This document shows, one piece after another, positions 1 to 63,323 of a DNA stretch of 63,323 nt. This stretch comes from a virus. Lineage: Duplodnaviria > Caudoviricetes. The translations under genes were made by a program, and so were the position numbers. Within the stretch, counting starts at the first letter, position 1, and each line of letters starts with the position of its first letter. The DNA lies in the IMG/VR virus record IMGVR_UViG_3300023284_000199, positions 1-63,323 of that record; one strand, given 5' to 3'. A model generated the notes under the pieces. That model searched no databases. It had not been told where the DNA came from and worked only from the letters and a program-made list of their open reading frames with translations.

Positions 1-27
1 CGTGGATTAGTATACTTGTAATGATCA

Positions 28-369
28 TCAACCATCGTCTTCTTCATCCGAGGGATCAAAATCGACAATCAGTTTAATGACCCTGCCATCTTTATTACGC
101 TCGATATAAACCGGATATGAACCGTCTCCGTAGCCTGTTTGAACTATGGCAGCAGCAGGCATGTTAGAACCTTCAGCTTGATACGTTGTCGTACCCTTGT
201 TAGGTCCAACTTCCATTTTTCTCAATACCTGATCACAGAATTCATACCAAGTACCTTTGAAATGATCGGTGTTATCCGCAGTCATGAAATAGCAGGGATC
301 ACCTACAATCATACAGCCTGCATCAACAGGTAACTCTGCTATCTTTTCCAAAACTGGAACCCGCCACAT
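28..369 (-). CDS. DUF4241-like hypothetical early protein
   Basis: 113 aa; motifs VDAGCMIVGDPCY and TGYGDGSYPVY typical of DUF4241-like proteins. Confidence 0.55.
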   Translation of the reverse strand: MWRVPVLEKIAELPVDAGCMIVGDPCYFMTADNTDHFKGTWYEFCDQVLRKMEVGPNKGTTTYQAEGSNMPAAAIVQTGYGDGSYPVYIERNKDGRVIKLIVDFDPSDEEDDG

Positions 370-370
370 A

Positions 371-781
371 TCAGTTACTCCTTATCCAATACATTTCACC
401 ATCATAAGCAATCGAGCAATAGTCCTGCTTTAACTGTTCGGCAGCTTGACACCAATCGATAGCCGTGTAAGGCCAATGTTCCTCGATTACATAAATATCT
501 TTTGCCATATCTTCGGCGTATTCAGTGAAATAATCTTCGGAGATAACTGACTCTCCATGATGAAAATCAGAACTGTAAGACTCAGCTTCTTCGACAAACT
601 CATTCAGAGCTTCTAACTCTTCGTATTCCTCGAAAAGATCGGTTTCGGTTCCATCATCATCATCAACCCAAAATTCGATTTCACCATCTGTACGAAAAGG
701 CGTATGATCAGCAAATAAATCCTTTAAATCCTCAACTCGCTCAAGGATATCTCGACTGTCAATCATATCTCCGAATTCCAT
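371..781 (-). CDS. acidic ArdA-like antirestriction/DNA-mimic protein (C-terminal-domain-like)
   Basis: 136 aa, very D/E-rich; C-terminal EYAEDMAKDI..WPYTAIDW..AAEQLKQDY..DGEMYWIR resembles the ArdA C-terminal domain. Confidence 0.5.
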   Translation of the reverse strand: MEFGDMIDSRDILERVEDLKDLFADHTPFRTDGEIEFWVDDDDGTETDLFEEYEELEALNEFVEEAESYSSDFHHGESVISEDYFTEYAEDMAKDIYVIEEHWPYTAIDWCQAAEQLKQDYCSIAYDGEMYWIRSN

Positions 782-782
782 C

Positions 783-992
783 TTATATCTCCCTGACCTT
801 TACTTTGCCACTCCAACCATATTTTTCAAGCCTTACATGCTTAACCGTATCAAACATAATCACCACCACTGCATCATGAATAACTTCAAAACCGAATTTC
901 TCATAATGAGCAATAGCTTTTTTCATACTTTTGAATTCGGTAAGCATGTTAGCTACAATCCTTTTATCTCTAGTTGGCCGCGATTTTTCCAT
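783..992 (-). CDS. hypothetical protein
   Basis: The track's TTG start at 1082 is a TTGACA promoter element; ATG at 992 (MEKSRPT) is more plausible. Confidence 0.5.
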   Translation of the reverse strand: MEKSRPTRDKRIVANMLTEFKSMKKAIAHYEKFGFEVIHDAVVVIMFDTVKHVRLEKYGWSGKVKVREI

Positions 993-1053
993 TGTTCCAC
1001 AGCTAAGTAAACTCCGCCAACTCCTATGTTTTCCCGCCGCCACGTTAGCTTTA

Positions 1054-1082
1054 CAAATAGGGGGTATTACCTCTAATGTCAA
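1054..1082 (-). promoter_or_regulatory. sigma70-like promoter
   Basis: TTGACA-17nt-TATTTG on minus strand; shares 16-bp AATGTCAAGAACTAAT with the promoter at 1337-1365. Confidence 0.45.
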
Positions 1083-1085
1083 GAA

Positions 1086-1313
1086 CTAATTTTGAAAATG
1101 ACTCATCCGAGTCTGATATCGCAAAAAGTTCTGTACCTGACCGAGAAAAATTACCGCGTTAGCATCTCTCACATAATGCTTCTTTCGCTCAATCATCTTA
1201 TCGGCTTCACGCATGGCTTGCCTTTTGCTAACCGTTGAATCCGATACCAAACTATCAACTAAACCAAACAAATCGAAAGCTTGATTCGTCGTAGTCTCTT
1301 TGGCACTATACAT
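1086..1313 (-). CDS. hypothetical protein
   Basis: 75 aa ORF with AGGAAGG SD. Confidence 0.65.
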   Translation of the reverse strand: MYSAKETTTNQAFDLFGLVDSLVSDSTVSKRQAMREADKMIERKKHYVRDANAVIFLGQVQNFLRYQTRMSHFQN

Positions 1314-1336
1314 AGTTCACCTTCCTTTCTAAAAAC

Positions 1337-1365
1337 AATATGAACTAGATTGCCTTCAATGTCAA
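1337..1365 (-). promoter_or_regulatory. sigma70-like promoter
   Basis: TTGACA-17nt-CATATT on minus strand. Confidence 0.55.
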
Positions 1366-1522
1366 GAACTAATCTCTCTTGGTTCTATCATATTTACTAG
1401 TGTCATCCAATTTCGTCGGATAATCCCTGCCATCATCTTTAAATGTGACCACCCAAGCATATATCAGCATACAAATACCACCACCAATAAAACCACTTAT
1501 GAATCCGAGAAAGAATAGCATC

Positions 1523-1687
1523 TCAATTCCCTTTGAAGCGCCAGTGATCCGGCCCGATGGTTATGAACAAGGTATCCTCGCTCTTGTCACGAACCACCCT
1601 AGCTTGACCTTTGGTGTAGAAGTACCCGAGGTCTTTACGCACTGTGCCATCGTCTGTACGCAGCGTAAACAGCTTCAAACCCTTCAT
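1523..1687 (-). CDS. small hypothetical protein (54 aa, below track cutoff)
   Basis: Read by hand: MKGLKLFTLRTDDG...IGPDHWRFKGN; AAGGA SD; directly follows the 1691 ORF. Confidence 0.55.
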   Translation of the reverse strand: MKGLKLFTLRTDDGTVRKDLGYFYTKGQARVVRDKSEDTLFITIGPDHWRFKGN

Positions 1688-1690
1688 GGT

Positions 1691-2059
1691 CTAATCCTTC
1701 CATCGCTTGTACTGATTTTCAATACGCTTTGCAATCTGTTCGAAGGTCTTCCCGCTATCGTTCATGTTAGCTAACGTGTTTTGATCGAACATAGGCTGAT
1801 TCTTACGGTGGTTCTTACTAGTGTGAAGCAATCCATGTTTTTCGAAAAACTTCTGAGTCAACATGTCACTTTTTGCCACCGACCTAATTGCATTATCACC
1901 GACGATTTCACGAAGAACACCCAAGCAACAATGCCTGACAGAGTTCGTCTTTCGATTGTCAACTTTACGAAGCTTTGCCTTACCTTGAACAAACTTGCCC
2001 GACCTCAAAGCTTCCACCCAATCGATTAGCAACGCCTTACCTGTTTTGTTCGTCTTCAT
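1691..2059 (-). CDS. hypothetical phage protein
   Basis: WVEALRSGKFVQG...HCCLGVL...LANMND.G.TFEQIA pattern common in phage early proteins; AAAGGAG SD before ATG 2059. Confidence 0.7.
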   Translation of the reverse strand: MKTNKTGKALLIDWVEALRSGKFVQGKAKLRKVDNRKTNSVRHCCLGVLREIVGDNAIRSVAKSDMLTQKFFEKHGLLHTSKNHRKNQPMFDQNTLANMNDSGKTFEQIAKRIENQYKRWKD

Positions 2060-2123
2060 AGTCCTGACTCCTTTCAAAAGTCTGTCGTCTGTAATTTATT
2101 ATCGTAGGAATTAAATGGTAGCA

Positions 2124-2402
2124 TCACACCCCATACCTTTCATTTTCAAGCATGTATTCAGCTTCAGTTTGTAAAGTACATGCGACAAATATAGGATCAA
2201 TAACACCATTGTCAACAAGTTCTTTGATAAAATTACCAAAAGCTTGGTCAACAACATCCATTTTTCTTCGGATTTCATCTATCTCAGGTCTGCTATTTTC
2301 TACAGTCTCATGTACAAAATCAGCAAATTCTGATTTAGTAAAACCCGATATTTTAGACTCGGTGTTATCTACCACCAACTTTATCTTATTATTTGGATTC
2401 AT
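2124..2402 (-). CDS. hypothetical protein
   Basis: 92 aa; GGAGG SD; 4-nt overlap with upstream gene. Confidence 0.65.
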   Translation of the reverse strand: MNPNNKIKLVVDNTESKISGFTKSEFADFVHETVENSRPEIDEIRRKMDVVDQAFGNFIKELVDNGVIDPIFVACTLQTEAEYMLENERYGV

Positions 2403-2734
2403 ACCCCGCCCTCCTTTGGATTCATACCCCGGTTCTCTTTTTCAGCCTCTAACTCTGTGATTCGTTCCTCTAACTTTTCGTTTTCCCTATTTAATTCCTT
2501 TATGTATTGTTCTTTTTCTTTCATCTCTTCTTCCATCGAATCAACATCATCAACCATACTACCCATTTCTTGCTCATGATCTTCTTTGGACACATATTCA
2601 CCATTATCTATGTCAGTTTCCAATGCCAAAAGTTTACGCGCCATATCACACAGGACCGAGACAACATCACTCACACAAACCCAATCATATGTCCGCTCAA
2701 AATCATCAATCTCGTAATCTCTCAAATCATCCAT
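2399..2734 (-). CDS. acidic coiled-coil hypothetical protein
   Basis: 111 aa, E/D-rich heptad C-terminus; AAAGGA SD. Confidence 0.65.
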   Translation of the reverse strand: MDDLRDYEIDDFERTYDWVCVSDVVSVLCDMARKLLALETDIDNGEYVSKEDHEQEMGSMVDDVDSMEEEMKEKEQYIKELNRENEKLEERITELEAEKENRGMNPKEGGV

Positions 2735-2951
2735 GTTGAGTTATCCTTTCAATGAGCCTTAGTGATATTCACGGTGGCTCCATCATCAATAAGAATTTGA
2801 ACCTCTTCTGCGGATAAATACGCCCCAATATAGGGGTCTAAAGAGTTTTGTACTTTCGTCACACTAAATGGATGTCTCGACCGGGATGTTTGGTTCAACC
2901 ATACTATAATCTTTGGGCTTGTCATCAGTCTGTCTCCCTTTCGCTTTCCAA

Positions 2952-2980
2952 TACATAGGGCAGCTTACATACACTGTCAA
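2952..2980 (-). promoter_or_regulatory. leftward sigma70-like promoter with a GGGCAGCTT motif in its spacer
   Basis: TTGACA at 2980-2975, 17-nt spacer containing the repeat motif, weak -10. Confidence 0.4.
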
Positions 2981-3150
2981 GGAAAAAATCGCTAAACGAA
3001 AATAAAAAAAAATTCGGGGCAGCTTACTTACAAGGCGGGGCAGCTTCATTACACGCTTCCCAAATATATTGGGGCAGCTTACCTACACGCTTCCCAAATA
3101 TATTGGGGCAGCTTACCTACACGCTCGGGCAGCTTGCCTACACGCATGTT
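2958..3150 (+). repeat. array of six GGGCAGCTTnnnTACA direct repeats, including a 34-bp tandem duplication
   Basis: Copies at 2958, 3016, 3037, 3071, 3105 and 3127; ACACGCTTCCCAAATATATTGGGGCAGCTTACCT x2 at 3051-3118. Confidence 0.9.
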
Positions 3151-3207
3151 CCCGTTCTGTTCTTCGTTCCCGATTTGTTCCCGTTTCGTTCTGTTCACGT
3201 TCTGTTC
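3148..3207 (+). promoter_or_regulatory. array 1 of alphaproteobacterial LexA boxes (GTTC-N7-GTTC), 5 boxes
   Basis: GTTC pairs 11 nt apart: 3148/3159, 3166/3177, 3177/3188, 3188/3199, 3193/3204. Confidence 0.7.
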
Positions 3208-3342
3208 TTTTGAGATGATACAGTTAAGACTCATGACTATTTTCGATGTGTGACATTTTTGCCGAAAGAACAAAACGAGACCTCCCGGCAATTTTGGTTG
3301 TGCCAATCGCCAGAAAATACCCGCAAAAATCGTAGTCAATAG

Positions 3343-3355
3343 AATCAATAGGTTA
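3343..3355 (+). promoter_or_regulatory. IHF consensus site
   Basis: AATCAATAGGTTA matches WATCAANNNNTTR. Confidence 0.45.
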
Positions 3356-3519
3356 GCGGATTCCAGATCTGAGATTCCGAATAGCTGGCGACTTTTACAA
3401 CTTATTGAATCGTTGACAATTTTAGCCTCGCTTGTCCCTGCTGATGCCTGCCAGCTATGCCGACACCTAGCGCAACCGGAATCGCCTTGTGCAGCCTTCC
3501 TAGCGCGTCCTAGAAACAG

Positions 3520-3553
3520 AAAAAGGACTCTTGCCATTGCTGGCGTGAGTCCT
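3520..3553 (-). terminator. intrinsic terminator of the leftward AAA-ATPase operon
   Basis: AGGACTC..GCCA/TGGC..GAGTCCT hairpin next to an A-run (U-run on minus strand). Confidence 0.55.
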
Positions 3554-3636
3554 GTTCCTTGTCCTATTACTGTTGGCGCGATCATGCTGGCTTGTGTTGG
3601 TTCTCCTTCCTTCGGCTGTTGGTCTGTTGGCCGTTT

Positions 3637-3969
3637 CTATGCCCGACTCATATCCATCGCAACGGCGCGCATTTCAGACGCCATCGCATAGACCGACTCT
3701 GCCGGTTCAATGGTGCCAGTTTCAAAGGCGATGAATCCAGACTTACCGACAATGCCTGCCGCGATAATCTGATTCAAGCCTGCGTCTTTCCAGACTTCAT
3801 GCCCGACTTCGAATCTGTCTTGACCGGTTGTTTCATCGTGCCAGAGTCGGACTCGGATTCCACCTTCCCATGAAGCTACAACGGCTCCGATATTGGTTGC
3901 CTTATGCCCGCGTGCTGTTGCATTGGTTTGTCGGGCAGATTCGTCAATTTGAGCGTAAAAGTGACTCAT
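3637..3969 (-). CDS. hypothetical phage protein
   Basis: 110 aa, starts MSHFYAQI..ATARGHK; AAGGA SD. Confidence 0.75.
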   Translation of the reverse strand: MSHFYAQIDESARQTNATARGHKATNIGAVVASWEGGIRVRLWHDETTGQDRFEVGHEVWKDAGLNQIIAAGIVGKSGFIAFETGTIEPAESVYAMASEMRAVAMDMSRA

Positions 3970-3984
3970 GATATTAGTCCTTCC

Positions 3985-4176
3985 TTATAGGTTGATTTTC
4001 GCAACTCGCATAGATTCACAAGTCGCCTGAATCACATTCGAGATATTGCGGTAGGATTCCATTTTCGCTATGCAATCCTCGACACCATAGAAATCGGATT
4101 GATAGGATTCGACAACTGGACTCGCATCAGAGTCATACGAGAGAATCCAGACTGTTAGAATTATCAATTTTAGCAT
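3985..4176 (-). CDS. small protein with N-terminal hydrophobic segment
   Basis: 63 aa; MLKLIILTVWIL; two Cys; GGGAG SD. Confidence 0.6.
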   Translation of the reverse strand: MLKLIILTVWILSYDSDASPVVESYQSDFYGVEDCIAKMESYRNISNVIQATCESMRVAKINL

Positions 4177-4214
4177 GTTCTAATCTCCCGATTTAGCTTG
4201 CCAGGATTAACAAG

Positions 4215-4256
4215 CTAGGAAGGCGAGTCAGACCGGAGTCCGACTCGCTAACCTAG
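4215..4256. repeat. intergenic hairpin built from GANTC sites
   Basis: CTAGG..GCGAGTC.GAC-CGGA-GTC.GACTCGC..CCTAG inverted repeat. Confidence 0.6.
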
Positions 4257-4260
4257 ATAG

Positions 4261-4545
4261 TCAAGCCGCTATCGTTCTGCCGCGTGCTGGCTTCCTAGCC
4301 CTCCGTGGATCGGTTGCAGGATCGATGAAAACATAAACCGCGCCATCGAATTCGACTCGGCCTTCTTTTGCGCGCCGCTCATAATTCGGAAAATAGTGAT
4401 CACAAAACATTGAATCAGGTAATTGATTCTCCTTCTCCCATCGCCCGCACATTTGACGGCCACGGATTGAATCAACCACAAAAGCGCAAGTTTCACAATT
4501 CGGATTCGCGACTGGCTTGGTTTTCAATTTTGATAGGTCAGACAT
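4261..4545 (-). CDS. hypothetical Cys-containing protein
   Basis: 94 aa; CxxC...C..H; GAGGAG SD. Confidence 0.65.
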   Translation of the reverse strand: MSDLSKLKTKPVANPNCETCAFVVDSIRGRQMCGRWEKENQLPDSMFCDHYFPNYERRAKEGRVEFDGAVYVFIDPATDPRRARKPARGRTIAA

Positions 4546-4556
4546 AACAGACTCCT

Positions 4557-5402
4557 CTAATTTAGATAATTGGTGAAAACTTTACGCATATTATCTAGCG
4601 ATGATTCAATGGTTTTGAATCCCTTGTATCGAATCATAGGGACATGAATCACAGATTCATTATCCGGTTCGCTAGGGGTATCGCGGCAATCGCCGTAACC
4701 CGGATACCATCGAGTCGCGTGCTTTGCGTCCTGCTCCAATAATCTGAAATGAAGCATGCGCAAAACCGAGGGATGCGCCAGAATATAAGAGAACCGATCT
4801 AGTTCAAGAAACATACCAGGACTCTTGATAGGAAACTCTTGGCGGATATGTGTACCATCGTTTCCAGCCGTATCGATGTATCCGACTAACTCTATTTGGT
4901 ATCCCGCAGTTTCTAGGGCATCGATCATAGAAACTAGAGCGATGCCACGGTTAACGATGGTGTTATGTTTCACCATTCCCGCAACAGTTAGATTCGCCTC
5001 GATTTTCAAGATAGGCAAAACTGGAGAATTTACTTCTGAAAATGCGAGCATGGATTCTGGATTGCCGATTAGAAAATCAGGGACAGAAGGGACGAATCCA
5101 ACAATCGCATTTTCTAAGACTCGGATAGGTTTCGAATCTGTCAAATGCTTGGCTATATCTAAGCCTTGTCTAATCTTTGCCGTTCCTTCTGGCCAACCAT
5201 AGCGCGCAAGCTTCATAGCATCAGCAAACGAACGAATCCCTTCACCGAACCATTCCGGCGGATGACCTGAAATATTCAGAGTCGACATATGCTCATTAGC
5301 CGATTTTGACGGTTGCTCGCATTGATCAAGAAAAGCATCGAAACTTGGCCACGTTTCCATTTTAGGTTTACCGTTCACTTTCCTTTTCCTACGTCTTGCC
5401 AT
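4557..5402 (-). CDS. VWA-like partner of the MoxR AAA+ ATPase
   Basis: 281 aa, coupled to the ATPase; GFVPSVPDFLIGNPESM, RGIALVSMIDALE..G, LAHPSVLR segments; no canonical MIDAS. Confidence 0.55.
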   Translation of the reverse strand: MARRRKRKVNGKPKMETWPSFDAFLDQCEQPSKSANEHMSTLNISGHPPEWFGEGIRSFADAMKLARYGWPEGTAKIRQGLDIAKHLTDSKPIRVLENAIVGFVPSVPDFLIGNPESMLAFSEVNSPVLPILKIEANLTVAGMVKHNTIVNRGIALVSMIDALETAGYQIELVGYIDTAGNDGTHIRQEFPIKSPGMFLELDRFSYILAHPSVLRMLHFRLLEQDAKHATRWYPGYGDCRDTPSEPDNESVIHVPMIRYKGFKTIESSLDNMRKVFTNYLN

Positions 5403-6736
5403 TACATCGCCGCCTTGATTTTGCTTATCGTGGCCGAGTCAAGGTTGCGCCAGATTATCAGGTTCTCGACTTCCTTGAATCCCATGCCTTGAACATCGAT
5501 CAGACGCGAACCTTTTTCAGATGCCCTAGGACTCACAAGATGCTTGAGTCCAATGCTGGCGACTGCCTTGCGAGCCGACTGGACATAATCCACCCATTGC
5601 ATGTTCGTTGAAATCGCACGCTCTAACGACTCGTCAATATCGATAGGCAATTGAATAAAGCGGTCTAGAGTCGTTGCGTCCAATTGAACACGACCTACAT
5701 ATTCACGATCTTGGCCGAGTCCCCACGTGTTCGCGCAAGCTATGCACTTGAAGTCTGGGTGTTGCTTCGCCATGCCATTTGCAAAAGCACAATAACCGTT
5801 CGCGAGTGCCGCATTGACAGCTAACAAAGCATTGGGCGAACAGCCGTCCATTTCATCGAACACGAATCCGCCGCCTTGCGTGAAAGCACGGTAGAAATCG
5901 GTTTCAATATAGTTCCCGTTCGCGTCCATGTATCCAAAAATAGTAAACTTGGTATCAAAAGCACCTTGTAGATAAAACGGAATCCCTAACGCTTCGAAAG
6001 CTTGGACGGCCATATGTGACTTGCCCGTTCCAGAAGTGCCGACTAGATAAACGTGACTCTCCTGTAGAAGCTTAATCAATCGCGGCAATTCATGGTGAGT
6101 GAATCCTTCGACTGCCCGAGTCTCGCCATCACTTTCGACATGGACAACAGTAGGGGTCGGCGCGGAATGTTCCAGAATAAGGCGAACCGCTTGTGATTCC
6201 GTAAGTCCATGTTCTCCGATTAATTCGACAACTCGCGACTCGTCTAGATCAGCCGTTGTGTTTGCCGCTTCTGCTATTGCCCGGATTGCATCTTCCAAAA
6301 CGCTACCGTTGCCACCTGTAGGCTTCACTGGCGCGGATTCCGCAAGTTCTGATGCGTCCCTATCATCTAATACGGTAGCCAGCGTATCACCTTCCCTGAT
6401 GCTTTGATCAAATTCAGTACTTGTGACAACTTCATCGTTAATTGTTGCGATTGCAGAGTCATTACCGAAAGCAGACTCGCCAGTTTGCGCGGATTCTGTC
6501 CATTGGTAATTCTCAATAGTGAATCCCTGATCTACAAAATTCTTCCTAACTTTGACAAAATATCGACGATGATTCCACATTTTCGAAAGAGTCGTATGTC
6601 TCATTTTCTCGACTCGGTCGTCCGGGAATCCCAATTCTTTAGCCCATAACCTCGCTATATCAATGTTGTCATAATCGATGACCGTCTGACCATGTTCGCC
6701 TAGTAGGTCTTGATAATCTCTCGATAAAGTAAGCAT
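5402..6736 (-). CDS. MoxR/CbbQ-type AAA+ ATPase
   Basis: Walker A GTSGTGKS, Walker B FVFDEMD, sensor CANT, arginine finger LDATTLDRF; long N-terminal extension. Confidence 0.9.
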   Translation of the reverse strand: MLTLSRDYQDLLGEHGQTVIDYDNIDIARLWAKELGFPDDRVEKMRHTTLSKMWNHRRYFVKVRKNFVDQGFTIENYQWTESAQTGESAFGNDSAIATINDEVVTSTEFDQSIREGDTLATVLDDRDASELAESAPVKPTGGNGSVLEDAIRAIAEAANTTADLDESRVVELIGEHGLTESQAVRLILEHSAPTPTVVHVESDGETRAVEGFTHHELPRLIKLLQESHVYLVGTSGTGKSHMAVQAFEALGIPFYLQGAFDTKFTIFGYMDANGNYIETDFYRAFTQGGGFVFDEMDGCSPNALLAVNAALANGYCAFANGMAKQHPDFKCIACANTWGLGQDREYVGRVQLDATTLDRFIQLPIDIDESLERAISTNMQWVDYVQSARKAVASIGLKHLVSPRASEKGSRLIDVQGMGFKEVENLIIWRNLDSATISKIKAAM

Positions 6737-6886
6737 TTTCTAATGTCCTTTGATAGGGGTTGTAAGGCGTCTTATAGATGACGCAATAGGACATAGACCA
6801 TAGATAGGAAAATGAGTCAATAGAAGAAAAGACTCTTATTGCATGAATCGTGCCAAGTGAGGCAATCTAGGGATTCTGTAGTGATA

Positions 6887-7070
6887 CCTATATTACCTAT
6901 ATACTGGCGCATTATATAGGTATATAGGTAGGCTAAGCGGTTGATTCTAAAGAGATAATCGCTGCTCCTATATGCCTATATGGGATTGTGAAAATGTTGA
7001 AATATAGGAAGGGTGATTTATTGTTTAGAATCAATTACTTAGATTATCCTATATGCCTATATTACCTATA
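6887..7070. repeat. cluster of 10 CCTATA/TATAGG hexamers in direct and inverted orientation with two IHF consensus sites
   Basis: CCTATA at 6887, 6896, 6967, 6975, 7048, 7056, 7065; TATAGG at 6915, 6923, 7003; IHF matches 6934-6946 (-) and 7029-7041 (+). Confidence 0.75.
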
Positions 7071-7387
7071 CTAAAGAAGAGTCTTTCGCTTAGACTACAG
7101 ACTCATAGTGACTCGTTTCAGGATAATAGGTTGGATCTTGGACAGTGAATCGGGGTGATGTTAGGGGCAAAATTGACCACATCTGCCAAGCCTGAAATGG
7201 ACAGAAAATCACAAGACCCTTGCAATTGGGTTAAATATCCCCACATAATAAGACACTTGGACACAAAAACCCTTAAAAGGGGATAGAAAATAGCTAATTT
7301 GGTGGGTTTCTTGCTTCCCGTTGGATTTGGTATCCTTAGAATGTACCTAATAGTTAGCGAAATTCTTGAAAAAATCTCAATTTAATT

Positions 7388-7426
7388 GCAGCTTCAATAC
7401 AAGAGTTAGAGCAGCTTCAATACAAG
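7388..7426 (+). repeat. GCAGCTTCAATACAAG direct repeat x2 (variant of the GGGCAGCTT motif)
   Basis: Copies at 7388 and 7411. Confidence 0.85.
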
Positions 7427-7427
7427 A

Positions 7428-7535
7428 GGTCTGTTCTCCGTTCTCGGTCTGTTCTCCGTTCTCGGTCTGTTCTCCGTTCTCGGTCTGTTCTCCGTTCTCG
7501 GTCTGTTCTCCGTTCTCGGTCTGTTCTCCGTTCTC
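7428..7535 (+). repeat. 18-bp tandem repeat x6 (GGTCTGTTCTCCGTTCTC); LexA-box array 2
   Basis: Perfect tandem copies; each of 5 junctions forms GTTC-TCGGTCT-GTTC. Confidence 0.95.
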
Positions 7536-7628
7536 GGTCGGCCTCTGGCCTCGTGGGCTGTCGCTGGTCGGCCTCTGGCCTCGTGGGCTGTCGCTGGTCG
7601 GCCTCTGGCCTCGTGGGCTGTCGCTGGT
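7536..7628 (+). repeat. 30-bp GC-rich tandem repeat x3 (GGTCGGCCTCTGGCCTCGTGGGCTGTCGCT)
   Basis: Perfect tandem copies directly after the 18-bp array. Confidence 0.95.
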
Positions 7629-7632
7629 TGAT

Positions 7633-7815
7633 TCAATAGCCTAGATAATTCATCACGGCCTTCGAGGTGGCGGGAATAAATTCGAACTCATAAAAAGATT
7701 CGACTTTTCCGTCTTCGCGCCTTTTGGTGAACCACGTTTTGACTAAAATGTTGTTATGCTGACCTATGCAGCATTTTACTCCGTGGCGTTCCAAGCAGTT
7801 GATAAGTGCGTTCAT
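7633..7815 (-). CDS. hypothetical protein
   Basis: 60 aa, AAGGA SD, ends ..VMNYLGY; upstream TTGAAA-17-CATATC promoter-like sequence at 7876. Confidence 0.65.
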   Translation of the reverse strand: MNALINCLERHGVKCCIGQHNNILVKTWFTKRREDGKVESFYEFEFIPATSKAVMNYLGY

Positions 7816-7919
7816 TGGTCTGTTTCCTTGTGTTGCTCTATGACTTAGATATGGGCCACGTCTGTTGCGTTTTCAATAGTCCTGGCAGAAAAAGCTCAGA
7901 ACGTGATAAATGTGTCACA

Positions 7920-7979
7920 GTTCACCTTTTGTTCCCCTAAGCCGGTCCCGCGAGAACAAAAGGTGAACAAACCATGAAC
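7920..7979. promoter_or_regulatory. LexA-box array 3 (inverted pair plus one chained box)
   Basis: GTTCACCTTTTGTTC (7920-7934) and its perfect inverse GAACAAAAGGTGAAC (7954-7968), plus GAACAAACCATGAAC (7965-7979). Confidence 0.7.
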
Positions 7980-8128
7980 ATTGGGCAGCTTGCTAATATA
8001 CTGTTGATATATCAGTGTGACATAAATACAATGCATAAATATCACTGTGATATAAATGTCACACTCTTGATATCTAGCTGAAATCTGACTGATATATCAC
8101 TAGTGTATCGTTGCATAAATGTCACATA

Positions 8129-8229
8129 GAACAGAACAGGAACAAAGCATGAACAGATGAGAACGAATGAGAACAAACCATGAACAAAACGGGAACAAAA
8201 GGTGAACATAAGGAGAACAAACCCAGAAC
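8129..8229 (-). promoter_or_regulatory. LexA-box array 4: chained GAAC-N7-GAAC, 7 boxes
   Basis: GAAC at 8129, 8140, 8151, 8161, 8171, 8182, 8193, 8204, 8215, 8226 with variable spacers. Confidence 0.75.
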
Positions 8230-8542
8230 ACGACGATGGGGGGCCTATGGCTTTCTGAAACTAGAGCTTTTTTATTTTTTATAACCTTTTTGACAGCGGC
8301 GGCATGTGTGATTTTTATAACACAAAACACAGCTTTTTTCATGTTTTGAAACTATTTTCGCAATGGGAAATAAAAGCGAAATTTTTTATAGTTAATTCCC
8401 ATAGTAGAAAGAATCGTTTCATATTTTTTGAAATGATTCAAACAGGCTATAACCTTTATATTATAATTTTAAAACAGGCGATAACCTTCATGTTATTTTT
8501 AAGGGACAGTAGGGGCAGCTTGCCTGCACGCATGTTTTGACA

Positions 8543-8571
8543 TTGACGCCAATCACTTTTTAATGTATAGT
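8543..8571 (+). promoter_or_regulatory. sigma70-like promoter preceded by a GGGCAGCTT motif
   Basis: TTGACG-17nt-TATAGT; motif copy at 8513-8536. Confidence 0.6.
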
Positions 8572-8600
8572 AAATGTTTTTCGAAATGTGAGGTGACAAT

Positions 8601-8906
8601 ATGAAATTACTGGAATTGTGTATAAGGCGTGAAGATAATATCGGTATCAAAGATGCTCCTATTCGGGTTAAGGCTAAATTAAGTGTCAATGACATGGATG
8701 AAGTCAATATAATTATGGAGAATATTTTAGAAGATCGGAAAAAAGCGGTAATACATTTAATGTTGCAAACTGTACCAGAATTGGGAGGTTTATTACCTTT
8801 ACATGTGATTCGAAGTCCAGACACGCCTATAGTTTTGGAATTGATTACACCCGATCCTACCAAAGGTTTTGATCTTGTGGTAAGTTTTTGGATGACTCAC
8901 CTATAA
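8601..8906 (+). CDS. hypothetical protein
   Basis: 101 aa; GAGGTG SD. Confidence 0.65.
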   Translation: MKLLELCIRREDNIGIKDAPIRVKAKLSVNDMDEVNIIMENILEDRKKAVIHLMLQTVPELGGLLPLHVIRSPDTPIVLELITPDPTKGFDLVVSFWMTHL

Positions 8907-8912
8907 TTTTCC

Positions 8913-8941
8913 TTGACAAACGAGTCCGAAGTCTCTATATA
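8913..8941 (+). promoter_or_regulatory. sigma70-like promoter
   Basis: TTGACA-17nt-TATATA, with GAGTC in the spacer. Confidence 0.6.
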
Positions 8942-8964
8942 AGGGGAGAATATAGAGAGAACAG

Positions 8965-9204
8965 ATGATGGAAGTTGAATACACGCTCGAAACAAAAGAC
9001 GGAAATAAGTGGTCCTGCTATATTTCAGTGGATATCTGTAAGTTGAAATCTCGTAGAAAAGCTATGGATATGGTTGTGGAAGCTAAGAAACGAATAGATG
9101 AAGTACCAGAACTTAGAGAAAAAATAGCAAAACTGGAATTTCAAGTTGCATATTTGGAAAGTGAGTTAATAGGTTATGGTGCATGGACAGGGGATGACGA
9201 ATGA
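8965..9204 (+). CDS. hypothetical protein
   Basis: 79 aa; first gene of a translationally coupled series. Confidence 0.65.
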   Translation: MMEVEYTLETKDGNKWSCYISVDICKLKSRRKAMDMVVEAKKRIDEVPELREKIAKLEFQVAYLESELIGYGAWTGDDE

Positions 9205-9476
9205 AACGTAATTATATCTATGTGGACACGAATTATTGGGATTGGTTGGCTTTCGATCCTACTCTGCACGTCACTTTCAATGGAGTTCTTATTTGTGAAG
9301 GCGAAATATCGGCCCCGAATAATGATCTTCCATTTTCATACGTGACTGCGGCTTCTCAAGCTATGGGGTGGGTAGATGCATATGTGGAGACTGATGGACC
9401 ACCAGTGTTAAGAACAGAACGATACTACGGAAAAGTGGAAATTTGGACCGAAGGTGAAACCTTGGAGGATTTATAA
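9201..9476 (+). CDS. hypothetical protein
   Basis: 91 aa; ATGA overlap. Confidence 0.65.
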   Translation: MKRNYIYVDTNYWDWLAFDPTLHVTFNGVLICEGEISAPNNDLPFSYVTAASQAMGWVDAYVETDGPPVLRTERYYGKVEIWTEGETLEDL

Positions 9477-9850
9477 TGAATACTAGTGGATTTCATAAAC
9501 TTTTACCTGATGGGTGGTTTGAATATAAGGATTATGATGATCGAAAGCAGGAAACTGTTTTAGAGTTAGTTGCGCAAGTCAAGAATGAGCGTGCCCAAAG
9601 TACCAGAATTCAACAAAATTTGCAGGCAGCTTGGGGGCAAATTCTTATATATTGCAATGAGATACGTAAGCTAAATAAAGCTATCTTGCGCAAGAACAAG
9701 AAAATTGCGCGAATGAGCTACAAGATGAATACTATGGAGGAAAGTAGAGACACTGCTATTGACCTTCTTACTGATCTACAGACTGAAAACCAAATATTAA
9801 GAGACAATGTACCTGGGCCACGAAGAACAGTAAATTGGTATCGATATTGA
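9476..9850 (+). CDS. coiled-coil hypothetical protein
   Basis: 124 aa; GGAGG SD; TAATG overlap. Confidence 0.7.
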   Translation: MNTSGFHKLLPDGWFEYKDYDDRKQETVLELVAQVKNERAQSTRIQQNLQAAWGQILIYCNEIRKLNKAILRKNKKIARMSYKMNTMEESRDTAIDLLTDLQTENQILRDNVPGPRRTVNWYRY

Positions 9851-9863
9851 AAGGAGAACCACA

Positions 9864-10217
9864 ATGAAGGAAGTTAAAGTAAAACGACACGAGCTTTTAA
9901 AAACTCTGGTTACGAATCGAGATTGTCACGCAGTCGAATACACCGAAGCTATGATGGGGTATCGCAGGGCTGTTGAGAAAATCCTTAAAACCACCTTGGA
10001 AGCTTGGGCACGAGGGCATAATCCTGATCTATATAAGGCTCGTGCATTGACGGAACCTGTTAGCCATCAGCAAGAATATGAAACAGTTATTCAAATGATG
10101 GAAATGGCGGTTGATTCTGTAGTTGTTTTGGATTTTAAGGATTTCCAACAGTATGTGATGGATGAATGGGAATGGACTGATAGCTTTAAATTGAGTAGCA
10201 GCACATACAAACGGTAA
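9864..10217 (+). CDS. conserved phage hypothetical protein
   Basis: 117 aa; AAGGAG SD; PVSH..EY..VIQMMEM...FQQYVMDEWEW pattern. Confidence 0.75.
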   Translation: MKEVKVKRHELLKTLVTNRDCHAVEYTEAMMGYRRAVEKILKTTLEAWARGHNPDLYKARALTEPVSHQQEYETVIQMMEMAVDSVVVLDFKDFQQYVMDEWEWTDSFKLSSSTYKR

Positions 10218-10576
10218 TGCCAACAAAAGCTGATTTAGAAGCAACTATTGCGACGTTAGAATGGGAGGTTGGGTATCTCAAAGAGGAATTTTATGAATTA
10301 GAACAGAAGGTTCGTCATAGAGTTGCTTTCCCACCACCACAAAATCCTATCATTACATCTTGGCGTAATGATGAAAGTATGATACAAGAATTTCGCATGG
10401 AATCTGTAGGTTTTCATTTTCGTGTGGCTGATGTGATGTCTATGCAATTAGCTATGGATTTTCCTCAGTTTGTTATCGAACAGGCGGGTGATAGTTGGAG
10501 ACAAACAGGAAGAGTGGTTGCACGGAAATTTGTTGAAGATGTTATGGAACGCTGTAATGGGGAATTTAAGATTTGA
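10217..10576 (+). CDS. hypothetical protein
   Basis: 119 aa; TAATG overlap. Confidence 0.65.
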   Translation: MPTKADLEATIATLEWEVGYLKEEFYELEQKVRHRVAFPPPQNPIITSWRNDESMIQEFRMESVGFHFRVADVMSMQLAMDFPQFVIEQAGDSWRQTGRVVARKFVEDVMERCNGEFKI

Positions 10577-10582
10577 TAAGGG

Positions 10583-10683
10583 TTGACGCTCTCGTGTCTA
10601 TGTGTAACATAGATATTGTCATCGTCTACTCCTTAGACCGGTCCCAACAGCGAGATACTGTAAGGTCGGTCTTTTTCTTTTTT
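10583..10683 (+). ncRNA. candidate small RNA (promoter, anti-SD leader, terminator)
   Basis: TTGACG-16-TAACAT, then TGTCATCGTCTACTCCTT, then AGACCG..CGGTCT hairpin with long U-tract; no ORF on this strand. Confidence 0.45.
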
Positions 10684-11061
10684 CGGACATGAAAAAATTG
10701 ATAGATTACAAGAACTTGCGTCTCAGCTTAGAGAAACAGCTAGAGCTATAGAACACGTTTCTAATATCATATATACTGGTCAAGGTATTGATTCTACCGT
10801 TTTAGAAATGTTGAATGCAGAGCTAGAAGGTCATTTCAATGGAGCCATATTAGAAACTGATTGTATGTACCTAAAAGTCAAATCATGGATGGTGGGGGAA
10901 GATGGTACGTATTGAATATCCTGAAGCCAAATTGATTCAAGCAAACGATATTTCTTTAGAGAAGCCTTATTACATAGAATGTAGCTGTGAAGGGGCTGAC
11001 GTGTGTCCGCAAGGGCATATAGGTATGATGATGCACTGTTTTATCTTGGTGAAATCTAAAA

Positions 11062-11349
11062 ATGAATAGAGAAAACATACATGACGTTCCTATAAAAACG
11101 TGGAATCGGTGGTCAGTACTTTCTAAAGAATTATTCAATGCTGTATACGAAGATATACTACAATTGGGACCGGAATTATTTTTTGGTTCTGAATTTGACT
11201 ATGCTCCCTATACTGAATATCAGTTTAATATTATTGCCTGGAATGCTGCTTTTATAGCTGCTGAGCGAAGGGCTAGACCTAACGAGAGAACTGATGTAAG
11301 ATTAATTGATGAATTGGAAGAAGATTGGCGAAATGAGAGGGTTCAGTGA
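11062..11349 (+). CDS. hypothetical protein
   Basis: 95 aa; ..W..WS..SKELFN.VYE...IAWNAAFIAA pattern. Confidence 0.65.
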   Translation: MNRENIHDVPIKTWNRWSVLSKELFNAVYEDILQLGPELFFGSEFDYAPYTEYQFNIIAWNAAFIAAERRARPNERTDVRLIDELEEDWRNERVQ

Positions 11350-11597
11350 TGAAATATGAATTGGGATTTATAATTAGTGGTCCTATAGTGCCGTTTAGTG
11401 GCGATGGTGGGAGTGCAACATGATGGATAAATCTAAAGAACCCGGTGGCGGTGGTACAGGTCCATACAATGCCAGAGATTTACCTCCTTTCGATTGGTAT
11501 GAAGGTTACGGAAGATAATATGCCGAATCATGTAAAACCCGTAAAAGGTAAGAAAAAAGGTTCAAAGAAAGTAAAAGCCAAGTAGTTTAGGAAAACG

Positions 11598-13169
11598 ATG
11601 AATGAGAGTAGACAACCGGGAGACATTCTTGAGCGTAAGCTTGTAGCTGAAAGTGAAGAAGGTCGTGCTGAGTGGTTGTTAACCGTTGAAGAAGACGGTA
11701 CTACAATGTGGCACCCATATTATTTTGACAGTAATGGTGATGTAATTTACGAGCCTGTATGGATGCCACTTCCGGGTTCGCAGTTTCTATTCCTAGAGTG
11801 CCCTGTCTTCGAAGCCATATATGAAGGTACTCGTGGTCCCGGTAAAACCCTTACACTACTCATGGACTTTGCTAGAGAGGTAGGCAAGGGTTACGGCTCT
11901 GCATGGCGTGGAATTATGTTTAGACGCCAATTCGGTGATCTTGATGATGTTGTCAGAAAAATTGAAGAGTGGTTTCCTGTTTTATTCCCTGGATTCCGGT
12001 TTCTGAAATCGAAATCCGAGTACATGGCTATTTGGCCAACGGGAGAAGCCCTTTTATTACGTCACTTAGACAAACCTGAAGATTACGACGAATATCACGG
12101 TCACGAATACCCTTGGATCGGCTTTGAGGAACTTACACAGTGGGAAGACGATGTTGCCTATAAGCTGATGTTCTCTTGCTGTCGTCCTCCTAGACAAGGT
12201 ATCCCTACTAGAATTAGGTCCACTACAAATCCATATGGTGTTGGACATAATTGGGTAAAGCGTCGTTTCAAACTTCCATATCATCGCGGAAAAGTTATTG
12301 ATATTCCTGGCGAAATGCCTAGAGTAGCTATTCATGGTACGCTCGCTGAGAATTTTCTGTTATTGCACGCTCAACCTGAATATCCTACAATCATTCATAA
12401 TGCTGCACGAAATGTTGCTCAAGCATTAGCTTGGTTGGAAGGTGATTGGGAAGTTACAGCGGGAGGTATGTTTGACGACATTTGGAACAGTGATGTTCAT
12501 ATTATTGATAACATTGATTTGGCTGATGTACCTTTCGGATGGACATTGACTAGAGCTTATGATCATGGACAAAGCCATCCTTTCTCTGTGGGATGGTTTC
12601 TTGAATCTAACGGTGAACCTTTAAAACTACCTAATGGGAGGATCATTGGGAATGTTAGGGGTGATTTGATTATGTTTATGGAATGGTATGGCACAACGGG
12701 AAATACCAATGAAGGTTTACGTATGTCTTCTAAACGTATTGCCCAAGGTATACTTGATAGAGAGTTAGATGAAGGTGTGGGGGCTTTGAAATTGATTATA
12801 CCCGGTCCCGCCGATACTGAAATATTCAATAAAATGTCTGATAGACAGAATAAATCCCCGGCAGACGACATGGAAGATGTTGGTGTGCTGTGGGAGCGTG
12901 CGGATAAGTCTGCGGGAAGTAGACACAGAGGATGGGAAATAGTGCGAGAATACTTAAATGGGGCTATCCCTAATCCTGATGGAACTCGTGAACATGCCGG
13001 ATTATTTATATGTCAAAGATGTAAATGGTGGCTCGATTTAGTGCCACAATCACCAAGAGCAGATGATGATCCTGATGACATTCCGAAGAAGTCTGAAGAC
13101 CACGCAGCGGATATGACTCGATATAGATGCTCTTGGGATATACCTGGGATGTTTCGCAGAAGTTTTTAA
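11598..13169 (+). CDS. terL: terminase large subunit
   Basis: Walker A GTRGPGKT, Walker B IGFEELTQW, TTNP coupling motif, nuclease motifs RAYDHG and EDHAADMTRY. Confidence 0.95.
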   Translation: MNESRQPGDILERKLVAESEEGRAEWLLTVEEDGTTMWHPYYFDSNGDVIYEPVWMPLPGSQFLFLECPVFEAIYEGTRGPGKTLTLLMDFAREVGKGYGSAWRGIMFRRQFGDLDDVVRKIEEWFPVLFPGFRFLKSKSEYMAIWPTGEALLLRHLDKPEDYDEYHGHEYPWIGFEELTQWEDDVAYKLMFSCCRPPRQGIPTRIRSTTNPYGVGHNWVKRRFKLPYHRGKVIDIPGEMPRVAIHGTLAENFLLLHAQPEYPTIIHNAARNVAQALAWLEGDWEVTAGGMFDDIWNSDVHIIDNIDLADVPFGWTLTRAYDHGQSHPFSVGWFLESNGEPLKLPNGRIIGNVRGDLIMFMEWYGTTGNTNEGLRMSSKRIAQGILDRELDEGVGALKLIIPGPADTEIFNKMSDRQNKSPADDMEDVGVLWERADKSAGSRHRGWEIVREYLNGAIPNPDGTREHAGLFICQRCKWWLDLVPQSPRADDDPDDIPKKSEDHAADMTRYRCSWDIPGMFRRSF

Positions 13170-13212
13170 TGTGTTAGATTATAGTTTAGCTGTGTTATCG
13201 GGAGATTGACAA

Positions 13213-15156
13213 TTGGTACACGAAAAAGACCCTAAAAGTCCTGAAACAACTTCTGTAGCATATGATGCTATGGTTGATAAGTGGGATATGATTGAAAAAC
13301 TATTAGGTGGTACTGCCGCACTTCGTAAGTCGGGCCAAGCGTATTTGCCTAGACACGAAGAAGAATCCAGTTCGGGTTATGAAGAACGTTTGAATAAAGC
13401 TACTTTGTTTAATATGTTGGAACTAACATTGAATTCTTTGGTAGGTAAACCGTTTTCAGAACCGTTAAAACTCAATGAAGACATTCCAGAACCTATCATG
13501 AACCTTACAAACGATATTGATCTTCAAGGTAATGAAATAAGTATATTTTGTCGTAACTGGTTTAAAACTGGTATAGCTAAAGCCTTTGCTCATGTATTGA
13601 TAGATTTTCCTACCCTTACTGATGAAGAGAAGTCTACAAGAAGCAAGGCAGATGACTTACAAGAGAATAGACGCCCTTATTGGGTATTGGTAAATCCTGA
13701 AAATGTTATTTTTGCTTATTCAGAGATAGAAAACGGTGCAGAAGTTCTAAAACATATAAGAATCAGGGAAATTGTCACTATTAAAGAAGGATTCGCTGAA
13801 ATATTCGTTGAACGTATCAGAGTCTTGGAACCTGGGACTTTTGAAATTTTTGAGAAGAGAAAAGACAAGAAAACCGGTAAAATCAAGTGGGTTAGTATCG
13901 AAGAAGGTACAACTGGCTTAGATATTATACCTTTGGTCACTTTTTATGCGGATCGTCAAGATTTGATGTTTGGTAAACCTCCTTTGGAAGATTTAGCCTT
14001 TTTAAACATACGTCATTGGCAGAGTACGTCTGATTTGATCAATATCTTGACTGTTGCCAGTTTTCCAATGCTTGCTGTTGCGGGAGCCACGGATGTAACC
14101 GGAAACACTATGGCTATCGGTCCAAGGCAGCTTCTAGGCACGAAAGACCCGAATGGTAGGTTCTATTACGTGGAACACACTGGTAGAGCTATTTCAGCCC
14201 TCAGAGAGGATTTAAAAGACGTTGAACAGATGATGGCTAGTTATGGAGCCGAATTCCTTAGACGTAAGCCCGGTGCCCAAACTGCTACGGAAAGAGCCTT
14301 GGATTCTTCGGAATCTATGAGTGATTTGAAAGATGCGACTCTTAGATTTGAAGATGTTATCAATAATGCTCTAGCCATCACTGCTATGTGGATGAAACTT
14401 GAAAGTGGCGGAACTGTTGAAATAAACACTGATTTTGATAATAGTAACGTGGATGAAGCCACTTTACGCAGTTTGTTGGAATCTCGTGCTAACGGTGATC
14501 TTTCTAGAGAAGATTTCTTGGCAGAATTGCAAAGATACGGAATTTTGTCTGATGACTTCGATTCTAAAACAAATCTTATGAGATTGTTGATGGAAGTCGC
14601 AACAATGGGATTAGACGTAAAGACAAAACATTCTGGAGTCATGATAAGCGACCGAAAAAAGGACATTTTTCTTGAAACGCTCGCTTCAACTGGTCAAGTC
14701 CAAATATCTGCCAATGTTGCGGGATATGCAGATACAAGTCACCTTCAACGTGTCAGAAGAACAGATGACAAGTTTGCAGAGCGTTGGGAACAAGCTTTGG
14801 AAGCTGCTGCTGATATACTTGAAGATGAAGCGCAAAGACGTGCGGTAGCCGGTGTTTATGAAGATATTTACTACAAAGGTGAAGTTGTAGGTTCTCAGAT
14901 TAAATACAGTGACCAACTGTTAATGTTTCTATTAAGAGGTGCTAAGCCCGGTAAGTACCGTGAAAGTATTAGAATTGATGCGACGCTCAAAGGTAAAGTT
15001 GGTGTGGCTGTTTTGCCTATGACTGCTATTAATACAGACCTTTGGGAACAATCAGCAGCAGCAGTGCATGAAGCACAAAAGAAAACACCCCCACTTATAG
15101 ATTTAGAGCCGGGACAGTATGAAGATGTAACTCCTACTGAGATAGTGAGAAAATAA
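13213..15156 (+). CDS. portal protein (DUF4055 type) fused to a C-terminal terminase-small-subunit-like domain
   Basis: aa 1-~460: LLGGT..YLP..EE...Y..RL..A, KPPLEDLAFLNIRHWQSTSD portal motifs; aa ~465-647: FLETLASTGQV..FAERWEQALE..LEDEAQRRAV.G..KYSDQLLMFLLRGAKPGKYRE. Confidence 0.88.
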   Translation: MVHEKDPKSPETTSVAYDAMVDKWDMIEKLLGGTAALRKSGQAYLPRHEEESSSGYEERLNKATLFNMLELTLNSLVGKPFSEPLKLNEDIPEPIMNLTNDIDLQGNEISIFCRNWFKTGIAKAFAHVLIDFPTLTDEEKSTRSKADDLQENRRPYWVLVNPENVIFAYSEIENGAEVLKHIRIREIVTIKEGFAEIFVERIRVLEPGTFEIFEKRKDKKTGKIKWVSIEEGTTGLDIIPLVTFYADRQDLMFGKPPLEDLAFLNIRHWQSTSDLINILTVASFPMLAVAGATDVTGNTMAIGPRQLLGTKDPNGRFYYVEHTGRAISALREDLKDVEQMMASYGAEFLRRKPGAQTATERALDSSESMSDLKDATLRFEDVINNALAITAMWMKLESGGTVEINTDFDNSNVDEATLRSLLESRANGDLSREDFLAELQRYGILSDDFDSKTNLMRLLMEVATMGLDVKTKHSGVMISDRKKDIFLETLASTGQVQISANVAGYADTSHLQRVRRTDDKFAERWEQALEAAADILEDEAQRRAVAGVYEDIYYKGEVVGSQIKYSDQLLMFLLRGAKPGKYRESIRIDATLKGKVGVAVLPMTAINTDLWEQSAAAVHEAQKKTPPLIDLEPGQYEDVTPTEIVRK

Positions 15157-15365
15157 TGGCTCATATAAAAGTAATTTCAGCTTGGCAGACTAATTTTCTA
15201 CGTCAAGTGCAGCAAGGGCATCATGTGACTATCGCGGCAAAGAAAGCTGGAGTCGGACTTGAAAAACTATATCATACAAGAACCATTGATATAGAATTTG
15301 CAAGAAAGTGGGAAGATACTAAAAAAGAAGCGAATGAAAGAATAGGGAAAACAGTTGCGTGGTAA
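15156..15365 (+). CDS. small HTH protein paralogous to the TerS-like N-terminal domain
   Basis: WQTNFLRQVQQGHHVTIAAKKAGVG...LY..R..D.EFARKWED. Confidence 0.65.
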   Translation: MAHIKVISAWQTNFLRQVQQGHHVTIAAKKAGVGLEKLYHTRTIDIEFARKWEDTKKEANERIGKTVAW

Positions 15366-15456
15366 ACGTTTAGGTTGACATATCACACATTTTAGTCAAT
15401 ACTTATGTTTACTCGCTAGTGGGATACTAGTTTAAAAGGTGACAAGGAGAAGACAG

Positions 15457-16272
15457 ATGGAATTCGATTTTAGTAAACACATGACTGGTGTTGCGTCTTT
15501 GGATGTGATACCCGACGCTTATAAAGGTCTGTACGAAGAACAAGCAGACAACACTTTCTCTGTTGCAGATTCGGCAAAAGGTATTGTTGACGCATACGTG
15601 GGTCAAACAGGTGCTTTAACTACAGTACGTGGTGATCTTACCAAATCTAACGATGAAAGTGCCGGAAGACGTATCAAACTTTCAGATTATTCAACTCTGC
15701 TTACTGAGTTGGGAGTTAATGTTCCTGACGGTGAAGAAGCTACTGCTGTTTTAAAAGCTTTCATTACTGAATTGACCACACAAGTTGCAGGCGGAAAAGA
15801 AATTCAGATTAATCTGGATAAAATTAAAGCTGACGCAGACAAGCGTGTTCAAGAAGCTGTAACTAAAGGCAACGAAAAAGAACAGTTTATGCAATCAGCT
15901 TTGAGCAGACACATGGTTGGTGAAGTGGCTACAGCTGCTTTGGCTAAACTAGAAGGTAGTGTTGATCTTCTAATGCCTCATGTGAAAGAACACTGTAAAG
16001 TTATTCAGGATGGTGAAACATTTGTAGTCCGTGTTGTAGATACAGCCGGGGATGCGCGTAGTAACGGTTCTGGTGGTTGGATGACTGTTGCTGATCTAGT
16101 TACGGAAATGAAAACAGATACGAAATTTGCTCTCGCTTTTAAGAGTGAAGAACTGTCTGGTAGCGGTACAGTACCGGGTTCTACAACTAAGCCTGTAGTT
16201 AAAAAACAGTCTGAAATGTCTGCTACAGATAAGATTTCAGACGGACTTAAAAAAGGTCAACACAAAACATAA
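15457..16272 (+). CDS. capsid scaffolding protein
   Basis: Lies before the MCP; IPDAYKGLYEE N-terminus, coiled coil, ..MSATDKISDGL C-terminus; AAGGAG SD favours ATG 15457; TTGACA at 15375. Confidence 0.8.
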   Translation: MEFDFSKHMTGVASLDVIPDAYKGLYEEQADNTFSVADSAKGIVDAYVGQTGALTTVRGDLTKSNDESAGRRIKLSDYSTLLTELGVNVPDGEEATAVLKAFITELTTQVAGGKEIQINLDKIKADADKRVQEAVTKGNEKEQFMQSALSRHMVGEVATAALAKLEGSVDLLMPHVKEHCKVIQDGETFVVRVVDTAGDARSNGSGGWMTVADLVTEMKTDTKFALAFKSEELSGSGTVPGSTTKPVVKKQSEMSATDKISDGLKKGQHKT

Positions 16273-16283
16273 TTGAAAAAAGG

Positions 16284-16483
16284 TTGACAGTTATTAATTT
16301 TTGTTTCAAAATATGTATTGTAAAGGTATATCGAAATTTTGACGTGATGTTGCAATATTCGATTTGAGGAAATTCCGCTCTCTAAGGGTGATCCAGTGAG
16401 AGGCTACTGCAAAGATAACGTGAAGTTATGCCTCGTTGCCAACTTTGGATTAACTTATTTACCCTATTGAGGGAGAGGATATA
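16284..16483 (+). promoter_or_regulatory. promoter and structured 5' leader of the capsid gene
   Basis: TTGACA-17-CAAAAT; three hairpins capped by GTGAN loops (16341-16351, 16386-16394, 16415-16429). Confidence 0.5.
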
Positions 16484-17455
16484 ATGGCTACAGTAACATT
16501 AGCGGAATCAGCAAAACTAGCTCAAGATACATTGGTTGCGGGTGTTATCGAAAACATCGTAACGGTTAACCATTTCTTTGAAGTTTTGCCTTTCGACGGA
16601 ATTGACGGTAACGCTCTAGCGTATAACCGTGAAAACGCTCTAGGTCCAGTTGCTACTACTGGTGTTGGTATTACGGACGGTACAATCGGTCCTGATGCAT
16701 CCGGTGGTGATAACCTTGCAGAACGTCAAGCTGCTAAAGACGCTGCTACGTTCACTCAGGTTACAAGCACACTGACGACAATCATGGGTGACGCGGAAGT
16801 TAACGGCTTGATTCAAGCTACACGTTCTAGTCACGGAAATGATCAAACGGCGGTTCAAATCGGTTCAAAAGCTAAGTCTGCTGGACGTAAGTACCAGGAT
16901 TTGCTTCTGAATGGTGACGGAGCTAACTTTGAGTTTACAGGTTTGCTTACGCTGTGCCCTGCCAGCCAAACGGTTGATACAGGTGTTAACGGTGGTCCTC
17001 TAACATTCGAAATGTTGGATGAACTTATGGATTTGGTTGTGGATAAAGATGGTCAAGTTGACTACTTCCTTATGCACGCTCGTACAATCCGTTCATACTT
17101 CAGTCTGCTTCGTGCATTGGGTGGAGCTTCAATCGGGGATGTTGTAGAACTTCCTAGTGGAACTCAGGTGCCGGGTTATCGTGGTGTTCCTCTGTTCCGT
17201 AATGACTACAATCCTATTAACCAAACTAAGGGTTCGGGATCGGCTCAAACTACAATCTTCGCCGGTACTCTGGATGACGGTTCACGTCACGTAGGTATAG
17301 CTGGTTTGACAGCCGAAAAAGCATCAGGTATTGCGGTGGTTGATGTTGGTGAGTCAGAGAAGAAAGACGAACGTATCTGGCGTGTAAAATGGTACTCAGG
17401 ACTGGCTCTATTCTCAGAACTTGGTATCGCTTGCGCTGACGGAGTAACTAACTAA
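16484..17455 (+). CDS. major capsid protein (YuA-like, HK97 fold)
   Basis: MATVTLAESAKLAQD.LVAGVIENI.TVN..F.VLPFD.I.GN.LAYNRE N-terminus; RVKWYSGLALFS C-terminus; strong SD. Confidence 0.93.
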   Translation: MATVTLAESAKLAQDTLVAGVIENIVTVNHFFEVLPFDGIDGNALAYNRENALGPVATTGVGITDGTIGPDASGGDNLAERQAAKDAATFTQVTSTLTTIMGDAEVNGLIQATRSSHGNDQTAVQIGSKAKSAGRKYQDLLLNGDGANFEFTGLLTLCPASQTVDTGVNGGPLTFEMLDELMDLVVDKDGQVDYFLMHARTIRSYFSLLRALGGASIGDVVELPSGTQVPGYRGVPLFRNDYNPINQTKGSGSAQTTIFAGTLDDGSRHVGIAGLTAEKASGIAVVDVGESEKKDERIWRVKWYSGLALFSELGIACADGVTN

Positions 17456-17463
17456 TTGAGTTT

Positions 17464-17494
17464 GGGGAGCTAGTCTCCCCTTTCTCTGCTTTTT
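17464..17494 (+). terminator. intrinsic terminator after MCP
   Basis: GGGGAG-CTAGT-CTCCCC followed by T-rich tail. Confidence 0.65.
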
Positions 17495-17515
17495 CTAACG
17501 AGAGGAAATGAAAAC

Positions 17516-18364
17516 ATGCCAGCCTATCTAGTCGAACTCCCAAGTCGCCCCGGTTTGAATAACATTGTACAAGGTCGTTCAATGGTTGTTTTTGCCGCTT
17601 CTTCTGCTGAAGCCTTAGCTGCTGCCGATGGTAAATTCGGACAAGACAGTAATGGTCTTTTTGCGAAAATTGCAACTGCTACTGAAATTGTTGCGGAAAC
17701 AGATTATGTGGACTATGTTCTTAAAGTTCAACTTTCTGATCCGGCTACACCTTTTACTATTGCTGCTGATATTCGTGCAAATGGTATTGTAGCTCTTGGT
17801 GCAGAAATTCAATGCTTGAAAACTCCTGCCATTAATGCCGGTGGTACTGGTTACACTGCTGCTGATGTACTTTTCCTTGATGAAGATGTTGCGGGCGACG
17901 CAAATCGTAAAACTTCTCTAACAGTTACCTCAGTTTCAGGTGGTGTTATTGATGGTATTGCGGCTCTTGATCCCGGTGATTGGAAAACACTTCCTGCTTC
18001 ACTAACTGGTGTTTCCCTAACGGGAGGTTCAGGTGGTGATGATGCTACTATGGATATGGTTGCTACAGTTAAAGGTGACATTGAACATCAAGCGGCTCAT
18101 GCGGTATCACTTCTTCTAGCCCTTGTCGCTACAGCCGGTGCAGCAATTGATATGGGTGCTTCGCCTCCCGTTCTAACAGTTTCAAGTGTTGCTGATGCTA
18201 TCGGTGATTACAAACTGATTGCAGAACTTGGTAGAAATAATGTACCTATTCCGTTGCTTCTAGGAACTGTAATTGATGAAGGTATTGCTGCTGCTGTTAC
18301 ATCAGTTGAAATTCCTGTAGCTCCGGTTATTCCGAATGTACTGCGTGTTGTTGGCCAAACTTAA
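17516..18364 (+). CDS. virion structural protein (candidate head decoration)
   Basis: Follows the MCP; MPAYLVELP..MVVFAAS..EA N-terminus; INAGGTGYTAAD tail/decoration motif. Confidence 0.7.
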   Translation: MPAYLVELPSRPGLNNIVQGRSMVVFAASSAEALAAADGKFGQDSNGLFAKIATATEIVAETDYVDYVLKVQLSDPATPFTIAADIRANGIVALGAEIQCLKTPAINAGGTGYTAADVLFLDEDVAGDANRKTSLTVTSVSGGVIDGIAALDPGDWKTLPASLTGVSLTGGSGGDDATMDMVATVKGDIEHQAAHAVSLLLALVATAGAAIDMGASPPVLTVSSVADAIGDYKLIAELGRNNVPIPLLLGTVIDEGIAAAVTSVEIPVAPVIPNVLRVVGQT

Positions 18365-18387
18365 AAGATTGTGCGTCCTGGCCAATT

Positions 18388-18428
18388 GGGGATTGATTGC
18401 CGAATGGGTGGCGGTCATCCCCTTTTTT
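18388..18428 (+). terminator. intrinsic terminator
   Basis: GGGGATTGATTGCC...GGCGGTCATCCCC followed by T6. Confidence 0.7.
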
Positions 18429-18459
18429 ATGTAAAATATAACTACAAAGGAGAGATGAC

Positions 18460-19092
18460 ATGTCCAATTCGATGACAATTACATTGGTACTAGCCGGTCA
18501 TTATGCCGGTGAGACTATGAAGATTAAGCGTCACCAGTTCGTTAATGGTGAAATGACGTTTACAGGTACGGGAGAACAAATCTTTGGAGTTGCCTTATAT
18601 TTGAAACGTTACAATGCGCATATGCAAGGTTCTCCTGAATTAGCAGATGCACAACGAGTTTATGCCGAAGAGATGGAGAAGAAACATGGCAAGCGTGATA
18701 CTGCGGGGAGTGATAAATCCGGGGAACAGCCTGTTGAAAGCAACGTTCAGTCGAGCGGGAGTGGGCCTACCGAAGTTCAAGCAAGTGCCAGGGACGGAGC
18801 AGTTGATCCCGAGGCCGGGAGTGAGGGGGTTCTTCCCAACGGGAGTGGACTTCAGGACTCCGGGGATGACGACGGATCGAATCAGGAGAGGCTAAGCAAT
18901 AATCTTCGTTTGGAGAAAATTATTCATAGTCTAAATCCTGATAATGATGATCACTGGACACAAGCGGGGAAACCTAGACTTACTGTCATAGAAGATGCGT
19001 TGGATGGAGATACGGGAATCACTAGAGCGGATATCGATAATGCGGCTCCTGGGTTTGATAGGGAAGCAGCTATAGTTAAAACGCTTGAATAG
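18460..19092 (+). CDS. hypothetical virion-module protein with low-complexity linker and C-terminal small helical domain
   Basis: AAGGAG SD; C-terminal LNPDNDDHWTQAGKP..ITRADIDNAAPGFDRE. Confidence 0.75.
   Translation: MSNSMTITLVLAGHYAGETMKIKRHQFVNGEMTFTGTGEQIFGVALYLKRYNAHMQGSPELADAQRVYAEEMEKKHGKRDTAGSDKSGEQPVESNVQSSGSGPTEVQASARDGAVDPEAGSEGVLPNGSGLQDSGDDDGSNQERLSNNLRLEKIIHSLNPDNDDHWTQAGKPRLTVIEDALDGDTGITRADIDNAAPGFDREAAIVKTLE
18686..18895 (+). CDS. candidate overprinted gene (69 aa, +1 frame)
   Basis: GGAG SD 7 nt before ATG 18686; covers the GC-rich linker of the 18460 gene. Confidence 0.45.
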   Translation: MASVILRGVINPGNSLLKATFSRAGVGLPKFKQVPGTEQLIPRPGVRGFFPTGVDFRTPGMTTDRIRRG

Positions 19093-19105
19093 GGAAGGGT
19101 GTTAA

Positions 19106-19729
19106 ATGGCGTTTGATAGTACAATTGGAGATGCGGCACAAAACGCTTATGTACCTGAAGCTACGGTTGATACACATCACATTGATCGTAATAATACGGC
19201 TTGGTTTGATTTCACGTCTCCTGAAAAACAAGCTGCTATTATTAGGGCTTCTGATTACGTTGATAAAAGATTTGGACGTAGGTTTAGAGGTGTACGTAGA
19301 TCATTCGATCAAGGTTTAGAATGGCCACGTATAGATGCGGTTGATGAAGATGGATACTCTTTTCCTGAATCTCCTAAACAATTGGAAAAAGCTATAGCTG
19401 AATATGCTCTTAGAGCGGCTTTATGTGGTACATTAGCTCCTGATCCACTATTACCTGTGCCTAAACAGAATTTGGAAAGTGGACAAACCGATAGAACACA
19501 AGAGCCTTCTGGTGAAATTACTAGAAAGCTTGAAAAAGTTGGTCCTATTCAAGAGGAAACATATTATCGCGCTCCATCACAAGCAGCTACGTCTAATCCT
19601 AGTGCAGGAGCTAGATCGGTACAATCTGGTTTAGTTAATGATTATGTTATACCTGAATATCCTGAAGCAGATATGTGGCTTGAAGAATTAATTGAATCTA
19701 GTAGTTCTATTAGGCTTGCAAGAGCTTAA
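19106..19729 (+). CDS. head-tail adaptor (DnaT-like domain)
   Basis: NAYV....D.HH.DR...W....KQAAIIRASDYVD..F.G.R....QGLEWPR..P.QLEKA.AEYALRA. Confidence 0.8.
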   Translation: MAFDSTIGDAAQNAYVPEATVDTHHIDRNNTAWFDFTSPEKQAAIIRASDYVDKRFGRRFRGVRRSFDQGLEWPRIDAVDEDGYSFPESPKQLEKAIAEYALRAALCGTLAPDPLLPVPKQNLESGQTDRTQEPSGEITRKLEKVGPIQEETYYRAPSQAATSNPSAGARSVQSGLVNDYVIPEYPEADMWLEELIESSSSIRLARA

Positions 19730-19781
19730 TAGGGAATGTATGATAAAGTTGTATACAGTTTTGAACCGGGAGAAAAAATAA

Positions 19782-22460
19782 ATGCCATTAGTTACAAGTC
19801 GTACACAACTAAACCAAGGTCTTGAATCAGTTGAATCTGTTACTTTTGGTGCCGGAACCGGTGCAGATATTAACATTACCGGTACGGGATTACCTTCTGT
19901 TGCAGTAGGTGAATTCTTTGAAATTCGCGGGCACCCCCTTGCCACAAATAACGGACTATACTCAGTTGTTACCGTAACTTCCGATACGGCTGACTATGAG
20001 TGTGATAAAGTTTCTGGTGCTGCTCCTGTTATTGATGCTGTTGAAGTTGCCACATGGCTTGGTGCTACCGGTACTGCCACTGAAAAAAGTGTTTTCTTCG
20101 ATACTGCTGCTCTACACATTTATCTTCTTGAACAAGGAAATGTGGATTCCGCTGGTGTTCTTGGACAAGCTATGTATTCATTCGCCATGCAGGAATGGAA
20201 AGATGACAGCTTTATCATAGCTAATGCTCCTTTCCCAATTCTTACAATTGATTCTGACGCTGGTAAGTACATTGTTGGTCAAGACTCTTCAGGTAACAAT
20301 AATGGTTGGAATTGGCAAGATGATACCGGGTTTAGTATTCGTACACGTAAACTTCTTAGAAATTCAGGTTGGGATGAAGTCGATTCTGCTGGTATTACTC
20401 TAAATCGTTATGTAGGTGTACAAACTTTGGGATTGTTTGAAGATGCCGTTAACGACACAGCTTATTTCCAATTTGGTGACGATACAACCGTTGACGATAC
20501 TATCGATTTTGATTTTTCTGGTCCTGTTAATGAAGCTGTACGTTTCTTTGAAAGACAAGCTGACGGATCAATTAATGGTGGAACAGGTATCGCTATTTCT
20601 ACTGATGGAAGAACTTTAACCCGTTCTGACGGTGGAAATTGGCGTACTGACGGTTACATTGTTGGTGGTACAATCGTTCTCCGTGATTCAGAAGATTCTA
20701 CAATGGATGGAAAGTGGAGACTTACTACTGTTGGGGCTGGTGTTGATGGTGTTGTAACAGGCGGTATTGCTGCTCAAGCTACTGTTACAGAAGGTTTTGA
20801 TTTTAATGATAACGGCGGTTCTGAAGATGTTCTAGATCGTAATGATGGAGGGTCGTTTATTGCTGATGGATGGGTTGTTGGTTCTAAAATTATTGTTACC
20901 GGTGCGGAAACTGCTGGAAATAACGGAACATATACGGTTCTTTCCCTAACAGCTACTACAATGAATGTGGTTACGGGTTCATTTGACGTTGCTGACACTC
21001 AAGATGATAATACAGCCGTTATAGGAATGTTTGATGATGCTCTTACTCCTGATATTACAGTTAATGGTGCTATTGACAACGATAACGCTTTCACTTTGAA
21101 AATTCGTGTTCGTGATGCTGATCCTAAAGGTAAAACGTTTGCACAAGCTAACATATCTTCAGCCGGTCGTACTGTTTTAAGTAACTTTTTGTACGCTTTC
21201 CCTCTTGCTAACAGTGCAGATATTAATATTGATGAAACTGATGCTAATATTGATACAAACACTCCTTATACAGGAATGACTATAACGTATTTCAGTACTG
21301 CCCAAGCTAGAGCAGGATTGGTTGGTGGTTCATTTAATTTTGGAATTATCATTGAAGGAAACGATGGTACAAACCAAGAAGTTTATGAATTCGTTCAACG
21401 TCAGTTGAGAAAAACTACTGATATTGATAATGATGGTGATGTTGCCATTGGTCGTGCTATGGATGGTATGATGCGTTTTGTTGGTGCCACTCTTGAAGTA
21501 GGATCACCTGATGGTGGATTGTCTTTCCCTCGTAATCCTGATGGTGGTGGCTCTGGTACATTTATTGATTCTTTGAATGCTACTTCTACTAATGATGTTG
21601 TATTTTATGATAATACAGGGGCAACTAGAACTTTCCCTGAAACTATTGCTGTAACATTGGATTTTAACCAAATTTTGATTGATGATGCGGCTGCTGAATT
21701 TGATCTTTTCTATGATCGTACAATTCGCACAAATCTTACAGATTTTGTTATTCAAACTGGTCCTGATAGAATTACTAGCGCGGGTACTAATCTTCCGAAC
21801 AATGCAGAATCAGGTGTTGGAAGTTACATGCGTGTAAGTGGTCTAACTGGTGGTGATGCTGCTATGAATGGTGTATACCAAATCACTGTTGAAACTACAC
21901 CAGGGGCAGATTGGACTGTTGTAAGATATGATGGTGCTGCTATTGTTGCTGTTTCTGCTTCTACGGTAGATATAGATCAAAATGTTGTGGATACTCCTGA
22001 CGCAATTATTGTTCATACTAATGTTAGTTTAACTGAAACTACAATTTCATTCACTGCACCAGACCTTATAGATGATTCAGGTAGCGGGTTCGGTATTTTT
22101 GCTGTGGGTGACTTTATTGAGGTCGAGGGTACAGCTTCTAATGATGGTATATTTGAAATTGATACGGTTGCTGCTGGTCAAATACAAACTATTGAACAAA
22201 CTATTGTAAACGAATCTGCTGGTGCTTCTATGACAATTACGAAAATTGTTTCTGGATTGGCTGATGTTGATGAAGTGTTCTCATATGATTTTGATGGTAA
22301 TGTTCAAGGTGGAAGAACAATTTCAACCACTACTTTTGTAAAAGCTAAAGCTGTTGGGTTCTCAAGTGCCCAATACATTCAAAGCGATATAGCTTCAATT
22401 GTTACTGGTACGCCTCTGACAATTCCTCTACAAGCACAAACCGAACGTAATACGGCTTAG
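19782..22460 (+). CDS. large virion structural protein
   Basis: 892 aa, acidic and G/T/D-rich; repeated (N)NG.Y.V..V motifs; located in neck region. Confidence 0.7.
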   Translation: MPLVTSRTQLNQGLESVESVTFGAGTGADINITGTGLPSVAVGEFFEIRGHPLATNNGLYSVVTVTSDTADYECDKVSGAAPVIDAVEVATWLGATGTATEKSVFFDTAALHIYLLEQGNVDSAGVLGQAMYSFAMQEWKDDSFIIANAPFPILTIDSDAGKYIVGQDSSGNNNGWNWQDDTGFSIRTRKLLRNSGWDEVDSAGITLNRYVGVQTLGLFEDAVNDTAYFQFGDDTTVDDTIDFDFSGPVNEAVRFFERQADGSINGGTGIAISTDGRTLTRSDGGNWRTDGYIVGGTIVLRDSEDSTMDGKWRLTTVGAGVDGVVTGGIAAQATVTEGFDFNDNGGSEDVLDRNDGGSFIADGWVVGSKIIVTGAETAGNNGTYTVLSLTATTMNVVTGSFDVADTQDDNTAVIGMFDDALTPDITVNGAIDNDNAFTLKIRVRDADPKGKTFAQANISSAGRTVLSNFLYAFPLANSADINIDETDANIDTNTPYTGMTITYFSTAQARAGLVGGSFNFGIIIEGNDGTNQEVYEFVQRQLRKTTDIDNDGDVAIGRAMDGMMRFVGATLEVGSPDGGLSFPRNPDGGGSGTFIDSLNATSTNDVVFYDNTGATRTFPETIAVTLDFNQILIDDAAAEFDLFYDRTIRTNLTDFVIQTGPDRITSAGTNLPNNAESGVGSYMRVSGLTGGDAAMNGVYQITVETTPGADWTVVRYDGAAIVAVSASTVDIDQNVVDTPDAIIVHTNVSLTETTISFTAPDLIDDSGSGFGIFAVGDFIEVEGTASNDGIFEIDTVAAGQIQTIEQTIVNESAGASMTITKIVSGLADVDEVFSYDFDGNVQGGRTISTTTFVKAKAVGFSSAQYIQSDIASIVTGTPLTIPLQAQTERNTA

Positions 22461-22484
22461 GAGTAGAACAAGGATGACATTAAT

Positions 22485-22901
22485 ATGTGGGGTGTGTGTT
22501 TAGAATATGATAGTAGAGAGCAATTTAGACGTGCTTGGGGATATATAGTACAAGAGTGTTACATACCTAATGCTTGGGAACGAAACACTGCTGAAGGAAT
22601 GGATTATTATTTATGGGAAGACTGGCATTTTAATGCTAGTGTACACAATCTTCCTGATCCTATAATAGTTCTTTCACCTGAAGACGGTTCGAAAATTCAA
22701 GGAAAAGAATCTCTTTATACATTTGAGCATCCTGAAGATGCTGTGTATTTTTTTGGCTCTGATACACGAGATTTACATCACGAACATTTAGAAGGTAGAG
22801 AATATAAGACGGTGTATATCCCGAATAGTGGGTTTATGCATAGTTTTACCGCTGCTGCTATGGTAATCTATGATCGTAAATTAAAGATGGGAATTAACTA
22901 A
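22485..22901 (+). CDS. SPOUT (TrmH/SpoU-like) methyltransferase-fold protein
   Basis: SLYTFEHPEDAVYFFGSD...TVYIP...MHSFTAAAMVIYDR resembles SPOUT motifs II and III. Confidence 0.6.
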   Translation: MWGVCLEYDSREQFRRAWGYIVQECYIPNAWERNTAEGMDYYLWEDWHFNASVHNLPDPIIVLSPEDGSKIQGKESLYTFEHPEDAVYFFGSDTRDLHHEHLEGREYKTVYIPNSGFMHSFTAAAMVIYDRKLKMGIN

Positions 22902-25231
22902 TGGCTATAGTTGACGGTCGTACACTTTTAGATAATGCCAACGCCATTACAAATTGGGGGTCTTATCCTGCCGATGCCACTAATCCTAACTCTGATAGTG
23001 ATACACTTAAATTTGGTACAGCGTCAGTAGCTTTTACTGCTGATAACACTTCAGGTGGTGAAGGTATTTTCTTTGATGATGGTGCAGATAGAGACTGGAC
23101 TGATGACATTGTTTATATGTGGGTTAACATCGCTAATCCGGGGTTGATGGAAACTAAAGCTAATGGAGGTATTCGTATACGAGTTGCTAATAATGCAGGG
23201 TTAACTAATTTTGTTGAAAGAAATTTTGAAGGTTCGGATACATATTCCGGTGGTTGGAAAATGTTTGTCATTGATATGAATGATGTATTTAACCAAGCAG
23301 ATGCTACAGGAGGTACACCACCGGTTATTACTGCGGCTAGGTATATTGGCGTTGTTTGTGATCTTATTACCGGTGCCATGCCTAAGATGCAGGATAATAT
23401 ATTCATCGATTCTTTATGGAGATTGCAAAAAGGTGTTCCCGGTATTCGTGTTGAATCTGATAATGGAGGTTCACCTTGGACTTGGGATGATATACGTGAT
23501 GCTGGTGACGAGTTTGATACTACAAAAGCTTGGGGTCACGTAATAGAAAATCAAGGACAAATTATTTTGTTTTCATCCATAGAATTTGGTGACGCAGCAG
23601 GAACTACCAGTACTGATTTTGATGATTTTACAGGAGCTAAGATTGTATTTGGAGAAGGATCAAACCCATTACCTAATGATATATATGAAATTACCGTGGT
23701 AGGAAATGCTACAGGGACTTGTGACATTAAATTCGGCTCTGTTGTGGGTTCTGGTGCAGATAGACAAGGATTGTTGGGGGGTTCTATATCAACAACAGGA
23801 CCATTATTTACTATTGATGCTGAAACTGATATTGCTGATGTAGATACTGTAAATCTTTATGGAATTAGTATTACAGGAGCAGGAATATGTCAGTTTAGTG
23901 GGTCAACAAAAACAGATTTAATTAGTGTTGTGTTTACTGATTGTGGAGAAATTCAACCAAACGATTCTGAGTGCATAAATTGTTTCCTTATCGCTCCTAA
24001 AGATCGTGGAATGGAAATGTTAGCTACTAATAATATACAAGGGCTTACTTGTATTGCTGGTAGTGATGATGTAAATATTACTCTACTAGGTTCAAGAACA
24101 GATTACACTAATGCGGCACCGGGAGCTAGTACAGATACTTTTACTCATACTGTTACAGCAGGTACAGATGCTTTAGTTGTTGTCTATGGGGGTGAAGGTA
24201 CTGTTAACGTTTCTATAGATTTAGATGGAAATCCTTTTCAAGAAATAATTCAAGGTCAAATTGGTGGAGTGATTACCACAGGAATGTTTGTTCTATTTAA
24301 TCCACCAGTGGTTACGAGTGGTACTATTACAATCTCCTATGGTTCCACACCTTTAAATTTAGGTGCCAGTGCATTCAATCTTGATAATGTTTCTAACATA
24401 GTGCCTGTTAACGATTCAGCGAGAGTTGGAACTGATGTTGGCACAAATCCTGCAAGCGGTACAACAATAAGTCATGAAGTACCTATGGCTGATGCTAATT
24501 CTTATGTTATAGGATTTATCTATGATAACGATTCAACAGTTACTTATGCAGTAACGGGAGGGGCTGATCAAACTGAGGTAGTTGAAACAGCAATCGGTTC
24601 TGAAGCGAAAATTGTTGTGGGAACACTTGAGGTTGGAGTATCAGGAGATATATCTTGGGATACTACCGGAGCAATGACAGGAAGTTTTGGGTTAATAGCT
24701 GTAGAATTTCTTCCATCTTCTGCTGAACATCATATTCATCATAATAATGTAGGAGACGCTTCTATAACTTACACAAATATGGAATTCTTCGGATTTGGTG
24801 CTGCTGGTGGACCTAAATGGCATGGTGAAAACAGTCAATCTGGTGCAGATATAGATATTAGTGCTACAGGTACATCTGATCCGACTGCTAACGAATTTGA
24901 AAACACTGGTGAACCTATATTTGGAACGGTCGTAGTTACTAACAATACTCAAGTTACTTTTGATAAAATGAAAGATAATTCAGAAGTTAGAGTATTCAAT
25001 AATTCAACAGGTGTAGAGATAGCTGGAATTGAAAATGCTACTGCCGGTTCTCCTGAAGATCGTAATTTTGCTTGGACGGCTGCTGCGGCTCTAACTGTTG
25101 ATTATGTTATTCATAATTTCTTAGGTACTGATGATGAAAACTTTGAAACTATTAGAGTCAATGGATTTATTGTACCTAATGATGATGTTACAATTGACAT
25201 TCAGCAAAGACTTGATCGGAATGTCGAATAA
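22901..25231 (+). CDS. large virion structural protein
   Basis: 776 aa, beta-rich and acidic; C-terminal SEVRVFN..TG.EIAGIE..IQQRLDRN. Confidence 0.7.
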   Translation: MAIVDGRTLLDNANAITNWGSYPADATNPNSDSDTLKFGTASVAFTADNTSGGEGIFFDDGADRDWTDDIVYMWVNIANPGLMETKANGGIRIRVANNAGLTNFVERNFEGSDTYSGGWKMFVIDMNDVFNQADATGGTPPVITAARYIGVVCDLITGAMPKMQDNIFIDSLWRLQKGVPGIRVESDNGGSPWTWDDIRDAGDEFDTTKAWGHVIENQGQIILFSSIEFGDAAGTTSTDFDDFTGAKIVFGEGSNPLPNDIYEITVVGNATGTCDIKFGSVVGSGADRQGLLGGSISTTGPLFTIDAETDIADVDTVNLYGISITGAGICQFSGSTKTDLISVVFTDCGEIQPNDSECINCFLIAPKDRGMEMLATNNIQGLTCIAGSDDVNITLLGSRTDYTNAAPGASTDTFTHTVTAGTDALVVVYGGEGTVNVSIDLDGNPFQEIIQGQIGGVITTGMFVLFNPPVVTSGTITISYGSTPLNLGASAFNLDNVSNIVPVNDSARVGTDVGTNPASGTTISHEVPMADANSYVIGFIYDNDSTVTYAVTGGADQTEVVETAIGSEAKIVVGTLEVGVSGDISWDTTGAMTGSFGLIAVEFLPSSAEHHIHHNNVGDASITYTNMEFFGFGAAGGPKWHGENSQSGADIDISATGTSDPTANEFENTGEPIFGTVVVTNNTQVTFDKMKDNSEVRVFNNSTGVEIAGIENATAGSPEDRNFAWTAAAALTVDYVIHNFLGTDDENFETIRVNGFIVPNDDVTIDIQQRLDRNVE

Positions 25232-25764
25232 TGGCTACTTTTGATGGTGTGAATCTTGTTATAACTTTAGACTCTGGTGTAACGAATGTAGACGTTGGGG
25301 CAGATATATACACGCCTTGGAAAACGTTTTTATTGGCAGACCCTTTAAACAGACGATTTCCTCCTGCGTTTAGGTCTATTGCTGGTGATGATTTAACTCC
25401 TGGATTGGTTGCTGCACCATACTATTTTCTTCGTAATGATTTAGGTTGGCGTATACGTCCACCAGAAGAAGATATAACTATAAACTTGACTGATAATTTA
25501 CTAGGAGAAGATTCTACGCTTCCTGTAGCGATTCCTACTGTTGGTGGCTTTACTGCATTAATTTTAGGGATTCAACCGGTTACGCAAGGACTAGGCCCAA
25601 TTAATGCTAAGTTGGCTATTATTGAACAAGCTTTGGTGGGAGATACTGTAATTACAGGAACAGACCCTTTTACAATTACTATATATACTGACGCTACAAG
25701 AACAGTTATTTCATCACAGATAACTGTTACACAAGACGGACTAGACAAGATAAGGGTGGTATAA
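25231..25764 (+). CDS. virion structural protein
   Basis: TFDG.N.VITL..DIY..WK..F.PAFRSIAGD..PYYFLRNDLGWRIRP. Confidence 0.7.
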   Translation: MATFDGVNLVITLDSGVTNVDVGADIYTPWKTFLLADPLNRRFPPAFRSIAGDDLTPGLVAAPYYFLRNDLGWRIRPPEEDITINLTDNLLGEDSTLPVAIPTVGGFTALILGIQPVTQGLGPINAKLAIIEQALVGDTVITGTDPFTITIYTDATRTVISSQITVTQDGLDKIRVV

Positions 25765-25949
25765 TGGGTGTACCTAGTTTATTTCCACTTTTTATGAAAG
25801 GTGGCGGAAGTAATATATTTGTGCAAGAATTAGTATTGGAGCTTGATGCAATGCCGGATATTGAAGTAGACACAACACCTGTAGAGGTTACAGTAGATTT
25901 AACTGTGGAGGTTACAACAGAGCCAACAGTAGAGGTAGAGGTAAGTTAA
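25764..25949 (+). CDS. small acidic V/E/T-rich protein
   Basis: 61 aa; TAATG coupling on both sides. Confidence 0.6.
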   Translation: MGVPSLFPLFMKGGGSNIFVQELVLELDAMPDIEVDTTPVEVTVDLTVEVTTEPTVEVEVS

Positions 25950-26308
25950 TGGCAGCTATAGATCAAACAAATGACACAACTAAAGATATCTGTTGGGCTA
26001 GAGGTGATTCTGGTGCCCGAGGATTTCAGCTTAAAGATTCTGCTGGCGTGGTTATAGACATAACAGGATTTGGATTTATTTTAACTGTTAACTCAGAAAA
26101 AGACCCCACAACCAACCCTCCTGAGTTTACTATTACAGGTGTGATTACGGATGCTTTAAATGGTAGAGTAAGTTTTTCACCCACAACAGGTGATACGGAT
26201 ATAGTTGCAACCGGTTATTTTTATGATATTCAACAAACAGACGGCGGGGGAGCAATTGATACTCTAATCAAGGGCAAATGTAAAATCATAATGGATATCA
26301 CAAAATAA
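25949..26308 (+). CDS. BppU N-terminal-like structural protein
   Basis: RGDS..LKD..G..IDITG..DALNGRVSF..DT..YFYDIQ..TLIKG. Confidence 0.65.
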   Translation: MAAIDQTNDTTKDICWARGDSGARGFQLKDSAGVVIDITGFGFILTVNSEKDPTTNPPEFTITGVITDALNGRVSFSPTTGDTDIVATGYFYDIQQTDGGGAIDTLIKGKCKIIMDITK

Positions 26309-26676
26309 TGGTAGATTATGTTAAACTAGCTGCAACTGCTGAAAGGCTTATAACTAAGAATGGTAGAGCTGTTACGCTTACTAAATTGGATCGTGTTGCG
26401 GCTGATCCGACTAAACCTTGGCTTGGTGGAGGTACAGCAACGGATACTGTCACGGCTACTGCTGTGGTATTTCCTATTGCGTTTGAAGACACAGATGGAA
26501 ACAACATTAGACGCGGAGACGCTGAAGCTTTTATATCGCATACGGAAAATCCCACAAAAAACCTAGACGATTATGATAAATTGACTACAAATGAAAGAGT
26601 ATGGGAAATAGTTAACCTAAATTTGTTGAATCCTGGCGGAACTAGGTTAATGTACCATGCCCATCTAAGGAGATAA
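26308..26676 (+). CDS. head closure / head-tail joining protein
   Basis: DY.KLAATA.RLI.KNGR.VTL..DP.KPW..IRRGD..L.PGG..LMY..HLRR. Confidence 0.75.
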   Translation: MVDYVKLAATAERLITKNGRAVTLTKLDRVAADPTKPWLGGGTATDTVTATAVVFPIAFEDTDGNNIRRGDAEAFISHTENPTKNLDDYDKLTTNERVWEIVNLNLLNPGGTRLMYHAHLRR

Positions 26677-26677
26677 C

Positions 26678-27133
26678 ATGCCTCTAGCTAGTATTGTGGT
26701 GGGAACTAACGAGATTTTTGAACATTTCAAAACCGCTTGGGATGCACAAACCCCACCTATACCTCAAATCGTTTATCAAGATTCTTCTGTAACTGAAGAC
26801 CCTCCAACAACAGAATTAGCTTTTGTACATGCTTTTGTTCAACATAATATCATGGGACAATCTACTCTTTCCGGCGAAGTAGGTAATAAACGATTTCAAA
26901 GACTAGGGTTTTTTACTGTAGAGATAAGAACTCCCGCTGCTAATGACGTAGCTGCTGCCACTTTAAGTAACCGTGAATACGGAGATATTCTACTTACGGC
27001 TTTCGAAGGTCAGAACGGTGGTCCTAATGACGAGATAACATTTACAAATGCGGTGTATAATGAAATTGGAAAAGATGGTTTATGGTTTCAAGGTGTATTT
27101 AGCGTAGAATTCGAATACACCACAATAAGGTAG
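26678..27133 (+). CDS. tail terminator protein
   Basis: 151 aa before the tail tube; Q.TL.G..G..RF.R.G...VEI.TP..EIG.DG.WFQ..F.VEFEY. Confidence 0.7.
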   Translation: MPLASIVVGTNEIFEHFKTAWDAQTPPIPQIVYQDSSVTEDPPTTELAFVHAFVQHNIMGQSTLSGEVGNKRFQRLGFFTVEIRTPAANDVAAATLSNREYGDILLTAFEGQNGGPNDEITFTNAVYNEIGKDGLWFQGVFSVEFEYTTIR

Positions 27134-27197
27134 ACAGCTATTCTTTTTTCCTATAATATACTTCATATCGATATGCGCGTAGAGGAAACGGAAAAAC

Positions 27198-28724
27198 ATG
27201 GCCCAAGTTAATAAAATTGACTCCAATTCAACAGGATTAAGATATGCTGAAGAAGTTTCTATAGGTGTTCTTCCCGGTTCTCCTGTTTGGAATCCACTAG
27301 AACCTAACAGTTACGATGATTTTGGTGGAGATATTACCACGGTTGCTCGTAACCCAATTAATGAATCTAGACAGCGCCAAAAGGGTGTTGTGGTTGATTT
27401 GGATGCTGCTGGTGGATTTAATAACGATCTTACCCAAACTAATTTTGAAGACATTATGCAAGGATTCTTCTTTGCTGATCTTCGTCCTAAAGGTGAAGAA
27501 TTACCTACAGGCGCTAACTCTGTTGGTGATCTTTATGAAGTAGCTTTAACAGCCGGTTTCTTGGTTGGGGATATTATTGAATCTTCTAATTGGCCGGATG
27601 CTGTAAATAACGGAATTAAAGACGTTACTGCAATTGTTGCGGATACTTCTGTAGCAGTTTCACAAACTCTTGTTACTGATGCAGCACCTCCTGCTGATGC
27701 TGAAATTGTTGTGGTTGGATTCACTTTTGTCGCTGGTGATCTTGATGTGACTGCCCCTGGCGGTGGTGTTCTTCCTACGCTTGATGCAACAGCTAAAGAT
27801 TTAACAGAGCTAGGGTTGATCCCTGGTGAATGGATTTTTGTTGGTGGTGATCTTGCTGCTGAAGCTTTCACAAACGCCACAAATAATGGCTTCATGCGTG
27901 TAAAAACTATTACAGCTACGAATATCACTATTGATAAAGCTAGTGGTGTTATGGTTACTGAGGCTTCTACTACGGAAACAATCAAACTGTACATCGGTCG
28001 TATTCTGAAAAACGAATCTGATGCTACTTTGATCAAAAGACGTAGCTACAACCTAGAACGTACTTTGGGTATGCCTGATGATGCTATGGCATCGGAAATT
28101 CAAGCTGAATATGTTGAAGGTGCTGTTGCTAATGAAATCGTTTTCAACTTCAACACTGCTGATAAGATTACTGCTGATTTGAATTTTGTCGCTACTGACC
28201 ACACAACTATCGATGGTCCTACAGCTTTGAAAACAGGTACTCGTCCAGTTTTGGTTGGTGAAGATGGTATCAACACTTCTAATGATATTTCTAGACTGAA
28301 AATAAATGTGGTTGATCTTACCGACGAGTTTCCGACAGCGTTGTTTGGATTCTTAACTGAATTCACAGTTACAATCAACAACAACGTGTCTCCTAACAAA
28401 GCCATTTCGGTTTTGGGAGCGTTCGATTTGACTGCTGGTCAGTTTAACGTTGATGGGACAGCCACAGCCTACTTCTCGAATGTTTCAGCTATTGCGGCTA
28501 TCAGAAGCAACAGTGACGTGACTATGGACTTTGCGATGGTGAAAAACAATTCAGGTATCTTGGTTGATATCCCATTGATTGCTCTTGGTGGTGGTCTATT
28601 GGATGTTGCTCAAGACGAACCTATTCTAATGCCTTTAGAACAGCCTGCCGCTGCTGACAGAGTGCTAAATCATACCCTGTTGATGCAGTGGTTTGATTTC
28701 CTACCGAATGCTGCTGACGTTTAA
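27198..28724 (+). CDS. major tail tube protein
   Basis: 508 aa; KIDSN.TGLRYAEE..W.PLEPNSY.DFGG.ITTVAR.PIN.SRQR.KG. Confidence 0.88.
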   Translation: MAQVNKIDSNSTGLRYAEEVSIGVLPGSPVWNPLEPNSYDDFGGDITTVARNPINESRQRQKGVVVDLDAAGGFNNDLTQTNFEDIMQGFFFADLRPKGEELPTGANSVGDLYEVALTAGFLVGDIIESSNWPDAVNNGIKDVTAIVADTSVAVSQTLVTDAAPPADAEIVVVGFTFVAGDLDVTAPGGGVLPTLDATAKDLTELGLIPGEWIFVGGDLAAEAFTNATNNGFMRVKTITATNITIDKASGVMVTEASTTETIKLYIGRILKNESDATLIKRRSYNLERTLGMPDDAMASEIQAEYVEGAVANEIVFNFNTADKITADLNFVATDHTTIDGPTALKTGTRPVLVGEDGINTSNDISRLKINVVDLTDEFPTALFGFLTEFTVTINNNVSPNKAISVLGAFDLTAGQFNVDGTATAYFSNVSAIAAIRSNSDVTMDFAMVKNNSGILVDIPLIALGGGLLDVAQDEPILMPLEQPAAADRVLNHTLLMQWFDFLPNAADV

Positions 28725-28814
28725 AAAACGCGCACATGAGAGCTTGTGGGGATAGCTCTATAAACCCCTCACCACATTCCTTTTCAATGATGATACATAT
28801 GGGAGTATGATGCG

Positions 28815-29285
28815 ATGAGTCTGTATAAAACATTCAAGACTAATGAGGACATGGAACGTCAAGGTATCGAGCTAGATTTCGGTCCTAATGAAGATTTGCC
28901 TAAAGGCGAAGATGACAAGCATCCAAGTACTGTTTTAACTTGTGCTAGGGCTGGTGGAGCTAACGATAGGTTTGCTAAAGCCTTGGAACAAAAATATCGT
29001 CCGTATCGAACACAAATCGATAATGATACTATGGATGAAAAAGTGGCGAGTGATTTGCTTGCTGAAGCTTTTGCAGAAACTATTATTTTGGGTTGGAAAG
29101 GTGTTAGTTCTCTTGATATTGGTCTTACTGAAGAAGGTGAAGACGTTTATGAAGTTAATTTCAGCAAAGAATATTGCACTATGATGTTCATTAATTTGCC
29201 AGAACATTTCAAGGATGTTCGTACTCAAACTATGAAGTTTACAAATTTCCGTAAAGCCGAAATGGAACAAGACGTAAAAAACTAA
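28815..29285 (+). CDS. tail assembly chaperone (gpG-like)
   Basis: MSLYKTF.TN...E..GI.LD.G..ARAGGAN..F.KA..PYR; ends at a slippery site. Confidence 0.85.
   Translation: MSLYKTFKTNEDMERQGIELDFGPNEDLPKGEDDKHPSTVLTCARAGGANDRFAKALEQKYRPYRTQIDNDTMDEKVASDLLAEAFAETIILGWKGVSSLDIGLTEEGEDVYEVNFSKEYCTMMFINLPEHFKDVRTQTMKFTNFRKAEMEQDVKN
29276..29282 (+). other. -1 programmed frameshift heptamer A AAA AAC
   Basis: GTA AAA AAC TAA; the -1 frame is open (KKLTEYLLYQLQYG...) into the 29360-29641 ORF. Confidence 0.8.
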
Positions 29286-29641
29286 CCGAATATCTGCTTT
29301 ACCAACTACAATACGGTGAAACAGATATACAAATAGTTCGATTAGCCAAAATCAATAGTATGCCACTTCCACCCCGGATTGTAAATCGGCCAAGGCTGTT
29401 ACCGGGGTTGGATTTCTATTATCATGTGTACTCCAAATTGACTACTGCTAGAGGGGGTATGGGTGATGGTTTCATACCTATTAATGTTATATGGGACTTT
29501 TGTGATAGAAATGATATAACGGGATATGAGCAAGAAAGATTGATTGAGATAGTCATGTCCATAGATTTAGCGTATATTAAGTATAAGCAAGAAGAATCAA
29601 AAATTAAAGCCAAGTCTTTACAGAAAGGTAAACAGAAGTAA
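29282..29641 (+). CDS. tail assembly chaperone frameshift extension (gpT-like)
   Basis: In frame with the -1 shift; P.L.PGL.FY..VY..L.TAR..G.G.IP. Confidence 0.8.
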   Translation, partial: LTEYLLYQLQYGETDIQIVRLAKINSMPLPPRIVNRPRLLPGLDFYYHVYSKLTTARGGMGDGFIPINVIWDFCDRNDITGYEQERLIEIVMSIDLAYIKYKQEESKIKAKSLQKGKQK

Positions 29642-30114
29642 TGGCGCGTGCCAAACCTTTTTCTCAATTGCCGAAGTTCATTAATCAACGTAAGAAAAAC
29701 ATTGATCCTGCAATAAGTAGAATAATGAAAAAAGTGGCTAAAGTAGGTCATACGGCTCTTATTTTAGGAACTCCTGTAGACATTGGTACAGCACGTTCAA
29801 ATTGGGTGATGACAAAAGATACACCTAACAGAACTCCTATTCCAGCATATGCACCGGGAGAAAAATTAGGTATTGGAGAGAGAGCTAACGCTTCTGCTGC
29901 AATTGGTCAGGGTGAAACAGCATTATCTACATTTAGTTTAGGTGCTAATAGGAGTATATTCATAACAAACTTTATACGCTATATCAGTTTTTTAAATGGT
30001 CCACCCTTTCATTCTAAACAAACTCCCGGTAAATTCGTAGAGAAAGCTTTTCAATTGATGCGAAGCATAGTGAAATCAGAAAGATTAAATTTAGCTAAAA
30101 AACGAGGATTCTAA
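29641..30114 (+). CDS. HK97 gp10-like tail completion protein
   Basis: TPVDIGTARSNW, IFITN...YI..LN, SKQTP..FVE. Confidence 0.8.
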   Translation: MARAKPFSQLPKFINQRKKNIDPAISRIMKKVAKVGHTALILGTPVDIGTARSNWVMTKDTPNRTPIPAYAPGEKLGIGERANASAAIGQGETALSTFSLGANRSIFITNFIRYISFLNGPPFHSKQTPGKFVEKAFQLMRSIVKSERLNLAKKRGF

Positions 30115-30117
30115 GTA

Positions 30118-33100
30118 ATGGCTACAGAACGATTTATCATTGAAATTAGAGCTAAAGGGACTCGCAGAGTTAAGCGTGATCTTGATAGTATTAATCGTTC
30201 GGCACAAGGCGCACGAAAAACTCTAGCCTTTTTACGTGCTGCTTTGGTTGTGGTTGCGTCGGCTAGAATTGCTAAACAGTTTCTTGATCTTGCTGATGTA
30301 TTTACGCTTATGAGGAACAGAATCAGATTGCTTACAAAAGATACTAGGCAACTGAATGCGGTTCAAAACACTCTATTTAAAATTTCACAAGAAACAAGAA
30401 CTTCATTCGAAGCCAACGCAACACTTTTTACACGTATGACTCGTGCAACAGGAAACCTTGGGTTAAACTTCGGTCGTCTTTTAGATATAACCAGAGGTCT
30501 ATCTCAAGCTGTGGCTATTGGTGGTTCTACGGTTCAAGAATCAACTAATGCCATGATCCAATTTTCACAAGCTTTAGCTGCGGGTGCGTTAACTGGTGAT
30601 GAACTACGATCAGTGACAGAACAATTACCTGTTTTAGCTCAAATCATAGCTAAAGAATTTGGTCTTGCTGCTGGACAATTAATAACGTTTGCTAAAACTA
30701 ATGATCGTGCTTTAAAGACAGAACGTATTATAAAAGCCATAGAAGATGCATTACCAGGTTTAGCTAAAGCCTTCGCTACTACTCAATCTACCATAGGTCA
30801 AGGTTTTGAGCGTGTTAATAATGCTTTGATTTTCTTTATTGGTAAAGTGGGTGCTGCTTCAGGTATAGGAGCTTTATTTGCTAATACCCTTAATGACATA
30901 GCTAATAATATAGGGCTTGTGTTAGCAGGTTTATTGGCTATAACTGGTATAATTGTATTTAATCTTTTGATATCTCAAGTTGGTAAATTTATTAAATTAT
31001 TAGTTTCAATACCTGTATTTATAACTAGTAAATTAATAGGTGTATTTCTACTATTAATAGTTCCTATTAAATTAATTGCTCTCGGGATTTTAGGAATAGG
31101 AAAAGCTTTATTAGCTATAAATGTAGTGGCTATATTGACTACCATAAGAGTTTCTTTTTTGAGTGCGGTAGTTTCTGTGAATATATTGTCGGCAGCAGTT
31201 AAACTTGTGTTTTTATCTTTTAAAAATTTAAGGTCCACTATTAAATTATTAACAACTGCTTTCATATCTTTGCAAATTGCTTTAGTGGCAGTGCGAGTAT
31301 CTATGTCTATTTTAGCCGGTTTTGTACTTGCTAGATTGATATCAGGTTTTATAAAAGCAAAAATAGCTGTTTTGGCCTTCGCGGCATCTCTTAGAACCCT
31401 AGCAGGTGTGTTTGCTTTAGTTAAAACTATAGGTAAATCATTATTAATTTTTGTAGTTCTTTTTAAGGGCGCTTTAATAGGTTTAGTCACAGTTTTAGGA
31501 ATATTAAAAGTGGCAGTACTAGCTAACCCGTTATTTTTATTGGGTGCCCTTCTGATTGGTGCTGTTGTTTTAGCTTTTGTTGTTTTTGAAGATGAAATAC
31601 AAAATACCATAAAAGCTATAAAAGATATGATTCCTACCTTTACTGAAATGGGTATAGGAGCGTTAGCTACATTAGATACTATAGTAGACAATTGGCGTAA
31701 TTTACCAATTATTATGAAAGAAATAGCCATAGATGCAGTTAATTTTCTAGTTAAAAGTTTTCAAATCGCAGGGAACAAAATTATTGACGTTTTTAATAGT
31801 CTTGGAGGTAATGTAAAACCTATTATTGTTGCTGATATTATAAAAACTCCTAGAGAAGAAGTGGCCGCAGTTGTAGAATCACAAAAAGGATTAACCCCAG
31901 AAACCGGACCTGATGATATTTTTGGGGGTAGAAATACACTCACTAAAGTTCAAAAATTCACCAAAGAATTTAATAAAAATCTTAAATCTATAGAAGAAAA
32001 AGGACTTTCTAAATCTTTACAAGACCGTTTAGAAACTCTTAAAGAACTTTTTAAGACTTTTACTCTTGGTGGCCTTGATGCAGACGAAATGGAAAAACTT
32101 ATTAAAGAATATGCGTCACTTCAAGATGCTATGAACGGAGTTTCCGGTGTTACTCAAACCCTTCAAACTAGATTTGATAAACTTGTGGACAAATTCAACC
32201 CTGTTGCATCAGCCGCTAGAAAAGTTAAAGAAGCCTTAGAAGCTATACGTGCTGTAGACCCCGGCAGAGCGCCTGATGAAATTGGACGGGAAACCGGAGT
32301 TAGACAAGGTATTAGTGATGCGGGTGCAAAACTCATAAAAGCTTTTAAACGTGATTTGGTTGGTGTTGGTAATGAGGCAGAAATCACAAAGCAAAAAATA
32401 GATGTTCTTAAAGATTTCCAACTTAATCCTAAAAATGGTATAACTGATGGAGAGCTTGATGAACAGTTGAGAATTCTTAATGAAGATTTAACTATTTTTA
32501 AAACAAATATTGATCAAATAAATTTAGCGGGTACTTTTGATCCTGCTATTGATCTTGCAGAACAACTCAGGGTTGGATTAGTTACCTTAAATTCAGCAGA
32601 ACGTGCGGGTAATGCAACTATAATAACTAGAGCAGAATTGGTTAAACGGTTAACCAGAGAATCACTCGGGTTAGATAACGAACAAGTTAGGATGGCGGGT
32701 ACTACCAAAAATATAGATGCCGCCTTGAAAACTAATAGCATATCTATGGCAGAAGCGGTGGTGTTGAGAAAAAATTTAGCAGAAAGTACTAGACTTTTCA
32801 ATGCGGAACAAACTGTAGATAATATATTAGCTCAAACAGATGCATTTAAAAAAGAATCAGCGGCTATTAAACAGGTTGTAGATGCTTTTGCAGAGTTGAG
32901 AGCCGCTAATGGTGATGCGAGTGGAGAACAAGCAGCTATCATAAGAGCAAGACGTGAAGCATCTGGTGTGGGTAATGAAGAGTTTGTTCGTTTAAAAAAT
33001 ATAGCTCAAATACGCCAACAGCTTTCAGAACAAATTATAACTCAATCTGAAGCTACGAAAAAATTGATAGCTATTCAAGAGTCTAGCTCTAAATTCAAAG

Positions 33101-34257
33101 CCGAACAGAAACTATTAAGTCAAGTTGGTGCTGTTAATAAATTGGTTGCTGCCAATAAGCAACTTGCCGATATAGAACGTGAATTTGATAAGTTACGTAC
33201 TGATGGTGTTGGTACTGAGAAAGAAAGAGAAGAAGTGTTACGCCGCACTATACGTGAGATTGTTGGTGTGGGCAATGCAACTACAGATTTAGCAGAGAAA
33301 CAAGAATTACTTGGGGCAGCTTTGAAGCAAGGTGCCATTGATTTTGACGAGTTTCGTAGAGCTATGCGTGATGCTCGAATTGATTTCTTAGAAACACAAA
33401 CCGATTTCTCTTCTGGTTTTGAACGTGGTGTTCTAAAAGCGCGTAGAGACTTAGAAGATTTTGCTTCAGCGGCAGAAAGTGCTGTTGTGGGTGCTTTTGA
33501 TTCTATGAAAGATGCTTTAGCTGACTTTATTGAAACAGGAGAATTCTCACTTGAAGGGTTCATTAACACCATTCGTAGAAGTTTTGCTGAATTAGCCGCT
33601 CAGTCGCTCCTTAACGAGGCCCTGAGTGGGTTCGAGGAACTTTTTGGCATCGCACTACCCGGTGGAAAGAATGAGGCTCAGGGGCAGGGTGCGGACCTTG
33701 GGGTAGGTTTTTTACAAGGTGGACTGACAGGTGCATCTCTAGCGGGAGATTTCTTAGCTGCTATGCAAGGTGCCAGTGCATTCCCAGGATTAAGCGGTGG
33801 GGGTGGATTAACAATAGGGGATAGTCCACCATTAACTGATGATACAATTATACCTAAGCTAGATGGAATTTCAGATGCATTAAGCAATTTGGGAGATTTA
33901 TTTAGTAGCGGTCTTAGTAGCCTTTTAAATCTCTTTAGCGGTAGTCTTGGTTCATTAGGTGGACTAGCAGGATTAATCGGTTTCAGACATGGAGGTAACT
34001 TCACAATACCGGGTCCAAATACAGGAATAGATGATAAATTAGTAGCCTTTAGAGGTAGTGGGGGTGAACAAGTTACAGTGACTCCGACTAATCAAGTTGC
34101 AGATAGGGCTCAAGGTCTTATTGCTGCACCTTCAAATATTAATATTTCAAGACTAGTTATAAACACCGAACAAAAAGACAATGCTAGAAAAACGAATGAT
34201 CAAATTGATAGAAAAGCTACTGTTGGTATTAGACGAACAGTGCAAAGAGGATTTTAA
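30118..34257 (+). CDS. tape measure protein
   Basis: 1379 aa; tape-measure N-terminal domain (AMIQFSQALAAGAL.GDELRSV.EQ.P), long hydrophobic stretch, GFRHGG C-terminus. Confidence 0.93.
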   Translation: MATERFIIEIRAKGTRRVKRDLDSINRSAQGARKTLAFLRAALVVVASARIAKQFLDLADVFTLMRNRIRLLTKDTRQLNAVQNTLFKISQETRTSFEANATLFTRMTRATGNLGLNFGRLLDITRGLSQAVAIGGSTVQESTNAMIQFSQALAAGALTGDELRSVTEQLPVLAQIIAKEFGLAAGQLITFAKTNDRALKTERIIKAIEDALPGLAKAFATTQSTIGQGFERVNNALIFFIGKVGAASGIGALFANTLNDIANNIGLVLAGLLAITGIIVFNLLISQVGKFIKLLVSIPVFITSKLIGVFLLLIVPIKLIALGILGIGKALLAINVVAILTTIRVSFLSAVVSVNILSAAVKLVFLSFKNLRSTIKLLTTAFISLQIALVAVRVSMSILAGFVLARLISGFIKAKIAVLAFAASLRTLAGVFALVKTIGKSLLIFVVLFKGALIGLVTVLGILKVAVLANPLFLLGALLIGAVVLAFVVFEDEIQNTIKAIKDMIPTFTEMGIGALATLDTIVDNWRNLPIIMKEIAIDAVNFLVKSFQIAGNKIIDVFNSLGGNVKPIIVADIIKTPREEVAAVVESQKGLTPETGPDDIFGGRNTLTKVQKFTKEFNKNLKSIEEKGLSKSLQDRLETLKELFKTFTLGGLDADEMEKLIKEYASLQDAMNGVSGVTQTLQTRFDKLVDKFNPVASAARKVKEALEAIRAVDPGRAPDEIGRETGVRQGISDAGAKLIKAFKRDLVGVGNEAEITKQKIDVLKDFQLNPKNGITDGELDEQLRILNEDLTIFKTNIDQINLAGTFDPAIDLAEQLRVGLVTLNSAERAGNATIITRAELVKRLTRESLGLDNEQVRMAGTTKNIDAALKTNSISMAEAVVLRKNLAESTRLFNAEQTVDNILAQTDAFKKESAAIKQVVDAFAELRAANGDASGEQAAIIRARREASGVGNEEFVRLKNIAQIRQQLSEQIITQSEATKKLIAIQESSSKFKAEQKLLSQVGAVNKLVAANKQLADIEREFDKLRTDGVGTEKEREEVLRRTIREIVGVGNATTDLAEKQELLGAALKQGAIDFDEFRRAMRDARIDFLETQTDFSSGFERGVLKARRDLEDFASAAESAVVGAFDSMKDALADFIETGEFSLEGFINTIRRSFAELAAQSLLNEALSGFEELFGIALPGGKNEAQGQGADLGVGFLQGGLTGASLAGDFLAAMQGASAFPGLSGGGGLTIGDSPPLTDDTIIPKLDGISDALSNLGDLFSSGLSSLLNLFSGSLGSLGGLAGLIGFRHGGNFTIPGPNTGIDDKLVAFRGSGGEQVTVTPTNQVADRAQGLIAAPSNINISRLVINTEQKDNARKTNDQIDRKATVGIRRTVQRGF

Positions 34258-34914
34258 ATGGCGCATTATGATGATGTAGTATTACCAGAAGAAGTAGAAC
34301 GTGGTGTTACAGGAGGCCCCAGGTTTCTTACTGTTGTAGCAGAACTGCCTAGCGGTTTTCGTCAATCTTTAAGTTATTGGCCCCAAGTTAGAGGTGAGTG
34401 GGATATTGCTTATGGTATTGCCAAATTAGAAGATGCTGTAGCTGCTTTTCAAATAAATTCTGTATCAGATATTTTCTATGTATTAGAAGGTAGAGCACAT
34501 AGTGGTTTGTTTAAAGACTGGGCAGATTATCAAACACCTTATGACTATCCTAATCTTATAGGTGGAGCCGCGTTTCAAAGTATTGGCACTGGTGATGGTA
34601 TAGAAACAGATTTTCAACTTACAAAAACGTATATTGTGGGTTCTAGAACCTATATTAGAACAATACAAAAACCAGTTTCAGCAACTTTAGTTGTACGAAA
34701 AGGTGTTACACCTCAAAATGATCCGGCTGATTATACTATTACAGCTTTAGGACTAGTTCAATTTGTTGTAGCTCCCGCTGGTGCTGTTGATGTAAATTTT
34801 CAATCTGATTATTCTGTTCCTTTTGCTTTTCAAGATGATAAATTTGAAATAACTATGGCCACGTTTGAAGCGGGGCAGATACCTTCCACAATGATTGAAC
34901 AGGTTCTTTTATAA
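34258..34914 (+). CDS. distal tail protein, DUF2460/GTA-like
   Basis: G.TGGPRF.T.V....SG..Q....W; GRAH...FKDWADY; IGTGDG..T.FQL.KTY; I.KPV. Confidence 0.85.
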   Translation: MAHYDDVVLPEEVERGVTGGPRFLTVVAELPSGFRQSLSYWPQVRGEWDIAYGIAKLEDAVAAFQINSVSDIFYVLEGRAHSGLFKDWADYQTPYDYPNLIGGAAFQSIGTGDGIETDFQLTKTYIVGSRTYIRTIQKPVSATLVVRKGVTPQNDPADYTITALGLVQFVVAPAGAVDVNFQSDYSVPFAFQDDKFEITMATFEAGQIPSTMIEQVLL

Positions 34915-36350
34915 TGCCAAGAAATTTTCCTGCTGCAATGGATGCTGCTATAGCTTTAGGGAATCTGAAGCCCGCATATCTATGGAAGCTTACCTACACA
35001 GATAATACTACTGTAAAAGTTTTCACCAGTCATCAAGCAAATCTTCCTTTTTCTGGTGATATATATCTTGCCAATGTAGGATTTGAACCTAAAGCTGTAG
35101 AATCTTCAGATGAACATAGTGCAAATCCATTAGAAGTTACAGGTTTCTTTTTGGATAGCACTACAGTTTTAAGAGATGATATCCGTAAAGGGCGCTTGGC
35201 TTCTGCTAAATATGAATATTATATTTGTATGTGGGATGATCCTGAAAATACTGCTCATTTAATGAGTGCGGGGCTTGTGAGTGAAATTGTACAGACACCT
35301 ATAGGTTTTCAAATAACTCTAAAAGATTACATGATAGGGTTTGATGTCGTAACCGGACACAAAGCTGTAGAATTTTGCCAAGTTGATTTAGGTAGTTTTG
35401 CATGTGGTATAAAGCTTCAAGCGGCGGCATGGATGGCTACAACGGCTATGACGGCGAGTAGAGTCAGGTTACAAAGAAACGGTATTGTAGTACGTGCTAC
35501 GCCTGCTCAATGGGTAATGTCAACAGTGTATGCAGATGGTACATTTGTTTTTGAGAATGGATTATTTTTTAGATCGGATGGAGGAACAAGCAGTGGATCA
35601 GAACCTACGTGGCCTAATAACCCTGGTGATACGATTGCAGATAATGACATTATTTGGACCGCTACTTCTGCTAACTATGCCCCTAATGAAGTGTGGTTCA
35701 TTTGCACTACAGCGGGTACAACAGGGGAAACGGAACCATCATGGGACTTAACATTGGGGAATACCACAACAGAAACTTTGACCACTGTTACGTGGGTAAC
35801 AGCTACATCCTATCCGGCAGGCTCTACTCTATTAGAGAATGGTTTGATATTTGTGTCAGACGGTGGAACAAGTGGCGGGGGAGAACCTTCATGGCCAAAC
35901 AATCCTGGTGATACTGTAGCAGACAATGATATTATATGGACTGCTTTCGCAAATGTAGCTGCTGTATGGACAACTCAAAAAGCTTTTGGTGTTTCAGGTA
36001 TTGTTACATCAGTTACAAATGAGTTAATATTCATAGACGTAGCTAGAACAGAAGCAGATGATATTATTGGTTTTTGGAGTTTAGGTAAAATTACATGGAC
36101 GGGCGGTGCTAATGTGAATGGTCCTTCTATAGAAGTTGAAGAATTTGTTGTGGGTACATCTGCTTTTACTCTAAAACTTCCTCAAGACGAGACAATGCTA
36201 GTGGGAGATACTTACGATCTTATAACTGGTTGTAATAAATTTACTACTATGTGTGACGGTAAATTTGATAACATGGATGCTTTTAGAGGACCAATGGTAA
36301 TATACCCTGGTAAGAGAGCTGTTGAACGGCTTATTGATGCTAAGGATTAA
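34914..36350 (+). CDS. baseplate hub protein (DUF2163/BR0599, GTA-like) with inserted Trp-rich repeats
   Basis: W.LT..D....FTSH; C..DLG...CGI; G.ITWT.G.N; GD.Y....GCNK....C..KFDN...FRG. Confidence 0.85.
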   Translation: MPRNFPAAMDAAIALGNLKPAYLWKLTYTDNTTVKVFTSHQANLPFSGDIYLANVGFEPKAVESSDEHSANPLEVTGFFLDSTTVLRDDIRKGRLASAKYEYYICMWDDPENTAHLMSAGLVSEIVQTPIGFQITLKDYMIGFDVVTGHKAVEFCQVDLGSFACGIKLQAAAWMATTAMTASRVRLQRNGIVVRATPAQWVMSTVYADGTFVFENGLFFRSDGGTSSGSEPTWPNNPGDTIADNDIIWTATSANYAPNEVWFICTTAGTTGETEPSWDLTLGNTTTETLTTVTWVTATSYPAGSTLLENGLIFVSDGGTSGGGEPSWPNNPGDTVADNDIIWTAFANVAAVWTTQKAFGVSGIVTSVTNELIFIDVARTEADDIIGFWSLGKITWTGGANVNGPSIEVEEFVVGTSAFTLKLPQDETMLVGDTYDLITGCNKFTTMCDGKFDNMDAFRGPMVIYPGKRAVERLIDAKD

Positions 36351-36352
36351 AC

Positions 36353-36634
36353 ATGACAGGATTAAGAAAGATAGCTTGTAAGCTTCATATAGATTACAGA
36401 CACGGGAATCGTATAGATTTTACTTTGTCTATTCCTTTAAGGGTGGAGGGAAAACCTTATAAAGTTCATTCTGTAAATCTTACTAATGGTGATCCTATAG
36501 CCACATTTGATCCACCATTTATGAAAAAATCTGATAGAGATTGGATTTTTAAACGTAAAGTGTTTAAAAGTAAACATAGTCCCACAGGTATGCCTGAAGT
36601 AGTACCTTTAACAGTTTATATAATGGTTGAATAA
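36353..36634 (+). CDS. hypothetical protein at the position of the NlpC/P60 tail peptidase
   Basis: 93 aa; AAGGA SD; coupled to the tail tip gene. Confidence 0.55.
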   Translation: MTGLRKIACKLHIDYRHGNRIDFTLSIPLRVEGKPYKVHSVNLTNGDPIATFDPPFMKKSDRDWIFKRKVFKSKHSPTGMPEVVPLTVYIMVE

Positions 36635-39600
36635 TGTCTGATTTTCTTGGTTTTATAGCACAAATAGGAATTACTATAGGTCTAAATTTTCTAGGCGTGC
36701 CATTTGGTATCGCTGCACTTCTTGGTACTTTTGCCATGAATGCTCTAACTCCTGCTGCATCTGTAGAAGGACCAAGAAAAGACGATCTTGAAGTTCAAAA
36801 ATCTGAAGTGGGTGGAGACATACCTATTATTCACGGTAGATATCCATTAATGGGTCACATAGCTTGGGTTGAAAATGATGAAATTAAAGAAATAGCTATA
36901 AAATCAGGTGGAGATGATGTTGGTCCTTTTGGTATTTTTGGTAAAACGCCAGAAGTTACTGAGTTTAAATATACAGGTACTTATTTAACAGTGTTAGCTG
37001 AATCGCCTCAAGATGGAACCGGTTTAGGTGGATTTCATACTGTTTGGATGCAAAATAAACTAGTTTCAGATAAAAGTCCCGAAGCTGTTATTGATACTTC
37101 TTTTACCGGTTTGATAGTTTTAGCTTTACGTCTTAGCCTTGGTGAAGGTTTTCCAACTCCTAAACTAACTTTCTTAGATGGAAACAAAAATCAAAAAGCA
37201 CCACAAAGAATTATAGATGATAAAACTTCAGCTTTAACCCCTGGTTTTCAAGGTTATGGTTCATTATTAGTGGAAGATTGGCCTCTAGAAGATTACGGAA
37301 ACGTTATTCCAGCTACAGAAGTTGAAATTTTTGAAAAAGGTAACACTGCTTATCCATATAAAACAGCACCATTATTTAGAAATTTAGAATCTAGTGGTAA
37401 CAATGGGATATTTCAAAGAAAATTAAATTCTCTATCAATGACTTCAGGTTCAAGTGGCGGACAATATAATATTATGGACCCTGGAAGAATGATTCACACC
37501 CGATCAGGTGGCCCGGTAACTGACCCTGGCAATATATCAAATGCTGGTGGACTTAATATGGTTACTGATGTTTGGGTAGATGAATCTTTATTACAGCCTG
37601 ATATAGGGTATTACATGGGCACAGTTAATAACGCTGGTAGGCTTAACCAAATCGATTTAGATTCAGGAATTTTAGTAGGACAGTACGGGGCGGCTCAACT
37701 ATTTCCTGACGCTGGTGATTATGATGCTTTTATGCGTCCACGTTTAATGTCTTCTGATATTTTATTAGGATTTGGTATTCCGTTTCTTGGTGGTGGTGGA
37801 GAGCCTTTTGCATATCGTAAACAACTGCATATGGCTCACAATACATCTAAAATTATACTTGTTGACCCCGGTCCTATTCAGGCGATGGGTCTCATAGGTG
37901 AATATCATAAACTTGACATACCAACATCTACAGGTATTGAAGGAAATAATATAGACATTGCAGATAAAATCTTTCATAACAACGGGCATATGTATGTTTT
38001 ACATGTAGAAGGGGGCACTATTGTTATTAACAGTATATTTGCTCCTTTTGTAAACATATCATTTGAGGGTGTTCCTACATTGGGAAGCCCTATATCTGGT
38101 TTAACCATATTACCACAAGATAGTTTTGATATATCATCTAACTTTACTAATCCAAGTCAATACACTGCCGGGAGTTGTGCTATGACTTACTGGCCTGATA
38201 CTGATGAATTAATTATATTTTTAATAAATGGTAGTGATGTTGTAGCTTTGAAATGGGATACAAAAACTAATACAGTAACAGGTAAAGAAATAGGGGGCAC
38301 TTTTGCATCGGGGCTAACTATAACATCTGGTGGTCCTGCAACACACATTATTGAATCGGGAGTAGCTTTAGATGGTCAAATGATGTTTGAAGGACCGGGC
38401 ACTACTATCAATAGATTAGATGTTAGAAATTGGGAAATTGAATACGGAATAATGAATGGTGCAGATTTTACTGATGTGAGTACTTGGAATGCCACACAAA
38501 TGCAAAGTGTACAGTTTTGGTATTCCGAAGATGAATCATATGTTGGTGCTGCAACAGATAATCTAGAAAAGCTTTACTTATTCAGAAATGATACTAATAA
38601 AATTCCATTACCTGACGTTATAACTGATATAATGACTAGAGACAGTTTCATAACGGCGGCTGAATTAGATGTTAGTGACCCTGCGTTAGCTGCAACATCT
38701 GAGGACGTAGATGGGTATCCAGAATCTAGAACAGATAGTAAACGAAATAAAATAGGTAAACTGCTTATTGCTCATAGAGTCGATGTAGTTTTTGTTAATG
38801 GGAAAATTACTTTCTTAAAACGTGGTGGTGCTATAACTAGAACATTGTTTGAAAATGAATTAGGGGCGGGAGAAAATATTGGTGTTCCATTAACTGTGGT
38901 TGAAACACAAACAGATGCTACAGATTTATCAAATCATATGGATGTAACGTTTGTATCTCCTGTTAGAGAAGATGAATTTGCTACCAGAACTATGCACGAT
39001 AAAAGACATGATGACATAGTTATAGCTAGACATAGAGACACATTTGATACTCCTGAATTACTTACTGAAAACCAAGCTTCGGCATTAGCTTACTCATTAT
39101 TAACTGAAATATATTTGGCTGCACAAAGACTTGCGTTTCCTCTTATGCCTAAAAATTCAGATTTAGTTGCTACAGATAGACTGAATGTAACTATTAATAA
39201 CAAAGCTAGAACATGGAGAGTTTTAGAATCTGTATTAGGGGCCGGAACTCTTATAAATGAATTGGAATTGGCTAGAGATGATACTAGTATTTATGCCCCT
39301 GGTGTGTCTGGTATACCTTCTAATCTGACAAGACAAGCGCCTGATTTTAGTGGACCAACTGAAATTATTCTTTTAAATCTTCCTATGTTAACTCAAAATG
39401 ATAACTTAGGACCAATAATTAAAATAGCTTTAAATCCGAATTTACTGAACTTAGATAATTATCCTGGTGCTAGTGTTTGGTTAAGTGATGATGCAGGAAC
39501 AACGTGGGATCGTATATTAGATATAACCACAGCCCCACGAATAGGTCATGTAATAGATGGTTTCTTAGATGACTATCCTAGATGGTGGACTATGGATAGA

Positions 39601-40926
39601 ACAAGTACAGTTGAAGTATTTTGGGATTCAGGTGACGTACCAACATCTATAACAGAAGCACAATTGTTAGAAGGAAAGAACTTAGCTTCTATCGGTGAAG
39701 AAATTATTAATTTCCAAACTGTAGTTGATAATGGTGACGGTACATACGCACTAAGCAATTTCTTGAGAGGACGTTTTGGAACTAATGATTTAGTAGCAGG
39801 ACATAAACCCGGTGATAATGTAGTATTATTAGACAGTGGAGTACTATCTTCATTTTTATTCGAGTTACCTAATGTAGATGTACTCAGATATTATTCAGCA
39901 CAAACTTTAGGAAGCAATGTAACAAATACGGCGGTTACAACTTTCACGGGTACGGGCAGAAATATTACACCTATCTCTCCATATCATTTTCAAAGACTTC
40001 GTAATGCTACTACACAAGATTTAAATCTTACATGGCTTCGTCGTGATAGAGACTGTCAAACTTGGGACGCACAAGGATACACCGTGTTACCTAATTCTGA
40101 ATCTGCCGAGGCTTATGAAATAGATATATATGATCCTAATGATCTTACCGGAGTTACTGTGTTGCGAACAGTTACAGGATTGATTACTCCTGCGTATACT
40201 TATCTCCGTACAAACCAAATAACTGATGGTGGAAGCAGAAGAATTAAAGACTTATCACAGGTATTAACAATAACAAATGGTGGTGCTGAAGATGATACAG
40301 ATGGTACTTCTCCACCTTCAGGATGGACTCTACCTACAGGTGCATGGACTTCAGTTACAGATACTTCAGGTAGACCTGATCCTATTGAAGGTTCTTTGAT
40401 ATTTGAATCAGGTATAGGTACGACAATTAGTGATGTAATGGAACAAGAAGTAGATTTAGTTGCAGGAGGAATTTCAGGGGCGACAATTGATGCAGAAGAT
40501 GTTAATATGGCTATGTTCTTCTATTTAGATGGTCCTACTGGAAATTGGCAAGAACCTGATCCAGATAGATTTCAAGCTTCATTTAGATTTAAAGATGTAA
40601 GCAAGATAGAAATACAAACAGTGACCGGGCCTCTATTAAGACCTAGTGATCTAAATCCTGATACGTTTCCTGCCGGTCAAGGTGCGTGGTCTACAATGCT
40701 AGAAGATATAAATATACAGGTTGTAGCAGGAGTACCAGTTAATACAAGATTTGTAGATATAATATTCACTAGAATTCCTAATGGTGGAAACAATAGATTA
40801 TATGTTGATAATGTGAGATTGTTTTGGGAATTGCCTGCAACTGCATCAAGGTTATCGGCAGACATATATCAAATTAGTGGAGTAACGCAAATTGATAGAG
40901 GAATACCTTTACGGGTAACATTTTAA
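36634..40926 (+). CDS. tail tip / central fibre protein (GTA megatron-like)
   Basis: 1430 aa; EGPR.DDL.VQ.S..G..IPI.HGR; EDWPLEDYGN.IP; EEII.F....D...Y.LS..LRGR.GT; LTW.RR.R. Confidence 0.88.
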   Translation: MSDFLGFIAQIGITIGLNFLGVPFGIAALLGTFAMNALTPAASVEGPRKDDLEVQKSEVGGDIPIIHGRYPLMGHIAWVENDEIKEIAIKSGGDDVGPFGIFGKTPEVTEFKYTGTYLTVLAESPQDGTGLGGFHTVWMQNKLVSDKSPEAVIDTSFTGLIVLALRLSLGEGFPTPKLTFLDGNKNQKAPQRIIDDKTSALTPGFQGYGSLLVEDWPLEDYGNVIPATEVEIFEKGNTAYPYKTAPLFRNLESSGNNGIFQRKLNSLSMTSGSSGGQYNIMDPGRMIHTRSGGPVTDPGNISNAGGLNMVTDVWVDESLLQPDIGYYMGTVNNAGRLNQIDLDSGILVGQYGAAQLFPDAGDYDAFMRPRLMSSDILLGFGIPFLGGGGEPFAYRKQLHMAHNTSKIILVDPGPIQAMGLIGEYHKLDIPTSTGIEGNNIDIADKIFHNNGHMYVLHVEGGTIVINSIFAPFVNISFEGVPTLGSPISGLTILPQDSFDISSNFTNPSQYTAGSCAMTYWPDTDELIIFLINGSDVVALKWDTKTNTVTGKEIGGTFASGLTITSGGPATHIIESGVALDGQMMFEGPGTTINRLDVRNWEIEYGIMNGADFTDVSTWNATQMQSVQFWYSEDESYVGAATDNLEKLYLFRNDTNKIPLPDVITDIMTRDSFITAAELDVSDPALAATSEDVDGYPESRTDSKRNKIGKLLIAHRVDVVFVNGKITFLKRGGAITRTLFENELGAGENIGVPLTVVETQTDATDLSNHMDVTFVSPVREDEFATRTMHDKRHDDIVIARHRDTFDTPELLTENQASALAYSLLTEIYLAAQRLAFPLMPKNSDLVATDRLNVTINNKARTWRVLESVLGAGTLINELELARDDTSIYAPGVSGIPSNLTRQAPDFSGPTEIILLNLPMLTQNDNLGPIIKIALNPNLLNLDNYPGASVWLSDDAGTTWDRILDITTAPRIGHVIDGFLDDYPRWWTMDRTSTVEVFWDSGDVPTSITEAQLLEGKNLASIGEEIINFQTVVDNGDGTYALSNFLRGRFGTNDLVAGHKPGDNVVLLDSGVLSSFLFELPNVDVLRYYSAQTLGSNVTNTAVTTFTGTGRNITPISPYHFQRLRNATTQDLNLTWLRRDRDCQTWDAQGYTVLPNSESAEAYEIDIYDPNDLTGVTVLRTVTGLITPAYTYLRTNQITDGGSRRIKDLSQVLTITNGGAEDDTDGTSPPSGWTLPTGAWTSVTDTSGRPDPIEGSLIFESGIGTTISDVMEQEVDLVAGGISGATIDAEDVNMAMFFYLDGPTGNWQEPDPDRFQASFRFKDVSKIEIQTVTGPLLRPSDLNPDTFPAGQGAWSTMLEDINIQVVAGVPVNTRFVDIIFTRIPNGGNNRLYVDNVRLFWELPATASRLSADIYQISGVTQIDRGIPLRVTF

Positions 40927-40935
40927 GGAAACGAT

Positions 40936-43869
40936 ATGACTTCAATCCATTCAAAATATGCAAGCTTTGAAACAATCGGTGATACAACTGCTATTGACGA
41001 TGCTACAGACCAAGAAGACAAAAATACTAACAGGTCCGTCACCGTTAATTTAGATGATGCTAATCAAAGTCTTATCACTCTCACTGATCCTGATGATGGA
41101 TTTGAATTAGCTTTTAGAGCTAGAGTGTTTGTACTTGCGAACGGTACAGGGCCTCTTACAGCCGATAGAACGCTCACCTTACCGTCTGCCCAACAGGTGT
41201 ATGAATTTGTCAGTACATGGACATCTACGGGCGGTCCCTGGTCAGTTATATTGGATGCCGGGGGTACTACTTACACTATACCACAAGGACAAAAAGTAAG
41301 TGTCTATGTGGATGGTTCTAATAATGTTAATAAAGGTACAGGAAATCAAATCACTATTGAAAAAGATAACGTGGTTGTGTCACGAGATGTAGAAACTATA
41401 GATTTTACAGGTTCGGCTATTGTTGGAGTTACGGACCAAGGCAGCGGGGAAACTGAAGTTGAGATTGGTGCCGGTGGTGCTGCTAGTTCTGTATCTTTTA
41501 ATAACGAGCCATCTGCGATAGTGGGTACAGACGTTCAAGCTGCTCTTGATGAAGCAGATGCACTCCTTGATGGTTCTCTCGGCGGTGACATGGTTCCTAT
41601 TCCTATTGTTCAACCTACGGGATTACCAGCAGCGGGACCATTCACTTTAGATTACGGTTTCAATGATGAATATTCAAAAATTGTTATAGTTGGTAATGGA
41701 CAAGTCGATACTGATGATGCTTTCTTAGATATAGAAATGTTTGATGGAACTAATTGGACGGATGCCGTTATAGACTATGCAAATACTGCAAGAGATAAAG
41801 ATAACAACAATGACGATAACGAGGCAACAGGCGGCGCAGACTTACCTTTGAGTAGGGCAGGAATAGATACTACAGCCGCTACAGGTAATCAAAACTTTGT
41901 CATGACTATATTCAATCCTACTGATCCGACCAATTGGAAATATGGTCACGTAATAAGTTCTCGTGATGATGGTGATGGCGCACAAGAACATGATAGACGT
42001 TGGTTTGTGTGGAAAGATACACTTAGATTACAAGGAATTCGTTTCGGAATTAGTTCTGGCAACCTAGATGCTCTTGAATTTCACGCTTACGGAGTTAAAA
42101 AATCTCAAGCTATGAGGTTTCCTGGATTTGAAAAAATTGGTGAAGTAGTAGAAACAGCAGGAGCAATTGAGCTAGTTGTAGATTCATCTATTTGTGATTT
42201 AACTAATCCTGACTTCGTGGCTATTATATGTGTAGCAGAACTAGAAACCGACACAGCGAACACCACTATTTTCCACCAAGGTAGTGACGACGACGGTGTA
42301 GGTTGGTTGAATAGTGACTTCGCTAGACAGGGAAGAATATCTTCTGGAACTGCTATTGATGCTCAAGGAAATGCTACTGCTACCCCATATGTAACAGGTG
42401 ATGTGGCAGGAGAAGAACTGGATGAAACAGCGGGGCATAAATTTCATCATGAAGTCATGTGGTTAAACTTAGCTCGTGACGATTTCTATAAATATAGCAT
42501 GGACCTAAGTGTTTGGGGAGACGTTATGGGAACTATGGGCGGTCAAGTTATTGAAGACCTTGATCCTATTGACGCTCTAAGATGGAAAACCCTTACAGCT
42601 TCAGCTATGCTTACAGGACGTGTAGATGTTTATGCTCTTAGAAAAGGAGGTAGCCTTTCTCACGGAGTTGTAGATGTTATCGACTTTACAGAACTAACAG
42701 GTGCCGATGACGACAACATAACAGTAATGAACAGTAAGACTCAATCAGATGATTACTCGGCTATTTGGTGCATAGGTTTTGTGCAACCTGAAGTCACTAA
42801 TAAAACTGTTGAACTTGAAACCACAGATGATATTGGAGTTTCATGGGAAGAAGCTTTATGGGATAGATCAAGACGTGGTTTAGATAGTGGAGGCACAGAT
42901 CAAGGTGGAGGAAACGGCAGTCAAACGGGATATGCAACATCCTTTGGCGTTAGGAATACTTCTGGTGAAGGTGCAGTTTTCTCAGCTATGTTTCCTGATC
43001 ATAGAAATACTAGTACATTTAGATCATCTATATCTCAAACCTCTTTTACTATGGATACCGATGGTGATTTACAAACTCATTCAGGTGGAGGGCAAAGACA
43101 AGCATCTGATGCTCTTGATGGTTTTAGATTAAGACTTACTGATGCTACTGATTTTATAGGTTACATGATCACGTTAGGTATTCGTAAAACTACAACAGGA
43201 TTACCAGCTATCGTTAACCAAAAACCTATTACTCATGCTGATGAAGCACCTATAGACAGAACAGGTACTAATCTAGGTGATACCGCAACTACAGTACAGA
43301 CAGCTATTGTGGAGTTAGATAATCGCGGAGATTTCCTATTAGAGGAACAAAACCCTACTACTGGACAGAATGTCACGTTAAGTGTCGGGTTAGATCATAC
43401 AGACATTGATGAATTTGTTATATCTTTGGATTGGGAATTAGATGCCGATGATGACCTTATACTTGAAGTAGATTCAGGCGGCTTCCAAGCAACTAATTAT
43501 GAATACAGTGTAGAGTCTAAAGAAACTCAGTCTAACACACTAGACATAGACGATACGAACGGGGGTACTGCTACAGCTATACAGCTTACATCCACAACAG
43601 CTAATTGGGAAGTTGATTCAGCATCTACCGGTGGAGTACGTATTAAAGAACTACGTTTTCCTAACATGGCAGAAACAGCACAACATAAACATTTTGAATG
43701 GACTGCTATTTATTCTAAGGGAGATGATGGTGCCCCGGTTAGAGCAGAAGGTGTAGGTACTTGGGTAGGTGGAGCCGGTGCTATTACTCAAATTAGAATT
43801 GGTGCTGCTGGTGGTGCTACCAACATTTCAGGTAACATCAAACTTAAAGGAAAGGCTAAAGGAATTTAA
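40936..43869 (+). CDS. tail fibre / receptor-binding protein 1
   Basis: 977 aa; LTADRTLTLP N-terminal adaptor; VQAALDE motifs; four domains ending (G/A/Q)(I/L/F)R...K. Confidence 0.75.
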   Translation: MTSIHSKYASFETIGDTTAIDDATDQEDKNTNRSVTVNLDDANQSLITLTDPDDGFELAFRARVFVLANGTGPLTADRTLTLPSAQQVYEFVSTWTSTGGPWSVILDAGGTTYTIPQGQKVSVYVDGSNNVNKGTGNQITIEKDNVVVSRDVETIDFTGSAIVGVTDQGSGETEVEIGAGGAASSVSFNNEPSAIVGTDVQAALDEADALLDGSLGGDMVPIPIVQPTGLPAAGPFTLDYGFNDEYSKIVIVGNGQVDTDDAFLDIEMFDGTNWTDAVIDYANTARDKDNNNDDNEATGGADLPLSRAGIDTTAATGNQNFVMTIFNPTDPTNWKYGHVISSRDDGDGAQEHDRRWFVWKDTLRLQGIRFGISSGNLDALEFHAYGVKKSQAMRFPGFEKIGEVVETAGAIELVVDSSICDLTNPDFVAIICVAELETDTANTTIFHQGSDDDGVGWLNSDFARQGRISSGTAIDAQGNATATPYVTGDVAGEELDETAGHKFHHEVMWLNLARDDFYKYSMDLSVWGDVMGTMGGQVIEDLDPIDALRWKTLTASAMLTGRVDVYALRKGGSLSHGVVDVIDFTELTGADDDNITVMNSKTQSDDYSAIWCIGFVQPEVTNKTVELETTDDIGVSWEEALWDRSRRGLDSGGTDQGGGNGSQTGYATSFGVRNTSGEGAVFSAMFPDHRNTSTFRSSISQTSFTMDTDGDLQTHSGGGQRQASDALDGFRLRLTDATDFIGYMITLGIRKTTTGLPAIVNQKPITHADEAPIDRTGTNLGDTATTVQTAIVELDNRGDFLLEEQNPTTGQNVTLSVGLDHTDIDEFVISLDWELDADDDLILEVDSGGFQATNYEYSVESKETQSNTLDIDDTNGGTATAIQLTSTTANWEVDSASTGGVRIKELRFPNMAETAQHKHFEWTAIYSKGDDGAPVRAEGVGTWVGGAGAITQIRIGAAGGATNISGNIKLKGKAKGI

Positions 43870-46346
43870 TGCCAACAAGTCCACATGCAGATATAGAACA
43901 CGTAGCTGTAGAACCGAATAAAAATCCTGATATTGATCATAACAGAATGCAGGATTCTTCGGATGCGTATTCTAATGCATCTATGCAATTAGATTTGGAT
44001 GATACAAGTCAAAACATAACTGCTGCTCCTTTAAGTGATATTGATGGTAAGCTAGAATTTCGTAGAGTTAGAGTACTAGTTCTAAATGATGGTACTGGTT
44101 CTGTAACCGGACCATTAACTGTTACTGTTCCTACGGGTGAAAAAGTTTTTTGGGTAGATTGTAAATTCACTAATCCGGGTTCAGATGATGCCGTAACCAT
44201 TACTGCCGGGGGTACAACTGTTCTGGTATATGCCGGTCAACAAGTTAAATTGCGAATTAATGGAGCATCACAAGATGATATCACAGACATAACGGGTACA
44301 TTTACAATTAAGAAAGATAATATTGTAGTAGCGGAAGATGTTAGAACCCTAGACATAACTGGTGCTGCTGTAACGTCTGTTGTACTTGATGGTACTAATC
44401 CTAAAGAAGTTGACATTACAATAGCCGGAGCTACCGCTGGTGCTACTACATACGACAATGAACAAGCAGGTTTCGATGCTACCAATGTTCAAGATGCTAT
44501 AGATTATCAAGATGCTTTAAATCGTGGGTCTATAGCCCCGTTCATGGAAGTAGTACAACATCAAGAATTTAATTCACTACGGGTTGACCCTATAGAAACG
44601 GCATGGCCTCAAGATGATTTCTTAGAAGTATTACACTTTTTTTATGGTGATCCCGAGGATGATACTTTTGAAATGTTAATGGATTTTTGGAATGGTTCTG
44701 TTTGGGACGCTGCTATAGTGGACTATTGGCGTAATCATGCCAGTCATAATTCTACAGGCGGAAGTGATTCAGGTGGAGAAGCTTTAACAACAGTTAGATT
44801 TGTATCTACCGGACAATATGATGGATTGGCAAATAGACCAGTATCTTTAATGTTTCGAGGGCATCATCCAGGGGAAGCAAAACACCCATTTATGAGATGG
44901 ACAGGAGGCTTGGCCTTTAATGGGGGTGACCTATCCACCATGTTAAATGGTTTTTCCGCTATCAGAGCTTCAGGGCAAGATGTTACTAAAATACGTTTCC
45001 GACCAGAGAACAGTTTTGGTTTAAACACAGCACAAATAACTTCATTAGCAGTTCACGGTAGAAAACCTGATCAAGGTCAATATTCTTGGCCTTGGGTATG
45101 GGTAGATGATTTTGAATTACCACGTAATGAATCAGCGCCGGGAGTTTTCGATCATGAATATATCAATGAGGCTCTACGTGATCCGGCTTACAAGCTAGTG
45201 AGAATTGAAATAGAAGTAGAAAGTATTGGGAATGAAAACCCATTTGCTATGGATATTACACATGATGGTGGTAGTACTTGGAACGGTGCTATTTGGAGAG
45301 TCGCAGGAGATGCACGAAACACCGCGCCCGGTGGAGCTAACTTCCCTGCTAAAAATGATGTTACCAACATGCAACCAATGTTTACTTCTAGTGGTGAACA
45401 CGGGGTTGGTTCGGGTGCGATAGGTGATCCTTTGGTAAGAGGTTATTCTGCTACGATTTATTGTCATGACTTCGGTGCGACAGGATTTTGGCCTGGGATT
45501 ATGGGGCAAGAAGCTTTCAATAACTATTGGCAATCTGCATCTATACGTTCTCAAGCTATTGAATCATACGGAGCGCACGCTAGGGACACTACTTTTGCTG
45601 ATGAAGGAGTCAACGGTCTAAGATTTAGAGAAACAGAAGCAAAAGACTTCTCCTATTTACGTGTACGTATATGGGCACTACCTCACGCAGCTTTAGACGT
45701 ACCTGAAGGATATACTAGCGGCGCTTACACTTTTATAGGACACCAAGAATTTACAAATGTCGCACCAAATACAGTAGAATTTCTTCAACCTGAATTGGAG
45801 AATGATGAATTTATAGCATGGCATGGTTTCTTCTTAGGCCGACCTGTTACTGATAACCAAGATGATATCAGGTGTCATTTAACGGGAGACGGGGGGTCAA
45901 CATGGACTCATGGAACAGACGATATGCGTAATCATGGTCATGGGGATCGTTCTGATTCTGGCGGACAAGACTTTCGTAATGATGAATTATGGGGTTATAT
46001 AGCCCCTAATGCCCGTTCAAATCTAGGAAATACCCTATCAGAATTCTTCGTGCTTAATCCACGTCAGCAAGTGGTGAATGGAATGCCTTGTATAGTTCAT
46101 TACAGTGAAGGACCATTAGCCGAAGCGGGTGCGCAACCAGGAGAGGAATTTGCTGGAAAGGGAGTTACAAGATTTGAGAAATTTAGTAATTTCCCCCTTA
46201 ATGGTTTTAGGTTGGAAACTGGTACAGGTAATATTACAGGTGAGTTGTGGATGTTCGGTATTCGTCGCTCTAACGGTGAAGCCAAACCTTTAACTCACGC
46301 TAAGGAAATGCCTATAGATTTAACGGGAACAGATATCAATGTCTAG
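43869..46346 (+). CDS. tail fibre / receptor-binding protein 2, N-terminal part
   Basis: 825 aa; same architecture as fibre 1 (TI.KDN.VV..DV.T.D.TG; ATNVQDAID; KP.THA.E.PID.TGT). Confidence 0.75.
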   Translation: MPTSPHADIEHVAVEPNKNPDIDHNRMQDSSDAYSNASMQLDLDDTSQNITAAPLSDIDGKLEFRRVRVLVLNDGTGSVTGPLTVTVPTGEKVFWVDCKFTNPGSDDAVTITAGGTTVLVYAGQQVKLRINGASQDDITDITGTFTIKKDNIVVAEDVRTLDITGAAVTSVVLDGTNPKEVDITIAGATAGATTYDNEQAGFDATNVQDAIDYQDALNRGSIAPFMEVVQHQEFNSLRVDPIETAWPQDDFLEVLHFFYGDPEDDTFEMLMDFWNGSVWDAAIVDYWRNHASHNSTGGSDSGGEALTTVRFVSTGQYDGLANRPVSLMFRGHHPGEAKHPFMRWTGGLAFNGGDLSTMLNGFSAIRASGQDVTKIRFRPENSFGLNTAQITSLAVHGRKPDQGQYSWPWVWVDDFELPRNESAPGVFDHEYINEALRDPAYKLVRIEIEVESIGNENPFAMDITHDGGSTWNGAIWRVAGDARNTAPGGANFPAKNDVTNMQPMFTSSGEHGVGSGAIGDPLVRGYSATIYCHDFGATGFWPGIMGQEAFNNYWQSASIRSQAIESYGAHARDTTFADEGVNGLRFRETEAKDFSYLRVRIWALPHAALDVPEGYTSGAYTFIGHQEFTNVAPNTVEFLQPELENDEFIAWHGFFLGRPVTDNQDDIRCHLTGDGGSTWTHGTDDMRNHGHGDRSDSGGQDFRNDELWGYIAPNARSNLGNTLSEFFVLNPRQQVVNGMPCIVHYSEGPLAEAGAQPGEEFAGKGVTRFEKFSNFPLNGFRLETGTGNITGELWMFGIRRSNGEAKPLTHAKEMPIDLTGTDINV

Positions 46347-46902
46347 TGTACAGATTTCTCTAACAAATTTAGATTCACGATATCCTTATCGGTATGTCGA
46401 ATCAATATTATCGGCAGCTTCTAATGTTGTTTTCACGGACTTGATTGCCGGAAATATTAGGATAGAAATATCTGATATAACTATTAGTGCCGATAATGAT
46501 CTAACGTTAGAAGTATCATCAGATAATGGCGTGGGATATAAATCTACGCTTCATGAATACAGTGTTATTTCAAAAGAAACTCAATCAAATACTCGTGATA
46601 TAGATGATACAAACGCTGGAACAGCCGCACTTATACAGCTTACTTCCACAACTGCAAATTGGGAATTGGATGCAGCAGCTACAGGTTCAGCTTGGATTAC
46701 GCTTGAAGTAAATAACTTAGATAGTTCTGCCAGATATAAAAACTTTGATTGGAAAGGTAGGTATTCTAAAGGTGATGATGCCGCCCCGGTTAAAGTTAGC
46801 GGTCATGCTGCATGGATCGGTACAGATGTATTAAATGCTTTACGAATAGGGCCTCCGTCTGGTACAATAACCGGAATAGTTAGAATTTTCATTGATCCGT
46901 AG
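46339..46902 (+). CDS. C-terminal domain of fibre 2, split off into the +1 frame
   Basis: SKETQSNTRDIDDTNAGTAALIQLTSTTANWE and YSKGDD.APV nearly identical to the fibre 1 C-terminus. Confidence 0.75.
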   Translation: MSSVQISLTNLDSRYPYRYVESILSAASNVVFTDLIAGNIRIEISDITISADNDLTLEVSSDNGVGYKSTLHEYSVISKETQSNTRDIDDTNAGTAALIQLTSTTANWELDAAATGSAWITLEVNNLDSSARYKNFDWKGRYSKGDDAAPVKVSGHAAWIGTDVLNALRIGPPSGTITGIVRIFIDP

Positions 46903-46913
46903 GAGGGTTTGTT

Positions 46914-47318
46914 ATGAGAGATGTTTTAGATAATTTTCTAACCGCGTGGGCTATTATACTTAGTGTATCGGGTTTACTTATATGGGGCAGCTTACCTACA
47001 CAAGTTGTTGCTCATGCGGGACACGGTAGTTCTACTATACAATTTTGCCCTTCACTAGAAGAAGTTTCAAAAAATTTGAAAGATAACTACAATGAAACCT
47101 TAAAGTTTGAACTTTGGAATAAAGATATACCGGAACGAGGCAAATTGTATGTATTTTTCAGTGAAAGATATGGCACTTCTACTCTTGCAACGGAACAAAT
47201 ACCCGGTCAAGTATGCATTACTGGTGCTGGAAAAGGTTACGCAGAATATATAAATGGTGAAAAGGTGGTTCATCCTTACATTAATAAAGATGAAGAAAAA
47301 GAGGCTAATGTACAGTGA
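46914..47318 (+). CDS. hypothetical exported/membrane protein
   Basis: N-terminal hydrophobic helix, two Cys; GGGAGG SD. Confidence 0.65.
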   Translation: MRDVLDNFLTAWAIILSVSGLLIWGSLPTQVVAHAGHGSSTIQFCPSLEEVSKNLKDNYNETLKFELWNKDIPERGKLYVFFSERYGTSTLATEQIPGQVCITGAGKGYAEYINGEKVVHPYINKDEEKEANVQ

Positions 47319-47632
47319 ACCATGAACATAGGGTATTAATAGAAGAGACAGCGGAATGTGCATCTAAAAAGGTATTGAAAGATACACTTACTGCTTTAGG
47401 TATAGATGCTTCAGAACCTTTTCAAGTTCAAAAAGATATGGCGGCATTGAGGGAATTGAGAGTATTACTAGAAGACCCTGAAATCCAAAAAGACCTGATG
47501 CATCTTCGTAAATGGCGAGTTAATATGGAAACTGTACAAAGCAGAGGATTGACAAAAGCGGTAGGGTTACTTATACTTGGAGCATTAGTAGCTATAGGCT
47601 ACGGAATTAAAATGCAATTCTTTGGAGGATGA
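47315..47632 (+). CDS. holin-like membrane protein
   Basis: C-terminal TM segment; immediately upstream of the endolysin. Confidence 0.5.
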   Translation: MNHEHRVLIEETAECASKKVLKDTLTALGIDASEPFQVQKDMAALRELRVLLEDPEIQKDLMHLRKWRVNMETVQSRGLTKAVGLLILGALVAIGYGIKMQFFGG

Positions 47633-47633
47633 T

Positions 47634-48050
47634 ATGGGGCAACTGCTTAGTGATTTGAAAAGAGATGAAGGTTTTAGAGAATACGCATACCAAGACAGTG
47701 AAGGTTATTGGACCATAGGTTACGGTCGTTTAATTGACAAAGAGCTGGGTGGAAATATTTCTGAAACTGAAGGTTTTATTCTATTGGTCAATGACGTGGA
47801 TGAAGTTACCAATGAACTAGACCGAGTAACCCCTTGGTGGAGACAGCTACCTCCTGATGCCCAAAGAGGGTTTGCTAACATGGCTTTCAATTTAGGGTGG
47901 ACCCGCCTTTCAAAGTTTGTTAAAATGTTGGCCGCATTAGAAGATCATGATTTTGAACTAGCCGCAGACGAAGCATTAGATTCAAAATGGGCAGATCAAG
48001 TACACGAACGCGCTGACAGAATCGCTGATCTATATAGAGGATGTGCATGA
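47634..48050 (+). CDS. endolysin, GH24/T4-lysozyme family
   Basis: DEGFR..AY.DS.GYWTIGYGR catalytic E-D-T; NMAFNLG..RL..F.KMLAAL; DSKWA.QV..RA; GGAGG SD before ATG 47634. Confidence 0.92.
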   Translation: MGQLLSDLKRDEGFREYAYQDSEGYWTIGYGRLIDKELGGNISETEGFILLVNDVDEVTNELDRVTPWWRQLPPDAQRGFANMAFNLGWTRLSKFVKMLAALEDHDFELAADEALDSKWADQVHERADRIADLYRGCA

Positions 48051-48484
48051 TGTTGCGAAAATTAGGTTATTGTGTTGTGCTATTACTAGGTTTAAGTGCT
48101 TGTGGTGGAGTATCAAACGTAGGTGCTTTCCTTAAAAGTCCCGTAACGGGTGTAGTTAGCTCGGAAGAAGATAAGACCAAGCGAGAAAATTTTCGTTTGG
48201 TCACTCGTGAAGGTGCCGTGAATGCTCTAAACTTAGCTAATGATCACGGAGATATAATCGGGGCACAATGTTATCAAGGTATTATAGACTACATAGATAG
48301 TAAACCGGGAGTTGTAATCATAGAAAAACAACATGCTTTGGTTATATTTGAAAGAGGCCGACTTGGATTGAAACGTCTAAATGAAGGTATACCAAAACCT
48401 TTACTAATAGCCTGTGGTCCATTGTATGCTGACGCAAAAGCAGATATATCTAAGTTAGGTTTATTGCTCGGAGTCGCATTTTAA
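48047..48484 (+). CDS. lipoprotein, spanin candidate
   Basis: Lipobox LSA-C after a hydrophobic signal; follows the endolysin. Confidence 0.6.
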   Translation: MMLRKLGYCVVLLLGLSACGGVSNVGAFLKSPVTGVVSSEEDKTKRENFRLVTREGAVNALNLANDHGDIIGAQCYQGIIDYIDSKPGVVIIEKQHALVIFERGRLGLKRLNEGIPKPLLIACGPLYADAKADISKLGLLLGVAF

Positions 48485-48492
48485 AAAAGTCC

Positions 48493-48521
48493 TTGACATA
48501 CTAGGCACCAATCATTATATT
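48493..48521 (+). promoter_or_regulatory. sigma70 promoter of the tRNA cluster
   Basis: TTGACA-17nt-TATATT. Confidence 0.75.
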
Positions 48522-48529
48522 ACAAATAT

Positions 48530-48605
48530 GGGAGTATAGCCCAACGGCAGAGGCGGCAAGCTTAGACCTTGTACAGTGTAGGTTCGAATCCTATTACTCC
48601 TACCA
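48530..48605 (+). tRNA. tRNA-Leu(TAG), short variable loop
   Basis: Cloverleaf; loop CT-TAG-AC; TTCGAAT; encoded CCA. Confidence 0.88.
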
Positions 48606-48610
48606 ATTAT

Positions 48611-48686
48611 GGGGATATAGCCCAACGGCAGAGGCATCGGGTTTAAATTCCAATCAGTGTAGGTTCGACTCCTACTATCCCTACCA
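48611..48686 (+). tRNA. tRNA-Leu(TAA), short variable loop
   Basis: Paralog of the previous gene; loop TT-TAA-AT; CCA. Confidence 0.85.
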
Positions 48687-48692
48687 ATTAGA

Positions 48693-48950
48693 GTGTGTGA
48701 TATGGCATACTGTAGACAAATTGAAAGCGAGTGTGACGTTTACTGTTATGAAATGCGTGTAGACGGTAAATCAAAATGGATCACTCATTGGGTTGGATTT
48801 ACTGAAACTTTTTCAGACCCTAGTTTATATGAGTTTCGCCATCGTTTAAAAACAATCCGTTCATATGGATATCTAGTACCTGACAGAGTATTTGAACGGA
48901 TAGAAAGAGAAATGGCGGGACAAAAAAGGGAAAGTGTGGTGACAGAATGA
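48693..48950 (+). CDS. hypothetical protein within the tRNA cluster
   Basis: MAYCR...CDVYCYE..L...GY.VPDRVFERIE pattern. Confidence 0.6.
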   Translation: MCDMAYCRQIESECDVYCYEMRVDGKSKWITHWVGFTETFSDPSLYEFRHRLKTIRSYGYLVPDRVFERIEREMAGQKRESVVTE

Positions 48951-49138
48951 CTGCTATATGTCATGATTGTGCAATTGCGAAAGGAGCAAGAGAAATTAAA
49001 GGTCATGTATGTACTATGAGTATGGGCTTATGTACCTATTGCAAAGAAGAAAAAGTTATATCAGGTACAAATGATTATCAGTGGCCTTTATCTAATGGAA
49101 AAGGATTTCACCCTATATTTAAATGGGGTTGGGATTAA
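48947..49138 (+). CDS. small Cys-rich (zinc-binding-like) protein
   Basis: CHDC...C...CTYC; ATGA overlap. Confidence 0.6.
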   Translation: MTAICHDCAIAKGAREIKGHVCTMSMGLCTYCKEEKVISGTNDYQWPLSNGKGFHPIFKWGWD

Positions 49139-49142
49139 CTAA

Positions 49143-49216
49143 GAAGCGGTGGCCGATTGGCTAGGTGACAGATTGCAAATCTGTTTAAGTGGGTTCGATT
49201 CCCACCTGCTTTTCCA
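49143..49216 (+). tRNA. tRNA-Cys(GCA)
   Basis: Loop TT-GCA-AA; U73; CCA. Confidence 0.9.
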
Positions 49217-49217
49217 A

Positions 49218-49293
49218 GGATCGGTAGCTCAGAGGCCAGAGCAGAGGACTTTTAATCCTCGTGCCGTGAGTTCAAATCTCACTCGATCCTCCA
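49218..49293 (+). tRNA. tRNA-Lys(TTT)
   Basis: Loop CT-TTT-AA; CCA. Confidence 0.92.
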
Positions 49294-49297
49294 ATTA

Positions 49298-49373
49298 TCG
49301 ACGGTGTGGTGTAATGGCAGCACAAAAGACTGTGACTCTTTTAGTGTGGGTTCGAATCCCATCATCGCGACCA
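49298..49373 (+). tRNA. tRNA-His(GTG), no G-1, A73, bulged acceptor stem
   Basis: Loop CT-GTG-AC; CG[A]CGGTG/CATCGCG; CCA. Confidence 0.78.
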
Positions 49374-49409
49374 AAAATACTATGCAGTGAATAACAGGAA
49401 AGGAATGAA

Positions 49410-49692
49410 TATGGAAGCGCATGAAATAGATAAATATTTTCCTGACTGTGAAAGTCTAGAAAGTGTTGTAAACGAAATGTACACTAGGCTGTTGAAATAT
49501 ATATATATATGTCATGTGGTAAACTGTGAAGGAATTGATTTTCTAGAAATGCATATACATGATAGCGATCCTTTATTTACAGATTTAGAAAAAGAATTCA
49601 TGGAAATGGCTGGAAAAAATGCAGATTTATTAGCTAATAGATCATGGAAAAGAAAGAAGGCAAAGTTAAAAGTTAATCTTGGTGTAGCTTAA
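49410..49692 (+). CDS. hypothetical protein within the tRNA cluster
   Basis: ORF 49387-49692 in the track; AAGGA SD suggests a start around 49405-49411 (approximate); overlaps tRNA-Pro. Confidence 0.5.
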
Positions 49693-49751
49693 CGGCAAAG
49701 TGATGGACTTGGAATCCATAGACGAAGGTTCGACTCCTTCCACCTTGACCA
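49678..49751 (+). tRNA. tRNA-Pro(TGG)
   Basis: Loop CT-TGG-AA; two U-U pairs in the acceptor stem; CCA. Confidence 0.85.
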
Positions 49752-49771
49752 ATTTTTTTTTAATAAAGTGG

Positions 49772-49800
49772 TTGACAACGAAAGGCAGGATCACTATATT
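49772..49800 (+). promoter_or_regulatory. second sigma70 promoter in the tRNA cluster
   Basis: TTGACA-17nt-TATATT. Confidence 0.75.
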
Positions 49801-49805
49801 AAAGT

Positions 49806-49887
49806 TTCGGATGGGCGGTTGACCGTATCGCACTGGTCGGATAGTAAGGCCAGAATAAAATGGGTTTGATTCCCATATCCGTGACCA
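49806..49887 (+). ncRNA. tRNA-like RNA with expanded 9-nt anticodon loop
   Basis: CGGAT/ATCCG acceptor, GCG/CGC D-stem, CTGGTC-GGATAGTAA-GGCCAG, ATGGG-TTTGATT-CCCAT, ACCA end. Confidence 0.6.
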
Positions 49888-49896
49888 AGTTTTATG

Positions 49897-49970
49897 GGAC
49901 GATTATGCATTTGCTAATGCAGCGCCATATTGGGGCGTGAAAGTCGGTTGAATTCCGGCATTGTCCGACA
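49897..49970 (+). ncRNA. divergent tRNA-like RNA (loop AT-ATT-GG), no CCA
   Basis: GGACGAT/ATTGTCC, GCAT/ATGC, GCGCC/GGCGT, GTCGG-TTGAATT-CCGGC. Confidence 0.55.
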
Positions 49971-49975
49971 ATTTT

Positions 49976-50049
49976 GTGGGTGTAGTTCAAAGGCAGAGCA
50001 AGAGGTTTCCACCCTCTAAACGCGGGTTCGAATCCTGTCACCCATACCA
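49976..50049 (+). tRNA. tRNA-Gly(TCC)
   Basis: Loop TT-TCC-AC; A73; CCA. Confidence 0.88.
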
Positions 50050-50051
50050 AT

Positions 50052-50156
50052 ACGTGTAGTTGTTAGAATCTATGGGCCGTCACATTAGATGATGGATTAG
50101 GCCGAAGTGGTTAGCGATTCACTATAGATTTGGGCAAAGCAGTACCACATACACGT
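50052..50156 (+). ncRNA. candidate multi-stem structured RNA
   Basis: ACGTGTA/TACACGT closing stem, AATCTATG/TATAGATT inner stem, two terminal hairpins. Confidence 0.45.
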
Positions 50157-50158
50157 TT

Positions 50159-50235
50159 GCTGTAGGGGCCATAGCGGCAGAGGCACTGGATTGTCGATCC
50201 AGAGATAGCGGGTTCAAATCCTGTCTACAGCGCCA
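50159..50235 (+). tRNA. tRNA-Asp(GTC)
   Basis: Loop TT-GTC-GA; G73; CCA. Confidence 0.88.
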
Positions 50236-50240
50236 ATTTT

Positions 50241-50286
50241 GAAGCCTGTTATCATGGTACTTAGTGCGGTTAACAGGTTTCTTTTT
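50241..50286 (+). terminator. hairpin with U-tract (terminator or processing stem)
   Basis: GAAGCCTGTTA...TAACAGGTTTC followed by T5. Confidence 0.5.
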
Positions 50287-50287
50287 A

Positions 50288-50398
50288 GTGGAGGGTTTCT
50301 AGGCTGGTAGGAAGTCTATATAGGAAGACGGTTTTCGGAGGTGTCCTATGTCCTTGATAATCGTTTAGACTTTGGGTTCAATCCCCTAACTTTTCCGC
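50288..50398 (+). ncRNA. tRNA-like scaffold with a large, possibly pseudoknotted insert at the anticodon position
   Basis: GTGGAGGG/TTTTCCGC, D-like CTAGGCTGGTAG, AAGTCTA/TAGACTT stem, GGG-TTCAATC-CCC T-arm. Confidence 0.5.
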
Positions 50399-50410
50399 AT
50401 AAACTTTTAT

Positions 50411-50486
50411 TTCTAGGTAGCTAATTCGGCAAAGCGACTGGCTGTTAACCAGGGATATGTAGGTTCAAGTCCTACCCTAGAAGCCA
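50411..50486 (+). tRNA. tRNA-Asn(GTT)
   Basis: Loop CT-GTT-AA; G73; CCA. Confidence 0.9.
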
Positions 50487-50491
50487 ATTAT

Positions 50492-50543
50492 GGGGCGTAA
50501 ACTGGTAATTCTAGATTGTAGGTTCGATTCCTACTGCGCTCCC
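50492..50543 (+). ncRNA. anticodon-armless mini tRNA-like RNA with G3.U70
   Basis: GGGGCGTA/TGCGCTCC stem, D-loop-like AACTGGTAA, canonical T-arm GTAGG-TTCGATT-CCTAC, no anticodon arm. Confidence 0.6.
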
Positions 50544-50551
50544 TACGTTAC

Positions 50552-50642
50552 GGATAGACAAGCCAATGGGCGGTGGTCGTGGTTTTGAAAACCATTAGGA
50601 GTAATCAGTCTCGTGGGGGTTCGACTCCCTCTCTATCCGCCA
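50552..50642 (+). tRNA. tRNA-Ser(TGA)
   Basis: Loop TT-TGA-AA; long variable arm; G73; CCA. Confidence 0.88.
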
Positions 50643-50755
50643 ATTCGAAAGGAACTGAAATGGAATATCTATTTGGTATGTTATGCGTATTGGTTCTTTT
50701 AGGTTTAGGACCACCCATTTTACACAAACTCAATGTGTGGATTTGGAATGATTAA

Positions 50756-50829
50756 TCTGGTGTAGCTCAATGGCAGAGCAAGTGGCTGATGACCGCTGTA
50801 CGAGGGTTCGATTCCTTCTACCAGTACCA
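50756..50829 (+). tRNA. tRNA-Ile(GAT)
   Basis: Loop CT-GAT-GA; CCA. Confidence 0.87.
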
Positions 50830-50833
50830 AAAT

Positions 50834-50904
50834 GCCTGGGCGTGGTCGGGCGGAAGTCTCATAAGCTTCCTAGCTGAGTGGTTCAATTCCCTCTCTTGGC
50901 ACCA
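50834..50904 (+). tRNA. atypical tRNA(CAT) (Met-type) with reduced D-arm
   Basis: GGAAGT-CTCATAA-GCTTCC arm; bulged T-stem with GGTTCAATTCC; CCA. Confidence 0.6.
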
Positions 50905-50908
50905 ATTC

Positions 50909-50998
50909 GGATAGGCAAACCAATAGGCGGTGGTCGCTGTTTGCTAGACAGTTAGGAGTGTAAGTCTCGTGGGGGTTCGACTCCCTCTCTATCCGCCA
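50909..50998 (+). tRNA. tRNA-Ser(GCT)
   Basis: Paralog of Ser(TGA); loop TT-GCT-AG; long variable arm; CCA. Confidence 0.88.
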
Positions 50999-51066
50999 AG
51001 TTTTAATGTCCCATATGTGGGATAATGTTGCATTAAAGCATCATAAGGAGGTTAAATGTTGCTTTT

Positions 51067-51258
51067 ATGGTACATATAAGTAATGCAATGATTGACCGAA
51101 TCTATGAAATGTGGCATAGTATGTTACGATATTGTCACAGTGAAGAATTTGACCAGAAAATGTTTGGAACAATGGTCAGTAATTTTAACCATACCTACAA
51201 AAGATGCAGTGTAGGGGAACAAGGAGAATACCATAGGAGAATATCTTTGGGACTGTAG
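51067..51258 (+). CDS. hypothetical protein within the tRNA cluster
   Basis: 63 aa; AAGGAGG nearby; overlaps the tRNA-Ala 5' end. Confidence 0.4.
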   Translation: MVHISNAMIDRIYEMWHSMLRYCHSEEFDQKMFGTMVSNFNHTYKRCSVGEQGEYHRRISLGL

Positions 51259-51326
51259 CTCAATTTGGGAGAGCGTCTGCCTTGCAAGCAGAGGGTTGTG
51301 AGTTCGAGTCTCACCAGTATCCACCA
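51249..51326 (+). tRNA. tRNA-Ala(TGC), bulged acceptor stem
   Basis: Loop CT-TGC-AA; GGGACTG/CAGT[A]TCC retains G3.U70; CCA. Confidence 0.88.
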
Positions 51327-51331
51327 ATTAA

Positions 51332-51406
51332 CGACTCGTAGCTTAATGGGAAAGCCTGCCGCTCATAACGGTAAAGATGGGGGTTCAAGTCCCTTCGGGT
51401 CAACCA
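51332..51406 (+). tRNA. tRNA(CAT): fMet-like C1.A72 mismatch, or Ile2
   Basis: Loop CT-CAT-AA; lacks the three G-C anticodon-stem pairs of initiators; CCA. Confidence 0.85.
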
Positions 51407-51413
51407 AACATAT

Positions 51414-51488
51414 TCCGAGGTAGCTCAATGGTAGAGCGGCATGTTGAAGCCTTGCGCGTCGGTGGTTCGATTCCATCTCTCGGGACCA
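51414..51488 (+). tRNA. tRNA-Phe(GAA)
   Basis: Loop TT-GAA-GC; CCA. Confidence 0.87.
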
Positions 51489-51495
51489 ATTTAAT

Positions 51496-51572
51496 GCCTC
51501 ACGTAACTCAAATGGCAGAGTAGCTGTTTTGTAATCAGCAAGTTGTGGGTTCAAGTCCTACCGGGGGCACCA
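51496..51572 (+). tRNA. tRNA-Thr(TGT), bulged acceptor stem
   Basis: Loop TT-TGT-AA; GCCTC[A]CG/CGGGGGC; CCA. Confidence 0.87.
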
Positions 51573-51590
51573 ATAGAAAGGGATTAAATC

Positions 51591-51767
51591 GTGATTGAAG
51601 AATCATTAACAAGAAATTGTCCCTTTTGTGGCAGTAGTAATATAGGGAAAAGTTCAGTATTTAACGAATTCCGTTTTGTATGTCGTGTTTGTGACACACA
51701 CGGTCCCTTAATAGTAGGAGAACAAACGTGGGGAAAAGCAATTGATGCATGGAATAGTGGGGATTAG
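51591..51767 (+). CDS. Lar-family restriction-alleviation-like zinc protein (58 aa, below track cutoff)
   Basis: Read by hand: MIEESLTRNCPFCGS...VCRVCDTHGP...KAIDAWNSGD; AAGGGA SD. Confidence 0.65.
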   Translation: MIEESLTRNCPFCGSSNIGKSSVFNEFRFVCRVCDTHGPLIVGEQTWGKAIDAWNSGD

Positions 51768-51832
51768 CTCAGCGGTAGAGCCTCGGTGTTACATACCGGG
51801 TGTCATAGGTTCGAATCCTATATCTCCAACCA
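51758..51832 (+). tRNA. tRNA-Val(TAC)
   Basis: Loop GT-TAC-AT; CCA. Confidence 0.87.
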
Positions 51833-51835
51833 TTA

Positions 51836-51916
51836 CCGTAAGCTGAGTATTGGCGAACTCAGGAGGCTGTAACCCTCTGCAAAGCTGTGGTGGTTCGACT
51901 CCATCCTTACGGACCA
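51836..51916 (+). tRNA. tRNA-Tyr(GTA) with C1:G72
   Basis: CCGTAAG/CTTACGG; loop CT-GTA-AC; 10-nt variable region; A73; CCA. Confidence 0.85.
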
Positions 51917-51965
51917 AGTTACTTGAAAGCATGTTAAAGGAGTTAACTCGCTCTTAAAAGCATAT

Positions 51966-52043
51966 GTCACCGTCTTCTAATCGGTCTAGGAACCTTGATT
52001 TTCAATCAGGACAATGTGGGTTCGAATCCCATCGGTGATACCA
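51966..52043 (+). tRNA. tRNA-Glu(TTC)
   Basis: Loop TT-TTC-AA; CCA. Confidence 0.9.
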
Positions 52044-52049
52044 ATACAT

Positions 52050-52126
52050 ACCTCTGTGGCTCAAATGGACAGAGCGCGGGCCTACGAAGCCTGAGACTGT
52101 GGGTTCGATTCCTACCAGGGGTGCCA
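52050..52126 (+). tRNA. tRNA-Arg(ACG)
   Basis: Loop CT-ACG-AA; CCA. Confidence 0.9.
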
Positions 52127-52166
52127 ATTCAATACTAACTCTGCTATAGTTAGTATGCAATCTAAT

Positions 52167-52243
52167 GTGGGAGTGGTATAATCTGGCTATTACGTCAGTC
52201 TCCAAAACTGAAAATCTGGGTTCAAATCCTAGCTCCTGTGCCA
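52167..52243 (+). tRNA. tRNA-Trp(CCA)
   Basis: Loop CT-CCA-AA; G73; CCA. Confidence 0.88.
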
Positions 52244-52244
52244 A

Positions 52245-52415
52245 TTATCTTAAACCCGGAAGTTTCCCATCGTCTTCCCACTCTACATCTACGCTATTGT
52301 GATGTATTTTAATCACTCTAAACACTCTTCCTTTGTTCGGACCTTCATCAGTTTGTCTATATCTTTGACCAACTTGAAAGCTATCGGTCCATAATTTACC
52401 ATCACTTAATGTCAT
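52245..52415 (-). CDS. small hypothetical protein (56 aa)
   Basis: Read by hand: MTLSDGKLWTDSFQVGQRY...VDVEWEDDGKLPGLR; follows nrdJ. Confidence 0.5.
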   Translation of the reverse strand: MTLSDGKLWTDSFQVGQRYRQTDEGPNKGRVFRVIKIHHNSVDVEWEDDGKLPGLR

Positions 52416-52423
52416 AAAGTTCA

Positions 52424-54349
52424 TTATCCATCTCCCACTAATTCACATGCGTTGGCTGTACAACTTAATTCTCTTAAACTTGTAGTGTTATCCTCACACT
52501 CATATTCAGCAAGAAAACTCCAATTTACATCTGTTGGCATTTCGTTCTGCATTTGTTCATACTTTGTTCTATCTATTTCTTGATATGGAGCCTGTTTATA
52601 AACATGATTTGTATGTGGTAAAAAAGCAACACCACTCATATTATCAAAATTATCCCACACCCAAGCACCCACACTTGGCCATTCATTTTCTCTCACAGTT
52701 ATAGTTACTGAAGGTTTATGCTCACACCAATGATCTTGAACTAATTTCCAATGTTCAAGTTCTTGTATAGCTGTGCGATCATCTCTACACACTGCACCTT
52801 TGGGAGCCTTGATAGGGAAACTAAATATCGTAGTTTCATCAGGTTTAGTTACATCAGGTTGCCACGGAAAACCACTATCTTTCATAAATTGAGTAACCGG
52901 GTCTTTGTTATCTTGTCTCACACCACGAAGATAGTATTCAGCAAACCATGCGTGCATACCAGAACCGGATAGGACTAGCTGACTTGCTGTACCACTAGGC
53001 TTAACACATGTAGCAGCAGTAGACACATTAATCTTCAAACGATCAGCCCACTCTTTATTAGTTTCCACAACTACATTTCGTAGTTCACAAAAAATATCTG
53101 CTGTGAATCCTTTATCACTAGAATCACTGGTTAAAGAATTGTCCATGATGCCAGTTAGTGACACTCCTAATAGTCTTTCCTCTTCACAATTATTTTGCCA
53201 TTTCTTCGGAAGGTATCTAAAATTAGTTAGTGTAGATTGCATAGTTCCAAGTATAGTAGCAATCCTAACCTTCTCTTTCAACGTATAAATAGAATCACTT
53301 GGACGGATAACTGCTTCAGATAAATTACAAAGCTGCCTTGGTCTAAGAATAATTTCAGAGCATGGATTAGTACCAAAATCATATTCAGTATCTCTACGAC
53401 CAGAAGTACCGGCTTGCATACGAGCAGCGTTTCTATTAAAGATACCTCGCTCACCTGACTGAGACTCATAGATCGAACCCCACTCTTTCATAAAATGACC
53501 AACTTCAGGAGTCTCCGTAAACGCGATAGAGTTATTAGCTAATGCCCGTTGTGGGTTTAACTCCCACCATTGACCGGTCTTAGCATCACGCATCCTTTGG
53601 TCGGATAGATTTGAAAGACTAATCAATGCGGCTCTACGAACACCACCAACCACCACGATATCCCCTAACTTGCACATAATATCGTGACACTCTAACGAAT
53701 TAAGTTTTCTACCCACGGCATGTTCGAAGATCATTATGACGAATCGAAATAGCTCTACAAGAGGCTCCGGTCCTGATGATCTACCGCCCATAGTTTTTAA
53801 CTTAGCTCCTGCTGGTCTTAATCCTGATACATCCCATTCAGGAATTACACCCGCGTACAAGAGAGCTATCAACTGTCTAAGTGCTTCAGCCCAACCTATC
53901 TTTGAATCCCTAACTTTGATAACCGTGTGAGACTTGACTAATTGATCCGGTATGGACGGCATCTGACCTATATATTGACGCTCCACAGAGAAGCCTACCC
54001 CTGTTCCACACATGAGTATATACATAGCCTCGTCAAAGGCTCTAGGAGTGTCTATAGGGAGATATGAACAGTTGTAACCCGCTACGTTGTCTCTAGCTAA
54101 AGCCTTACCAGCGGTCATTAGACACCGCATAGAGGGCATCACATCTAGATTGAGTATGGCACTTTCCAATTCATCATATTCAGGCTCAGTTAGGCAATAC
54201 TCTGATGAACCCTGGTCTAAATGGTTGTAGAAGAATTGCATGTATCTTCGAACCGTTTCATCCCAACTCTCCCTTCTGTTTTCTTCTTCTATCCATCGGG
54301 CATATCTACTTTTGTGGATAAATTCTTGGTATTGAGTTGGTAGAATCAT
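52424..54349 (-). CDS. nrdJ: class II (adenosylcobalamin-dependent) ribonucleotide reductase
   Basis: MPSMR, YNCSY, GTGVGFSVE, VVVGGVRRAALI, GTNPCSEI, TCVKPSGT, C-terminal C....C; no beta subunit nearby. Confidence 0.93.
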   Translation of the reverse strand: MILPTQYQEFIHKSRYARWIEEENRRESWDETVRRYMQFFYNHLDQGSSEYCLTEPEYDELESAILNLDVMPSMRCLMTAGKALARDNVAGYNCSYLPIDTPRAFDEAMYILMCGTGVGFSVERQYIGQMPSIPDQLVKSHTVIKVRDSKIGWAEALRQLIALLYAGVIPEWDVSGLRPAGAKLKTMGGRSSGPEPLVELFRFVIMIFEHAVGRKLNSLECHDIMCKLGDIVVVGGVRRAALISLSNLSDQRMRDAKTGQWWELNPQRALANNSIAFTETPEVGHFMKEWGSIYESQSGERGIFNRNAARMQAGTSGRRDTEYDFGTNPCSEIILRPRQLCNLSEAVIRPSDSIYTLKEKVRIATILGTMQSTLTNFRYLPKKWQNNCEEERLLGVSLTGIMDNSLTSDSSDKGFTADIFCELRNVVVETNKEWADRLKINVSTAATCVKPSGTASQLVLSGSGMHAWFAEYYLRGVRQDNKDPVTQFMKDSGFPWQPDVTKPDETTIFSFPIKAPKGAVCRDDRTAIQELEHWKLVQDHWCEHKPSVTITVRENEWPSVGAWVWDNFDNMSGVAFLPHTNHVYKQAPYQEIDRTKYEQMQNEMPTDVNWSFLAEYECEDNTTSLRELSCTANACELVGDG

Positions 54350-54410
54350 TTATATTTCCCTCGTACTCTTCAGGTTAAAGAAACCATTATAGCGGTATGG
54401 AGACTGCCTA

Positions 54411-55112
54411 TCAATCGTTTTTTGTCAGTTCTTGCATTATTTTTGAAGCCGCGCCTTCCGGTGGTCTATCATCAATTAAATTACCCGTAGCAAAAGCATC
54501 TAACAGTATGGCCATACAAGCTGCGACATGTGCTTCATGTTTAATTCCACTATCCGGTGCTTCATTTTCACCATCAAGAAGGGCATCTAAATGTCTCATA
54601 GCAGCTTCAATATACACCGTATGTCTAACAGCATTTTTCCGCCAATTGTAAGGACCATATTTTTTAGCACCGTCTTCCATTGCTTGACTTGTATATATTC
54701 CTAAGACAGGAGGAACCAAAGCTAGAGGTGGTTTCTTTCTGCCGAGTCTATCTTTAGGATTTTCACCTAACAAAGTTCCTTCCTCTAATTCTCTACCTAA
54801 CGATTCCATAAATGATTCCCCCGGCTTCCCTTCTATCCTTGGTGTAACGTAATCGTGAGGAAGTGGACTAGTATCTGCCAAAACATCAGGAAATGGTGCC
54901 CCGTTAAAAACTATACTGCCAACTTCAGCCACAGTATATTCTTCTTGAAACACTTCTTTAGTTTCTACATCTTTAATCACACTGTCACCTAACAACTTAG
55001 GTTCAAGTCTGTAGTTATACGCTTCAGCATTAGGATCAGGGATAAAATTCTCACTCATTTGAATCCAATCACCTTCTCTATCTTTGTATTTTATTTGCCA
55101 TCGTCTTTCCAT
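54411..55112 (-). CDS. dATP/dGTP diphosphohydrolase (DUF5664) domain protein
   Basis: NPKD..G.KK....LVPP..GAKKYG.YNWR..Y..AAMRHL..DSG..H.AH..AC.AILLD. Confidence 0.85.
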   Translation of the reverse strand: MERRWQIKYKDREGDWIQMSENFIPDPNAEAYNYRLEPKLLGDSVIKDVETKEVFQEEYTVAEVGSIVFNGAPFPDVLADTSPLPHDYVTPRIEGKPGESFMESLGRELEEGTLLGENPKDRLGRKKPPLALVPPVLGIYTSQAMEDGAKKYGPYNWRKNAVRHTVYIEAAMRHLDALLDGENEAPDSGIKHEAHVAACMAILLDAFATGNLIDDRPPEGAASKIMQELTKND

Positions 55113-55113
55113 A

Positions 55114-55581
55114 TTAAACCCCCGGAGTCAAAATTCTAGCAATCGCATCGACTGCATCATCCAAATTGGTAACACGAAAATCAATCATCTCATTGACCAT
55201 CGCATGTTCATGTACGTTTCCTTCCGGCTCCATGATACACACAAGCGGTATGCGCATACTGTCACACCATCCAAATTCAATCATGCTGCCGATAGACACT
55301 CGCTTAGCACCCAAAAGATTACTGACTACAAGATCAGCCCTTTGAGTATCAAACCTGTCTCTGGCTACGATACCTCTAGCACTGGCAAAGATATTGTCTT
55401 CATATCCCACAGCTTTCAAAGTTGTTTCTGTTGCTAGTTCTTCTTCAAACCGCATAGGACTTAAACAATCTATATCTAAATCTGTCAACATTTCAGCCAT
55501 GTAATGTCTCCATCCAAAACGAGCGTTATCATAAGTCATACCAGTAATGGGACCGCAAAGATATACCAACCGTTTAGTCAT
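55114..55581 (-). CDS. nucleoside 2-deoxyribosyltransferase / N-glycosidase family protein
   Basis: VYLCGPITG...RD.FD..RAD.V..NL...SIGS.IEFGW. Confidence 0.8.
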   Translation of the reverse strand: MTKRLVYLCGPITGMTYDNARFGWRHYMAEMLTDLDIDCLSPMRFEEELATETTLKAVGYEDNIFASARGIVARDRFDTQRADLVVSNLLGAKRVSIGSMIEFGWCDSMRIPLVCIMEPEGNVHEHAMVNEMIDFRVTNLDDAVDAIARILTPGV

Positions 55582-55717
55582 TTGCTTTCTCCTTTTCCAA
55601 TTTCTCCACCCGTTCCAACAAACTTTCTATTAATTGTCGTTGTAAATTGAGAGATGTTTCCATACTTCTCATAGTTAAGCAAAACTGTTTAAACATTTCT
55701 TTTGTATCAGGACTCAT
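55574..55717 (-). CDS. small coiled-coil protein (47 aa)
   Basis: Read by hand: MSPDTKEMFKQF...LLERVEKLEKEKAND. Confidence 0.45.
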   Translation of the reverse strand: MSPDTKEMFKQFCLTMRSMETSLNLQRQLIESLLERVEKLEKEKAND

Positions 55718-55826
55718 AATATTACACCCATTAAACTATACAATACTGTGATACCCCAAATCCCGAAAGTTCCTCCAACTAAAAATATTACAAGTAATTG
55801 CCACCCATTTAAAACTATCTTATATG

Positions 55827-56453
55827 TCATCGATTATCTCCACTTCCTTTAATTACTCCCCTAGCCTGTCTGTCTGCTAGTTTTTCAATATTCATTTGAG
55901 CAACATCTTCAAGTGTTAAACTGAGTATCTTAGCAGTTCTGGCCAGATACCAAAGAACATCTCCTAATTCTAAAGCCAACAAAGTTCTGAAATGTTCTTT
56001 CGGTTCATTCTCATAATCACCACGCATGAGTTTACCAAGTTTACCAGCAGCTTCACCCGCCTCTTCATTTAGTTTCAAAAGATAATAATCCAAAGACAAA
56101 GGAGAAATATCTGTAAACTCTGTAAAGTCTTGGTAATCATTTAGAGTCATGAATTGTGGTGCATCCTCATTCAAGACATAAGTAACAGGAGTTATGTTAG
56201 CCCACGTATTATCATCAAGACTAACTACTTTAATAGCATTAGTTAGTGACAGATTTCTCATGATAATACTAGCTGCCCGATTGTATACCAAGTCTTCATT
56301 GAAAGCTAACATAGGTGGTCTTTCTACATTGTTATCTCTCATGGCATCTTCAAGGTCTTTTTGGGTGAAGCAAGTACCGTTCACCACATCTATGACCGCA
56401 TTGAGTTGCTGGTCTACAATTTCATACCCTAAAACTTTCATTATGCCCTCCAC
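55827..56453 (-). CDS. MazG-like nucleotide pyrophosphohydrolase with N-terminal extension
   Basis: LNEEAGE...ELGDVLWY...LEDVAQMNIEKL.DRQ.RGVIKGSGDNR. Confidence 0.88.
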   Translation of the reverse strand: MEGIMKVLGYEIVDQQLNAVIDVVNGTCFTQKDLEDAMRDNNVERPPMLAFNEDLVYNRAASIIMRNLSLTNAIKVVSLDDNTWANITPVTYVLNEDAPQFMTLNDYQDFTEFTDISPLSLDYYLLKLNEEAGEAAGKLGKLMRGDYENEPKEHFRTLLALELGDVLWYLARTAKILSLTLEDVAQMNIEKLADRQARGVIKGSGDNR

Positions 56454-58096
56454 TTACCATTGAATAAAGTTACCAAGGTACGCATGCCATTTTGATATGT
56501 TACTGTCTCTGTATGCGACCATGAACTAGGCCCGCTGGTCCAATCAGGATTAAGCTTTCCGGTCGTTCCACAAACATATACTCCATCGATAACTTGTGCT
56601 TTATGCGTATGACCGGTGTTAGCTTTCTTACCCATCTTAGCAAAGGCAGCAGGACTACCGCGAGCACCGTTAGGACCAATATCTCCATGCATACCTCCTT
56701 CTATGTCTCCACAGATAACAAAGCTTTCATCTTCTCCAAGAAACTTCACTCTATGAATGTCAAGGAAATCAAACCCCACTAATTTAAAAGCTTCCTTCAA
56801 AATTATAGGTTCTTTCTCTATCTGCATTTCTCTTAGAATTTTAGCGTTTAACTCTAACCAGAAAATAGCATTAGTAGGGTCTTTCAAACCTTCCTGTTCT
56901 CTTAACCATCTGCCTAAATGATTGTGATGATTACTATCTACTATAATAATTTGAGAATCATCTTTACAATTATAGACTCTATTCACAAATTCCGCAGTTA
57001 ACCTAACTTCTTCTTCTACATTCACCCATCCTTGTGTATGTCTCTTAAACATCATGTGAGGATTTTTAATTTCGTGGTGTGACTTGCAACGGAAATCTAA
57101 AACATCATGAAGAAACTGATACTTAGGTCGCAACGTGTGTGCCATACCACCATCACCCCAACATAGTTGCACTGTTGGTAAGTCTATTTCAGCAACGTGA
57201 ATGTCTCCCCAAGTGATAGCTTCAACTCTATGACCGAAACTATATTTACCATCTTTAACGAACATATCAAGATCATAGAAACTACCATCATCCGTAGCAT
57301 TAATCTCACGGCAATACCAATTACCATTCGAGTCTACTTCAACTAGTAAAGCACCGTAACAATGAAATAACTCAGATTTCAATCCAGCTTTCCTTTGAAT
57401 GTAATTACGCATAGTTACTGTTCCCGTAGTGTAGTTGAATTTAGTATATCCAACATGATTAGTAGCTACAGACTCTATTGCTCGTTTACTGTGAGGATAG
57501 ATACCAGATTGAGAACCGTTATGAGATTCCAACTGAGATAATGGACGCACAGCGGTAGGAAGAATATTCCACTCACCACACCATATCAATCCCGGCGCAA
57601 CTTGAAATTTATTATCAGATAAATACGGATCAATTCTTTCATCCCACCACATAGGTTGTTTCTTACCGCTAGGTGCTTCATCTATTGTGGCTTTATCCCC
57701 TTTAGCACCTAGACCACTCTTAACATAAGTGATCCTAGCTACATGAATTTCCGCATCATGAAATTCTGCAAAAGCTTCCAAGTTATCGAAGAAAGCTTTA
57801 TGTACTTTAGTATTATTTTGCGCTGAAGTAAACAAATACCGTTTAACCTCACCTTCTTCAGGAATTGGCATTGAAGGAATTTTTGTAACCTTAACTTGAC
57901 CTTCCATGACAGGTTTATTTTTAGGATCAGGTATCAATTTATCTTCTACTGCTAACCAAAACAATTTTCTAGAACCGTGATAAGTTAATGAAGTGTTTCT
58001 GGACACGGCTTTAATACTACCATGTTCTTTATACACTTTTACATAATCTTCTAAAGTCCATACATTCATGCTATTCCTCCGTTCGTTAAGATACAA
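56441..58096 (-). CDS. calcineurin-like metallophosphoesterase
   Basis: WGDIH, HDVLDF, SNHH, HGD, GHTH motifs; true start may be MNVW at 58069. Confidence 0.75.
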   Translation of the reverse strand: MYLNERRNSMNVWTLEDYVKVYKEHGSIKAVSRNTSLTYHGSRKLFWLAVEDKLIPDPKNKPVMEGQVKVTKIPSMPIPEEGEVKRYLFTSAQNNTKVHKAFFDNLEAFAEFHDAEIHVARITYVKSGLGAKGDKATIDEAPSGKKQPMWWDERIDPYLSDNKFQVAPGLIWCGEWNILPTAVRPLSQLESHNGSQSGIYPHSKRAIESVATNHVGYTKFNYTTGTVTMRNYIQRKAGLKSELFHCYGALLVEVDSNGNWYCREINATDDGSFYDLDMFVKDGKYSFGHRVEAITWGDIHVAEIDLPTVQLCWGDGGMAHTLRPKYQFLHDVLDFRCKSHHEIKNPHMMFKRHTQGWVNVEEEVRLTAEFVNRVYNCKDDSQIIIVDSNHHNHLGRWLREQEGLKDPTNAIFWLELNAKILREMQIEKEPIILKEAFKLVGFDFLDIHRVKFLGEDESFVICGDIEGGMHGDIGPNGARGSPAAFAKMGKKANTGHTHKAQVIDGVYVCGTTGKLNPDWTSGPSSWSHTETVTYQNGMRTLVTLFNGKWRA

Positions 58097-58545
58097 TACC
58101 CATACAAAGCGATTAGGGCAGCTTCAGCTACACCTTCATCTTTCTTACGTGCAAACAACTGAGCCTGTTTAGGGAACACCTCACTAGCTCTAGCTCTGGC
58201 AACATCCTTGGAGCTAGTTACATGCATAACACGTTTCCATACAGCAGGCGTTACCATAGTGACTGGTATTTTATATGCCGATATAAGTCCTCTAACACCA
58301 CCCGCACAGTAACCAAACTTAAACATGCTCGATACTCCTTGCCCCGGCATAGCTCCTACCTGTTCAATAAAGAAATGATCCATGTCGCTCATTAGTAGAT
58401 CAAAATCTGAAGCCAACAGTGCCCAATTAATATCTCTACCCCTAGTTTTGGATTTGAGAGTGGGCATCTTGATAGGACATATAATGTCTCCATCGTAAGA
58501 TACAATAGCCCCGCCTAAACCCGGATCAACACCACCAACTTTCAT
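58066..58545 (-). CDS. RuvC-like Holliday junction resolvase
   Basis: GVDPG..GA, IEQV.AMPGQGVSSMFKFG, VTP..WK, DEG.AEAALIA; ATG 58545 follows the polymerase stop. Confidence 0.88.
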   Translation of the reverse strand: MKVGGVDPGLGGAIVSYDGDIICPIKMPTLKSKTRGRDINWALLASDFDLLMSDMDHFFIEQVGAMPGQGVSSMFKFGYCAGGVRGLISAYKIPVTMVTPAVWKRVMHVTSSKDVARARASEVFPKQAQLFARKKDEGVAEAALIALYGYCILTNGGIA

Positions 58546-58546
58546 A

Positions 58547-60568
58547 TCAAGCCTTTCTATACCTGTCACCTTCCCAACCCTCAACTTCAATCGGGCACCC
58601 ATCAGCCCATTCAGGATTCGGTCCAGTCATTAATTCTAAAAACTCTTCCAACGTACCAAAACTATCAAGAGTCTCACAACCTATTTCATCATGAACAGTT
58701 AAGATAATACCATACCCTTTCTGTTCTATTCTAAACATGGCTGCTACCATTAAATCTCTAGAAATAGCCTGTACTATATTTTCAACAAGCATTCCTCCGT
58801 ATGTAGGTACTCGTGTCCAAGCCGGTCCTGCTTTGTTATTGCGACCTTGATAAGTCAACTGATATATCAACTTATCTTGATCCCAAGGTGCAGGAACTAT
58901 TTCAATTTTAGGATCGTAATACCAGAGATTTCTTCCACTAGGTAATTTACATGCAAGCCATCTACCCGCCGCATCATCAACTATTTCGAATCCAATACGA
59001 CCATAGGTATGTGGGTTCCCCGTATGTACAGTATTTTTAGCCGCCGTTTCTATCCCTCGCCATAAATCAGGAACCATACTATAATCACCTCGATAGGTGT
59101 CCACTAATTCTCGTGCTTCTGTCTCTGTTAAGTCTACTCCATAATCTTTAGAAGCTTGGAACTGTAATTTTGACCAAGACATTTGATATCCGCATCCCAG
59201 GATCGTAATCTTTCCAAGTTGCCTTTCGTATGGATCATCTTCTTTGTTTATTGAGCGTTTGAAAAGCTTCTCAGCCATGACACAATAAATATCTGGACCT
59301 TCACCCTTGTCATACACTCTAAAGGCTTCTAGTGCATCCTCCTGCTCTGCTAACCACATGACTACCCTAGCTTCAATAGCTGAGAAATCACCTACATATA
59401 GTTTGTTACCCGGCTTAACTATGAACATACCTCTTAGAGATGAAGCTATAGCCTCGACAACACCTCCACCTAGACCGTCTCCTAACCAGAAAGAAATAGC
59501 TTCAATAGCATCTTCTCCACCTAATTTTATCAGGTCTATCAGCAAGTCCATCAATTTAACATTACCTCTAGGAAAGTTATGTGGTTGTACTAAACGACCA
59601 GCCCATCTACCAGTACCGGCACCATGATATTGAAACATTCCTCTAATACGACCGTCAGAATTCACACAATCCAAGAATTTATACAGCTTCTTTGTACTTG
59701 ATTTACTTAATGCTTGACGAATTTCTAACACCCTCTTAACATTTAAAGGTATATCTTGGTCTGTTAATGCATTCTCTACAGCTTCTTTAGTTAAGTTATT
59801 CATAGTGAATTTTTGTTTACCACACCAAGCACGTATCTTAGCTATTTGACCGGCTGTATTTATTTCACCATCAGTTATACTATTAAGTTCTATAGTTAAT
59901 TTGGCTTCAATGATTTCAATTATACCAATAGCTTTTTGAACAGCTTCTAAATCTACTTGAATACCTCTAAAGTTAATAATCCAATCCAACGTCCATACAA
60001 GCTGTTCATCATCGGGCAACTTACCTACCATGTCAGATAGAAGAACCTCCACATCTCTATCTTGATCACAGTAATCATACAACTCCATCAACAAATCCCA
60101 ATCTTCAAGCCACTTGCTATCATCTTTAATGGTGGCTTTACGAGGCTTGCAGAGTTTTTGAATTAGATATTTACCACGTTTATCTTTCTTCAATGGTAGG
60201 TCTAGAACCTCCCCAACGTTGTCTAGTCCTAAAGGTAATGATCTATACGCACATACGGCTAACGTATCTCTCCATCGGGTAGGCATTTTTATATCAAGCT
60301 TAGCTTGAAGTTGATGAAACCACATAGAAGTTTCCATTATCACATAATGGGCTTCAAAAAATCCTCCACAATCTCTATGATCTAACAGCTTTTGAGGGAA
60401 CGGTAATCCTGGCACCCATAAACCTTTATACAAGTCACCAACATTCCAAGACATGCATAATATTTCGGTAGTTGGATGTTCTGAATATGCCCAGGCACCC
60501 ACAACCTTAATATCCACCTCAGAGCGGGACTCGAAGTCTATGGTTGCTGTCAAATGTCTTGTGTTCAT
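58547..60568 (-). CDS. family A DNA polymerase (SPO2/APSE-like) with 3'-5' exonuclease
   Basis: ExoI IDFESRS; TGRWAG; motif A DFSAIEARV; motif B RQLGKITILGCGY; motif C TVHDEI. Confidence 0.95.
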   Translation of the reverse strand: MNTRHLTATIDFESRSEVDIKVVGAWAYSEHPTTEILCMSWNVGDLYKGLWVPGLPFPQKLLDHRDCGGFFEAHYVIMETSMWFHQLQAKLDIKMPTRWRDTLAVCAYRSLPLGLDNVGEVLDLPLKKDKRGKYLIQKLCKPRKATIKDDSKWLEDWDLLMELYDYCDQDRDVEVLLSDMVGKLPDDEQLVWTLDWIINFRGIQVDLEAVQKAIGIIEIIEAKLTIELNSITDGEINTAGQIAKIRAWCGKQKFTMNNLTKEAVENALTDQDIPLNVKRVLEIRQALSKSSTKKLYKFLDCVNSDGRIRGMFQYHGAGTGRWAGRLVQPHNFPRGNVKLMDLLIDLIKLGGEDAIEAISFWLGDGLGGGVVEAIASSLRGMFIVKPGNKLYVGDFSAIEARVVMWLAEQEDALEAFRVYDKGEGPDIYCVMAEKLFKRSINKEDDPYERQLGKITILGCGYQMSWSKLQFQASKDYGVDLTETEARELVDTYRGDYSMVPDLWRGIETAAKNTVHTGNPHTYGRIGFEIVDDAAGRWLACKLPSGRNLWYYDPKIEIVPAPWDQDKLIYQLTYQGRNNKAGPAWTRVPTYGGMLVENIVQAISRDLMVAAMFRIEQKGYGIILTVHDEIGCETLDSFGTLEEFLELMTGPNPEWADGCPIEVEGWEGDRYRKA

Positions 60569-60581
60569 CCTGTTCCTTATA

Positions 60582-60644
60582 CGATGGGGTAGAACGGGAC
60601 AACCTGACTTAACTTTGTCTGTTGCCCAGGTTCTACCCCTATCG
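60582..60644. promoter_or_regulatory. long hairpin in the polymerase leader
   Basis: CGATGGGGTAGAAC-GGGACAAC...GTTGCCC-AG-GTTCTACCCCTATCG. Confidence 0.6.
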
Positions 60645-60747
60645 CCGCCGCACCAGCATGGATAATGATCTTAATGTCACGCGAGACTATCATCTCCATA
60701 CAATTACTCGCTCCATTAGAAAGGAAGTAAAAGAGTGGAACGAGGAA

Positions 60748-61440
60748 TTAGTCAGGTAAATCTGCACCCCCGGTAGGATCGATTTCAGAAGTGCCACCTT
60801 CGACACCTCCAAATCTTTCTTCACCGGACATACCACCAATACGCGGACCTTCTTTAGCATACAGAACTGCGTTTGCATAAAGAACGATAAACTTACCTTG
60901 TGGAGTCTCAACACCCTTTACATTAGCGTTAGCTCGGGCATATGATCCAGCACGGAAAAGACCTTCCGCACGTTTAAAATCATCTTCATCCCCACGGTCT
61001 AGTTCAAGAATTTTACCCTTGTCCAAAACGTATAGAAGAGGCGGGTAGTCTGGACTTGACTTTATATTGACTACCTTCATACCTCTATATACGTCACCTT
61101 TTTTCTTAGCTTCTTCCCGCTTGTCAGCAAGAGCATCACCATCTTTGAGAGGCCAAGCAATGCCTCCATGCTTAACAGCTTCACGAATGTCAGTATCCGG
61201 CCACTTGTGTTCTGCAACAGACATAAAGACACGTCGAACGTCAACAGGTTCCCATGAACCACCCTCCGGTTTGATTTCAAAACCAGCTTCGACGGTACTA
61301 GGATCAATCAACATTTGACAATTGAAAGAAGGTGGTGCCCCTTTCTTGAAAACGTTTGGCTTCACCAAATTTGGAAAAGACATACGGAAGATAGGAGTAC
61401 GGACTAAGATTTGTTCTGTCGGTGCAATAACTTCGCTCAT
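60748..61440 (-). CDS. ssDNA-binding protein (DUF2815-like)
   Basis: TP.FRMSFPNL.KP; WPLKDGD; GSYARA.....; acidic tail; DUF2800-SSB-polymerase synteny. Confidence 0.8.
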   Translation of the reverse strand: MSEVIAPTEQILVRTPIFRMSFPNLVKPNVFKKGAPPSFNCQMLIDPSTVEAGFEIKPEGGSWEPVDVRRVFMSVAEHKWPDTDIREAVKHGGIAWPLKDGDALADKREEAKKKGDVYRGMKVVNIKSSPDYPPLLYVLDKGKILELDRGDEDDFKRAEGLFRAGSYARANANVKGVETPQGKFIVLYANAVLYAKEGPRIGGMSGEERFGGVEGGTSEIDPTGGADLPD

Positions 61441-61498
61441 ATTTTGGCTCCTTTGCTTGCCGTGTTTACCAATGTTTAAAGCTCCTTAGCTTTCTTGC

Positions 61499-61527
61499 AT
61501 TATAGAGATGTTTACCCCTGTTGTCAA
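61499..61527 (-). promoter_or_regulatory. consensus sigma70 promoter for ssb
   Basis: TTGACA-17nt-TATAAT on minus strand. Confidence 0.8.
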
Positions 61528-61531
61528 GTGT

Positions 61532-62701
61532 TTATTCAACATCTCCAAAAAACTCTTCACCACTTACCACCACTTCTTTTCTAGCATCTGATTCAGGAGC
61601 TAGAGTCAGTCCAACATCGGAAGGTTTATCAGCCCACTTATCAGTAAACTTTTTACCGCCCGACAACTTCTCTATTTGTGCTGGCGATTTCAAAACTGGT
61701 GTAGTGAAAGCATGTTTTTTACCAAATTTAGTAACGGCTTTAGCTTCTGCACCCTCCAAGAAAATACGATTAGCTTTCTTACGAACTAATTTCAATCCTG
61801 TAACTTTATCTCCCATACGCGCACGTTTGAATGCTTCATCACGTAAAGCAGACTCAAATTTCTTTATGCGATCAATCTGCATAATCATTTCACCTAACTC
61901 AATAGATGTCATATGCATAGGCTCTAACTCGGGGTTAAAGTCCATCGTCTCACCCTTCAAAGCAGGGCATTCTTTTCGTACCGGGCAAAACTGACACCAA
62001 CTACCCGTATTTAAAATGGCTTTAGGATTTTCTGTTTCTTCCATAGCTGGGAGAACCGTATTCATAAACCATTCGTTCACTTCATTAGAGTTGGTTTTAT
62101 AATCACGATTAGTTCCTCGACTGTGAGGAATTCTTGGTTGAGAAATCCAAAGTTGTACTTCAAATTCATCGTCTACACCTTGAGTTTCCCAAGCAAGATA
62201 TCCGTAATATTTATTTTGTATGCTGTCAGCTTCAATAATCATTCGACCATATTTAAAATCAATGATTATGATTCTCTTACTGGTTTTGATAAAAACATCT
62301 GCCGTTCCAAAAGCATCTTCATGAAGCATACTATCCATAGGATATTCAATATGCAATACAGCATCATCAGCCGCGTGATCAATCATCAATTCATTTACAA
62401 GATCGATACAGGTTTGAACACCGTTAGCCATCTCTTCGTTAACTTCAAATTCAAACTCACCAACCTCAACTATGAATCCTATATATTCCCACGCATCTTG
62501 ACTCTCTTCCAAACATATAGACAGGATCATGTGGGCAGCAGTACCTTCAGCAGCAGCATAGCTAGGAGCGGAATAGAAATCCCCATCTCCATAAACTTTC
62601 TTAGTAAGTCCAATAGAACCGGGGCATGGAATCCAACGGTATGCACCAGAGGCCCCAAGTATACTGTGCTTTGAAGGCTTAACTTCAATTCGCTGTGTCA
62701 T
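61532..62701 (-). CDS. DUF2800 PD-(D/E)XK (Cas4-like) exonuclease
   Basis: HS.L.AS.A.RW..CPGS; AEGTAAH; FGTAD; IIDFKYG; WCQFCP...C. Confidence 0.88.
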   Translation of the reverse strand: MTQRIEVKPSKHSILGASGAYRWIPCPGSIGLTKKVYGDGDFYSAPSYAAAEGTAAHMILSICLEESQDAWEYIGFIVEVGEFEFEVNEEMANGVQTCIDLVNELMIDHAADDAVLHIEYPMDSMLHEDAFGTADVFIKTSKRIIIIDFKYGRMIIEADSIQNKYYGYLAWETQGVDDEFEVQLWISQPRIPHSRGTNRDYKTNSNEVNEWFMNTVLPAMEETENPKAILNTGSWCQFCPVRKECPALKGETMDFNPELEPMHMTSIELGEMIMQIDRIKKFESALRDEAFKRARMGDKVTGLKLVRKKANRIFLEGAEAKAVTKFGKKHAFTTPVLKSPAQIEKLSGGKKFTDKWADKPSDVGLTLAPESDARKEVVVSGEEFFGDVE

Positions 62702-62704
62702 AAA

Positions 62705-63319
62705 TCAGTCCTTAGCTTCAGCGTTCAATTGATCCAAGAAATCCTGATAGTTATCTTCAGTTAATTCAGGAGTCCGTGCAGCTTTAAACTCAGCTAGAAG
62801 TGCTTTGACTTTAGCCGTGGTGATTTTCTTATCTGCCACCAATCGAGCTATGTCCGTTTGAATTTCTTTAGGATTGAATCCTGTTTTTTCACCTTCAGGT
62901 AAATCCCCATCACTATCATCAGGCAGATCATCTACAACGTCTTCTGTCTTTTTTTCAGCAGGCTTATCATCAGGCAGATCATCTACAACCTGTCCAGCAG
63001 CAGCCGCTATCTCTGTTTCTGTAGCTTCTCTATTCAAACGATCATCATCTGTTTCAGGATCACCGGGCAGATCGTCTACAACCTTAGACTTCTTTTCGAC
63101 CTTGGCTTCTGCTTCTACTTTTTCAGCAACAGCATTAGCCTTGGTTCTCAAACCGGTTAAAACTCCTTCACGAACCTGATTTACAAGTCGATCCATTTCA
63201 GCCACATGATCATCACTTTCATCAAGCGTAGCTTTCAATTTGACTTCAATTTCCAACGGCTCATAATCCCGAACTTGGACTCGCCGCATGTACTTAACTT
63301 GTGCATCATATACTTGCAT
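62705..63319 (-). CDS. acidic replication-module protein with repeated VVDDLP motifs
   Basis: 204 aa; C-terminal VKALLAEF.A....EL...NY..FL typical of the gene preceding DUF2800; start lies at the window edge. Confidence 0.7.
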   Translation of the reverse strand: MQVYDAQVKYMRRVQVRDYEPLEIEVKLKATLDESDDHVAEMDRLVNQVREGVLTGLRTKANAVAEKVEAEAKVEKKSKVVDDLPGDPETDDDRLNREATETEIAAAAGQVVDDLPDDKPAEKKTEDVVDDLPDDSDGDLPEGEKTGFNPKEIQTDIARLVADKKITTAKVKALLAEFKAARTPELTEDNYQDFLDQLNAEAKD

Positions 63320-63323
63320 CAGA

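What the first reader, a model, noticed from the sequence alone, without database searches (positions are those of the whole stretch)
3148..8229. About 20 alphaproteobacterial LexA boxes in four arrays: SOS-repressor sponge or coat
Seen (hand count): GTTC-N7-GTTC or its reverse occurs 5 times at 3148-3207, 5 times in the 18-bp tandem repeat, 3 times at 7920-7979 and 7 times at 8129-8229. In arrays 1 and 4 the 7-nt spacers differ while the 11-nt register is kept, so this is not simple slippage. Known: GTTC-N7-GTTC is the alphaproteobacterial SOS box, and host promoters normally carry one or two. Inference: the arrays titrate LexA to switch on SOS functions without DNA damage, or polymerise LexA on incoming DNA, or couple early expression to host SOS state. 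I know of no described phage LexA-box array of this size.
Basis: partly seen in the sequence, partly recalled or inferred. Interest (0 to 1): 0.88.

Follow-up and report, generated by a model that had tools for sequence, protein, structure and literature searches.

The report
Phased TGTTC site arrays in phage
An uncultured tailed phage carries dense, helically phased arrays of the short word TGTTC around its early promoters and at the far end of its early operon, a layout kept in related phages, which points to cooperative coating by a DNA-binding protein that could be the phage's own or the host's SOS repressor LexA.

Summary
Only the 11-base spacing is enriched, and only inside the arrays.

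The LexA reading cannot be decided. The window is a whole, 83% complete virus record of 40% G+C with no known host. Its nearest cultured relatives infect Pseudomonas and Xanthomonas.

Points in favour of a host factor:
- The arrays fit the alphaproteobacterial LexA core.
- They recur in two relatives.
- A similar cluster sits in an unrelated phage of the alphaproteobacterium Loktanella.
- One 18-base unit pair is found in 77 viral contigs against 7 for a reversed control.

Points against LexA specifically:
- GTTC also repeats at 5-7 bases and as palindromes.
- The arrays flank rather than cover the promoter-like sites.
- None of the 20 pairs starts GTTCTA, as 21 of 24 lexA-promoter boxes do.
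- P4 origin iterons are the same word, TGTTCACC.

My odds: arrays for a phage-encoded binder 0.4, LexA 0.3. A side finding is that GANTC is about sixfold enriched in the bracketed operon.

The parts
2958..3145 (+). Six copies of GGGCAGCTTAC(C/A/T)TACAC, at 34- and 21-base periods, directly abutting array 1.
   Evidence: families D3, D6, D9
3148..3207 (+). Array 1: nine GTTC words giving five GTTC-N7-GTTC pairs, at steps of 6,5,7,11,11,5,6,5. It lies beyond the last gene of the GANTC-rich leftward operon.
3249..3262 (+). TGTGACATTTTTGC, the inverted copy of GCATAAATGTCACA at 8113-8126. With array 1 it forms an inverted copy of the array 4 module, 5 kb away.
   Evidence: I2, I3, I7, I8, I11
3228..7147 (.). 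GANTC-dense segment: 81 sites, 20.7 per kb, against 3.3 per kb elsewhere. It covers five leftward genes and non-coding DNA.
4557..5402 (-). DUF7192 protein of 281 aa, shared with both relatives.
5402..6736 (-). AAA_5 / CobS-like ATPase of 444 aa, shared with both relatives.
6880..7070 (.). CCTATAT / ATATAGG repeat family in non-coding DNA.
   Evidence: D12, D14, I1
7388..7428 (+). Two copies of GCAGCTTCAATACAAGAG abutting array 2.
   Evidence: D8
7428..7539 (+). Array 2: a perfect 18-base tandem repeat GGTCTGTTCTCCGTTCTC, 6.2 copies, with 12 GTTC and 5 N7 pairs.
7536..7628 (+). A perfect 30-base tandem repeat, 3.1 copies, directly after array 2.
7633..7815 (-). First gene of the leftward operon, 60 aa, with no family match.
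7920..7979 (.). Array 3: two GTTC units and their perfect 15-base inverted copy (7920-7934 and 7954-7968), plus one more GAAC unit.
   Evidence: I10; -14.3 kcal/mol, z -4.53
7983..8126 (.). Core between arrays 3 and 4. It holds one GGGCAGCTTGCTAATATAC, the inverted repeats GATATATCA..TGTGACATAAAT, and the best promoter-like hexamer pairs in both directions.
   Evidence: I5, I12. Promoter-like sites in the whole region number 11 against 10.8 in shuffles, so they are leads only.
8129..8229 (-). Array 4: eleven GTTC words on the minus strand (GAAC on the plus strand), giving seven N7 pairs. Six words in a row, five steps, hold an exact 11-base register.
   Evidence: D2
8240..8500 (.). AT-rich stretch beside array 4, with the lowest G+C of the region (0.287 at 8300-8449).
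8513..8571 (+). A further GGGCAGCTTGCCTGCACGCATGTT copy, followed by the promoter-like TTGACG-17-TATAGT before the first clear rightward gene (8601).
   Evidence: D6

Best explanation
The arrays are cooperative protein-binding arrays of the operator or iteron kind, and they belong to the phage's early control region. A sequence-specific protein, most likely phage-encoded and of the winged-helix kind, reads the word TGTTC once per helical turn.

The protein would coat the clusters on both sides of the divergent early promoters (arrays 3 and 4, and array 2 just inside the leftward transcript). It would also coat the inverted copy at the far end of the leftward operon (array 1). Bound clusters could pair across the 5 kb between them. 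That would set or shut off early transcription, and it might mark the replication origin next to the AT-rich stretch, as the ori and crr clusters of P4 do.

Shown: the anatomy, the enrichment, the conservation in relatives, and the inverted pairing. Inferred: that a protein binds, that it is phage-encoded, and the looping.
For: 1. Phasing. Steps of 11, and some of 10, bases put successive sites on one face of the helix. The flanks of GTTC are also constrained: T comes before it in 19 of 25 units, and G never comes after it.

2. Placement. All four arrays are non-coding and sit at operon boundaries. Arrays 3 and 4 flank the core that holds the divergent promoter-like sites and the operator-like inverted repeats. 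Array 1 plus TGTGACATTTTTGC is an inverted copy of array 4 plus GCATAAATGTCACA, 5 kb away.

3. Conservation in relatives.
- The first relative is contig G011:C12, with identities of terminase 59%, portal 55%, capsid 76%, AAA 39% and DUF7192 27-30%. It has 9 of its 14 N7 pairs within 5016-5132, between the same AAA/DUF7192 operon and the rightward genes. There they form a roughly 50-base imperfect palindrome (z -9.48).
- The second relative is L461 (0.51 G+C), which shares the AAA, DUF7192 and terminase ORF families. It has 6 pairs against 0.20 expected. Four lie in the divergent region, and one lies beyond the end of the DUF7192 gene in the opposite orientation.
- The other repeat families of the region are not shared with the first relative, judging by my reading.

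4. Precedent for the same word. The annotated type 1 origin repeats of phage P4 are TGTTCACC in 11 of 16 copies. They stand 10-11 bases apart, in both orientations, in two clusters about 4.7 kb apart, beside AT-rich DNA. That the P4 alpha protein binds them is my recollection.

5. A different 11-base array in the same place. A terminase relative at 48% identity (L299) has TAAATTCATCA 7 times and ATTTAATACAT 6 times upstream of its terminase gene. This is what phage-specific binders would give.

6. Features LexA does not need. GTTC at 5-7 base steps, and head-to-head palindromes, suit a multimeric iteron binder better than a dimer on an N7 direct repeat.
Against: No binder was found.
- The window has no match to LexA_DNA_bind, Trans_reg_C or GcrA at E up to 1.
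- It has no relative of P4 alpha; tblastn gave only chance hits.
- None of its small early proteins has a family.

The only early proteins shared by the window and its relatives are the AAA ATPase and DUF7192. The blastp match between the two AAA proteins covers only 322 residues; no alignment coordinates were printed, so which end lies outside it is not shown. None of 46 other phage loci with this kind of ATPase has any array.

The same unit pair occurs in 77 viral contigs, and 36 of those carry arrays. No ORF family of 80 aa or more outside the arrays is present in more than 15 of the 39 array-bearing sequences, within the DNA held. A proteome-unrelated Loktanella phage carries the same 15-mer cluster. 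Both facts fit a host factor better.

Two caveats soften this. The window is 83% complete and the first relative is a 44-kb fragment, so a binder gene may lie in unseen DNA. Small DNA-binding proteins also escape BLAST.
Confidence: 0.4

Rival explanations
1. Host LexA is the binder. The host would be an alphaproteobacterium whose LexA dimers fill the GTTC-N7-GTTC pairs. By my hand count, about 14 dimers fit per genome without overlap. Binding would either hold early transcription until the host is in SOS, or soak up LexA as the phage DNA multiplies and so switch on SOS functions.
For: The core motif and spacing are those of the alphaproteobacterial box (seen directly).

The T-rich 3' half of the spacer is shared with real boxes. 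In low-G+C alphaproteobacteria the boxes look like the array units: TTTGTTCTTTTTTTGTTC before recA in G016, and TGTTCTTGTTTTGTTCAC before lexA in G046.

Loktanella phage pCB2051-A, whose host is a member of the Rhodobacterales, has six GTTC words with three N7 pairs at 56705-56760. The cluster includes GTTCATGGTTTGTTC twice, the same 15-mer as at window 7965 and 8171, although the proteome is unrelated.

The 18-mer occurs in 77 contigs against 7 for its reversed control. The terminase of the largest array-bearing group is nearest to those of Pelagibacter and Roseobacter phages, at 35-39% identity.

No phage protein is seen to travel with the arrays.

GANTC, the site of the alphaproteobacterial CcrM methylase, is strongly enriched in the bracketed operon of the window and of one relative.
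Against: The host is unknown. The nearest cultured relatives infect Pseudomonas, Xanthomonas, Stenotrophomonas and Variovorax. No sequencing run was listed that could place the phage.

None of the 20 array pairs begins GTTCTA, against 21 of 24 lexA-promoter boxes. recA boxes are more varied, with 3 of 9 beginning GTTCTA.

Real promoters carry one box (22 of 27) or two (1 of 27), placed on the promoter. Here the arrays flank the promoter-like hexamers.

The GTTC words at 5-7 base steps, the palindromes, and the inverted bracket of a 5-kb operon are not explained.

Two Pelagibacter and two Roseobacter phages have 0-4 scattered pairs, the same as the control pattern.

Phased TTGTTC triplets in bacterial genomes are not special to alphaproteobacteria: by my tally of the record titles, 9 of the 120 loci listed.

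GANTC is depleted, not enriched, in the third relative: 8 against 23.9 expected.
Confidence: 0.3
2. Another host regulator is the binder. One candidate is a response regulator of the OmpR/PhoB kind, which binds head-to-tail on direct repeats one helical turn apart. Another is a nucleoid protein drawn to phased T-tracts.
For: The units have about 7 conserved and 4 looser bases at an 11-base period. The arrays spread across many contigs with no shared phage protein. That such regulators use 11-base direct repeats is recalled knowledge, not tested here.
Against: I know of no named regulator with TGTTC(A/C/T)C as its half-site in a plausible host. The host is unknown. The window encodes no Trans_reg_C domain.
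Confidence: 0.12
3. There is no dedicated binder. The arrays would be slippage-prone simple repeats and phased T-tracts that bend DNA near the promoters, or they would act through hairpins in DNA or RNA.
For: Array 2 and the adjoining 30-base repeat are perfect tandem copies. The copy number of units differs among the three relatives. Array 3 and the relative's arrays fold into strong hairpins. T-runs recur every 11 bases.
Against: The word GTTC is invariant while the spacers vary, and the same word is kept in three relatives of 0.40-0.51 G+C. Array 4 has no fold at all: 0 kcal/mol, with all 200 shuffles folding at least as well. Arrays 1 and 2 have few T-runs.
Confidence: 0.1

Closest known systems
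Alphaproteobacterial LexA operator (GTTC-N7-GTTC direct repeat)
   Same: It has the same four-base word, the same spacing, the same direct orientation, and a T-rich 3' half of the spacer.
   Different: A host promoter carries one box, rarely two, placed on the promoter. A small peptide gene in five genomes has three phased words. Here there are 9-12 words per cluster, also at 5-7 base steps and as palindromes, placed beside rather than on the promoter-like sites. None of the 20 pairs begins GTTCTA. The host is not known to be an alphaproteobacterium.
Phage P4 ori and crr type 1 iterons (TGTTCACC)
   Same: It uses the same word. GTTCACC occurs in 3 of the 25 units of arrays 1, 3 and 4, once preceded by A (AGTTCACC at 7919) and so not an exact TGTTCACC. 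TGTTC occurs in 19 of the 25. The steps are 10-11 bases, both orientations are used, the two clusters lie kilobases apart, and there is AT-rich DNA alongside.
   Different: No relative of the P4 alpha primase-helicase is found in the window or in the array-bearing loci held. P4 has 5-6 copies per cluster. That alpha binds these repeats is recalled, not tested here.
Phage GIL01 promoter P1, repressed by host LexA with phage gp7
   Same: It is a phage that places a set of host SOS boxes at an early promoter. I saw only the search listing and abstract of PMC4551915.
   Different: It has a few boxes of the Gram-positive palindromic kind, on the promoter of a temperate phage, and it needs a phage co-factor. 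It has no phased arrays.
Arrays of short repeats bound by ribbon-helix-helix proteins (plasmid R1 parC 11-base iterons; omega heptads of pSM19035)
   Same: Many short units stand in tandem, in direct and inverted order, and are coated cooperatively to build a higher-order complex. This comparison is recalled, not tested.
   Different: Those belong to plasmid partition and copy control, next to their ParR or omega genes. No partition gene or ribbon-helix-helix gene was recognised here.

Membership tests
Alphaproteobacterial LexA operator | Direct repeat GTTC-N7-GTTC | tested here: met
   20 pairs lie in the four arrays, and the window holds 24 against 1.63 expected. Only the 11-base spacing is enriched.
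Alphaproteobacterial LexA operator | Flank and spacer preferences of real boxes | tested here: inconclusive
   21 of 24 lexA-promoter boxes begin GTTCTA, but 0 of 20 array pairs do. recA boxes vary more (3 of 9 GTTCTA, 3 of 9 GTTCTT). Both sets share the T-rich 3' spacer with the arrays.
Alphaproteobacterial LexA operator | The box lies on the promoter of the regulated gene | tested here: inconclusive
   The best promoter-like hexamers (8004-8032 plus strand, 8023-7995 minus strand, 8543-8571 plus strand) lie between or beyond the arrays, not under them. The scan finds no more sites than shuffles do, 11 against 10.8.
Alphaproteobacterial LexA operator | The host has a LexA of the alphaproteobacterial kind | not testable with these tools
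   This is an uncultured virus record, and no run was listed. Relatives sit in bins of many phyla.
Alphaproteobacterial LexA operator | LexA binds | not testable with these tools
   This needs a gel shift or ChIP.
P4-type origin iterons | TGTTCACC-like word repeated at 10-11 bases in both orientations, in two separate clusters | tested here: met
   GTTCACC is present in 3 of 25 units (one preceded by A, so 2 exact TGTTCACC), and TGTTC in 19 of 25. The clusters lie at 3148-3207 and 7920-8229.
P4-type origin iterons | An alpha-type primase-helicase with an origin-binding domain is encoded | tested here: not met
   tblastn of P4 alpha against the window gave only chance hits, the best at E 0.26 for the last 140 residues. 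The record is 83% complete, so the gene could lie in the missing part.
P4-type origin iterons | The site acts as a replication origin | not testable with these tools
   The strand and skew switch at 6-8 kb coincides with the switch in transcription direction. DnaA boxes are not enriched, 19 against 21.
Operator or iteron arrays in general | Repeated units in helical phase, non-coding, conserved in relatives while neighbouring DNA changes | tested here: met
OmpR/PhoB-type direct-repeat boxes | A cognate regulator is present | tested here: not met
   The window has no Trans_reg_C match at E up to 1. A host regulator cannot be tested.

The most novel reading that the evidence does not exclude
A lineage of uncultured aquatic phages, and other phages that carry the same unit, has turned stretches of its own DNA into arrays of host-repressor sites. 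About 14 LexA dimers per genome would bind in clusters that flank the early promoters and bracket the early operon. The phage could then read the host's SOS state, or soak up LexA as it replicates.

In two members the bracketed operon is in addition packed with GANTC, the site of the cell-cycle methylase CcrM. The same cassette would then engage two master regulators of alphaproteobacteria.
Probability: 0.2. Interest if true: 0.85.

Novelty: new variant of a known kind. Interest (0 to 1): 0.6.

Why it matters
The arrays are real, strongly non-random and kept in related phages. One of their unit pairs is eleven times commoner in viral contigs than its reversed control. This is therefore a recurrent control element of uncultured phages whose reader is unknown.

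If a phage protein reads it, the arrays mark the early switch or the origin of a phage group that has no genetic system.

If host LexA reads it, this would be, as far as my two literature searches show, the first phage found to carry arrays of SOS boxes, and a new way to sense or manipulate the host damage response.

There is a cultured test case. Loktanella phage pCB2051-A carries a small cluster of the same units.

The GANTC-packed operon inside the bracket is a second, independent sign of selection acting on the DNA itself.

Tried and rejected
Searches that did not help place the phage or its arrays:
- DNA similarity of 2900-8600 to cultured phages gave no match.
- Array DNA as a BLAST query found only pCB2051-A and chance hits.
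- Terminase relatives carried no phased GTTC runs: 0 of 14 viral loci and 0 of 80 genome loci. The genome locus from the first relative starts just right of its arrays.
- 0 of 46 AAA relatives carried arrays.
- A first terminase scan of genome contigs found nothing. A second, with an alignment, gave bins of many phyla and so said nothing about the host.
- Sequencing runs: none was listed.

Searches for other kinds of element in the region:
- Rfam gave only one weak microRNA chance hit.
- DnaA boxes number 19 against 21 expected.
- CtrA boxes (TTAA-N7-TTAA) number 5 against 3.6 expected.

Searches for a binder:
- P4 alpha and the pCB2051-A primase are unrelated to each other, and neither has a relative in the 77 loci.
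- PDB sequence and NCBIfam searches of the early proteins and the 551-aa protein gave nothing useful.
- I tried to find a protein common to all array-bearing contigs. Single linkage chained all 39 sequences into one network, at first through false ORFs that read through the arrays themselves. I therefore cannot say how many independent phage groups carry the arrays.

Readings I rejected:
- The arrays do not code for protein. An 11-base period cannot keep a reading frame, and the ORFs over array 4 match only other arrays.
- A transposon with sub-terminal repeats is unlikely. No transposase was recognised, and the cassette keeps its place in three relatives.

Tools and papers:
- Paper searches for YuA repeats, TGTTCACC and P4 iterons gave nothing usable.
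- Supplements were not opened.

Full report

Yes. GTTC-N7-GTTC occurs 24 times in the window, against 1.63 expected from dinucleotide shuffles. The largest shuffle value is 5, and none of 100 shuffles reaches 24.

The other four are at 13489, 20818, and 52544 with 52555. The last two form a three-word run inside the ribonucleotide reductase gene.

GTTC as a word is not unusually common: 268 and 261 on the two strands, against 231 expected. What is enriched is the spacing. A start-to-start distance of 11 has 24 pairs, against 0-8 for distances 4-10 and 12-17. Outside the arrays, distance 11 has 4 pairs and is not enriched.

**2. What the arrays look like**

Array 2 is a perfect 18-base tandem repeat of 6.2 copies, followed at once by a perfect 30-base repeat of 3.1 copies. 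Arrays 1, 3 and 4 are not simple copies, because their spacers differ.

The 11-base register is only partly kept. The steps between GTTC words are 6,5,7,11,11,5,6,5 in array 1 and 5,6,11,10,10,11,11,11,11,11 in array 4.

Across the 25 units of arrays 1, 3 and 4:
- the base before GTTC is T in 19 and C in 5;
- the base after GTTC is never G;
- the bases two and three places after GTTC are C in 13 and G in 11 respectively;
- the three bases further upstream are mostly T.

The unit is therefore close to TTYTGTTCHCGT. The invariant element is the word, not the N7 pair.

Array 3 is a perfect 15-base palindrome of two units per arm, with a DNA fold of -14.3 kcal/mol and z -4.53. Array 4 has no fold.

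**3. Where the arrays sit**

The window is a whole virus record: 63,323 bases, linear, with completeness estimated at 83%. Genes run leftward from about 7815 to 1, rightward from about 8300 to 51800, and leftward again beyond that.

The rightward block holds terminase, portal, capsid and tail genes, followed by 22 tRNA genes. The far leftward block holds ribonucleotide reductase, MazG, a family A DNA polymerase, an exonuclease and a gp2.5-like single-strand binding protein.

The arrays are all non-coding.
- Arrays 3 and 4 flank a 150-base core. The core holds the best promoter-like hexamer pairs in both directions, and inverted repeats of the form GATATATCA..TGTGACATAAAT. The promoter scan finds no more sites in the whole region than shuffles do, so these are leads only.
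- An AT-rich stretch follows array 4 (G+C 0.287).
- Array 2 lies just past the first leftward gene.
- Array 1 lies 5 kb away, beyond the 110-aa gene that ends the run of GANTC-rich leftward genes.

Array 1 together with TGTGACATTTTTGC is an inverted copy of array 4 together with GCATAAATGTCACA (I2, I3, I7, I8, I11). The arrays thus bracket a leftward early operon, which includes an AAA_5/CobS-like ATPase and a DUF7192 protein.

A second repeat family, GGGCAGCTT..TACAC, abuts arrays 1, 2 and 3. It recurs before the promoter-like site at 8543.

**4. Relatives**

The capsid protein is 70.6% identical to those of Pseudomonas YuA-like phages. The terminase is 53% identical to those of Pseudomonas phages of the PaMx11 kind. 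The polymerase is 37% identical to those of Variovorax, Stenotrophomonas and Xanthomonas phages. There is no DNA-level match to cultured phages.

Two uncultured relatives keep the arrays.

The first is a 44.4-kb contig placed in a bin labelled Bacteroidota (G011:C12, G+C 0.44).
- It has the same order of DUF7192, AAA, arrays, then rightward genes. Identities are terminase 59%, portal 55% and capsid 76%.
- 9 of its 14 N7 pairs lie within 5016-5132. There they form an imperfect 50-base palindrome (z -9.48).
- A textbook TTGACA-17-TATAAT lies 200 bases further on. From general knowledge, that does not fit a Bacteroidota host.

The second is L461 (10.5 kb, G+C 0.51).
- It shares the AAA, DUF7192 and terminase ORF families with the window.
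- It has 6 N7 pairs against 0.20 expected. Four lie in the divergent region, and GAACAAAAGGGGAAC lies beyond the end of the DUF7192 gene, in the opposite orientation.

More distant relatives lack the arrays:
- 0 of 14 viral and 0 of 80 genome-contig terminase relatives have three phased GTTC.
- 0 of 46 loci with a related ATPase have them.
- One terminase relative (L299, 48% identity) has 11-base arrays of other words at the matching place.

**5. How widespread the unit is**

The exact 18-mer TTTGTTCACCTTTTGTTC, which the window carries, occurs in 77 viral contigs. Its reversed control occurs in 7.

Of the 77 contigs, 36 have at least one cluster of three or more N7 pairs. That makes 41 clusters, of which 3 lie in open frames of 150 aa or more. 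The G+C range is 0.36-0.56.

Within the DNA held, no ORF family of 80 aa or more outside the arrays is present in more than 15 of the 39 array-bearing sequences. That largest family is a terminase. Single linkage joins all 39 sequences, so I cannot count independent groups.

The window shares ORF families only with L461 and the first relative (AAA, DUF7192), with L461, L482 and L503 (a terminase piece), with L446 (one ORF), and with pCB2051-A (exonuclease).

**6. The test of LexA**

The literature gives GTTC-N7-GTTC as the alphaproteobacterial box. I read passages.

I checked the box directly in sampled genomes.
- In 41 alphaproteobacterial genomes, 28 had a LexA domain.
- I examined 27 of the 29 places listed. 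I dropped the unpublished G054 and a second, 85-aa hit in G028.
- Of these 27, 23 have the box within 260 bases upstream: one box in 22 and two in 1.
- 21 of the 24 boxes begin GTTCTA, and the commonest form is TGTTCTAGTTTGGTTC.
- None of the 20 array pairs begins GTTCTA.
- Upstream of recA, 9 of 29 loci have a perfect box (G054 dropped; 8 further places had no locus). These boxes vary more, and in low-G+C genomes they resemble the array units, as in TTTGTTCTTTTTTTGTTC.

The arrays thus meet the core definition and fall within the range of real boxes, but they do not carry the most conserved flank.

The host cannot be named.

Hints toward an alphaproteobacterium:
- Loktanella phage pCB2051-A has six GTTC words with three N7 pairs at 56705-56760, in a repeat-rich non-coding end. 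The cluster includes GTTCATGGTTTGTTC twice, the same 15-mer as in the window. Only an exonuclease is weakly shared between the two proteomes.
- The terminase of the largest array-bearing group is nearest to those of Pelagibacter and Roseobacter phages, at 35-39% identity.

Against:
- Two Pelagibacter and two Roseobacter phages have 0-4 scattered pairs, like the control pattern.
- Only 9 of the 120 genome loci with three phased TTGTTC are alphaproteobacterial, by my tally of titles.
- A Limosilactobacillus prophage carries a similar array.

**7. The rival precedent**

The P4 record annotates 16 type 1 origin repeats, of which 11 read TGTTCACC. They stand 10-11 bases apart, in both orientations, and they lie in ori and in crr about 4.7 kb away. 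The same word therefore serves a phage replication protein in E. coli.

The window has no relative of P4 alpha. It also has no LexA, OmpR-type or GcrA domain and no N6/N4 methylase. The record is incomplete, and a primase-helicase, which YuA has, is not in view.

**8. Verdict on mechanism**

I take the arrays to be cooperative protein-binding arrays of the early control region. They would be coated once per helical turn and paired across the operon. They would act on early transcription and perhaps mark the origin.

On the identity of the binder I give:
- a phage-encoded protein: 0.4;
- host LexA: 0.3;
- another host regulator: 0.12;
- no dedicated binder: 0.1.

The anatomy, the enrichment and the conservation are shown. 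Binding, looping and the binder's identity are inferred.

**9. Side finding: GANTC in the bracketed operon**

GANTC is packed into the bracketed segment. There are 81 sites between 3228 and 7147 (20.7 per kb), against 197 in the other 59.4 kb (3.3 per kb).

In the AAA, DUF7192 and 110-aa genes the counts are 23, 14 and 10. These exceed every one of 300 synonymous-codon shuffles, whose maxima are 15, 9 and 8. The sites fall in all three reading frames. Terminase, capsid and polymerase genes show no excess.

The first relative shows the same pattern. It has 74 sites in its first 5 kb, then about 2.6 per kb from just past its arrays onward. Both of its shared genes exceed all shuffles.

The segment is also richer in CpG-containing words.

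In L461 the opposite holds. It has 8 sites against 23.9 expected, and none before position 4250.

I did not explain this. It shows selection on the DNA itself, and the site is that of CcrM-type and HinfI-type enzymes (recalled).

**10. Limits**

- Supplementary files of papers were not opened.

Noticed in passing
window 3228-7147; G011:C12 (L312) 1-5000; L461 1-4249: GANTC is about sixfold enriched in the leftward early operon bracketed by the arrays: 81 sites at 20.7 per kb, against 3.3 per kb elsewhere. It is beyond all 300 synonymous shuffles in three genes. The first relative shows the same (74 sites in 5 kb). In the third relative GANTC is depleted instead (8 against 23.9 expected, none in the operon). 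This is selection on the DNA in opposite directions in related phages.
   Followed up: partly
window 48530-52243: A cluster of 22 tRNA genes lies at the end of the rightward block.
   Followed up: no
L254 3062-3196, L208 998-1132, L223 6196-6328, L286 6608-6741, L272 (minus strand) about 940-1030: Five alphaproteobacterial genomes have a TTGAC(A/T)-type -35-like hexamer (TTGACA in 3 of the 4 printed), then three phased GAACAA words, directly upstream of a conserved 28-aa hydrophobic peptide gene (MSDLVQDV..WIGAM). It looks like a small SOS-controlled membrane peptide. The lexA gene is elsewhere in these genomes.
   Followed up: partly
L299 3986-5620: A terminase relative has two near-perfect 11-base tandem arrays, TAAATTCATCA 7 times and ATTTAATACAT 6 times. 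They flank a 1.5-kb stretch of odd, A-rich, CACAA-rich sequence.
   Followed up: no
L024, L028, L029, L040, L082, L097, L104, L112, L113 and others: About twenty viral contigs of 0.26-0.53 G+C share a different phased array, TGTTGTTCA(N)TT, 4-5 times at an 11-base period.
   Followed up: no
window 7366-7644: The perfect 18-base and 30-base tandem repeats are both multiples of three, and they lie in open frames on both strands. The minus-strand frame would read PRTENR six times and PATAHEARGR three times. It starts with TTG, overlapping the stop of the 60-aa gene, so it is probably not a gene.
   Followed up: partly
NC_020853 56510-56958: The right end of Loktanella phage pCB2051-A is non-coding and holds three repeat families side by side: four 25-base repeats containing GAGTCATGACTC, the GTTC cluster, and three 44-base repeats. 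GACTCATGA also stands beside array 1 of the window, at 3228.
   Followed up: no
L033 4858-5560: A 63.6-kb viral contig of 0.56 G+C has two GTTC arrays. Each is followed by a GC-rich stretch and by GTGTAGCTAGCTAC, which resembles the reverse complement of the window's GGGCAGCTTACCTACAC repeat. The contig has no YuA-like capsid gene.
   Followed up: no
NC_010116 22639-22666, 29058-29085, 31098-31125: Phage YuA has an annotated 28-base intergenic repeat, described as a sigma-70 promoter needing a phage cofactor. It may be a counterpart of the window's GGGCAGCTT repeats.
   Followed up: no
window 52544-52569: Three phased GTTC words lie inside the ribonucleotide reductase coding sequence. This is probably chance or coding constraint.
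   Followed up: no

Follow-up and report, generated by a model that had tools for sequence, protein, structure and literature searches.

A GANTC-dense gene cassette under DNA-level selection in a tailed phage

The window analyzed here is a 63,323-nt metagenomic contig of a tailed phage (Caudoviricetes), in whose leftward, non-structural arm we located a cassette that comprises an AAA+ ATPase gene, a DUF7192 partner, three small ORFs, and noncoding DNA on both sides. All five genes lie on the minus strand. The 444-aa ATPase (positions 5402–6736, 23 GANTC sites) matches Pfam AAA_5 and the CobS-like PHROG 249, and the 281-aa DUF7192 protein (4557–5402, 14 sites; PHROG 1909) is its customary partner. 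They are followed by a 94-aa ORF with cysteine pairs (4261–4545, 5 sites), a 63-aa ORF with a hydrophobic N-terminus (3985–4176, 7 sites), and a 110-aa ORF (3637–3969, 10 sites). The 94- and 110-aa ORFs have no family and the 63-aa ORF no convincing one; for all three, Pfam, PHROGs, NCBIfam, PADLOC, and ESM Atlas returned nothing usable. No integrase or transposase family matched any of the five genes, a blastn search in distant mode with positions 3000–7400 returned no match among cultured phages, and close relatives were found neither for the DUF7192 protein (genome_contigs and viral_contigs) nor for the 110-aa ORF. The noncoding DNA upstream of the ATPase gene (6737–7152, 10 sites) contains short "cctatat"-type repeats, and the DNA downstream of the last cassette gene (3228–3636, 8 sites) contains a terminator-like hairpin followed by a U-run (minus strand, about 3515–3560). 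A second strong hairpin, with an 11-bp stem made of GANTC words, lies directly after the 94-aa ORF (minus strand, 4205–4262). An earlier reading of this DNA from sequence only had described GANTC-built hairpins at 3524 and 4215; both indeed have GANTC words in their stems and fold far more stably than shuffles, the first with −28.6 kcal/mol (z −6.4) and the second with −30.0 kcal/mol (z −5.8). A scan for sigma-70 promoters and terminators performed no better than on shuffled sequence, and an Rfam search gave a single, sub-threshold microRNA-type match.

The cassette is bordered by repeat arrays. On the left, our repeat search identified a TGTTC/GAACA array with an 11-nt period (minus strand, 3147–3210), and just beyond it six copies of a 17-nt motif starting GGGCAGCTT (plus strand, 2958–3143), of which more copies occur at 8513 and 46985. 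On the right, tandem repeats of six 18-nt units of the TGTTC type and three 30-nt units (7388–7630) precede a GAACA array (plus strand, 7920–8230), again with an 11-nt period and inverted with respect to the left array. The sole candidate insertion repeat is a 24-nt sequence that occurs in direct orientation at 3127 and 8513 (96% alike). The only contig with the 19-nt repeat in common (L062) contains no ATPase homologue.

Between the arrays we find 81 GANTC starts within positions 3228–7152 (20.6 per kb, or one per 48 nt), compared with 197 (3.3 per kb) in the remaining 59.4 kb of the window. The first site of this island is at 3228 (the preceding one at 2538) and the last at 7147 (the following one at 7630); its G+C content is 46% versus 40% elsewhere, with a GC skew of ∼0. 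The hand counts of the sequence-only reading (∼80 sites in 3.9 kb against ∼15 expected, ∼16 in bases 1–3000, and a GANTC-rich run at 3844) agree well with ours: the run is present, bases 1–3000 hold 15 sites, and mononucleotide shuffles of the island yield 15.2 ± 3.9 (maximum 31, n = 2000). Dinucleotide-preserving shuffles yield 21.7 ± 4.3 (maximum 38, n = 2000). The five genes contain 59 sites, compared with 13.7 ± 3.6 when codon order is shuffled (maximum 27, n = 1000) and 27.2 ± 3.1 when synonymous codons are shuffled (maximum 38, n = 1000), and the enrichment thus survives every composition-controlled shuffle, including the codon-based ones. Coding sites are spread over the three frames (20/17/22 in frames 0/1/2), and coding (59 sites in 2991 nt) and noncoding DNA (22 in 935 nt) are similarly dense. 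Gaps between sites vary slightly less than under random placement (coefficient of variation 0.82 versus 0.97 ± 0.10), but 5.4% of random placements are equally even and the difference is not significant. Our analysis confirms that the GANTC island is real and under selection.

This selection acts on the exact word. GANTC reaches 5.4 times its expectation in the island, the runner-up among all XYNZW words reaches 1.8 times, and the 12 one-letter neighbors of GANTC range from 0.39 to 1.42 times. The central base is free (A24, C21, G16, T20), GAWTC (44 sites) and GASTC (37 sites) are each enriched, and the flanking positions are flat, without base preference. CGCG, GCGC, and TCGA also appear enriched in the islands, but this reflects their dinucleotide and trinucleotide composition rather than the words themselves. 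Synonymous opportunities for GANTC are filled in 59 of 101 cases in the island (58%) versus 122 of 974 (12.5%) in 23 other genes. The proteins are shifted as well: the ATPase sequence permits 0.105 GANTC per residue versus 0.068 ± 0.013 in its homologues (as high in 2 of 73), and the DUF7192 protein permits 0.097 versus 0.072 ± 0.016 (as high in 5 of 53). The ES/DS-rich proteins noted earlier are borne out by 22 [D/E]S dipeptides in 987 residues, compared with 8.6 ± 2.8 after shuffling of residues (maximum 20, n = 1000); other proteins contain 105 versus 97.4 expected. Shuffle controls, word specificity, codon occupancy, and the amino acid shift thus all speak for selection at the DNA level, and they show that the island has been recoded in both synonymous codons and amino acids to carry one GANTC per 48 nt. 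The possibility that the ATPase/DUF7192 family is itself GANTC-rich can be rejected, as the gene pair contains 412 sites versus 467.9 expected at 90 other homologous loci, an observed/expected ratio of 0.88, and its flanks reach a ratio of 0.86.

The nearest backbone relative, contig G007:C12, has a capsid protein 76% identical to that of the window. It, too, carries an AAA+ ATPase and a DUF7192 protein, in a cassette that is homologous to ours but has diverged and that lies next to the same 11-nt GAACA arrays, so that such arrays adjoin both islands. The distance from the cassette to the large terminase gene is 4.4 kb in the window, where the cassette is upstream, and 10 kb in G007:C12. Bases 1–4990 of the relative contain 74 GANTC sites versus 19.0 expected (maximum 39 in 2000 shuffles), making its island at least 5.0 kb long; its genes hold 42 sites compared with 21.2 ± 2.7 when synonymous codons are shuffled (maximum 31, n = 1000), and the 1.3 kb upstream hold 23 versus 4.6 expected. 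The two island proteins share only 41 and 27% identity between the contigs, and of the 37 window sites in the two genes common to both, only 4 coincide with a site in the relative. Because so few sites coincide, the density must be maintained rather than inherited; selection has persisted in the diverged relative while the sites turned over, which implies that something reads GANTC in this block. No close relatives of the G007:C12 ATPase were found. In the four complete backbone relatives the cassette (including the ATPase), the arrays, and the island are all absent, which shows that the three elements are present together or missing together. Among 112 loci with ATPase homologues, the island occurs only in G007:C12.

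The island also differs from its backbone in ways other than GANTC. Even when GANTC is left out of account, it stands apart in G+C, GC skew, and codon and tetranucleotide usage: relative synonymous codon usage correlates with the backbone at r 0.27–0.36 (0.53–0.95 for other gene groups among themselves) and tetranucleotide usage at r 0.05. G+C-rich 6-nt palindromes occur at 0.59 of expectation in the island and at 0.14 in the backbone, and in four of four contigs the GANTC-rich block has retained palindromes better than its own backbone has. The four blocks have a common DNA dialect (r 0.44–0.69), but we found no candidate gene common to all of them. GANTC itself is not enriched in the phage backbone (0.93 times expectation) and is depleted in related backbones (0.27–0.80 times). 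The atypical composition and codon usage and the patchy presence are those of a horizontally acquired island; mobility genes were not found among its five genes, and clear insertion repeats are lacking. A copying of the host dialect by the island is unsupported for the bin of G007:C12, whose chromosome pieces correlate at r 0.42–0.62 with the backbone and at 0.36–0.42 with the island.

What could read the word? The protein class known for recognizing precisely GANTC, whatever the central base and without flanks, is the N6-adenine methyltransferases of the M.HinfI/CcrM type. The tail module of the phage points to a link with phages of Alphaproteobacteria: of the 44 phage records with a match to the tail hub protein, 43 are of such phages, and the genes of the module have Pfam matches of gene-transfer-agent type. 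The same holds for an A1-like protein, for which 14 of the best 15 matches listed are phages of Alphaproteobacteria. A CcrM-type reader is thus plausible, its specificity profile and the tail module being consistent with it. In the 83%-complete contig we found no methyltransferase or GcrA gene (PF01555, PF02086, PF05063, PF05869, and, for GcrA, PF07750), and no PurZ (PF00709) in the window. The phage has a G+C content of 40%, which is low for cultured CcrM-bearing bacteria, and G007:C12 sits in a bin labeled Bacteroidota. The genome so labeled encodes two PF01555 enzymes, of which one is a type III Mod and the other, of 255 aa, is only weakly CcrM-like (E = 1.5e-17 over 68 residues). Its chromosome shows no GANTC avoidance (87 versus 71.3 and 75 versus 64.1 expected). 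Another contig of this bin, C11, encodes an N6 methyltransferase but has no protein in common with the window, no arrays, and no island. The GcrA regulon has an extended sequence context, YGAKTCK, which the island sites do not share: 17 of 81 fit it in either orientation versus 20.2 expected. The sequence-only reading had suggested a recruiter of GcrA and RNA polymerase; judged by this motif, a GcrA promoter-type context is not supported for the island.

We favor, at somewhat below an even chance, a cis-acting GANTC array that covers one cassette and is addressed by a CcrM/M.HinfI-type reader. An enzyme with the specificity of this family, supplied by the host or encoded in the unsequenced 17% of the phage, would methylate the array densely, and the methylation would act in cis on the cassette. 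It could distinguish the incoming, fully methylated copy from newly replicated ones and so switch the cassette, either via a GcrA-like cofactor of RNA polymerase that is sensitive to methylation or via a protein that binds the flanking arrays. Several points count against this reading: promoter control does not need sites throughout coding DNA, the codon and tetranucleotide differences between island and backbone are equally expected of an imported module, and the missing methyltransferase and GcrA genes, the 40% G+C, the Bacteroidota bin, and the lack of a GcrA-type context all fit it poorly. A broader proposal, which we regard as somewhat unlikely, is that GANTC islands with 11-nt GAACA arrays form an undescribed class of phage cis-elements, exchanged as kb-scale "epigenetic barcode" cassettes with their own DNA dialect, in which methylation or a protein coat would separate the infecting genome from its copies. 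Such cassettes might be exempt from restriction, given that palindromes have been purged less from all four blocks than from their backbones.

The compositional outlier status, the retained palindromes, the absence from all four complete backbone relatives, the low identity of the island proteins compared with the capsid protein, and the common dialect of the four blocks would all be expected if the cassette had been imported from a GANTC-rich phage lineage or an exchangeable pool, its density being a leftover without present role. We consider this unlikely, because a neutral leftover should decay over the divergence that separates the window from G007:C12, where the cassette occupies a similar place next to the same arrays, with a selected density at other sites. 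The 58% occupancy and the shifted amino acids also require long, continuing selection somewhere, and no donor was found, the island recurring only in G007:C12 among the ATPase-homologue loci. Quite unlikely, in our view, is a docking array for a DNA-binding protein encoded by phage or host, or for a HinfI-like nuclease or nickase, that would act along the cassette and could serve DNA entry, packaging, nuclease shielding, or local compaction. Such an array would account for the uniform density in coding and noncoding DNA without favored positions and for the slightly even spacing; shielding could explain the retained palindromes, and the large terminase gene lies downstream of the cassette. However, the evenness is not significant, the four blocks have no candidate gene in common, and we know of no such GANTC-binding protein other than methyltransferases.

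The sequence-only reading had also considered a CcrM/GcrA sink that disturbs the cell cycle, which would have the sites act in trans on the host proteins. GANTC is the CcrM word and island copies would multiply with replication, yet the island raises the load only from ∼210 to 278 sites (81 on top of 197), a sink needs neither locality, sharp borders, nor a tie to the arrays, and the word is not enriched in the backbone and is depleted in related ones; we regard a sink as very improbable. A by-product of codon or amino acid usage, or a chimeric assembly, might be suspected in a metagenomic contig of atypical composition; with the dinucleotide, codon, and synonymous controls failing to account for the count, the noncoding DNA equally dense, and an independent assembly (G007:C12) showing the same architecture, an artifact is most improbable. 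Of the earlier interpretation, selection on the DNA for the exact word has thus held, and this selection is also kept in the relative; a GcrA-type context and a trans-acting sink are not supported.

CcrM and GcrA reportedly exert epigenetic control over sigma-70 promoters in Alphaproteobacteria (PMC3667746 and PMC4647560). The word is the same, and methylation state can alter transcription in cis; the known cases involve one to a few promoter sites, whereas 74–81 sites extend over 4–5 kb here, coding DNA included. The island differs from DNA uptake sequences and Chi as well. These are over-represented words kept at a coding cost, asymmetric, 8–12 nt long and genome-wide, with the uptake machinery and RecBCD as readers; genes are likewise recoded for a short word and inverted word pairs form terminator hairpins, but GANTC is a 5-nt palindrome restricted to one cassette. 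At oriC, a cluster of Dam GATC sites acts in cis with SeqA. Phage P1 pac contains seven clustered Dam sites, and GANTC is under-represented in host genomes, according to PMC8919816. Both are local clusters of a methyltransferase word next to iteron-type repeats that serve to separate methylation states of a replicon, which the island with its 11-nt arrays may resemble, but they are ∼0.2 kb, noncoding, and built from another word. The island spans a whole operon with reshaped proteins: at 3.9 kb (at least 5.0 kb in G007:C12) and with 59 of 81 sites in genes, it is not a short noncoding cluster of 0.1–0.3 kb. The T5-type first-step-transfer region carries the A1/A2 pre-early genes; here, the A1-like gene lies at 56441–58096, outside the island.

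Work on phages and short palindromes mostly concerns avoidance, and in a literature set that takes in few subscription journals we found no description of phages with a local enrichment of GANTC. GANTC is depleted in about half of pelagiphages according to PMC9516812. Selection there likewise concerns a short palindrome, and the backbone of our phage strongly avoids other palindromes, but the sign is opposite here, with a 5.4-fold enrichment that is only local. A price in codons and amino acids that is kept up during divergence implies a reader of GANTC density in infection. This reader would represent a new role for host methylation of the CcrM type or else a novel DNA-binding factor. The combination of island and arrays is searchable in viral catalogues and may flag GANTC-methylating hosts.

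The GANTC island at window positions 3228-7152 is a real feature under DNA-level selection. It is conserved in kind, and it goes together with flanking repeat arrays and a distinct DNA dialect. GANTC starts 81 times in the island, compared with 197 times in the remaining 59.4 kb, and the borders are sharp (neighboring sites at 2538 and 3228 on the left and at 7147 and 7630 on the right). Mononucleotide shuffles of the island yield 15.2 ± 3.9 GANTC (maximum 31, n = 2000) and dinucleotide shuffles 21.7 ± 4.3 (maximum 38, n = 2000). For coding DNA we used the five minus-strand ORFs, excluding the plus-strand ORFs that overlap them and a 168-aa ORF at 3079-3585 that crosses repeat arrays. The five genes carry 59 GANTC, compared with 13.7 ± 3.6 in codon-order shuffles (maximum 27, n = 1000) and 27.2 ± 3.1 in synonymous shuffles (maximum 38, n = 1000). 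The hyper-enrichment that the sequence-only reading had reported for this block, coding DNA included, thus persists under composition control, above the maximum of every shuffle. Gene sites are spread over reading frames 0/1/2 as 20/17/22, and non-coding DNA is as dense in sites as coding DNA (23.5 and 19.7 per kb, respectively). GANTC is the sole enriched word of its form (5.4-fold; runner-up, 1.8-fold), its sites show no bias in central base or flanks, and the island has no enrichment of any one-letter neighbor of GANTC, nor of GATC or GANNTC themselves.

The island genes fill 59 of 101 synonymous GANTC opportunities, compared with 122 of 974 in 23 other genes that we picked across the phage. 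The island proteins also allow more GANTC than their homologues do. The AAA+ ATPase (5402-6736, minus strand) offers 0.105 potential sites per residue (homologues, 0.068 ± 0.013; as high in 2 of 73) and the DUF7192 protein (4557-5402, minus strand) 0.097 (homologues, 0.072 ± 0.016; as high in 5 of 53), the homologue sets being those left after removal of duplicate sequences and of alignments shorter than 150 residues. The richness of the island proteins in ES/DS, pointed out before, is borne out, with [D/E]S dipeptides at 2.6 times the shuffle expectation.

We considered that this protein family might inherently carry GANTC and rejected the idea: in 90 homologous loci (the remainder of 112 with an ATPase homologue once identical sequences and short-flanked loci were removed) GANTC occurs 412 times in the gene pair, with 467.9 expected, and 2434 times in the flanks, with 2834.9 expected. 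Relatives of the ATPase (46 viral and 66 metagenome loci, all at most 48% identical) and of the terminase (14 loci, at most 52% identical) hold at most 18 GANTC per 2 kb; the window maximum is 46. Four complete backbone relatives (capsid protein 48-72% identical) have no ATPase, no GAACA arrays, and no island (at most 12 GANTC per 2 kb). Two complete relatives with 59% G+C (G004 and G005, loci L137-L144) are strongly depleted in GANTC genome-wide (107 versus 288 and 78 versus 292 expected, respectively).

The nearest backbone relative found, the 44,394-nt contig G007:C12 (capsid protein, terminase, and portal 76, 59, and 55% identical, respectively), has an island of its own. Its bases 1-4990 contain 74 GANTC, compared with 19.0 expected (maximum 39 in 2000 shuffles), and its remainder is depleted (103 versus 148.3). 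This island encodes an ATPase homologue (identical at 151 of 365 aligned residues) and a DUF7192 homologue (70 of 255) next to unrelated small ORFs, and it also spans 1.3 kb of upstream DNA (23 GANTC, 4.6 expected). Its genes carry 42 GANTC, where codon shuffles yield 12.2 and synonymous shuffles 21.2, and fill 42 of 94 synonymous opportunities. The two ATPase genes have 3 site positions in common in the alignment (23 sites in the window and 16 in the relative), and the DUF7192 genes have 1 (14 and 9 sites). So few common positions, despite both islands being dense, indicate that density is maintained while sites turn over. The word GGNCC occurs 14 times in the relative's island (13.7 expected), is absent from the window island (10.9 expected), and is found 89 times in the rest of the window (93.4 expected).

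With GANTC removed, the window island is still unlike the rest of the phage. Its codon usage (RSCU) correlates with that of four other gene groups at r = 0.27-0.36, compared with 0.53-0.95 among those groups; GC3 is 0.44 versus 0.22-0.39 elsewhere, and GC skew is ∼0 versus about 0.2-0.3. In tetranucleotide usage it correlates with the backbone at r = 0.05 and with the G007:C12 island at r = 0.64; the value is 0.71 between the two backbones and 0.52-0.72 for 4-kb backbone chunks compared with the backbone. Outside the island (1-3227 and 7153-63323, 59.4 kb), 28 of the 64 possible 6-nt palindromes are absent, and G+C-rich ones number 33 versus 232 expected (inside, 14 versus 23.6). The palindrome purge is far milder in the four complete relatives (0.62-0.76), and its extreme form here suggests hosts with many restriction systems.

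TGTTC/GAACA arrays with an 11-nt period are located at 3166-3202, 7954-8229, and 52533-52569 in the window (10 matches, 0.79 expected by chance) and at 4984-5137 in L151, the locus of the second island phage; in G007:C12 they start 2 nt past the last GANTC of the island. Both island phages have these arrays, and none of the four complete relatives does. The period resembles that of the 11-bp iterons in parC of plasmid R1. A 17-nt motif beginning GGGCAGCTT forms six tandem copies at the left island border (2958-3143) and recurs at 8513 and 46985, which are module starts. Its 11 matches (0.79 expected by chance) are always on the plus strand, and a role as operator or phage-specific promoter is possible. 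Perfect tandem repeats (6 × 18 nt and 3 × 30 nt) occupy 7428-7628, between the island and a 60-aa ORF (7633-7815).

At least 116 loci in viral contigs contain four phased GAACA units. Among the 116 listed, two (L200 and L251) have a GANTC-rich block adjoining GANTC-poor DNA; the other 114 contain at most 19 GANTC per 2 kb. Enrichment in these blocks is about 3-fold: the L200 block (4001-8500) has 52 GANTC versus 17.5 ± 4.1 (rest of locus, 10 versus 20.5) and the L251 block (2001-4995) 31 versus 11.4 ± 3.3 (rest, 1 versus 7.2). By tblastn, neither locus shares any protein with the window. A PHROG 2554 protein is encoded in each block, and a large terminase gene lies nearby. One dialect runs through all four GANTC-rich blocks (r = 0.44-0.69), and in all four contigs the block is less palindrome-purged than its flank (observed/expected 0.59/0.14, 0.98/0.40, 1.85/0.90, and 0.61/0.00). 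We regard L200 and L251 as leads only.

As to the reader of the island and its purpose, we can only infer. All four central bases are equally enriched, which argues against GAWTC-only CcrM variants, described for some marine lineages in a passage of PMC8919816, and is compatible with M.HinfI/CcrM-type recognition. Searches for four methyltransferase families and for GcrA gave no match in the window, which holds 83% of the genome (17% is missing). A sink for CcrM/GcrA acting in trans, as had been proposed, is unlikely, given that the enrichment is local and that the island contributes no more than 81 sites on top of 197 elsewhere. The DNA of this phage may carry a modified base, and such a base would alter how GANTC is read. 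A DUF550-type dATP/dGTP diphosphohydrolase (PF18909), a nucleoside 2-deoxyribosyltransferase-like protein, and MazG are encoded side by side at 54411-56453 (minus strand), and PurZ had no match in the window. A ribonucleotide reductase gene adjoins these three nucleotide-pool genes.

The host clues are in conflict. Of the 44 phage records matched by the tail hub, 43 belong to phages of Alphaproteobacteria, and the best matches of the A1-like protein also point to such phages; against this stand the low G+C and the Bacteroidota bin of the relative. The Bacteroidota-labelled genome with which G007:C12 was binned has no close CcrM homologue and shows no GANTC avoidance, and binning of phage contigs is unreliable. 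Individual passages in the literature report GANTC to be depleted in about half of pelagiphages (PMC9516812), under-represented in alphaproteobacterial genomes (PMC8919816), and low in gene-transfer-agent clusters (PMC9836097). A full-text literature search, with papers judged mostly at title and abstract level, returned no published local GANTC island in a phage.

The window is an entire IMG/VR record of a virus and is linear (63,323 bases, estimated 83% complete, G+C 40.3%). Genes for packaging, head, and tail lie at ∼8.9-47 kb on the plus strand; they include those for the large terminase, portal, major head protein, and tape measure, as well as a distal tail module whose Pfam families are of gene-transfer-agent type. 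A cluster of 22 tRNA genes (48530-52243, plus strand) comes next, with the lysis genes on one side and the replication module on the other. Replication and nucleotide genes (52-63 kb) and small ORFs (28-7815) are on the minus strand, and the island forms the portion of the leftward arm closest to the divergent control region. The A1-like protein (56441-58096, minus strand), homologous to the “DNA transfer protein” A1 of phage T5, has its best matches in phages of Rhodobacterales, Caulobacter, and Rhizobium and in one Pseudanabaena phage (45-47% identity). In the portal ORF (13213-15156, plus strand), residues 471-616 form a C-terminal extension, which has a match to a PHROG with the annotation small terminase subunit.

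Follow-up and report, generated by a model that had tools for sequence, protein, structure and literature searches.

Positions 13,213 to 15,156 of the window, by which we mean the whole 63,323-nucleotide stretch of IMG/VR virus record IMGVR_UViG_3300023284_000199 (Caudoviricetes), hold one open frame in which a portal protein continues into a domain resembling the small terminase subunit (TerS). The question raised by this locus is whether it encodes a packaging machine with its DNA-recognition subunit tethered to the prohead, as the first-pass annotation proposed, or whether the fusion has another origin. The features on which the discussion is based are the following (positions in the window, strand, description).

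11062..11349, +, 95-residue ORF in the usual terS slot upstream of terL, without Pfam or PHROG match
11598..13169, +, large terminase subunit (TerL), 523 residues; phrog_2 and phrog_979; 50% identical to the TerL of phage FP1 and 59–66% to those of clade relatives
13213..14616, +, portal part of the fused ORF, residues 1–468; phrog_145, DUF4055, 8xb5 (E 4e-17) and collinearity with the relative's portal P0055
14605..14607, +, in-frame ATG (Met465), candidate start of a free 183-residue TerS, with GGAAG ending 8 nt upstream
14617..15156, +, TerS part of the fused ORF, residues 469–647; phrog_4044, alignment with the free-standing TerS P0002 and Sf6 gp1 fold
14632..14763, +, predicted N-terminal helix-turn-helix (HTH) DNA-binding region, residues 474–517; AF2 helices 10–29, 32–39 and 45–53 of the domain, pLDDT about 90
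15001..15120, +, conserved C-terminal segment, residues 597–636 (domain residues 133–172), predicted by the complex model to contact the TerL ATPase
15156..15365, +, 69-residue paralogue of the TerS N-terminal HTH; phrog_4044 positions 24–81, E 1e-6
15439..16272, +, scaffolding protein; phrog_206, E 3.4e-26
16484..17455, +, major capsid protein (MCP); phrog_212, E 6.4e-64; 70% identical to the FP1 MCP

Composition of the 647-residue open reading frame

Inspection of the + strand confirms the uninterrupted frame that had been described: 13213–15156 is open throughout and encodes 647 residues from a TTG start. Profile searches assign residues 5–461 to the portal family phrog_145 (E 1.2e-121), with a match to Pfam DUF4055 (PF13264) at residues 257–394 (E 1.4e-33, 116 bits against a cut-off of 25), and residues 471–616 to phrog_4044, "terminase small subunit" (E 3.4e-34, profile positions 17–166 of 180). 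The division into about 460 residues of portal followed by about 180 of TerS type is thus upheld by the profiles, the junction lying slightly downstream of where the first-pass annotation had placed it. The relatives of the first part among solved structures are all named portal protein (8xb5, E 4.1e-17 over residues 22–434; 10ec, E 1.9e-14; 11cq, E 2.6e-14), and the gene follows terL and precedes those of the scaffold and the major capsid protein. On these matches, residues 1–468 are a DUF4055 portal. It shares 52–54% identity over residues 1–445/469 with the DUF4055/phrog_145 portals of the YuA/M6-like and FP1-like siphophages (Mesyanzhinovviridae), which have the order terL–portal...scaffold–MCP in common with the window. 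Whereas the portals of these phages end in a short tail and a stop codon, with a MuF-type head morphogenesis gene coming next, that of the window has, in the tail alignment, neither the usual acidic C-terminal tail nor a stop codon and runs into TerS instead.

The second part had been described as carrying HTH and helical motifs of TerS type, an assignment now borne out by family profile, fold, adjacency to terL in distant relatives and a predicted TerL interface. The canonical TerS of phage FP1, encoded upstream of the FP1 terL, belongs to the same family (phrog_4044, E 3.8e-62). Pfam PF20901 (Sf6_terminase) matches the TerS part below its curated cut-off (14.8 vs. 27 bits, E 0.03; 15.9 bits in a whole-window scan) and scores 25.8 bits with the relative P0013; in a profile search of PDB sequences Sf6 gp1 is the top match, though with an E value of no better than 0.63–0.75. 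The AF2 model of the domain has a mean pLDDT of 74.6 (85–93 for residues 21–110) and predicts an N-terminal HTH, a long helix and a β-hairpin, in this order. Sf6 gp1 occupies all of Foldseek ranks 1–6 for this model (best E 0.032, probability 0.99), and VIA-align gives Z values that are middling by the tool's own note: 7.2 for Sf6 gp1 (rmsd 4.0, 95 aligned residues), 4.8 for PaP3 TerS and 4.7 for NV1 TerS. The HTH region (residues 474–517) aligns with the DNA-binding region of Sf6 gp1.

The C-terminal segment of the domain, with conserved columns at G133, P138 and W147, is placed by the TerL–TerS complex model against the N-terminal (ATPase) domain of TerL, the interface comprising domain residues 133–172. 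The model scores 0.79, the best of three controls 0.00; 58 of 80 solved complexes attain the mark used for this score, as against 2 of 110 mismatched pairs. The runs agree in at least 52% of the contacts, with a partner pLDDT of at least 64. The score expresses model confidence from unpaired alignments and could be due in part to a resemblance to terminase complexes already known; the predicted docking fits a true TerS. In distant relatives, 66 loci have an ORF of at least 300 residues directly downstream of the TerS-like gene, of which 37 match Terminase_6N and 12 match Terminase_3, and in isolate phages the homologue of the TerS part is annotated terS and adjoins terL. We infer that the TerS part is the real small terminase of the clade.

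In its phrog_4044 membership, predicted order of fold elements and predicted C-terminal contact with the TerL ATPase, the TerS part matches the Sf6 gp1 type, of which annotated examples occur in Bordetella phage FP1 and in Achromobacter, Pseudomonas (PaMx11, Ab18), Xanthomonas and Rhodobacter siphophages. Genes of this type usually lie upstream of terL, whereas in the window and its clade the gene is found between portal and scaffold; unlike them, the TerS of the window lacks a separate start and forms the C-terminal portion of the portal frame. Both domains of the fused ORF retain their conserved residues.

Separate portal and terS genes in the relatives

In the nearest relative, whose portal is 79–81% identical to that of the window, portal and terS are separate genes. 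Its 490-residue portal (P0055) is collinear with residues 1–468 of the fused ORF at 79% identity and then continues into a 22-residue acidic tail. Residues 464–647 of the fused ORF align without a gap with residues 2–185 of the free-standing, 185-residue TerS (P0002) at 71% identity, genuine similarity beginning at Val7; for both P0055 and P0002 the longest contig listed measures 12,909 bp. The two parts meet precisely at Asp468|Val469 (nucleotides 14616|14617), within the peptide LLMEVATMGLDVK. At the level of protein end points, this comparison shows portal codon 468 joined to terS codon 7, only the first six or so codons of the free-standing terS being missing. The ORF has exactly the length of the corresponding 468 and 179 residues of the two separate proteins. 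The other two frames over 14440–14760 are rich in stops and encode neither a portal tail nor a terS start near the junction. A single-base error or indel as the cause of the fusion is rejected on account of these stop-rich frames and the exact sum of lengths; because the ORF equals residues 1–468 of the relative's portal plus residues 7–185 of its TerS, an in-frame deletion is indicated instead.

The same separation holds for all 23 related contigs that contain both a portal and a terS-like gene. Their order is terL, portal, a tail of 17–70 residues, stop, a spacer of 123–1632 bp and the terS-like gene; spacer ORFs are small, non-conserved and of different families. Frame offsets of 0, 1 and 2 between portal and terS are found in 7, 7 and 9 contigs, and with this spread a conserved readthrough or frameshift between the two genes is rejected. 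The terL, scaffold and MCP genes of the window align over their full length with their counterparts in the relatives.

A search for further fusions of a DUF4055 portal with TerS, as the first-pass annotation had suggested, found none in protein, portal or TerS-locus comparisons. Among 1597 candidates of 355–1133 residues, a TerS region occurs in one, the window's own protein; the other listed portals (n = 119) have 448–589 residues. Within the best 150 of 16,245 matches in a library of 1.84 billion proteins, the best matched stretch never extends past query residue 480. The 209 distinct TerS-like loci include no fusion with a portal, and at the five loci where the TerS-like match lies in an open frame of at least 300 residues no portal sequence precedes it in that frame. 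Long ORFs overlapping the TerS-like matches at two loci (L105 and L044) were rejected as fusions, having no Pfam match and lying in other frames. Exact peptides taken from the TerS part gave five pattern matches among viral contigs, none of them a relative, and the literature search listings show no paper that describes a portal–TerS fusion or a terS gene downstream of the portal. On these comparisons the fusion is a one-off state of a single contig and not a conserved packaging design.

The earlier observation that no terS lies upstream of terL stands, on profile searches of the ORFs, tblastn with FP1 TerS and whole-window scans. None of the ORFs of 95, 55 and 46 residues upstream of terL matches a Pfam or PHROG family; the TerS HTH motif is absent from the 95-residue ORF (11062..11349), whose one homologue lies upstream of terL at locus L008. 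The canonical TerS of FP1 finds no tblastn match in the window, and scans of the whole window with phrog_4044 and PF20901 match only at 14620–15060 and the adjacent 15147–15344. The latter corresponds to the 69-residue HTH paralogue, which compares with the TerS family at an hhalign probability of 93% (E 3.4e-7); the fused ORF stops and the paralogue starts within the shared TAATG, and homologues occupy the equivalent place in several relatives. Some relatives have small TerS-HTH-like ORFs upstream of terL, short and weakly similar (hhalign probability 13.5%); by Pfam/PHROG and motif comparison, no such ORF is found there in the window. A position of terS directly upstream of terL is thus found neither in the window nor in the 23 clade relatives, where the gene is downstream of the portal in every case.

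Origin of the junction and competing explanations

We consider it probable that the 647-residue ORF arose by in-frame deletion, in a clade whose separate terS lies just downstream of the portal gene. By comparison with the relatives, this deletion removed the variable acidic tail of the portal (about 22 codons in the nearest relative), the portal stop codon, the variable spacer (carrying a small non-conserved ORF in relatives) and the first six or so codons of terS, material that looks variable and dispensable. The C-terminus of a portal, its crown, is on the capsid-interior side, and TerL docks outside. A TerS fused at the crown would hence end up within the prohead and apart from TerL; since the portal C-terminus faces the capsid interior, the tethered TerS could not reach TerL, and for this reason a viable phage would need free TerS. 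If the genome is viable, the working TerS would most likely be the free 183-residue protein initiated at ATG 14605, while the domain added to the portal would merely ride along inside the capsid; a genome from which no free TerS is made would probably be defective.

The in-frame ATG reported at 14605 with GGAAG upstream is indeed present, the GGAAG ending 8 nt before it. Given the junction at Asp468|Val469, the encoded Met465 lies inside the portal-derived part, and the portal of the nearest relative has Leu at this position. Anti-Shine–Dalgarno pairing before this ATG amounts to -3.4 kcal/mol; pairing at least as strong precedes 28 of the 34 gene starts and 23% of 203 internal in-frame ATGs. 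No strong ribosome-binding site was found before ATG 14605, whose signal is ordinary or weak among the starts of this phage, and internal initiation there is only plausible. Nested in-frame morphogenesis genes such as lambda C/Nu3 yield a long and a shorter, C-terminal product from one frame, and the window would be alike if ATG 14605 is used; the lambda-type pairs, however, are conserved and tested, whereas the internal start of the window is a possible one with an ordinary ribosome-binding signal. We would give little chance to the fusion being real and viable with fused and free forms both made, the TerS on the crown inside the capsid possibly holding or organising the entering DNA through its HTH, a role likened to that of SPP1 gp7, a portal-bound DNA-binding protein, while the free TerS from ATG 14605 packages from outside.

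We regard as rather unlikely that the fused ORF is an assembly artefact or a minority defective variant, the real phage having separate genes and the interval having been lost in assembly or in a non-viable deletion genome. The fusion is a singleton in all searches, the source record is a metagenome-derived virus contig, classed as linear and 83% complete, and deletion forms do occur in the data, a second portal form (P0056, on another contig) differing from P0055 by a 40-residue internal in-frame deletion. In T4, C-terminal portal fusions are located within the capsid, and no more than about half of the 12 positions accept them (PMC3012670); because of this limit a portal built solely of fused subunits may, by analogy, not work. 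On the other hand, the junction is in frame and only a poorly conserved tail, the spacer and six terS codons are lost, as expected of a selected survivor, the neighbouring terL, scaffold and MCP genes are complete by alignment, and natural DUF4055 portals with C-terminal extensions of about 200 residues exist (P0267, 656 residues; P0313, 627 residues).

A working packaging design, in which a portal-tethered TerS recognises DNA at the prohead with or without a free form, appears improbable to us, even though the ORF is intact with conserved residues in both domains, no other TerS is recognisable in the window, and unassembled portal–TerS rings in the cytoplasm would conceivably expose their TerS end. 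Portals are 12-mers and TerS of the Sf6 type is an 8-mer, a symmetry mismatch that speaks against such a design, as do the predicted TerL-binding segment in the C-terminal part of TerS and the separate genes in 23 of 23 relatives and the nearest relative. The unusual architecture originally claimed, with TerS tethered to the prohead, is therefore not supported: all relatives have separate genes, no other fusion is found, a deletion explains the ORF, and the fused domain would lie on the wrong side of the capsid. Very improbable, finally, is that the terS-like gene encodes a DNA-binding internal head protein replacing a gene of the MuF/SPP1 gp7 type, which would make the fusion a counterpart of portal–MuF fusions. 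The gene does stand in the slot of the FP1 Phage_Mu_F gene, the window contains no PF04233 (MuF) match at E ≤ 1, and the small HTH-like ORFs upstream of terL in some relatives could be taken in the same sense. Moreover, portal genes are directly followed by muf genes and gp7 of SPP1 is a portal-binding protein (PMC5576092), and portal–MuF fusions occur in Microbacterium phages of clusters EA3/EA5/EA8 and EB, the product of the gene next downstream being fused to the portal C-terminus, as in the window (PMC7302621). However, the partner in the window is phrog_4044, a terminase subunit working outside the head, and its fusion is a singleton; the window has no other full-length protein of the TerS family, this one is predicted to bind TerL through a clade-conserved segment, and the upstream HTH-like ORFs are short, weakly similar and lacking from the window.

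Implications for the packaging genes of the clade

If the in-frame deletion left a viable genome, the fused ORF would be a natural experiment on the extra protein load that a portal crown bears at all twelve positions, and it would also ask whether TerS can work from an improvised internal start. Should both forms be made, a terminase subunit would here naturally serve in a second role within the head, in a gene fusion observed just as it arises. Fused ORFs in metagenomic contigs, however striking, call for comparison with relatives before any design is seen in them. What stands on firmer ground is the gene order of the clade: in these uncultured YuA/FP1-like siphophages the only full-length terS lies between portal and scaffold. 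It occupies the slot used by relatives for a MuF-type gene, with an HTH-only paralogue beside it, and pipelines that seek terS upstream of terL will miss the terS of this clade.

The fused reading frame in its genome

The reading frame at 13213-15156 (+) is open over 647 aa from a TTG start codon, and the first residues of the nearest relative's portal, as listed, are those of this ORF. Its residues 5-461 match the portal family phrog_145 (E 1.2e-121), Pfam DUF4055 being matched as well, and residues 471-616 match phrog_4044 'terminase small subunit' (E 3.4e-34). These matches and the open frame bear out the first-pass annotation, which had described an uninterrupted ORF with a portal fused to a domain resembling a small terminase (TerS). 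The window, a 63,323-bp metagenome-derived virus record (class linear, estimated completeness 83%), encodes a siphophage, with replication and nucleotide-metabolism genes (DNA polymerase, exonuclease, ssDNA-binding protein, ribonucleotide reductase) on the minus strand and the structural block arranged head-to-tail on the plus strand. Further features are:

5402-6736, minus strand: 444-aa protein matching phrog_249 'porphyrin biosynthesis' (auxiliary metabolic gene category; E 2.2e-44)
10576-11598: low-coding stretch (about 1 kb) preceding terL; it holds small unassigned ORFs only, and 10576-10902 and 11349-11598 are gaps
15156-15365, plus strand: 69-aa ORF, a TerS paralogue with the helix-turn-helix (HTH) only, its start overlapping the stop of the fused ORF (TAATG)
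19782-22460, plus strand: large ORF (892 aa) between the head and the tail genes; its residues 770-823 weakly match phrog_1236 'head protein'
22901-25231, plus strand: large ORF (776 aa) between head and tail genes, with no family match

The 69-aa ORF resembles the N-terminal HTH part of phrog_4044 (hhalign probability 93%, E 3.4e-7), and this paralogue occupies the same spot in several relatives of the clade. For the two large ORFs no counterpart was found in Bordetella phage FP1 by tblastn. The neighbour of the 444-aa protein (281 aa) belongs to phrog_1909, a family of unknown function. The stretch 10576-11598 could be the site of packaging start or of the genome ends.

The C-terminal part as a small terminase

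The assignment of the C-terminal part as TerS-type proved right, since several independent lines agree: homologues, synteny, the FP1 family and the fold. Free-standing homologues of 108-283 aa were found (53 with E <= 0.001 among 184 candidates), and the best 36 of these, 163-217 aa in length, align end to end. Among isolate phages, homologues annotated as terS, adjoining or just before terL, occur in the Achromobacter JWX, Pseudomonas PaMx11 and Ab18, and Xanthomonas Xp12 groups and in Rhodobacter RcSimone-Hastad. An ORF of at least 300 aa directly follows the TerS-like gene in 66 of the 137 distinct metagenome and viral loci examined; 37 of these ORFs match Terminase_6N and 12 match Terminase_3, two sets that may overlap. 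The canonical TerS of FP1, encoded upstream of its terL, also belongs to phrog_4044 (E 3.8e-62). Partial TerS-like matches (residues ~17-125) turn up often in genomes and MAGs bearing an Alphaproteobacteria label (Nisaea, Thalassobaculum, Puniceispirillum), and one Dehalococcoidia MAG holds several copies; these loci (L165-L244) are probably prophages or related elements.

The AlphaFold2 model of the TerS part, built from an alignment of 36 sequences (mean pLDDT 74.6; residues 21-110 at 85-93), predicts three short helices, a long helix and a beta hairpin. Foldseek against the PDB placed the Sf6 gp1 small terminase in the top six positions (best E 0.032, probability 0.99). VIA-align likewise gave Sf6 gp1 (Z 7.2, rmsd 4.0 over 95 residues), followed by the small terminases of PaP3 (Z 4.8) and NV1 (Z 4.7), values that are middling by the standard of the tool. 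Counting against membership, Pfam PF20901 stayed below its cut-off on the TerS part (14.8 vs 27 bits), and PDB sequence-profile matches to Sf6 gp1 were not significant alone (E 0.63-0.75).

The TerS part was also modelled in complex with the large terminase (TerL) of the window, using for each chain an alignment of relatives from the clade. The score, a model confidence obtained with these alignments, was 0.79 against 0.00 for the best of three controls, a mark reached in 58 of 80 solved complexes and in 2 of 110 mismatched pairs; the runs shared at least 52% of contacts, with a partner pLDDT of at least 64. In the predicted interface, residues 133-172 of the TerS part (ORF residues 597-636), including the clade-invariant G133, P138 and W147, contact the N-terminal ATPase half of TerL. 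Small terminases usually contact TerL through their C-terminal part, and the model agrees with that.

Gene order in relatives and the junction

Among cultured phages, the FP1 group (Bordetella) and the YuA/M6-like Pseudomonas phages come closest, with identities of 52-54% for the portal, 50% for TerL and 70% for the major capsid protein (MCP). The order in FP1 is terS, terL, portal, small ORF, 402-aa head morphogenesis protein (a Phage_Mu_F protein), scaffold and MCP. In the window, tblastn revealed no homologue of either FP1 TerS or the FP1 MuF protein, PF04233 had no match, and the position upstream of terL is taken by an unrelated 95-aa ORF, so that the annotation was correct in placing no terS there. 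Closer relatives are uncultured contigs only (TerL 59-66%, portal 51-64%, MCP 69-80% identity). All 23 relative loci with both genes show the order terL, portal, terS-like, often the HTH paralogue, scaffold and MCP; in each, the portal ends in a tail of 17-70 aa, mostly acidic or proline-rich, and a stop, and a spacer of 123-1632 bp follows, containing small ORFs of differing families in the loci inspected. Frame offsets of 0, 1 and 2 between portal and terS occur in 7, 7 and 9 loci, a spread that gives nothing pointing to programmed readthrough. Judged from these gene orders, terS downstream of the portal is a trait of the clade and the fusion is not.

Small ORFs (87-114 aa) with weak TerS-HTH likeness (hhalign probability 13.5%, E 0.002) lie upstream of terL in five relatives, and locus L085 also has a 73-aa ORF resembling the middle part of TerS; they may be remnants of a canonical terS copy. 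In L085 the HTH-like and middle-part-like ORFs are adjacent (3640-3924 and 3917-4138; 94 and 73 aa; terL at 4131) and suggest a canonical terS copy by terL that has been split or is decaying, in addition to a full copy downstream of the portal.

The nearest relative provides a separate portal, P0055 (490 aa), and TerS-like protein, P0002 (185 aa), and for each of the two the longest contig listed measures 12,909 bp. P0055 is collinear with the window ORF to residue 468 (79% identity) and continues for 22 residues as an acidic tail; P0002 residues 2-185 align without gaps to ORF residues 464-647 (71% identity), real TerS similarity starting at Val469 (Val7 of P0002), hence 468 + 179 = 647. The alignment with 13 other portals identifies the stretch 'EVATMGLD' as portal sequence, and Met465 is therefore portal-derived, its position being occupied by Leu in P0055 and by Ala or Val in the others. 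The window thus has no portal tail, stop or spacer, and its terS is missing the first six codons. Since neither the portal tail nor the terS start is encoded in other frames near the junction, a point indel is ruled out; as read from these alignments, at least ~0.2 kb was deleted, either in the phage itself or during assembly. Another portal homologue, P0056 (450 aa, 5,723-bp contig), corresponds by eye to P0055 minus 40 internal residues of the portal body, lost in frame, and is a further deletion form of the lineage among metagenome sequences.

Rarity, viability and origin of the fusion

Among the sets searched, no other DUF4055-TerS fusion was found, although fusions to portals more distant than the listed matches may have escaped these searches. 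Of 1597 candidate proteins of 355-1133 aa, the window's own protein alone contained the TerS region. Portal relatives gave 891 matches among 8000 scored candidates, and the 119 others among the best 120 listed measure 448-589 aa. An exhaustive search of 1.84 billion representatives returned 16,245 matches at E <= 0.001, and none of the best 150 reached past query residue 480 in its best stretch. The two longest of those 150, P0267 (656 aa) and P0313 (627 aa), are DUF4055 portals with a single portal stretch and C-terminal extensions of ~200 aa without Pfam match, and may be further natural portal fusions. Portal sequence in the same open frame as the TerS-like match was seen in 0 of 209 distinct loci, and in the literature listings searched neither a portal-TerS fusion nor this gene order was described.

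In solved portals the C-terminal crown lies on the capsid-interior side, and a TerS domain attached to Asp468 via a linker of about ten residues would therefore be inside the prohead, the wrong side to meet TerL and cytoplasmic DNA. The proposal of an evolved tethered TerS is thus not supported, the portal C-terminus facing the interior and the genes being separate in 23/23 relatives. A viable phage would need free TerS. From the ATG at 14605, proposed as an internal start, it would have 183 aa (185 aa in the nearest relative), and the N-terminal residues lost are unconserved and of low model confidence. Both the ATG and the GGAAG 8 nt upstream exist; their signal is weak, however, with an anti-SD pairing of -3.4 kcal/mol that is equalled or exceeded at 28 of 34 window gene starts and at 23% of 203 internal in-frame ATGs. 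Among the real starts, the weaker ones are similar, e.g. terL (-4.2) and the scaffold gene (-4.0).

The most likely account, which we consider fairly probable, is that an in-frame deletion recently joined two neighbouring genes, in a clade where terS stands apart from the portal gene but at an unusual place. The main rival, an artefact or a defective variant, appears rather unlikely. The fusion is a singleton, and in P0056, from a different contig, the portal of the nearest relative recurs with 40 aa deleted in frame; both speak against viability and are a caution that these data contain deletion variants or assembly losses. On the other hand, a viable fusion is conceivable because the deleted material is the least conserved of the region, C-terminal extensions of ~200 aa exist in portals of this family, and some Microbacterium phages conserve a portal-MuF fusion (PMC7302621). 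For T4, PMC3012670 describes C-terminal GFP fusions to the portal located inside the capsid, and states that, of the twelve positions, up to about half tolerate a fusion. More durable as findings are the gene order of the clade, the segment predicted to bind TerL and the HTH paralogue that adjoins terS.
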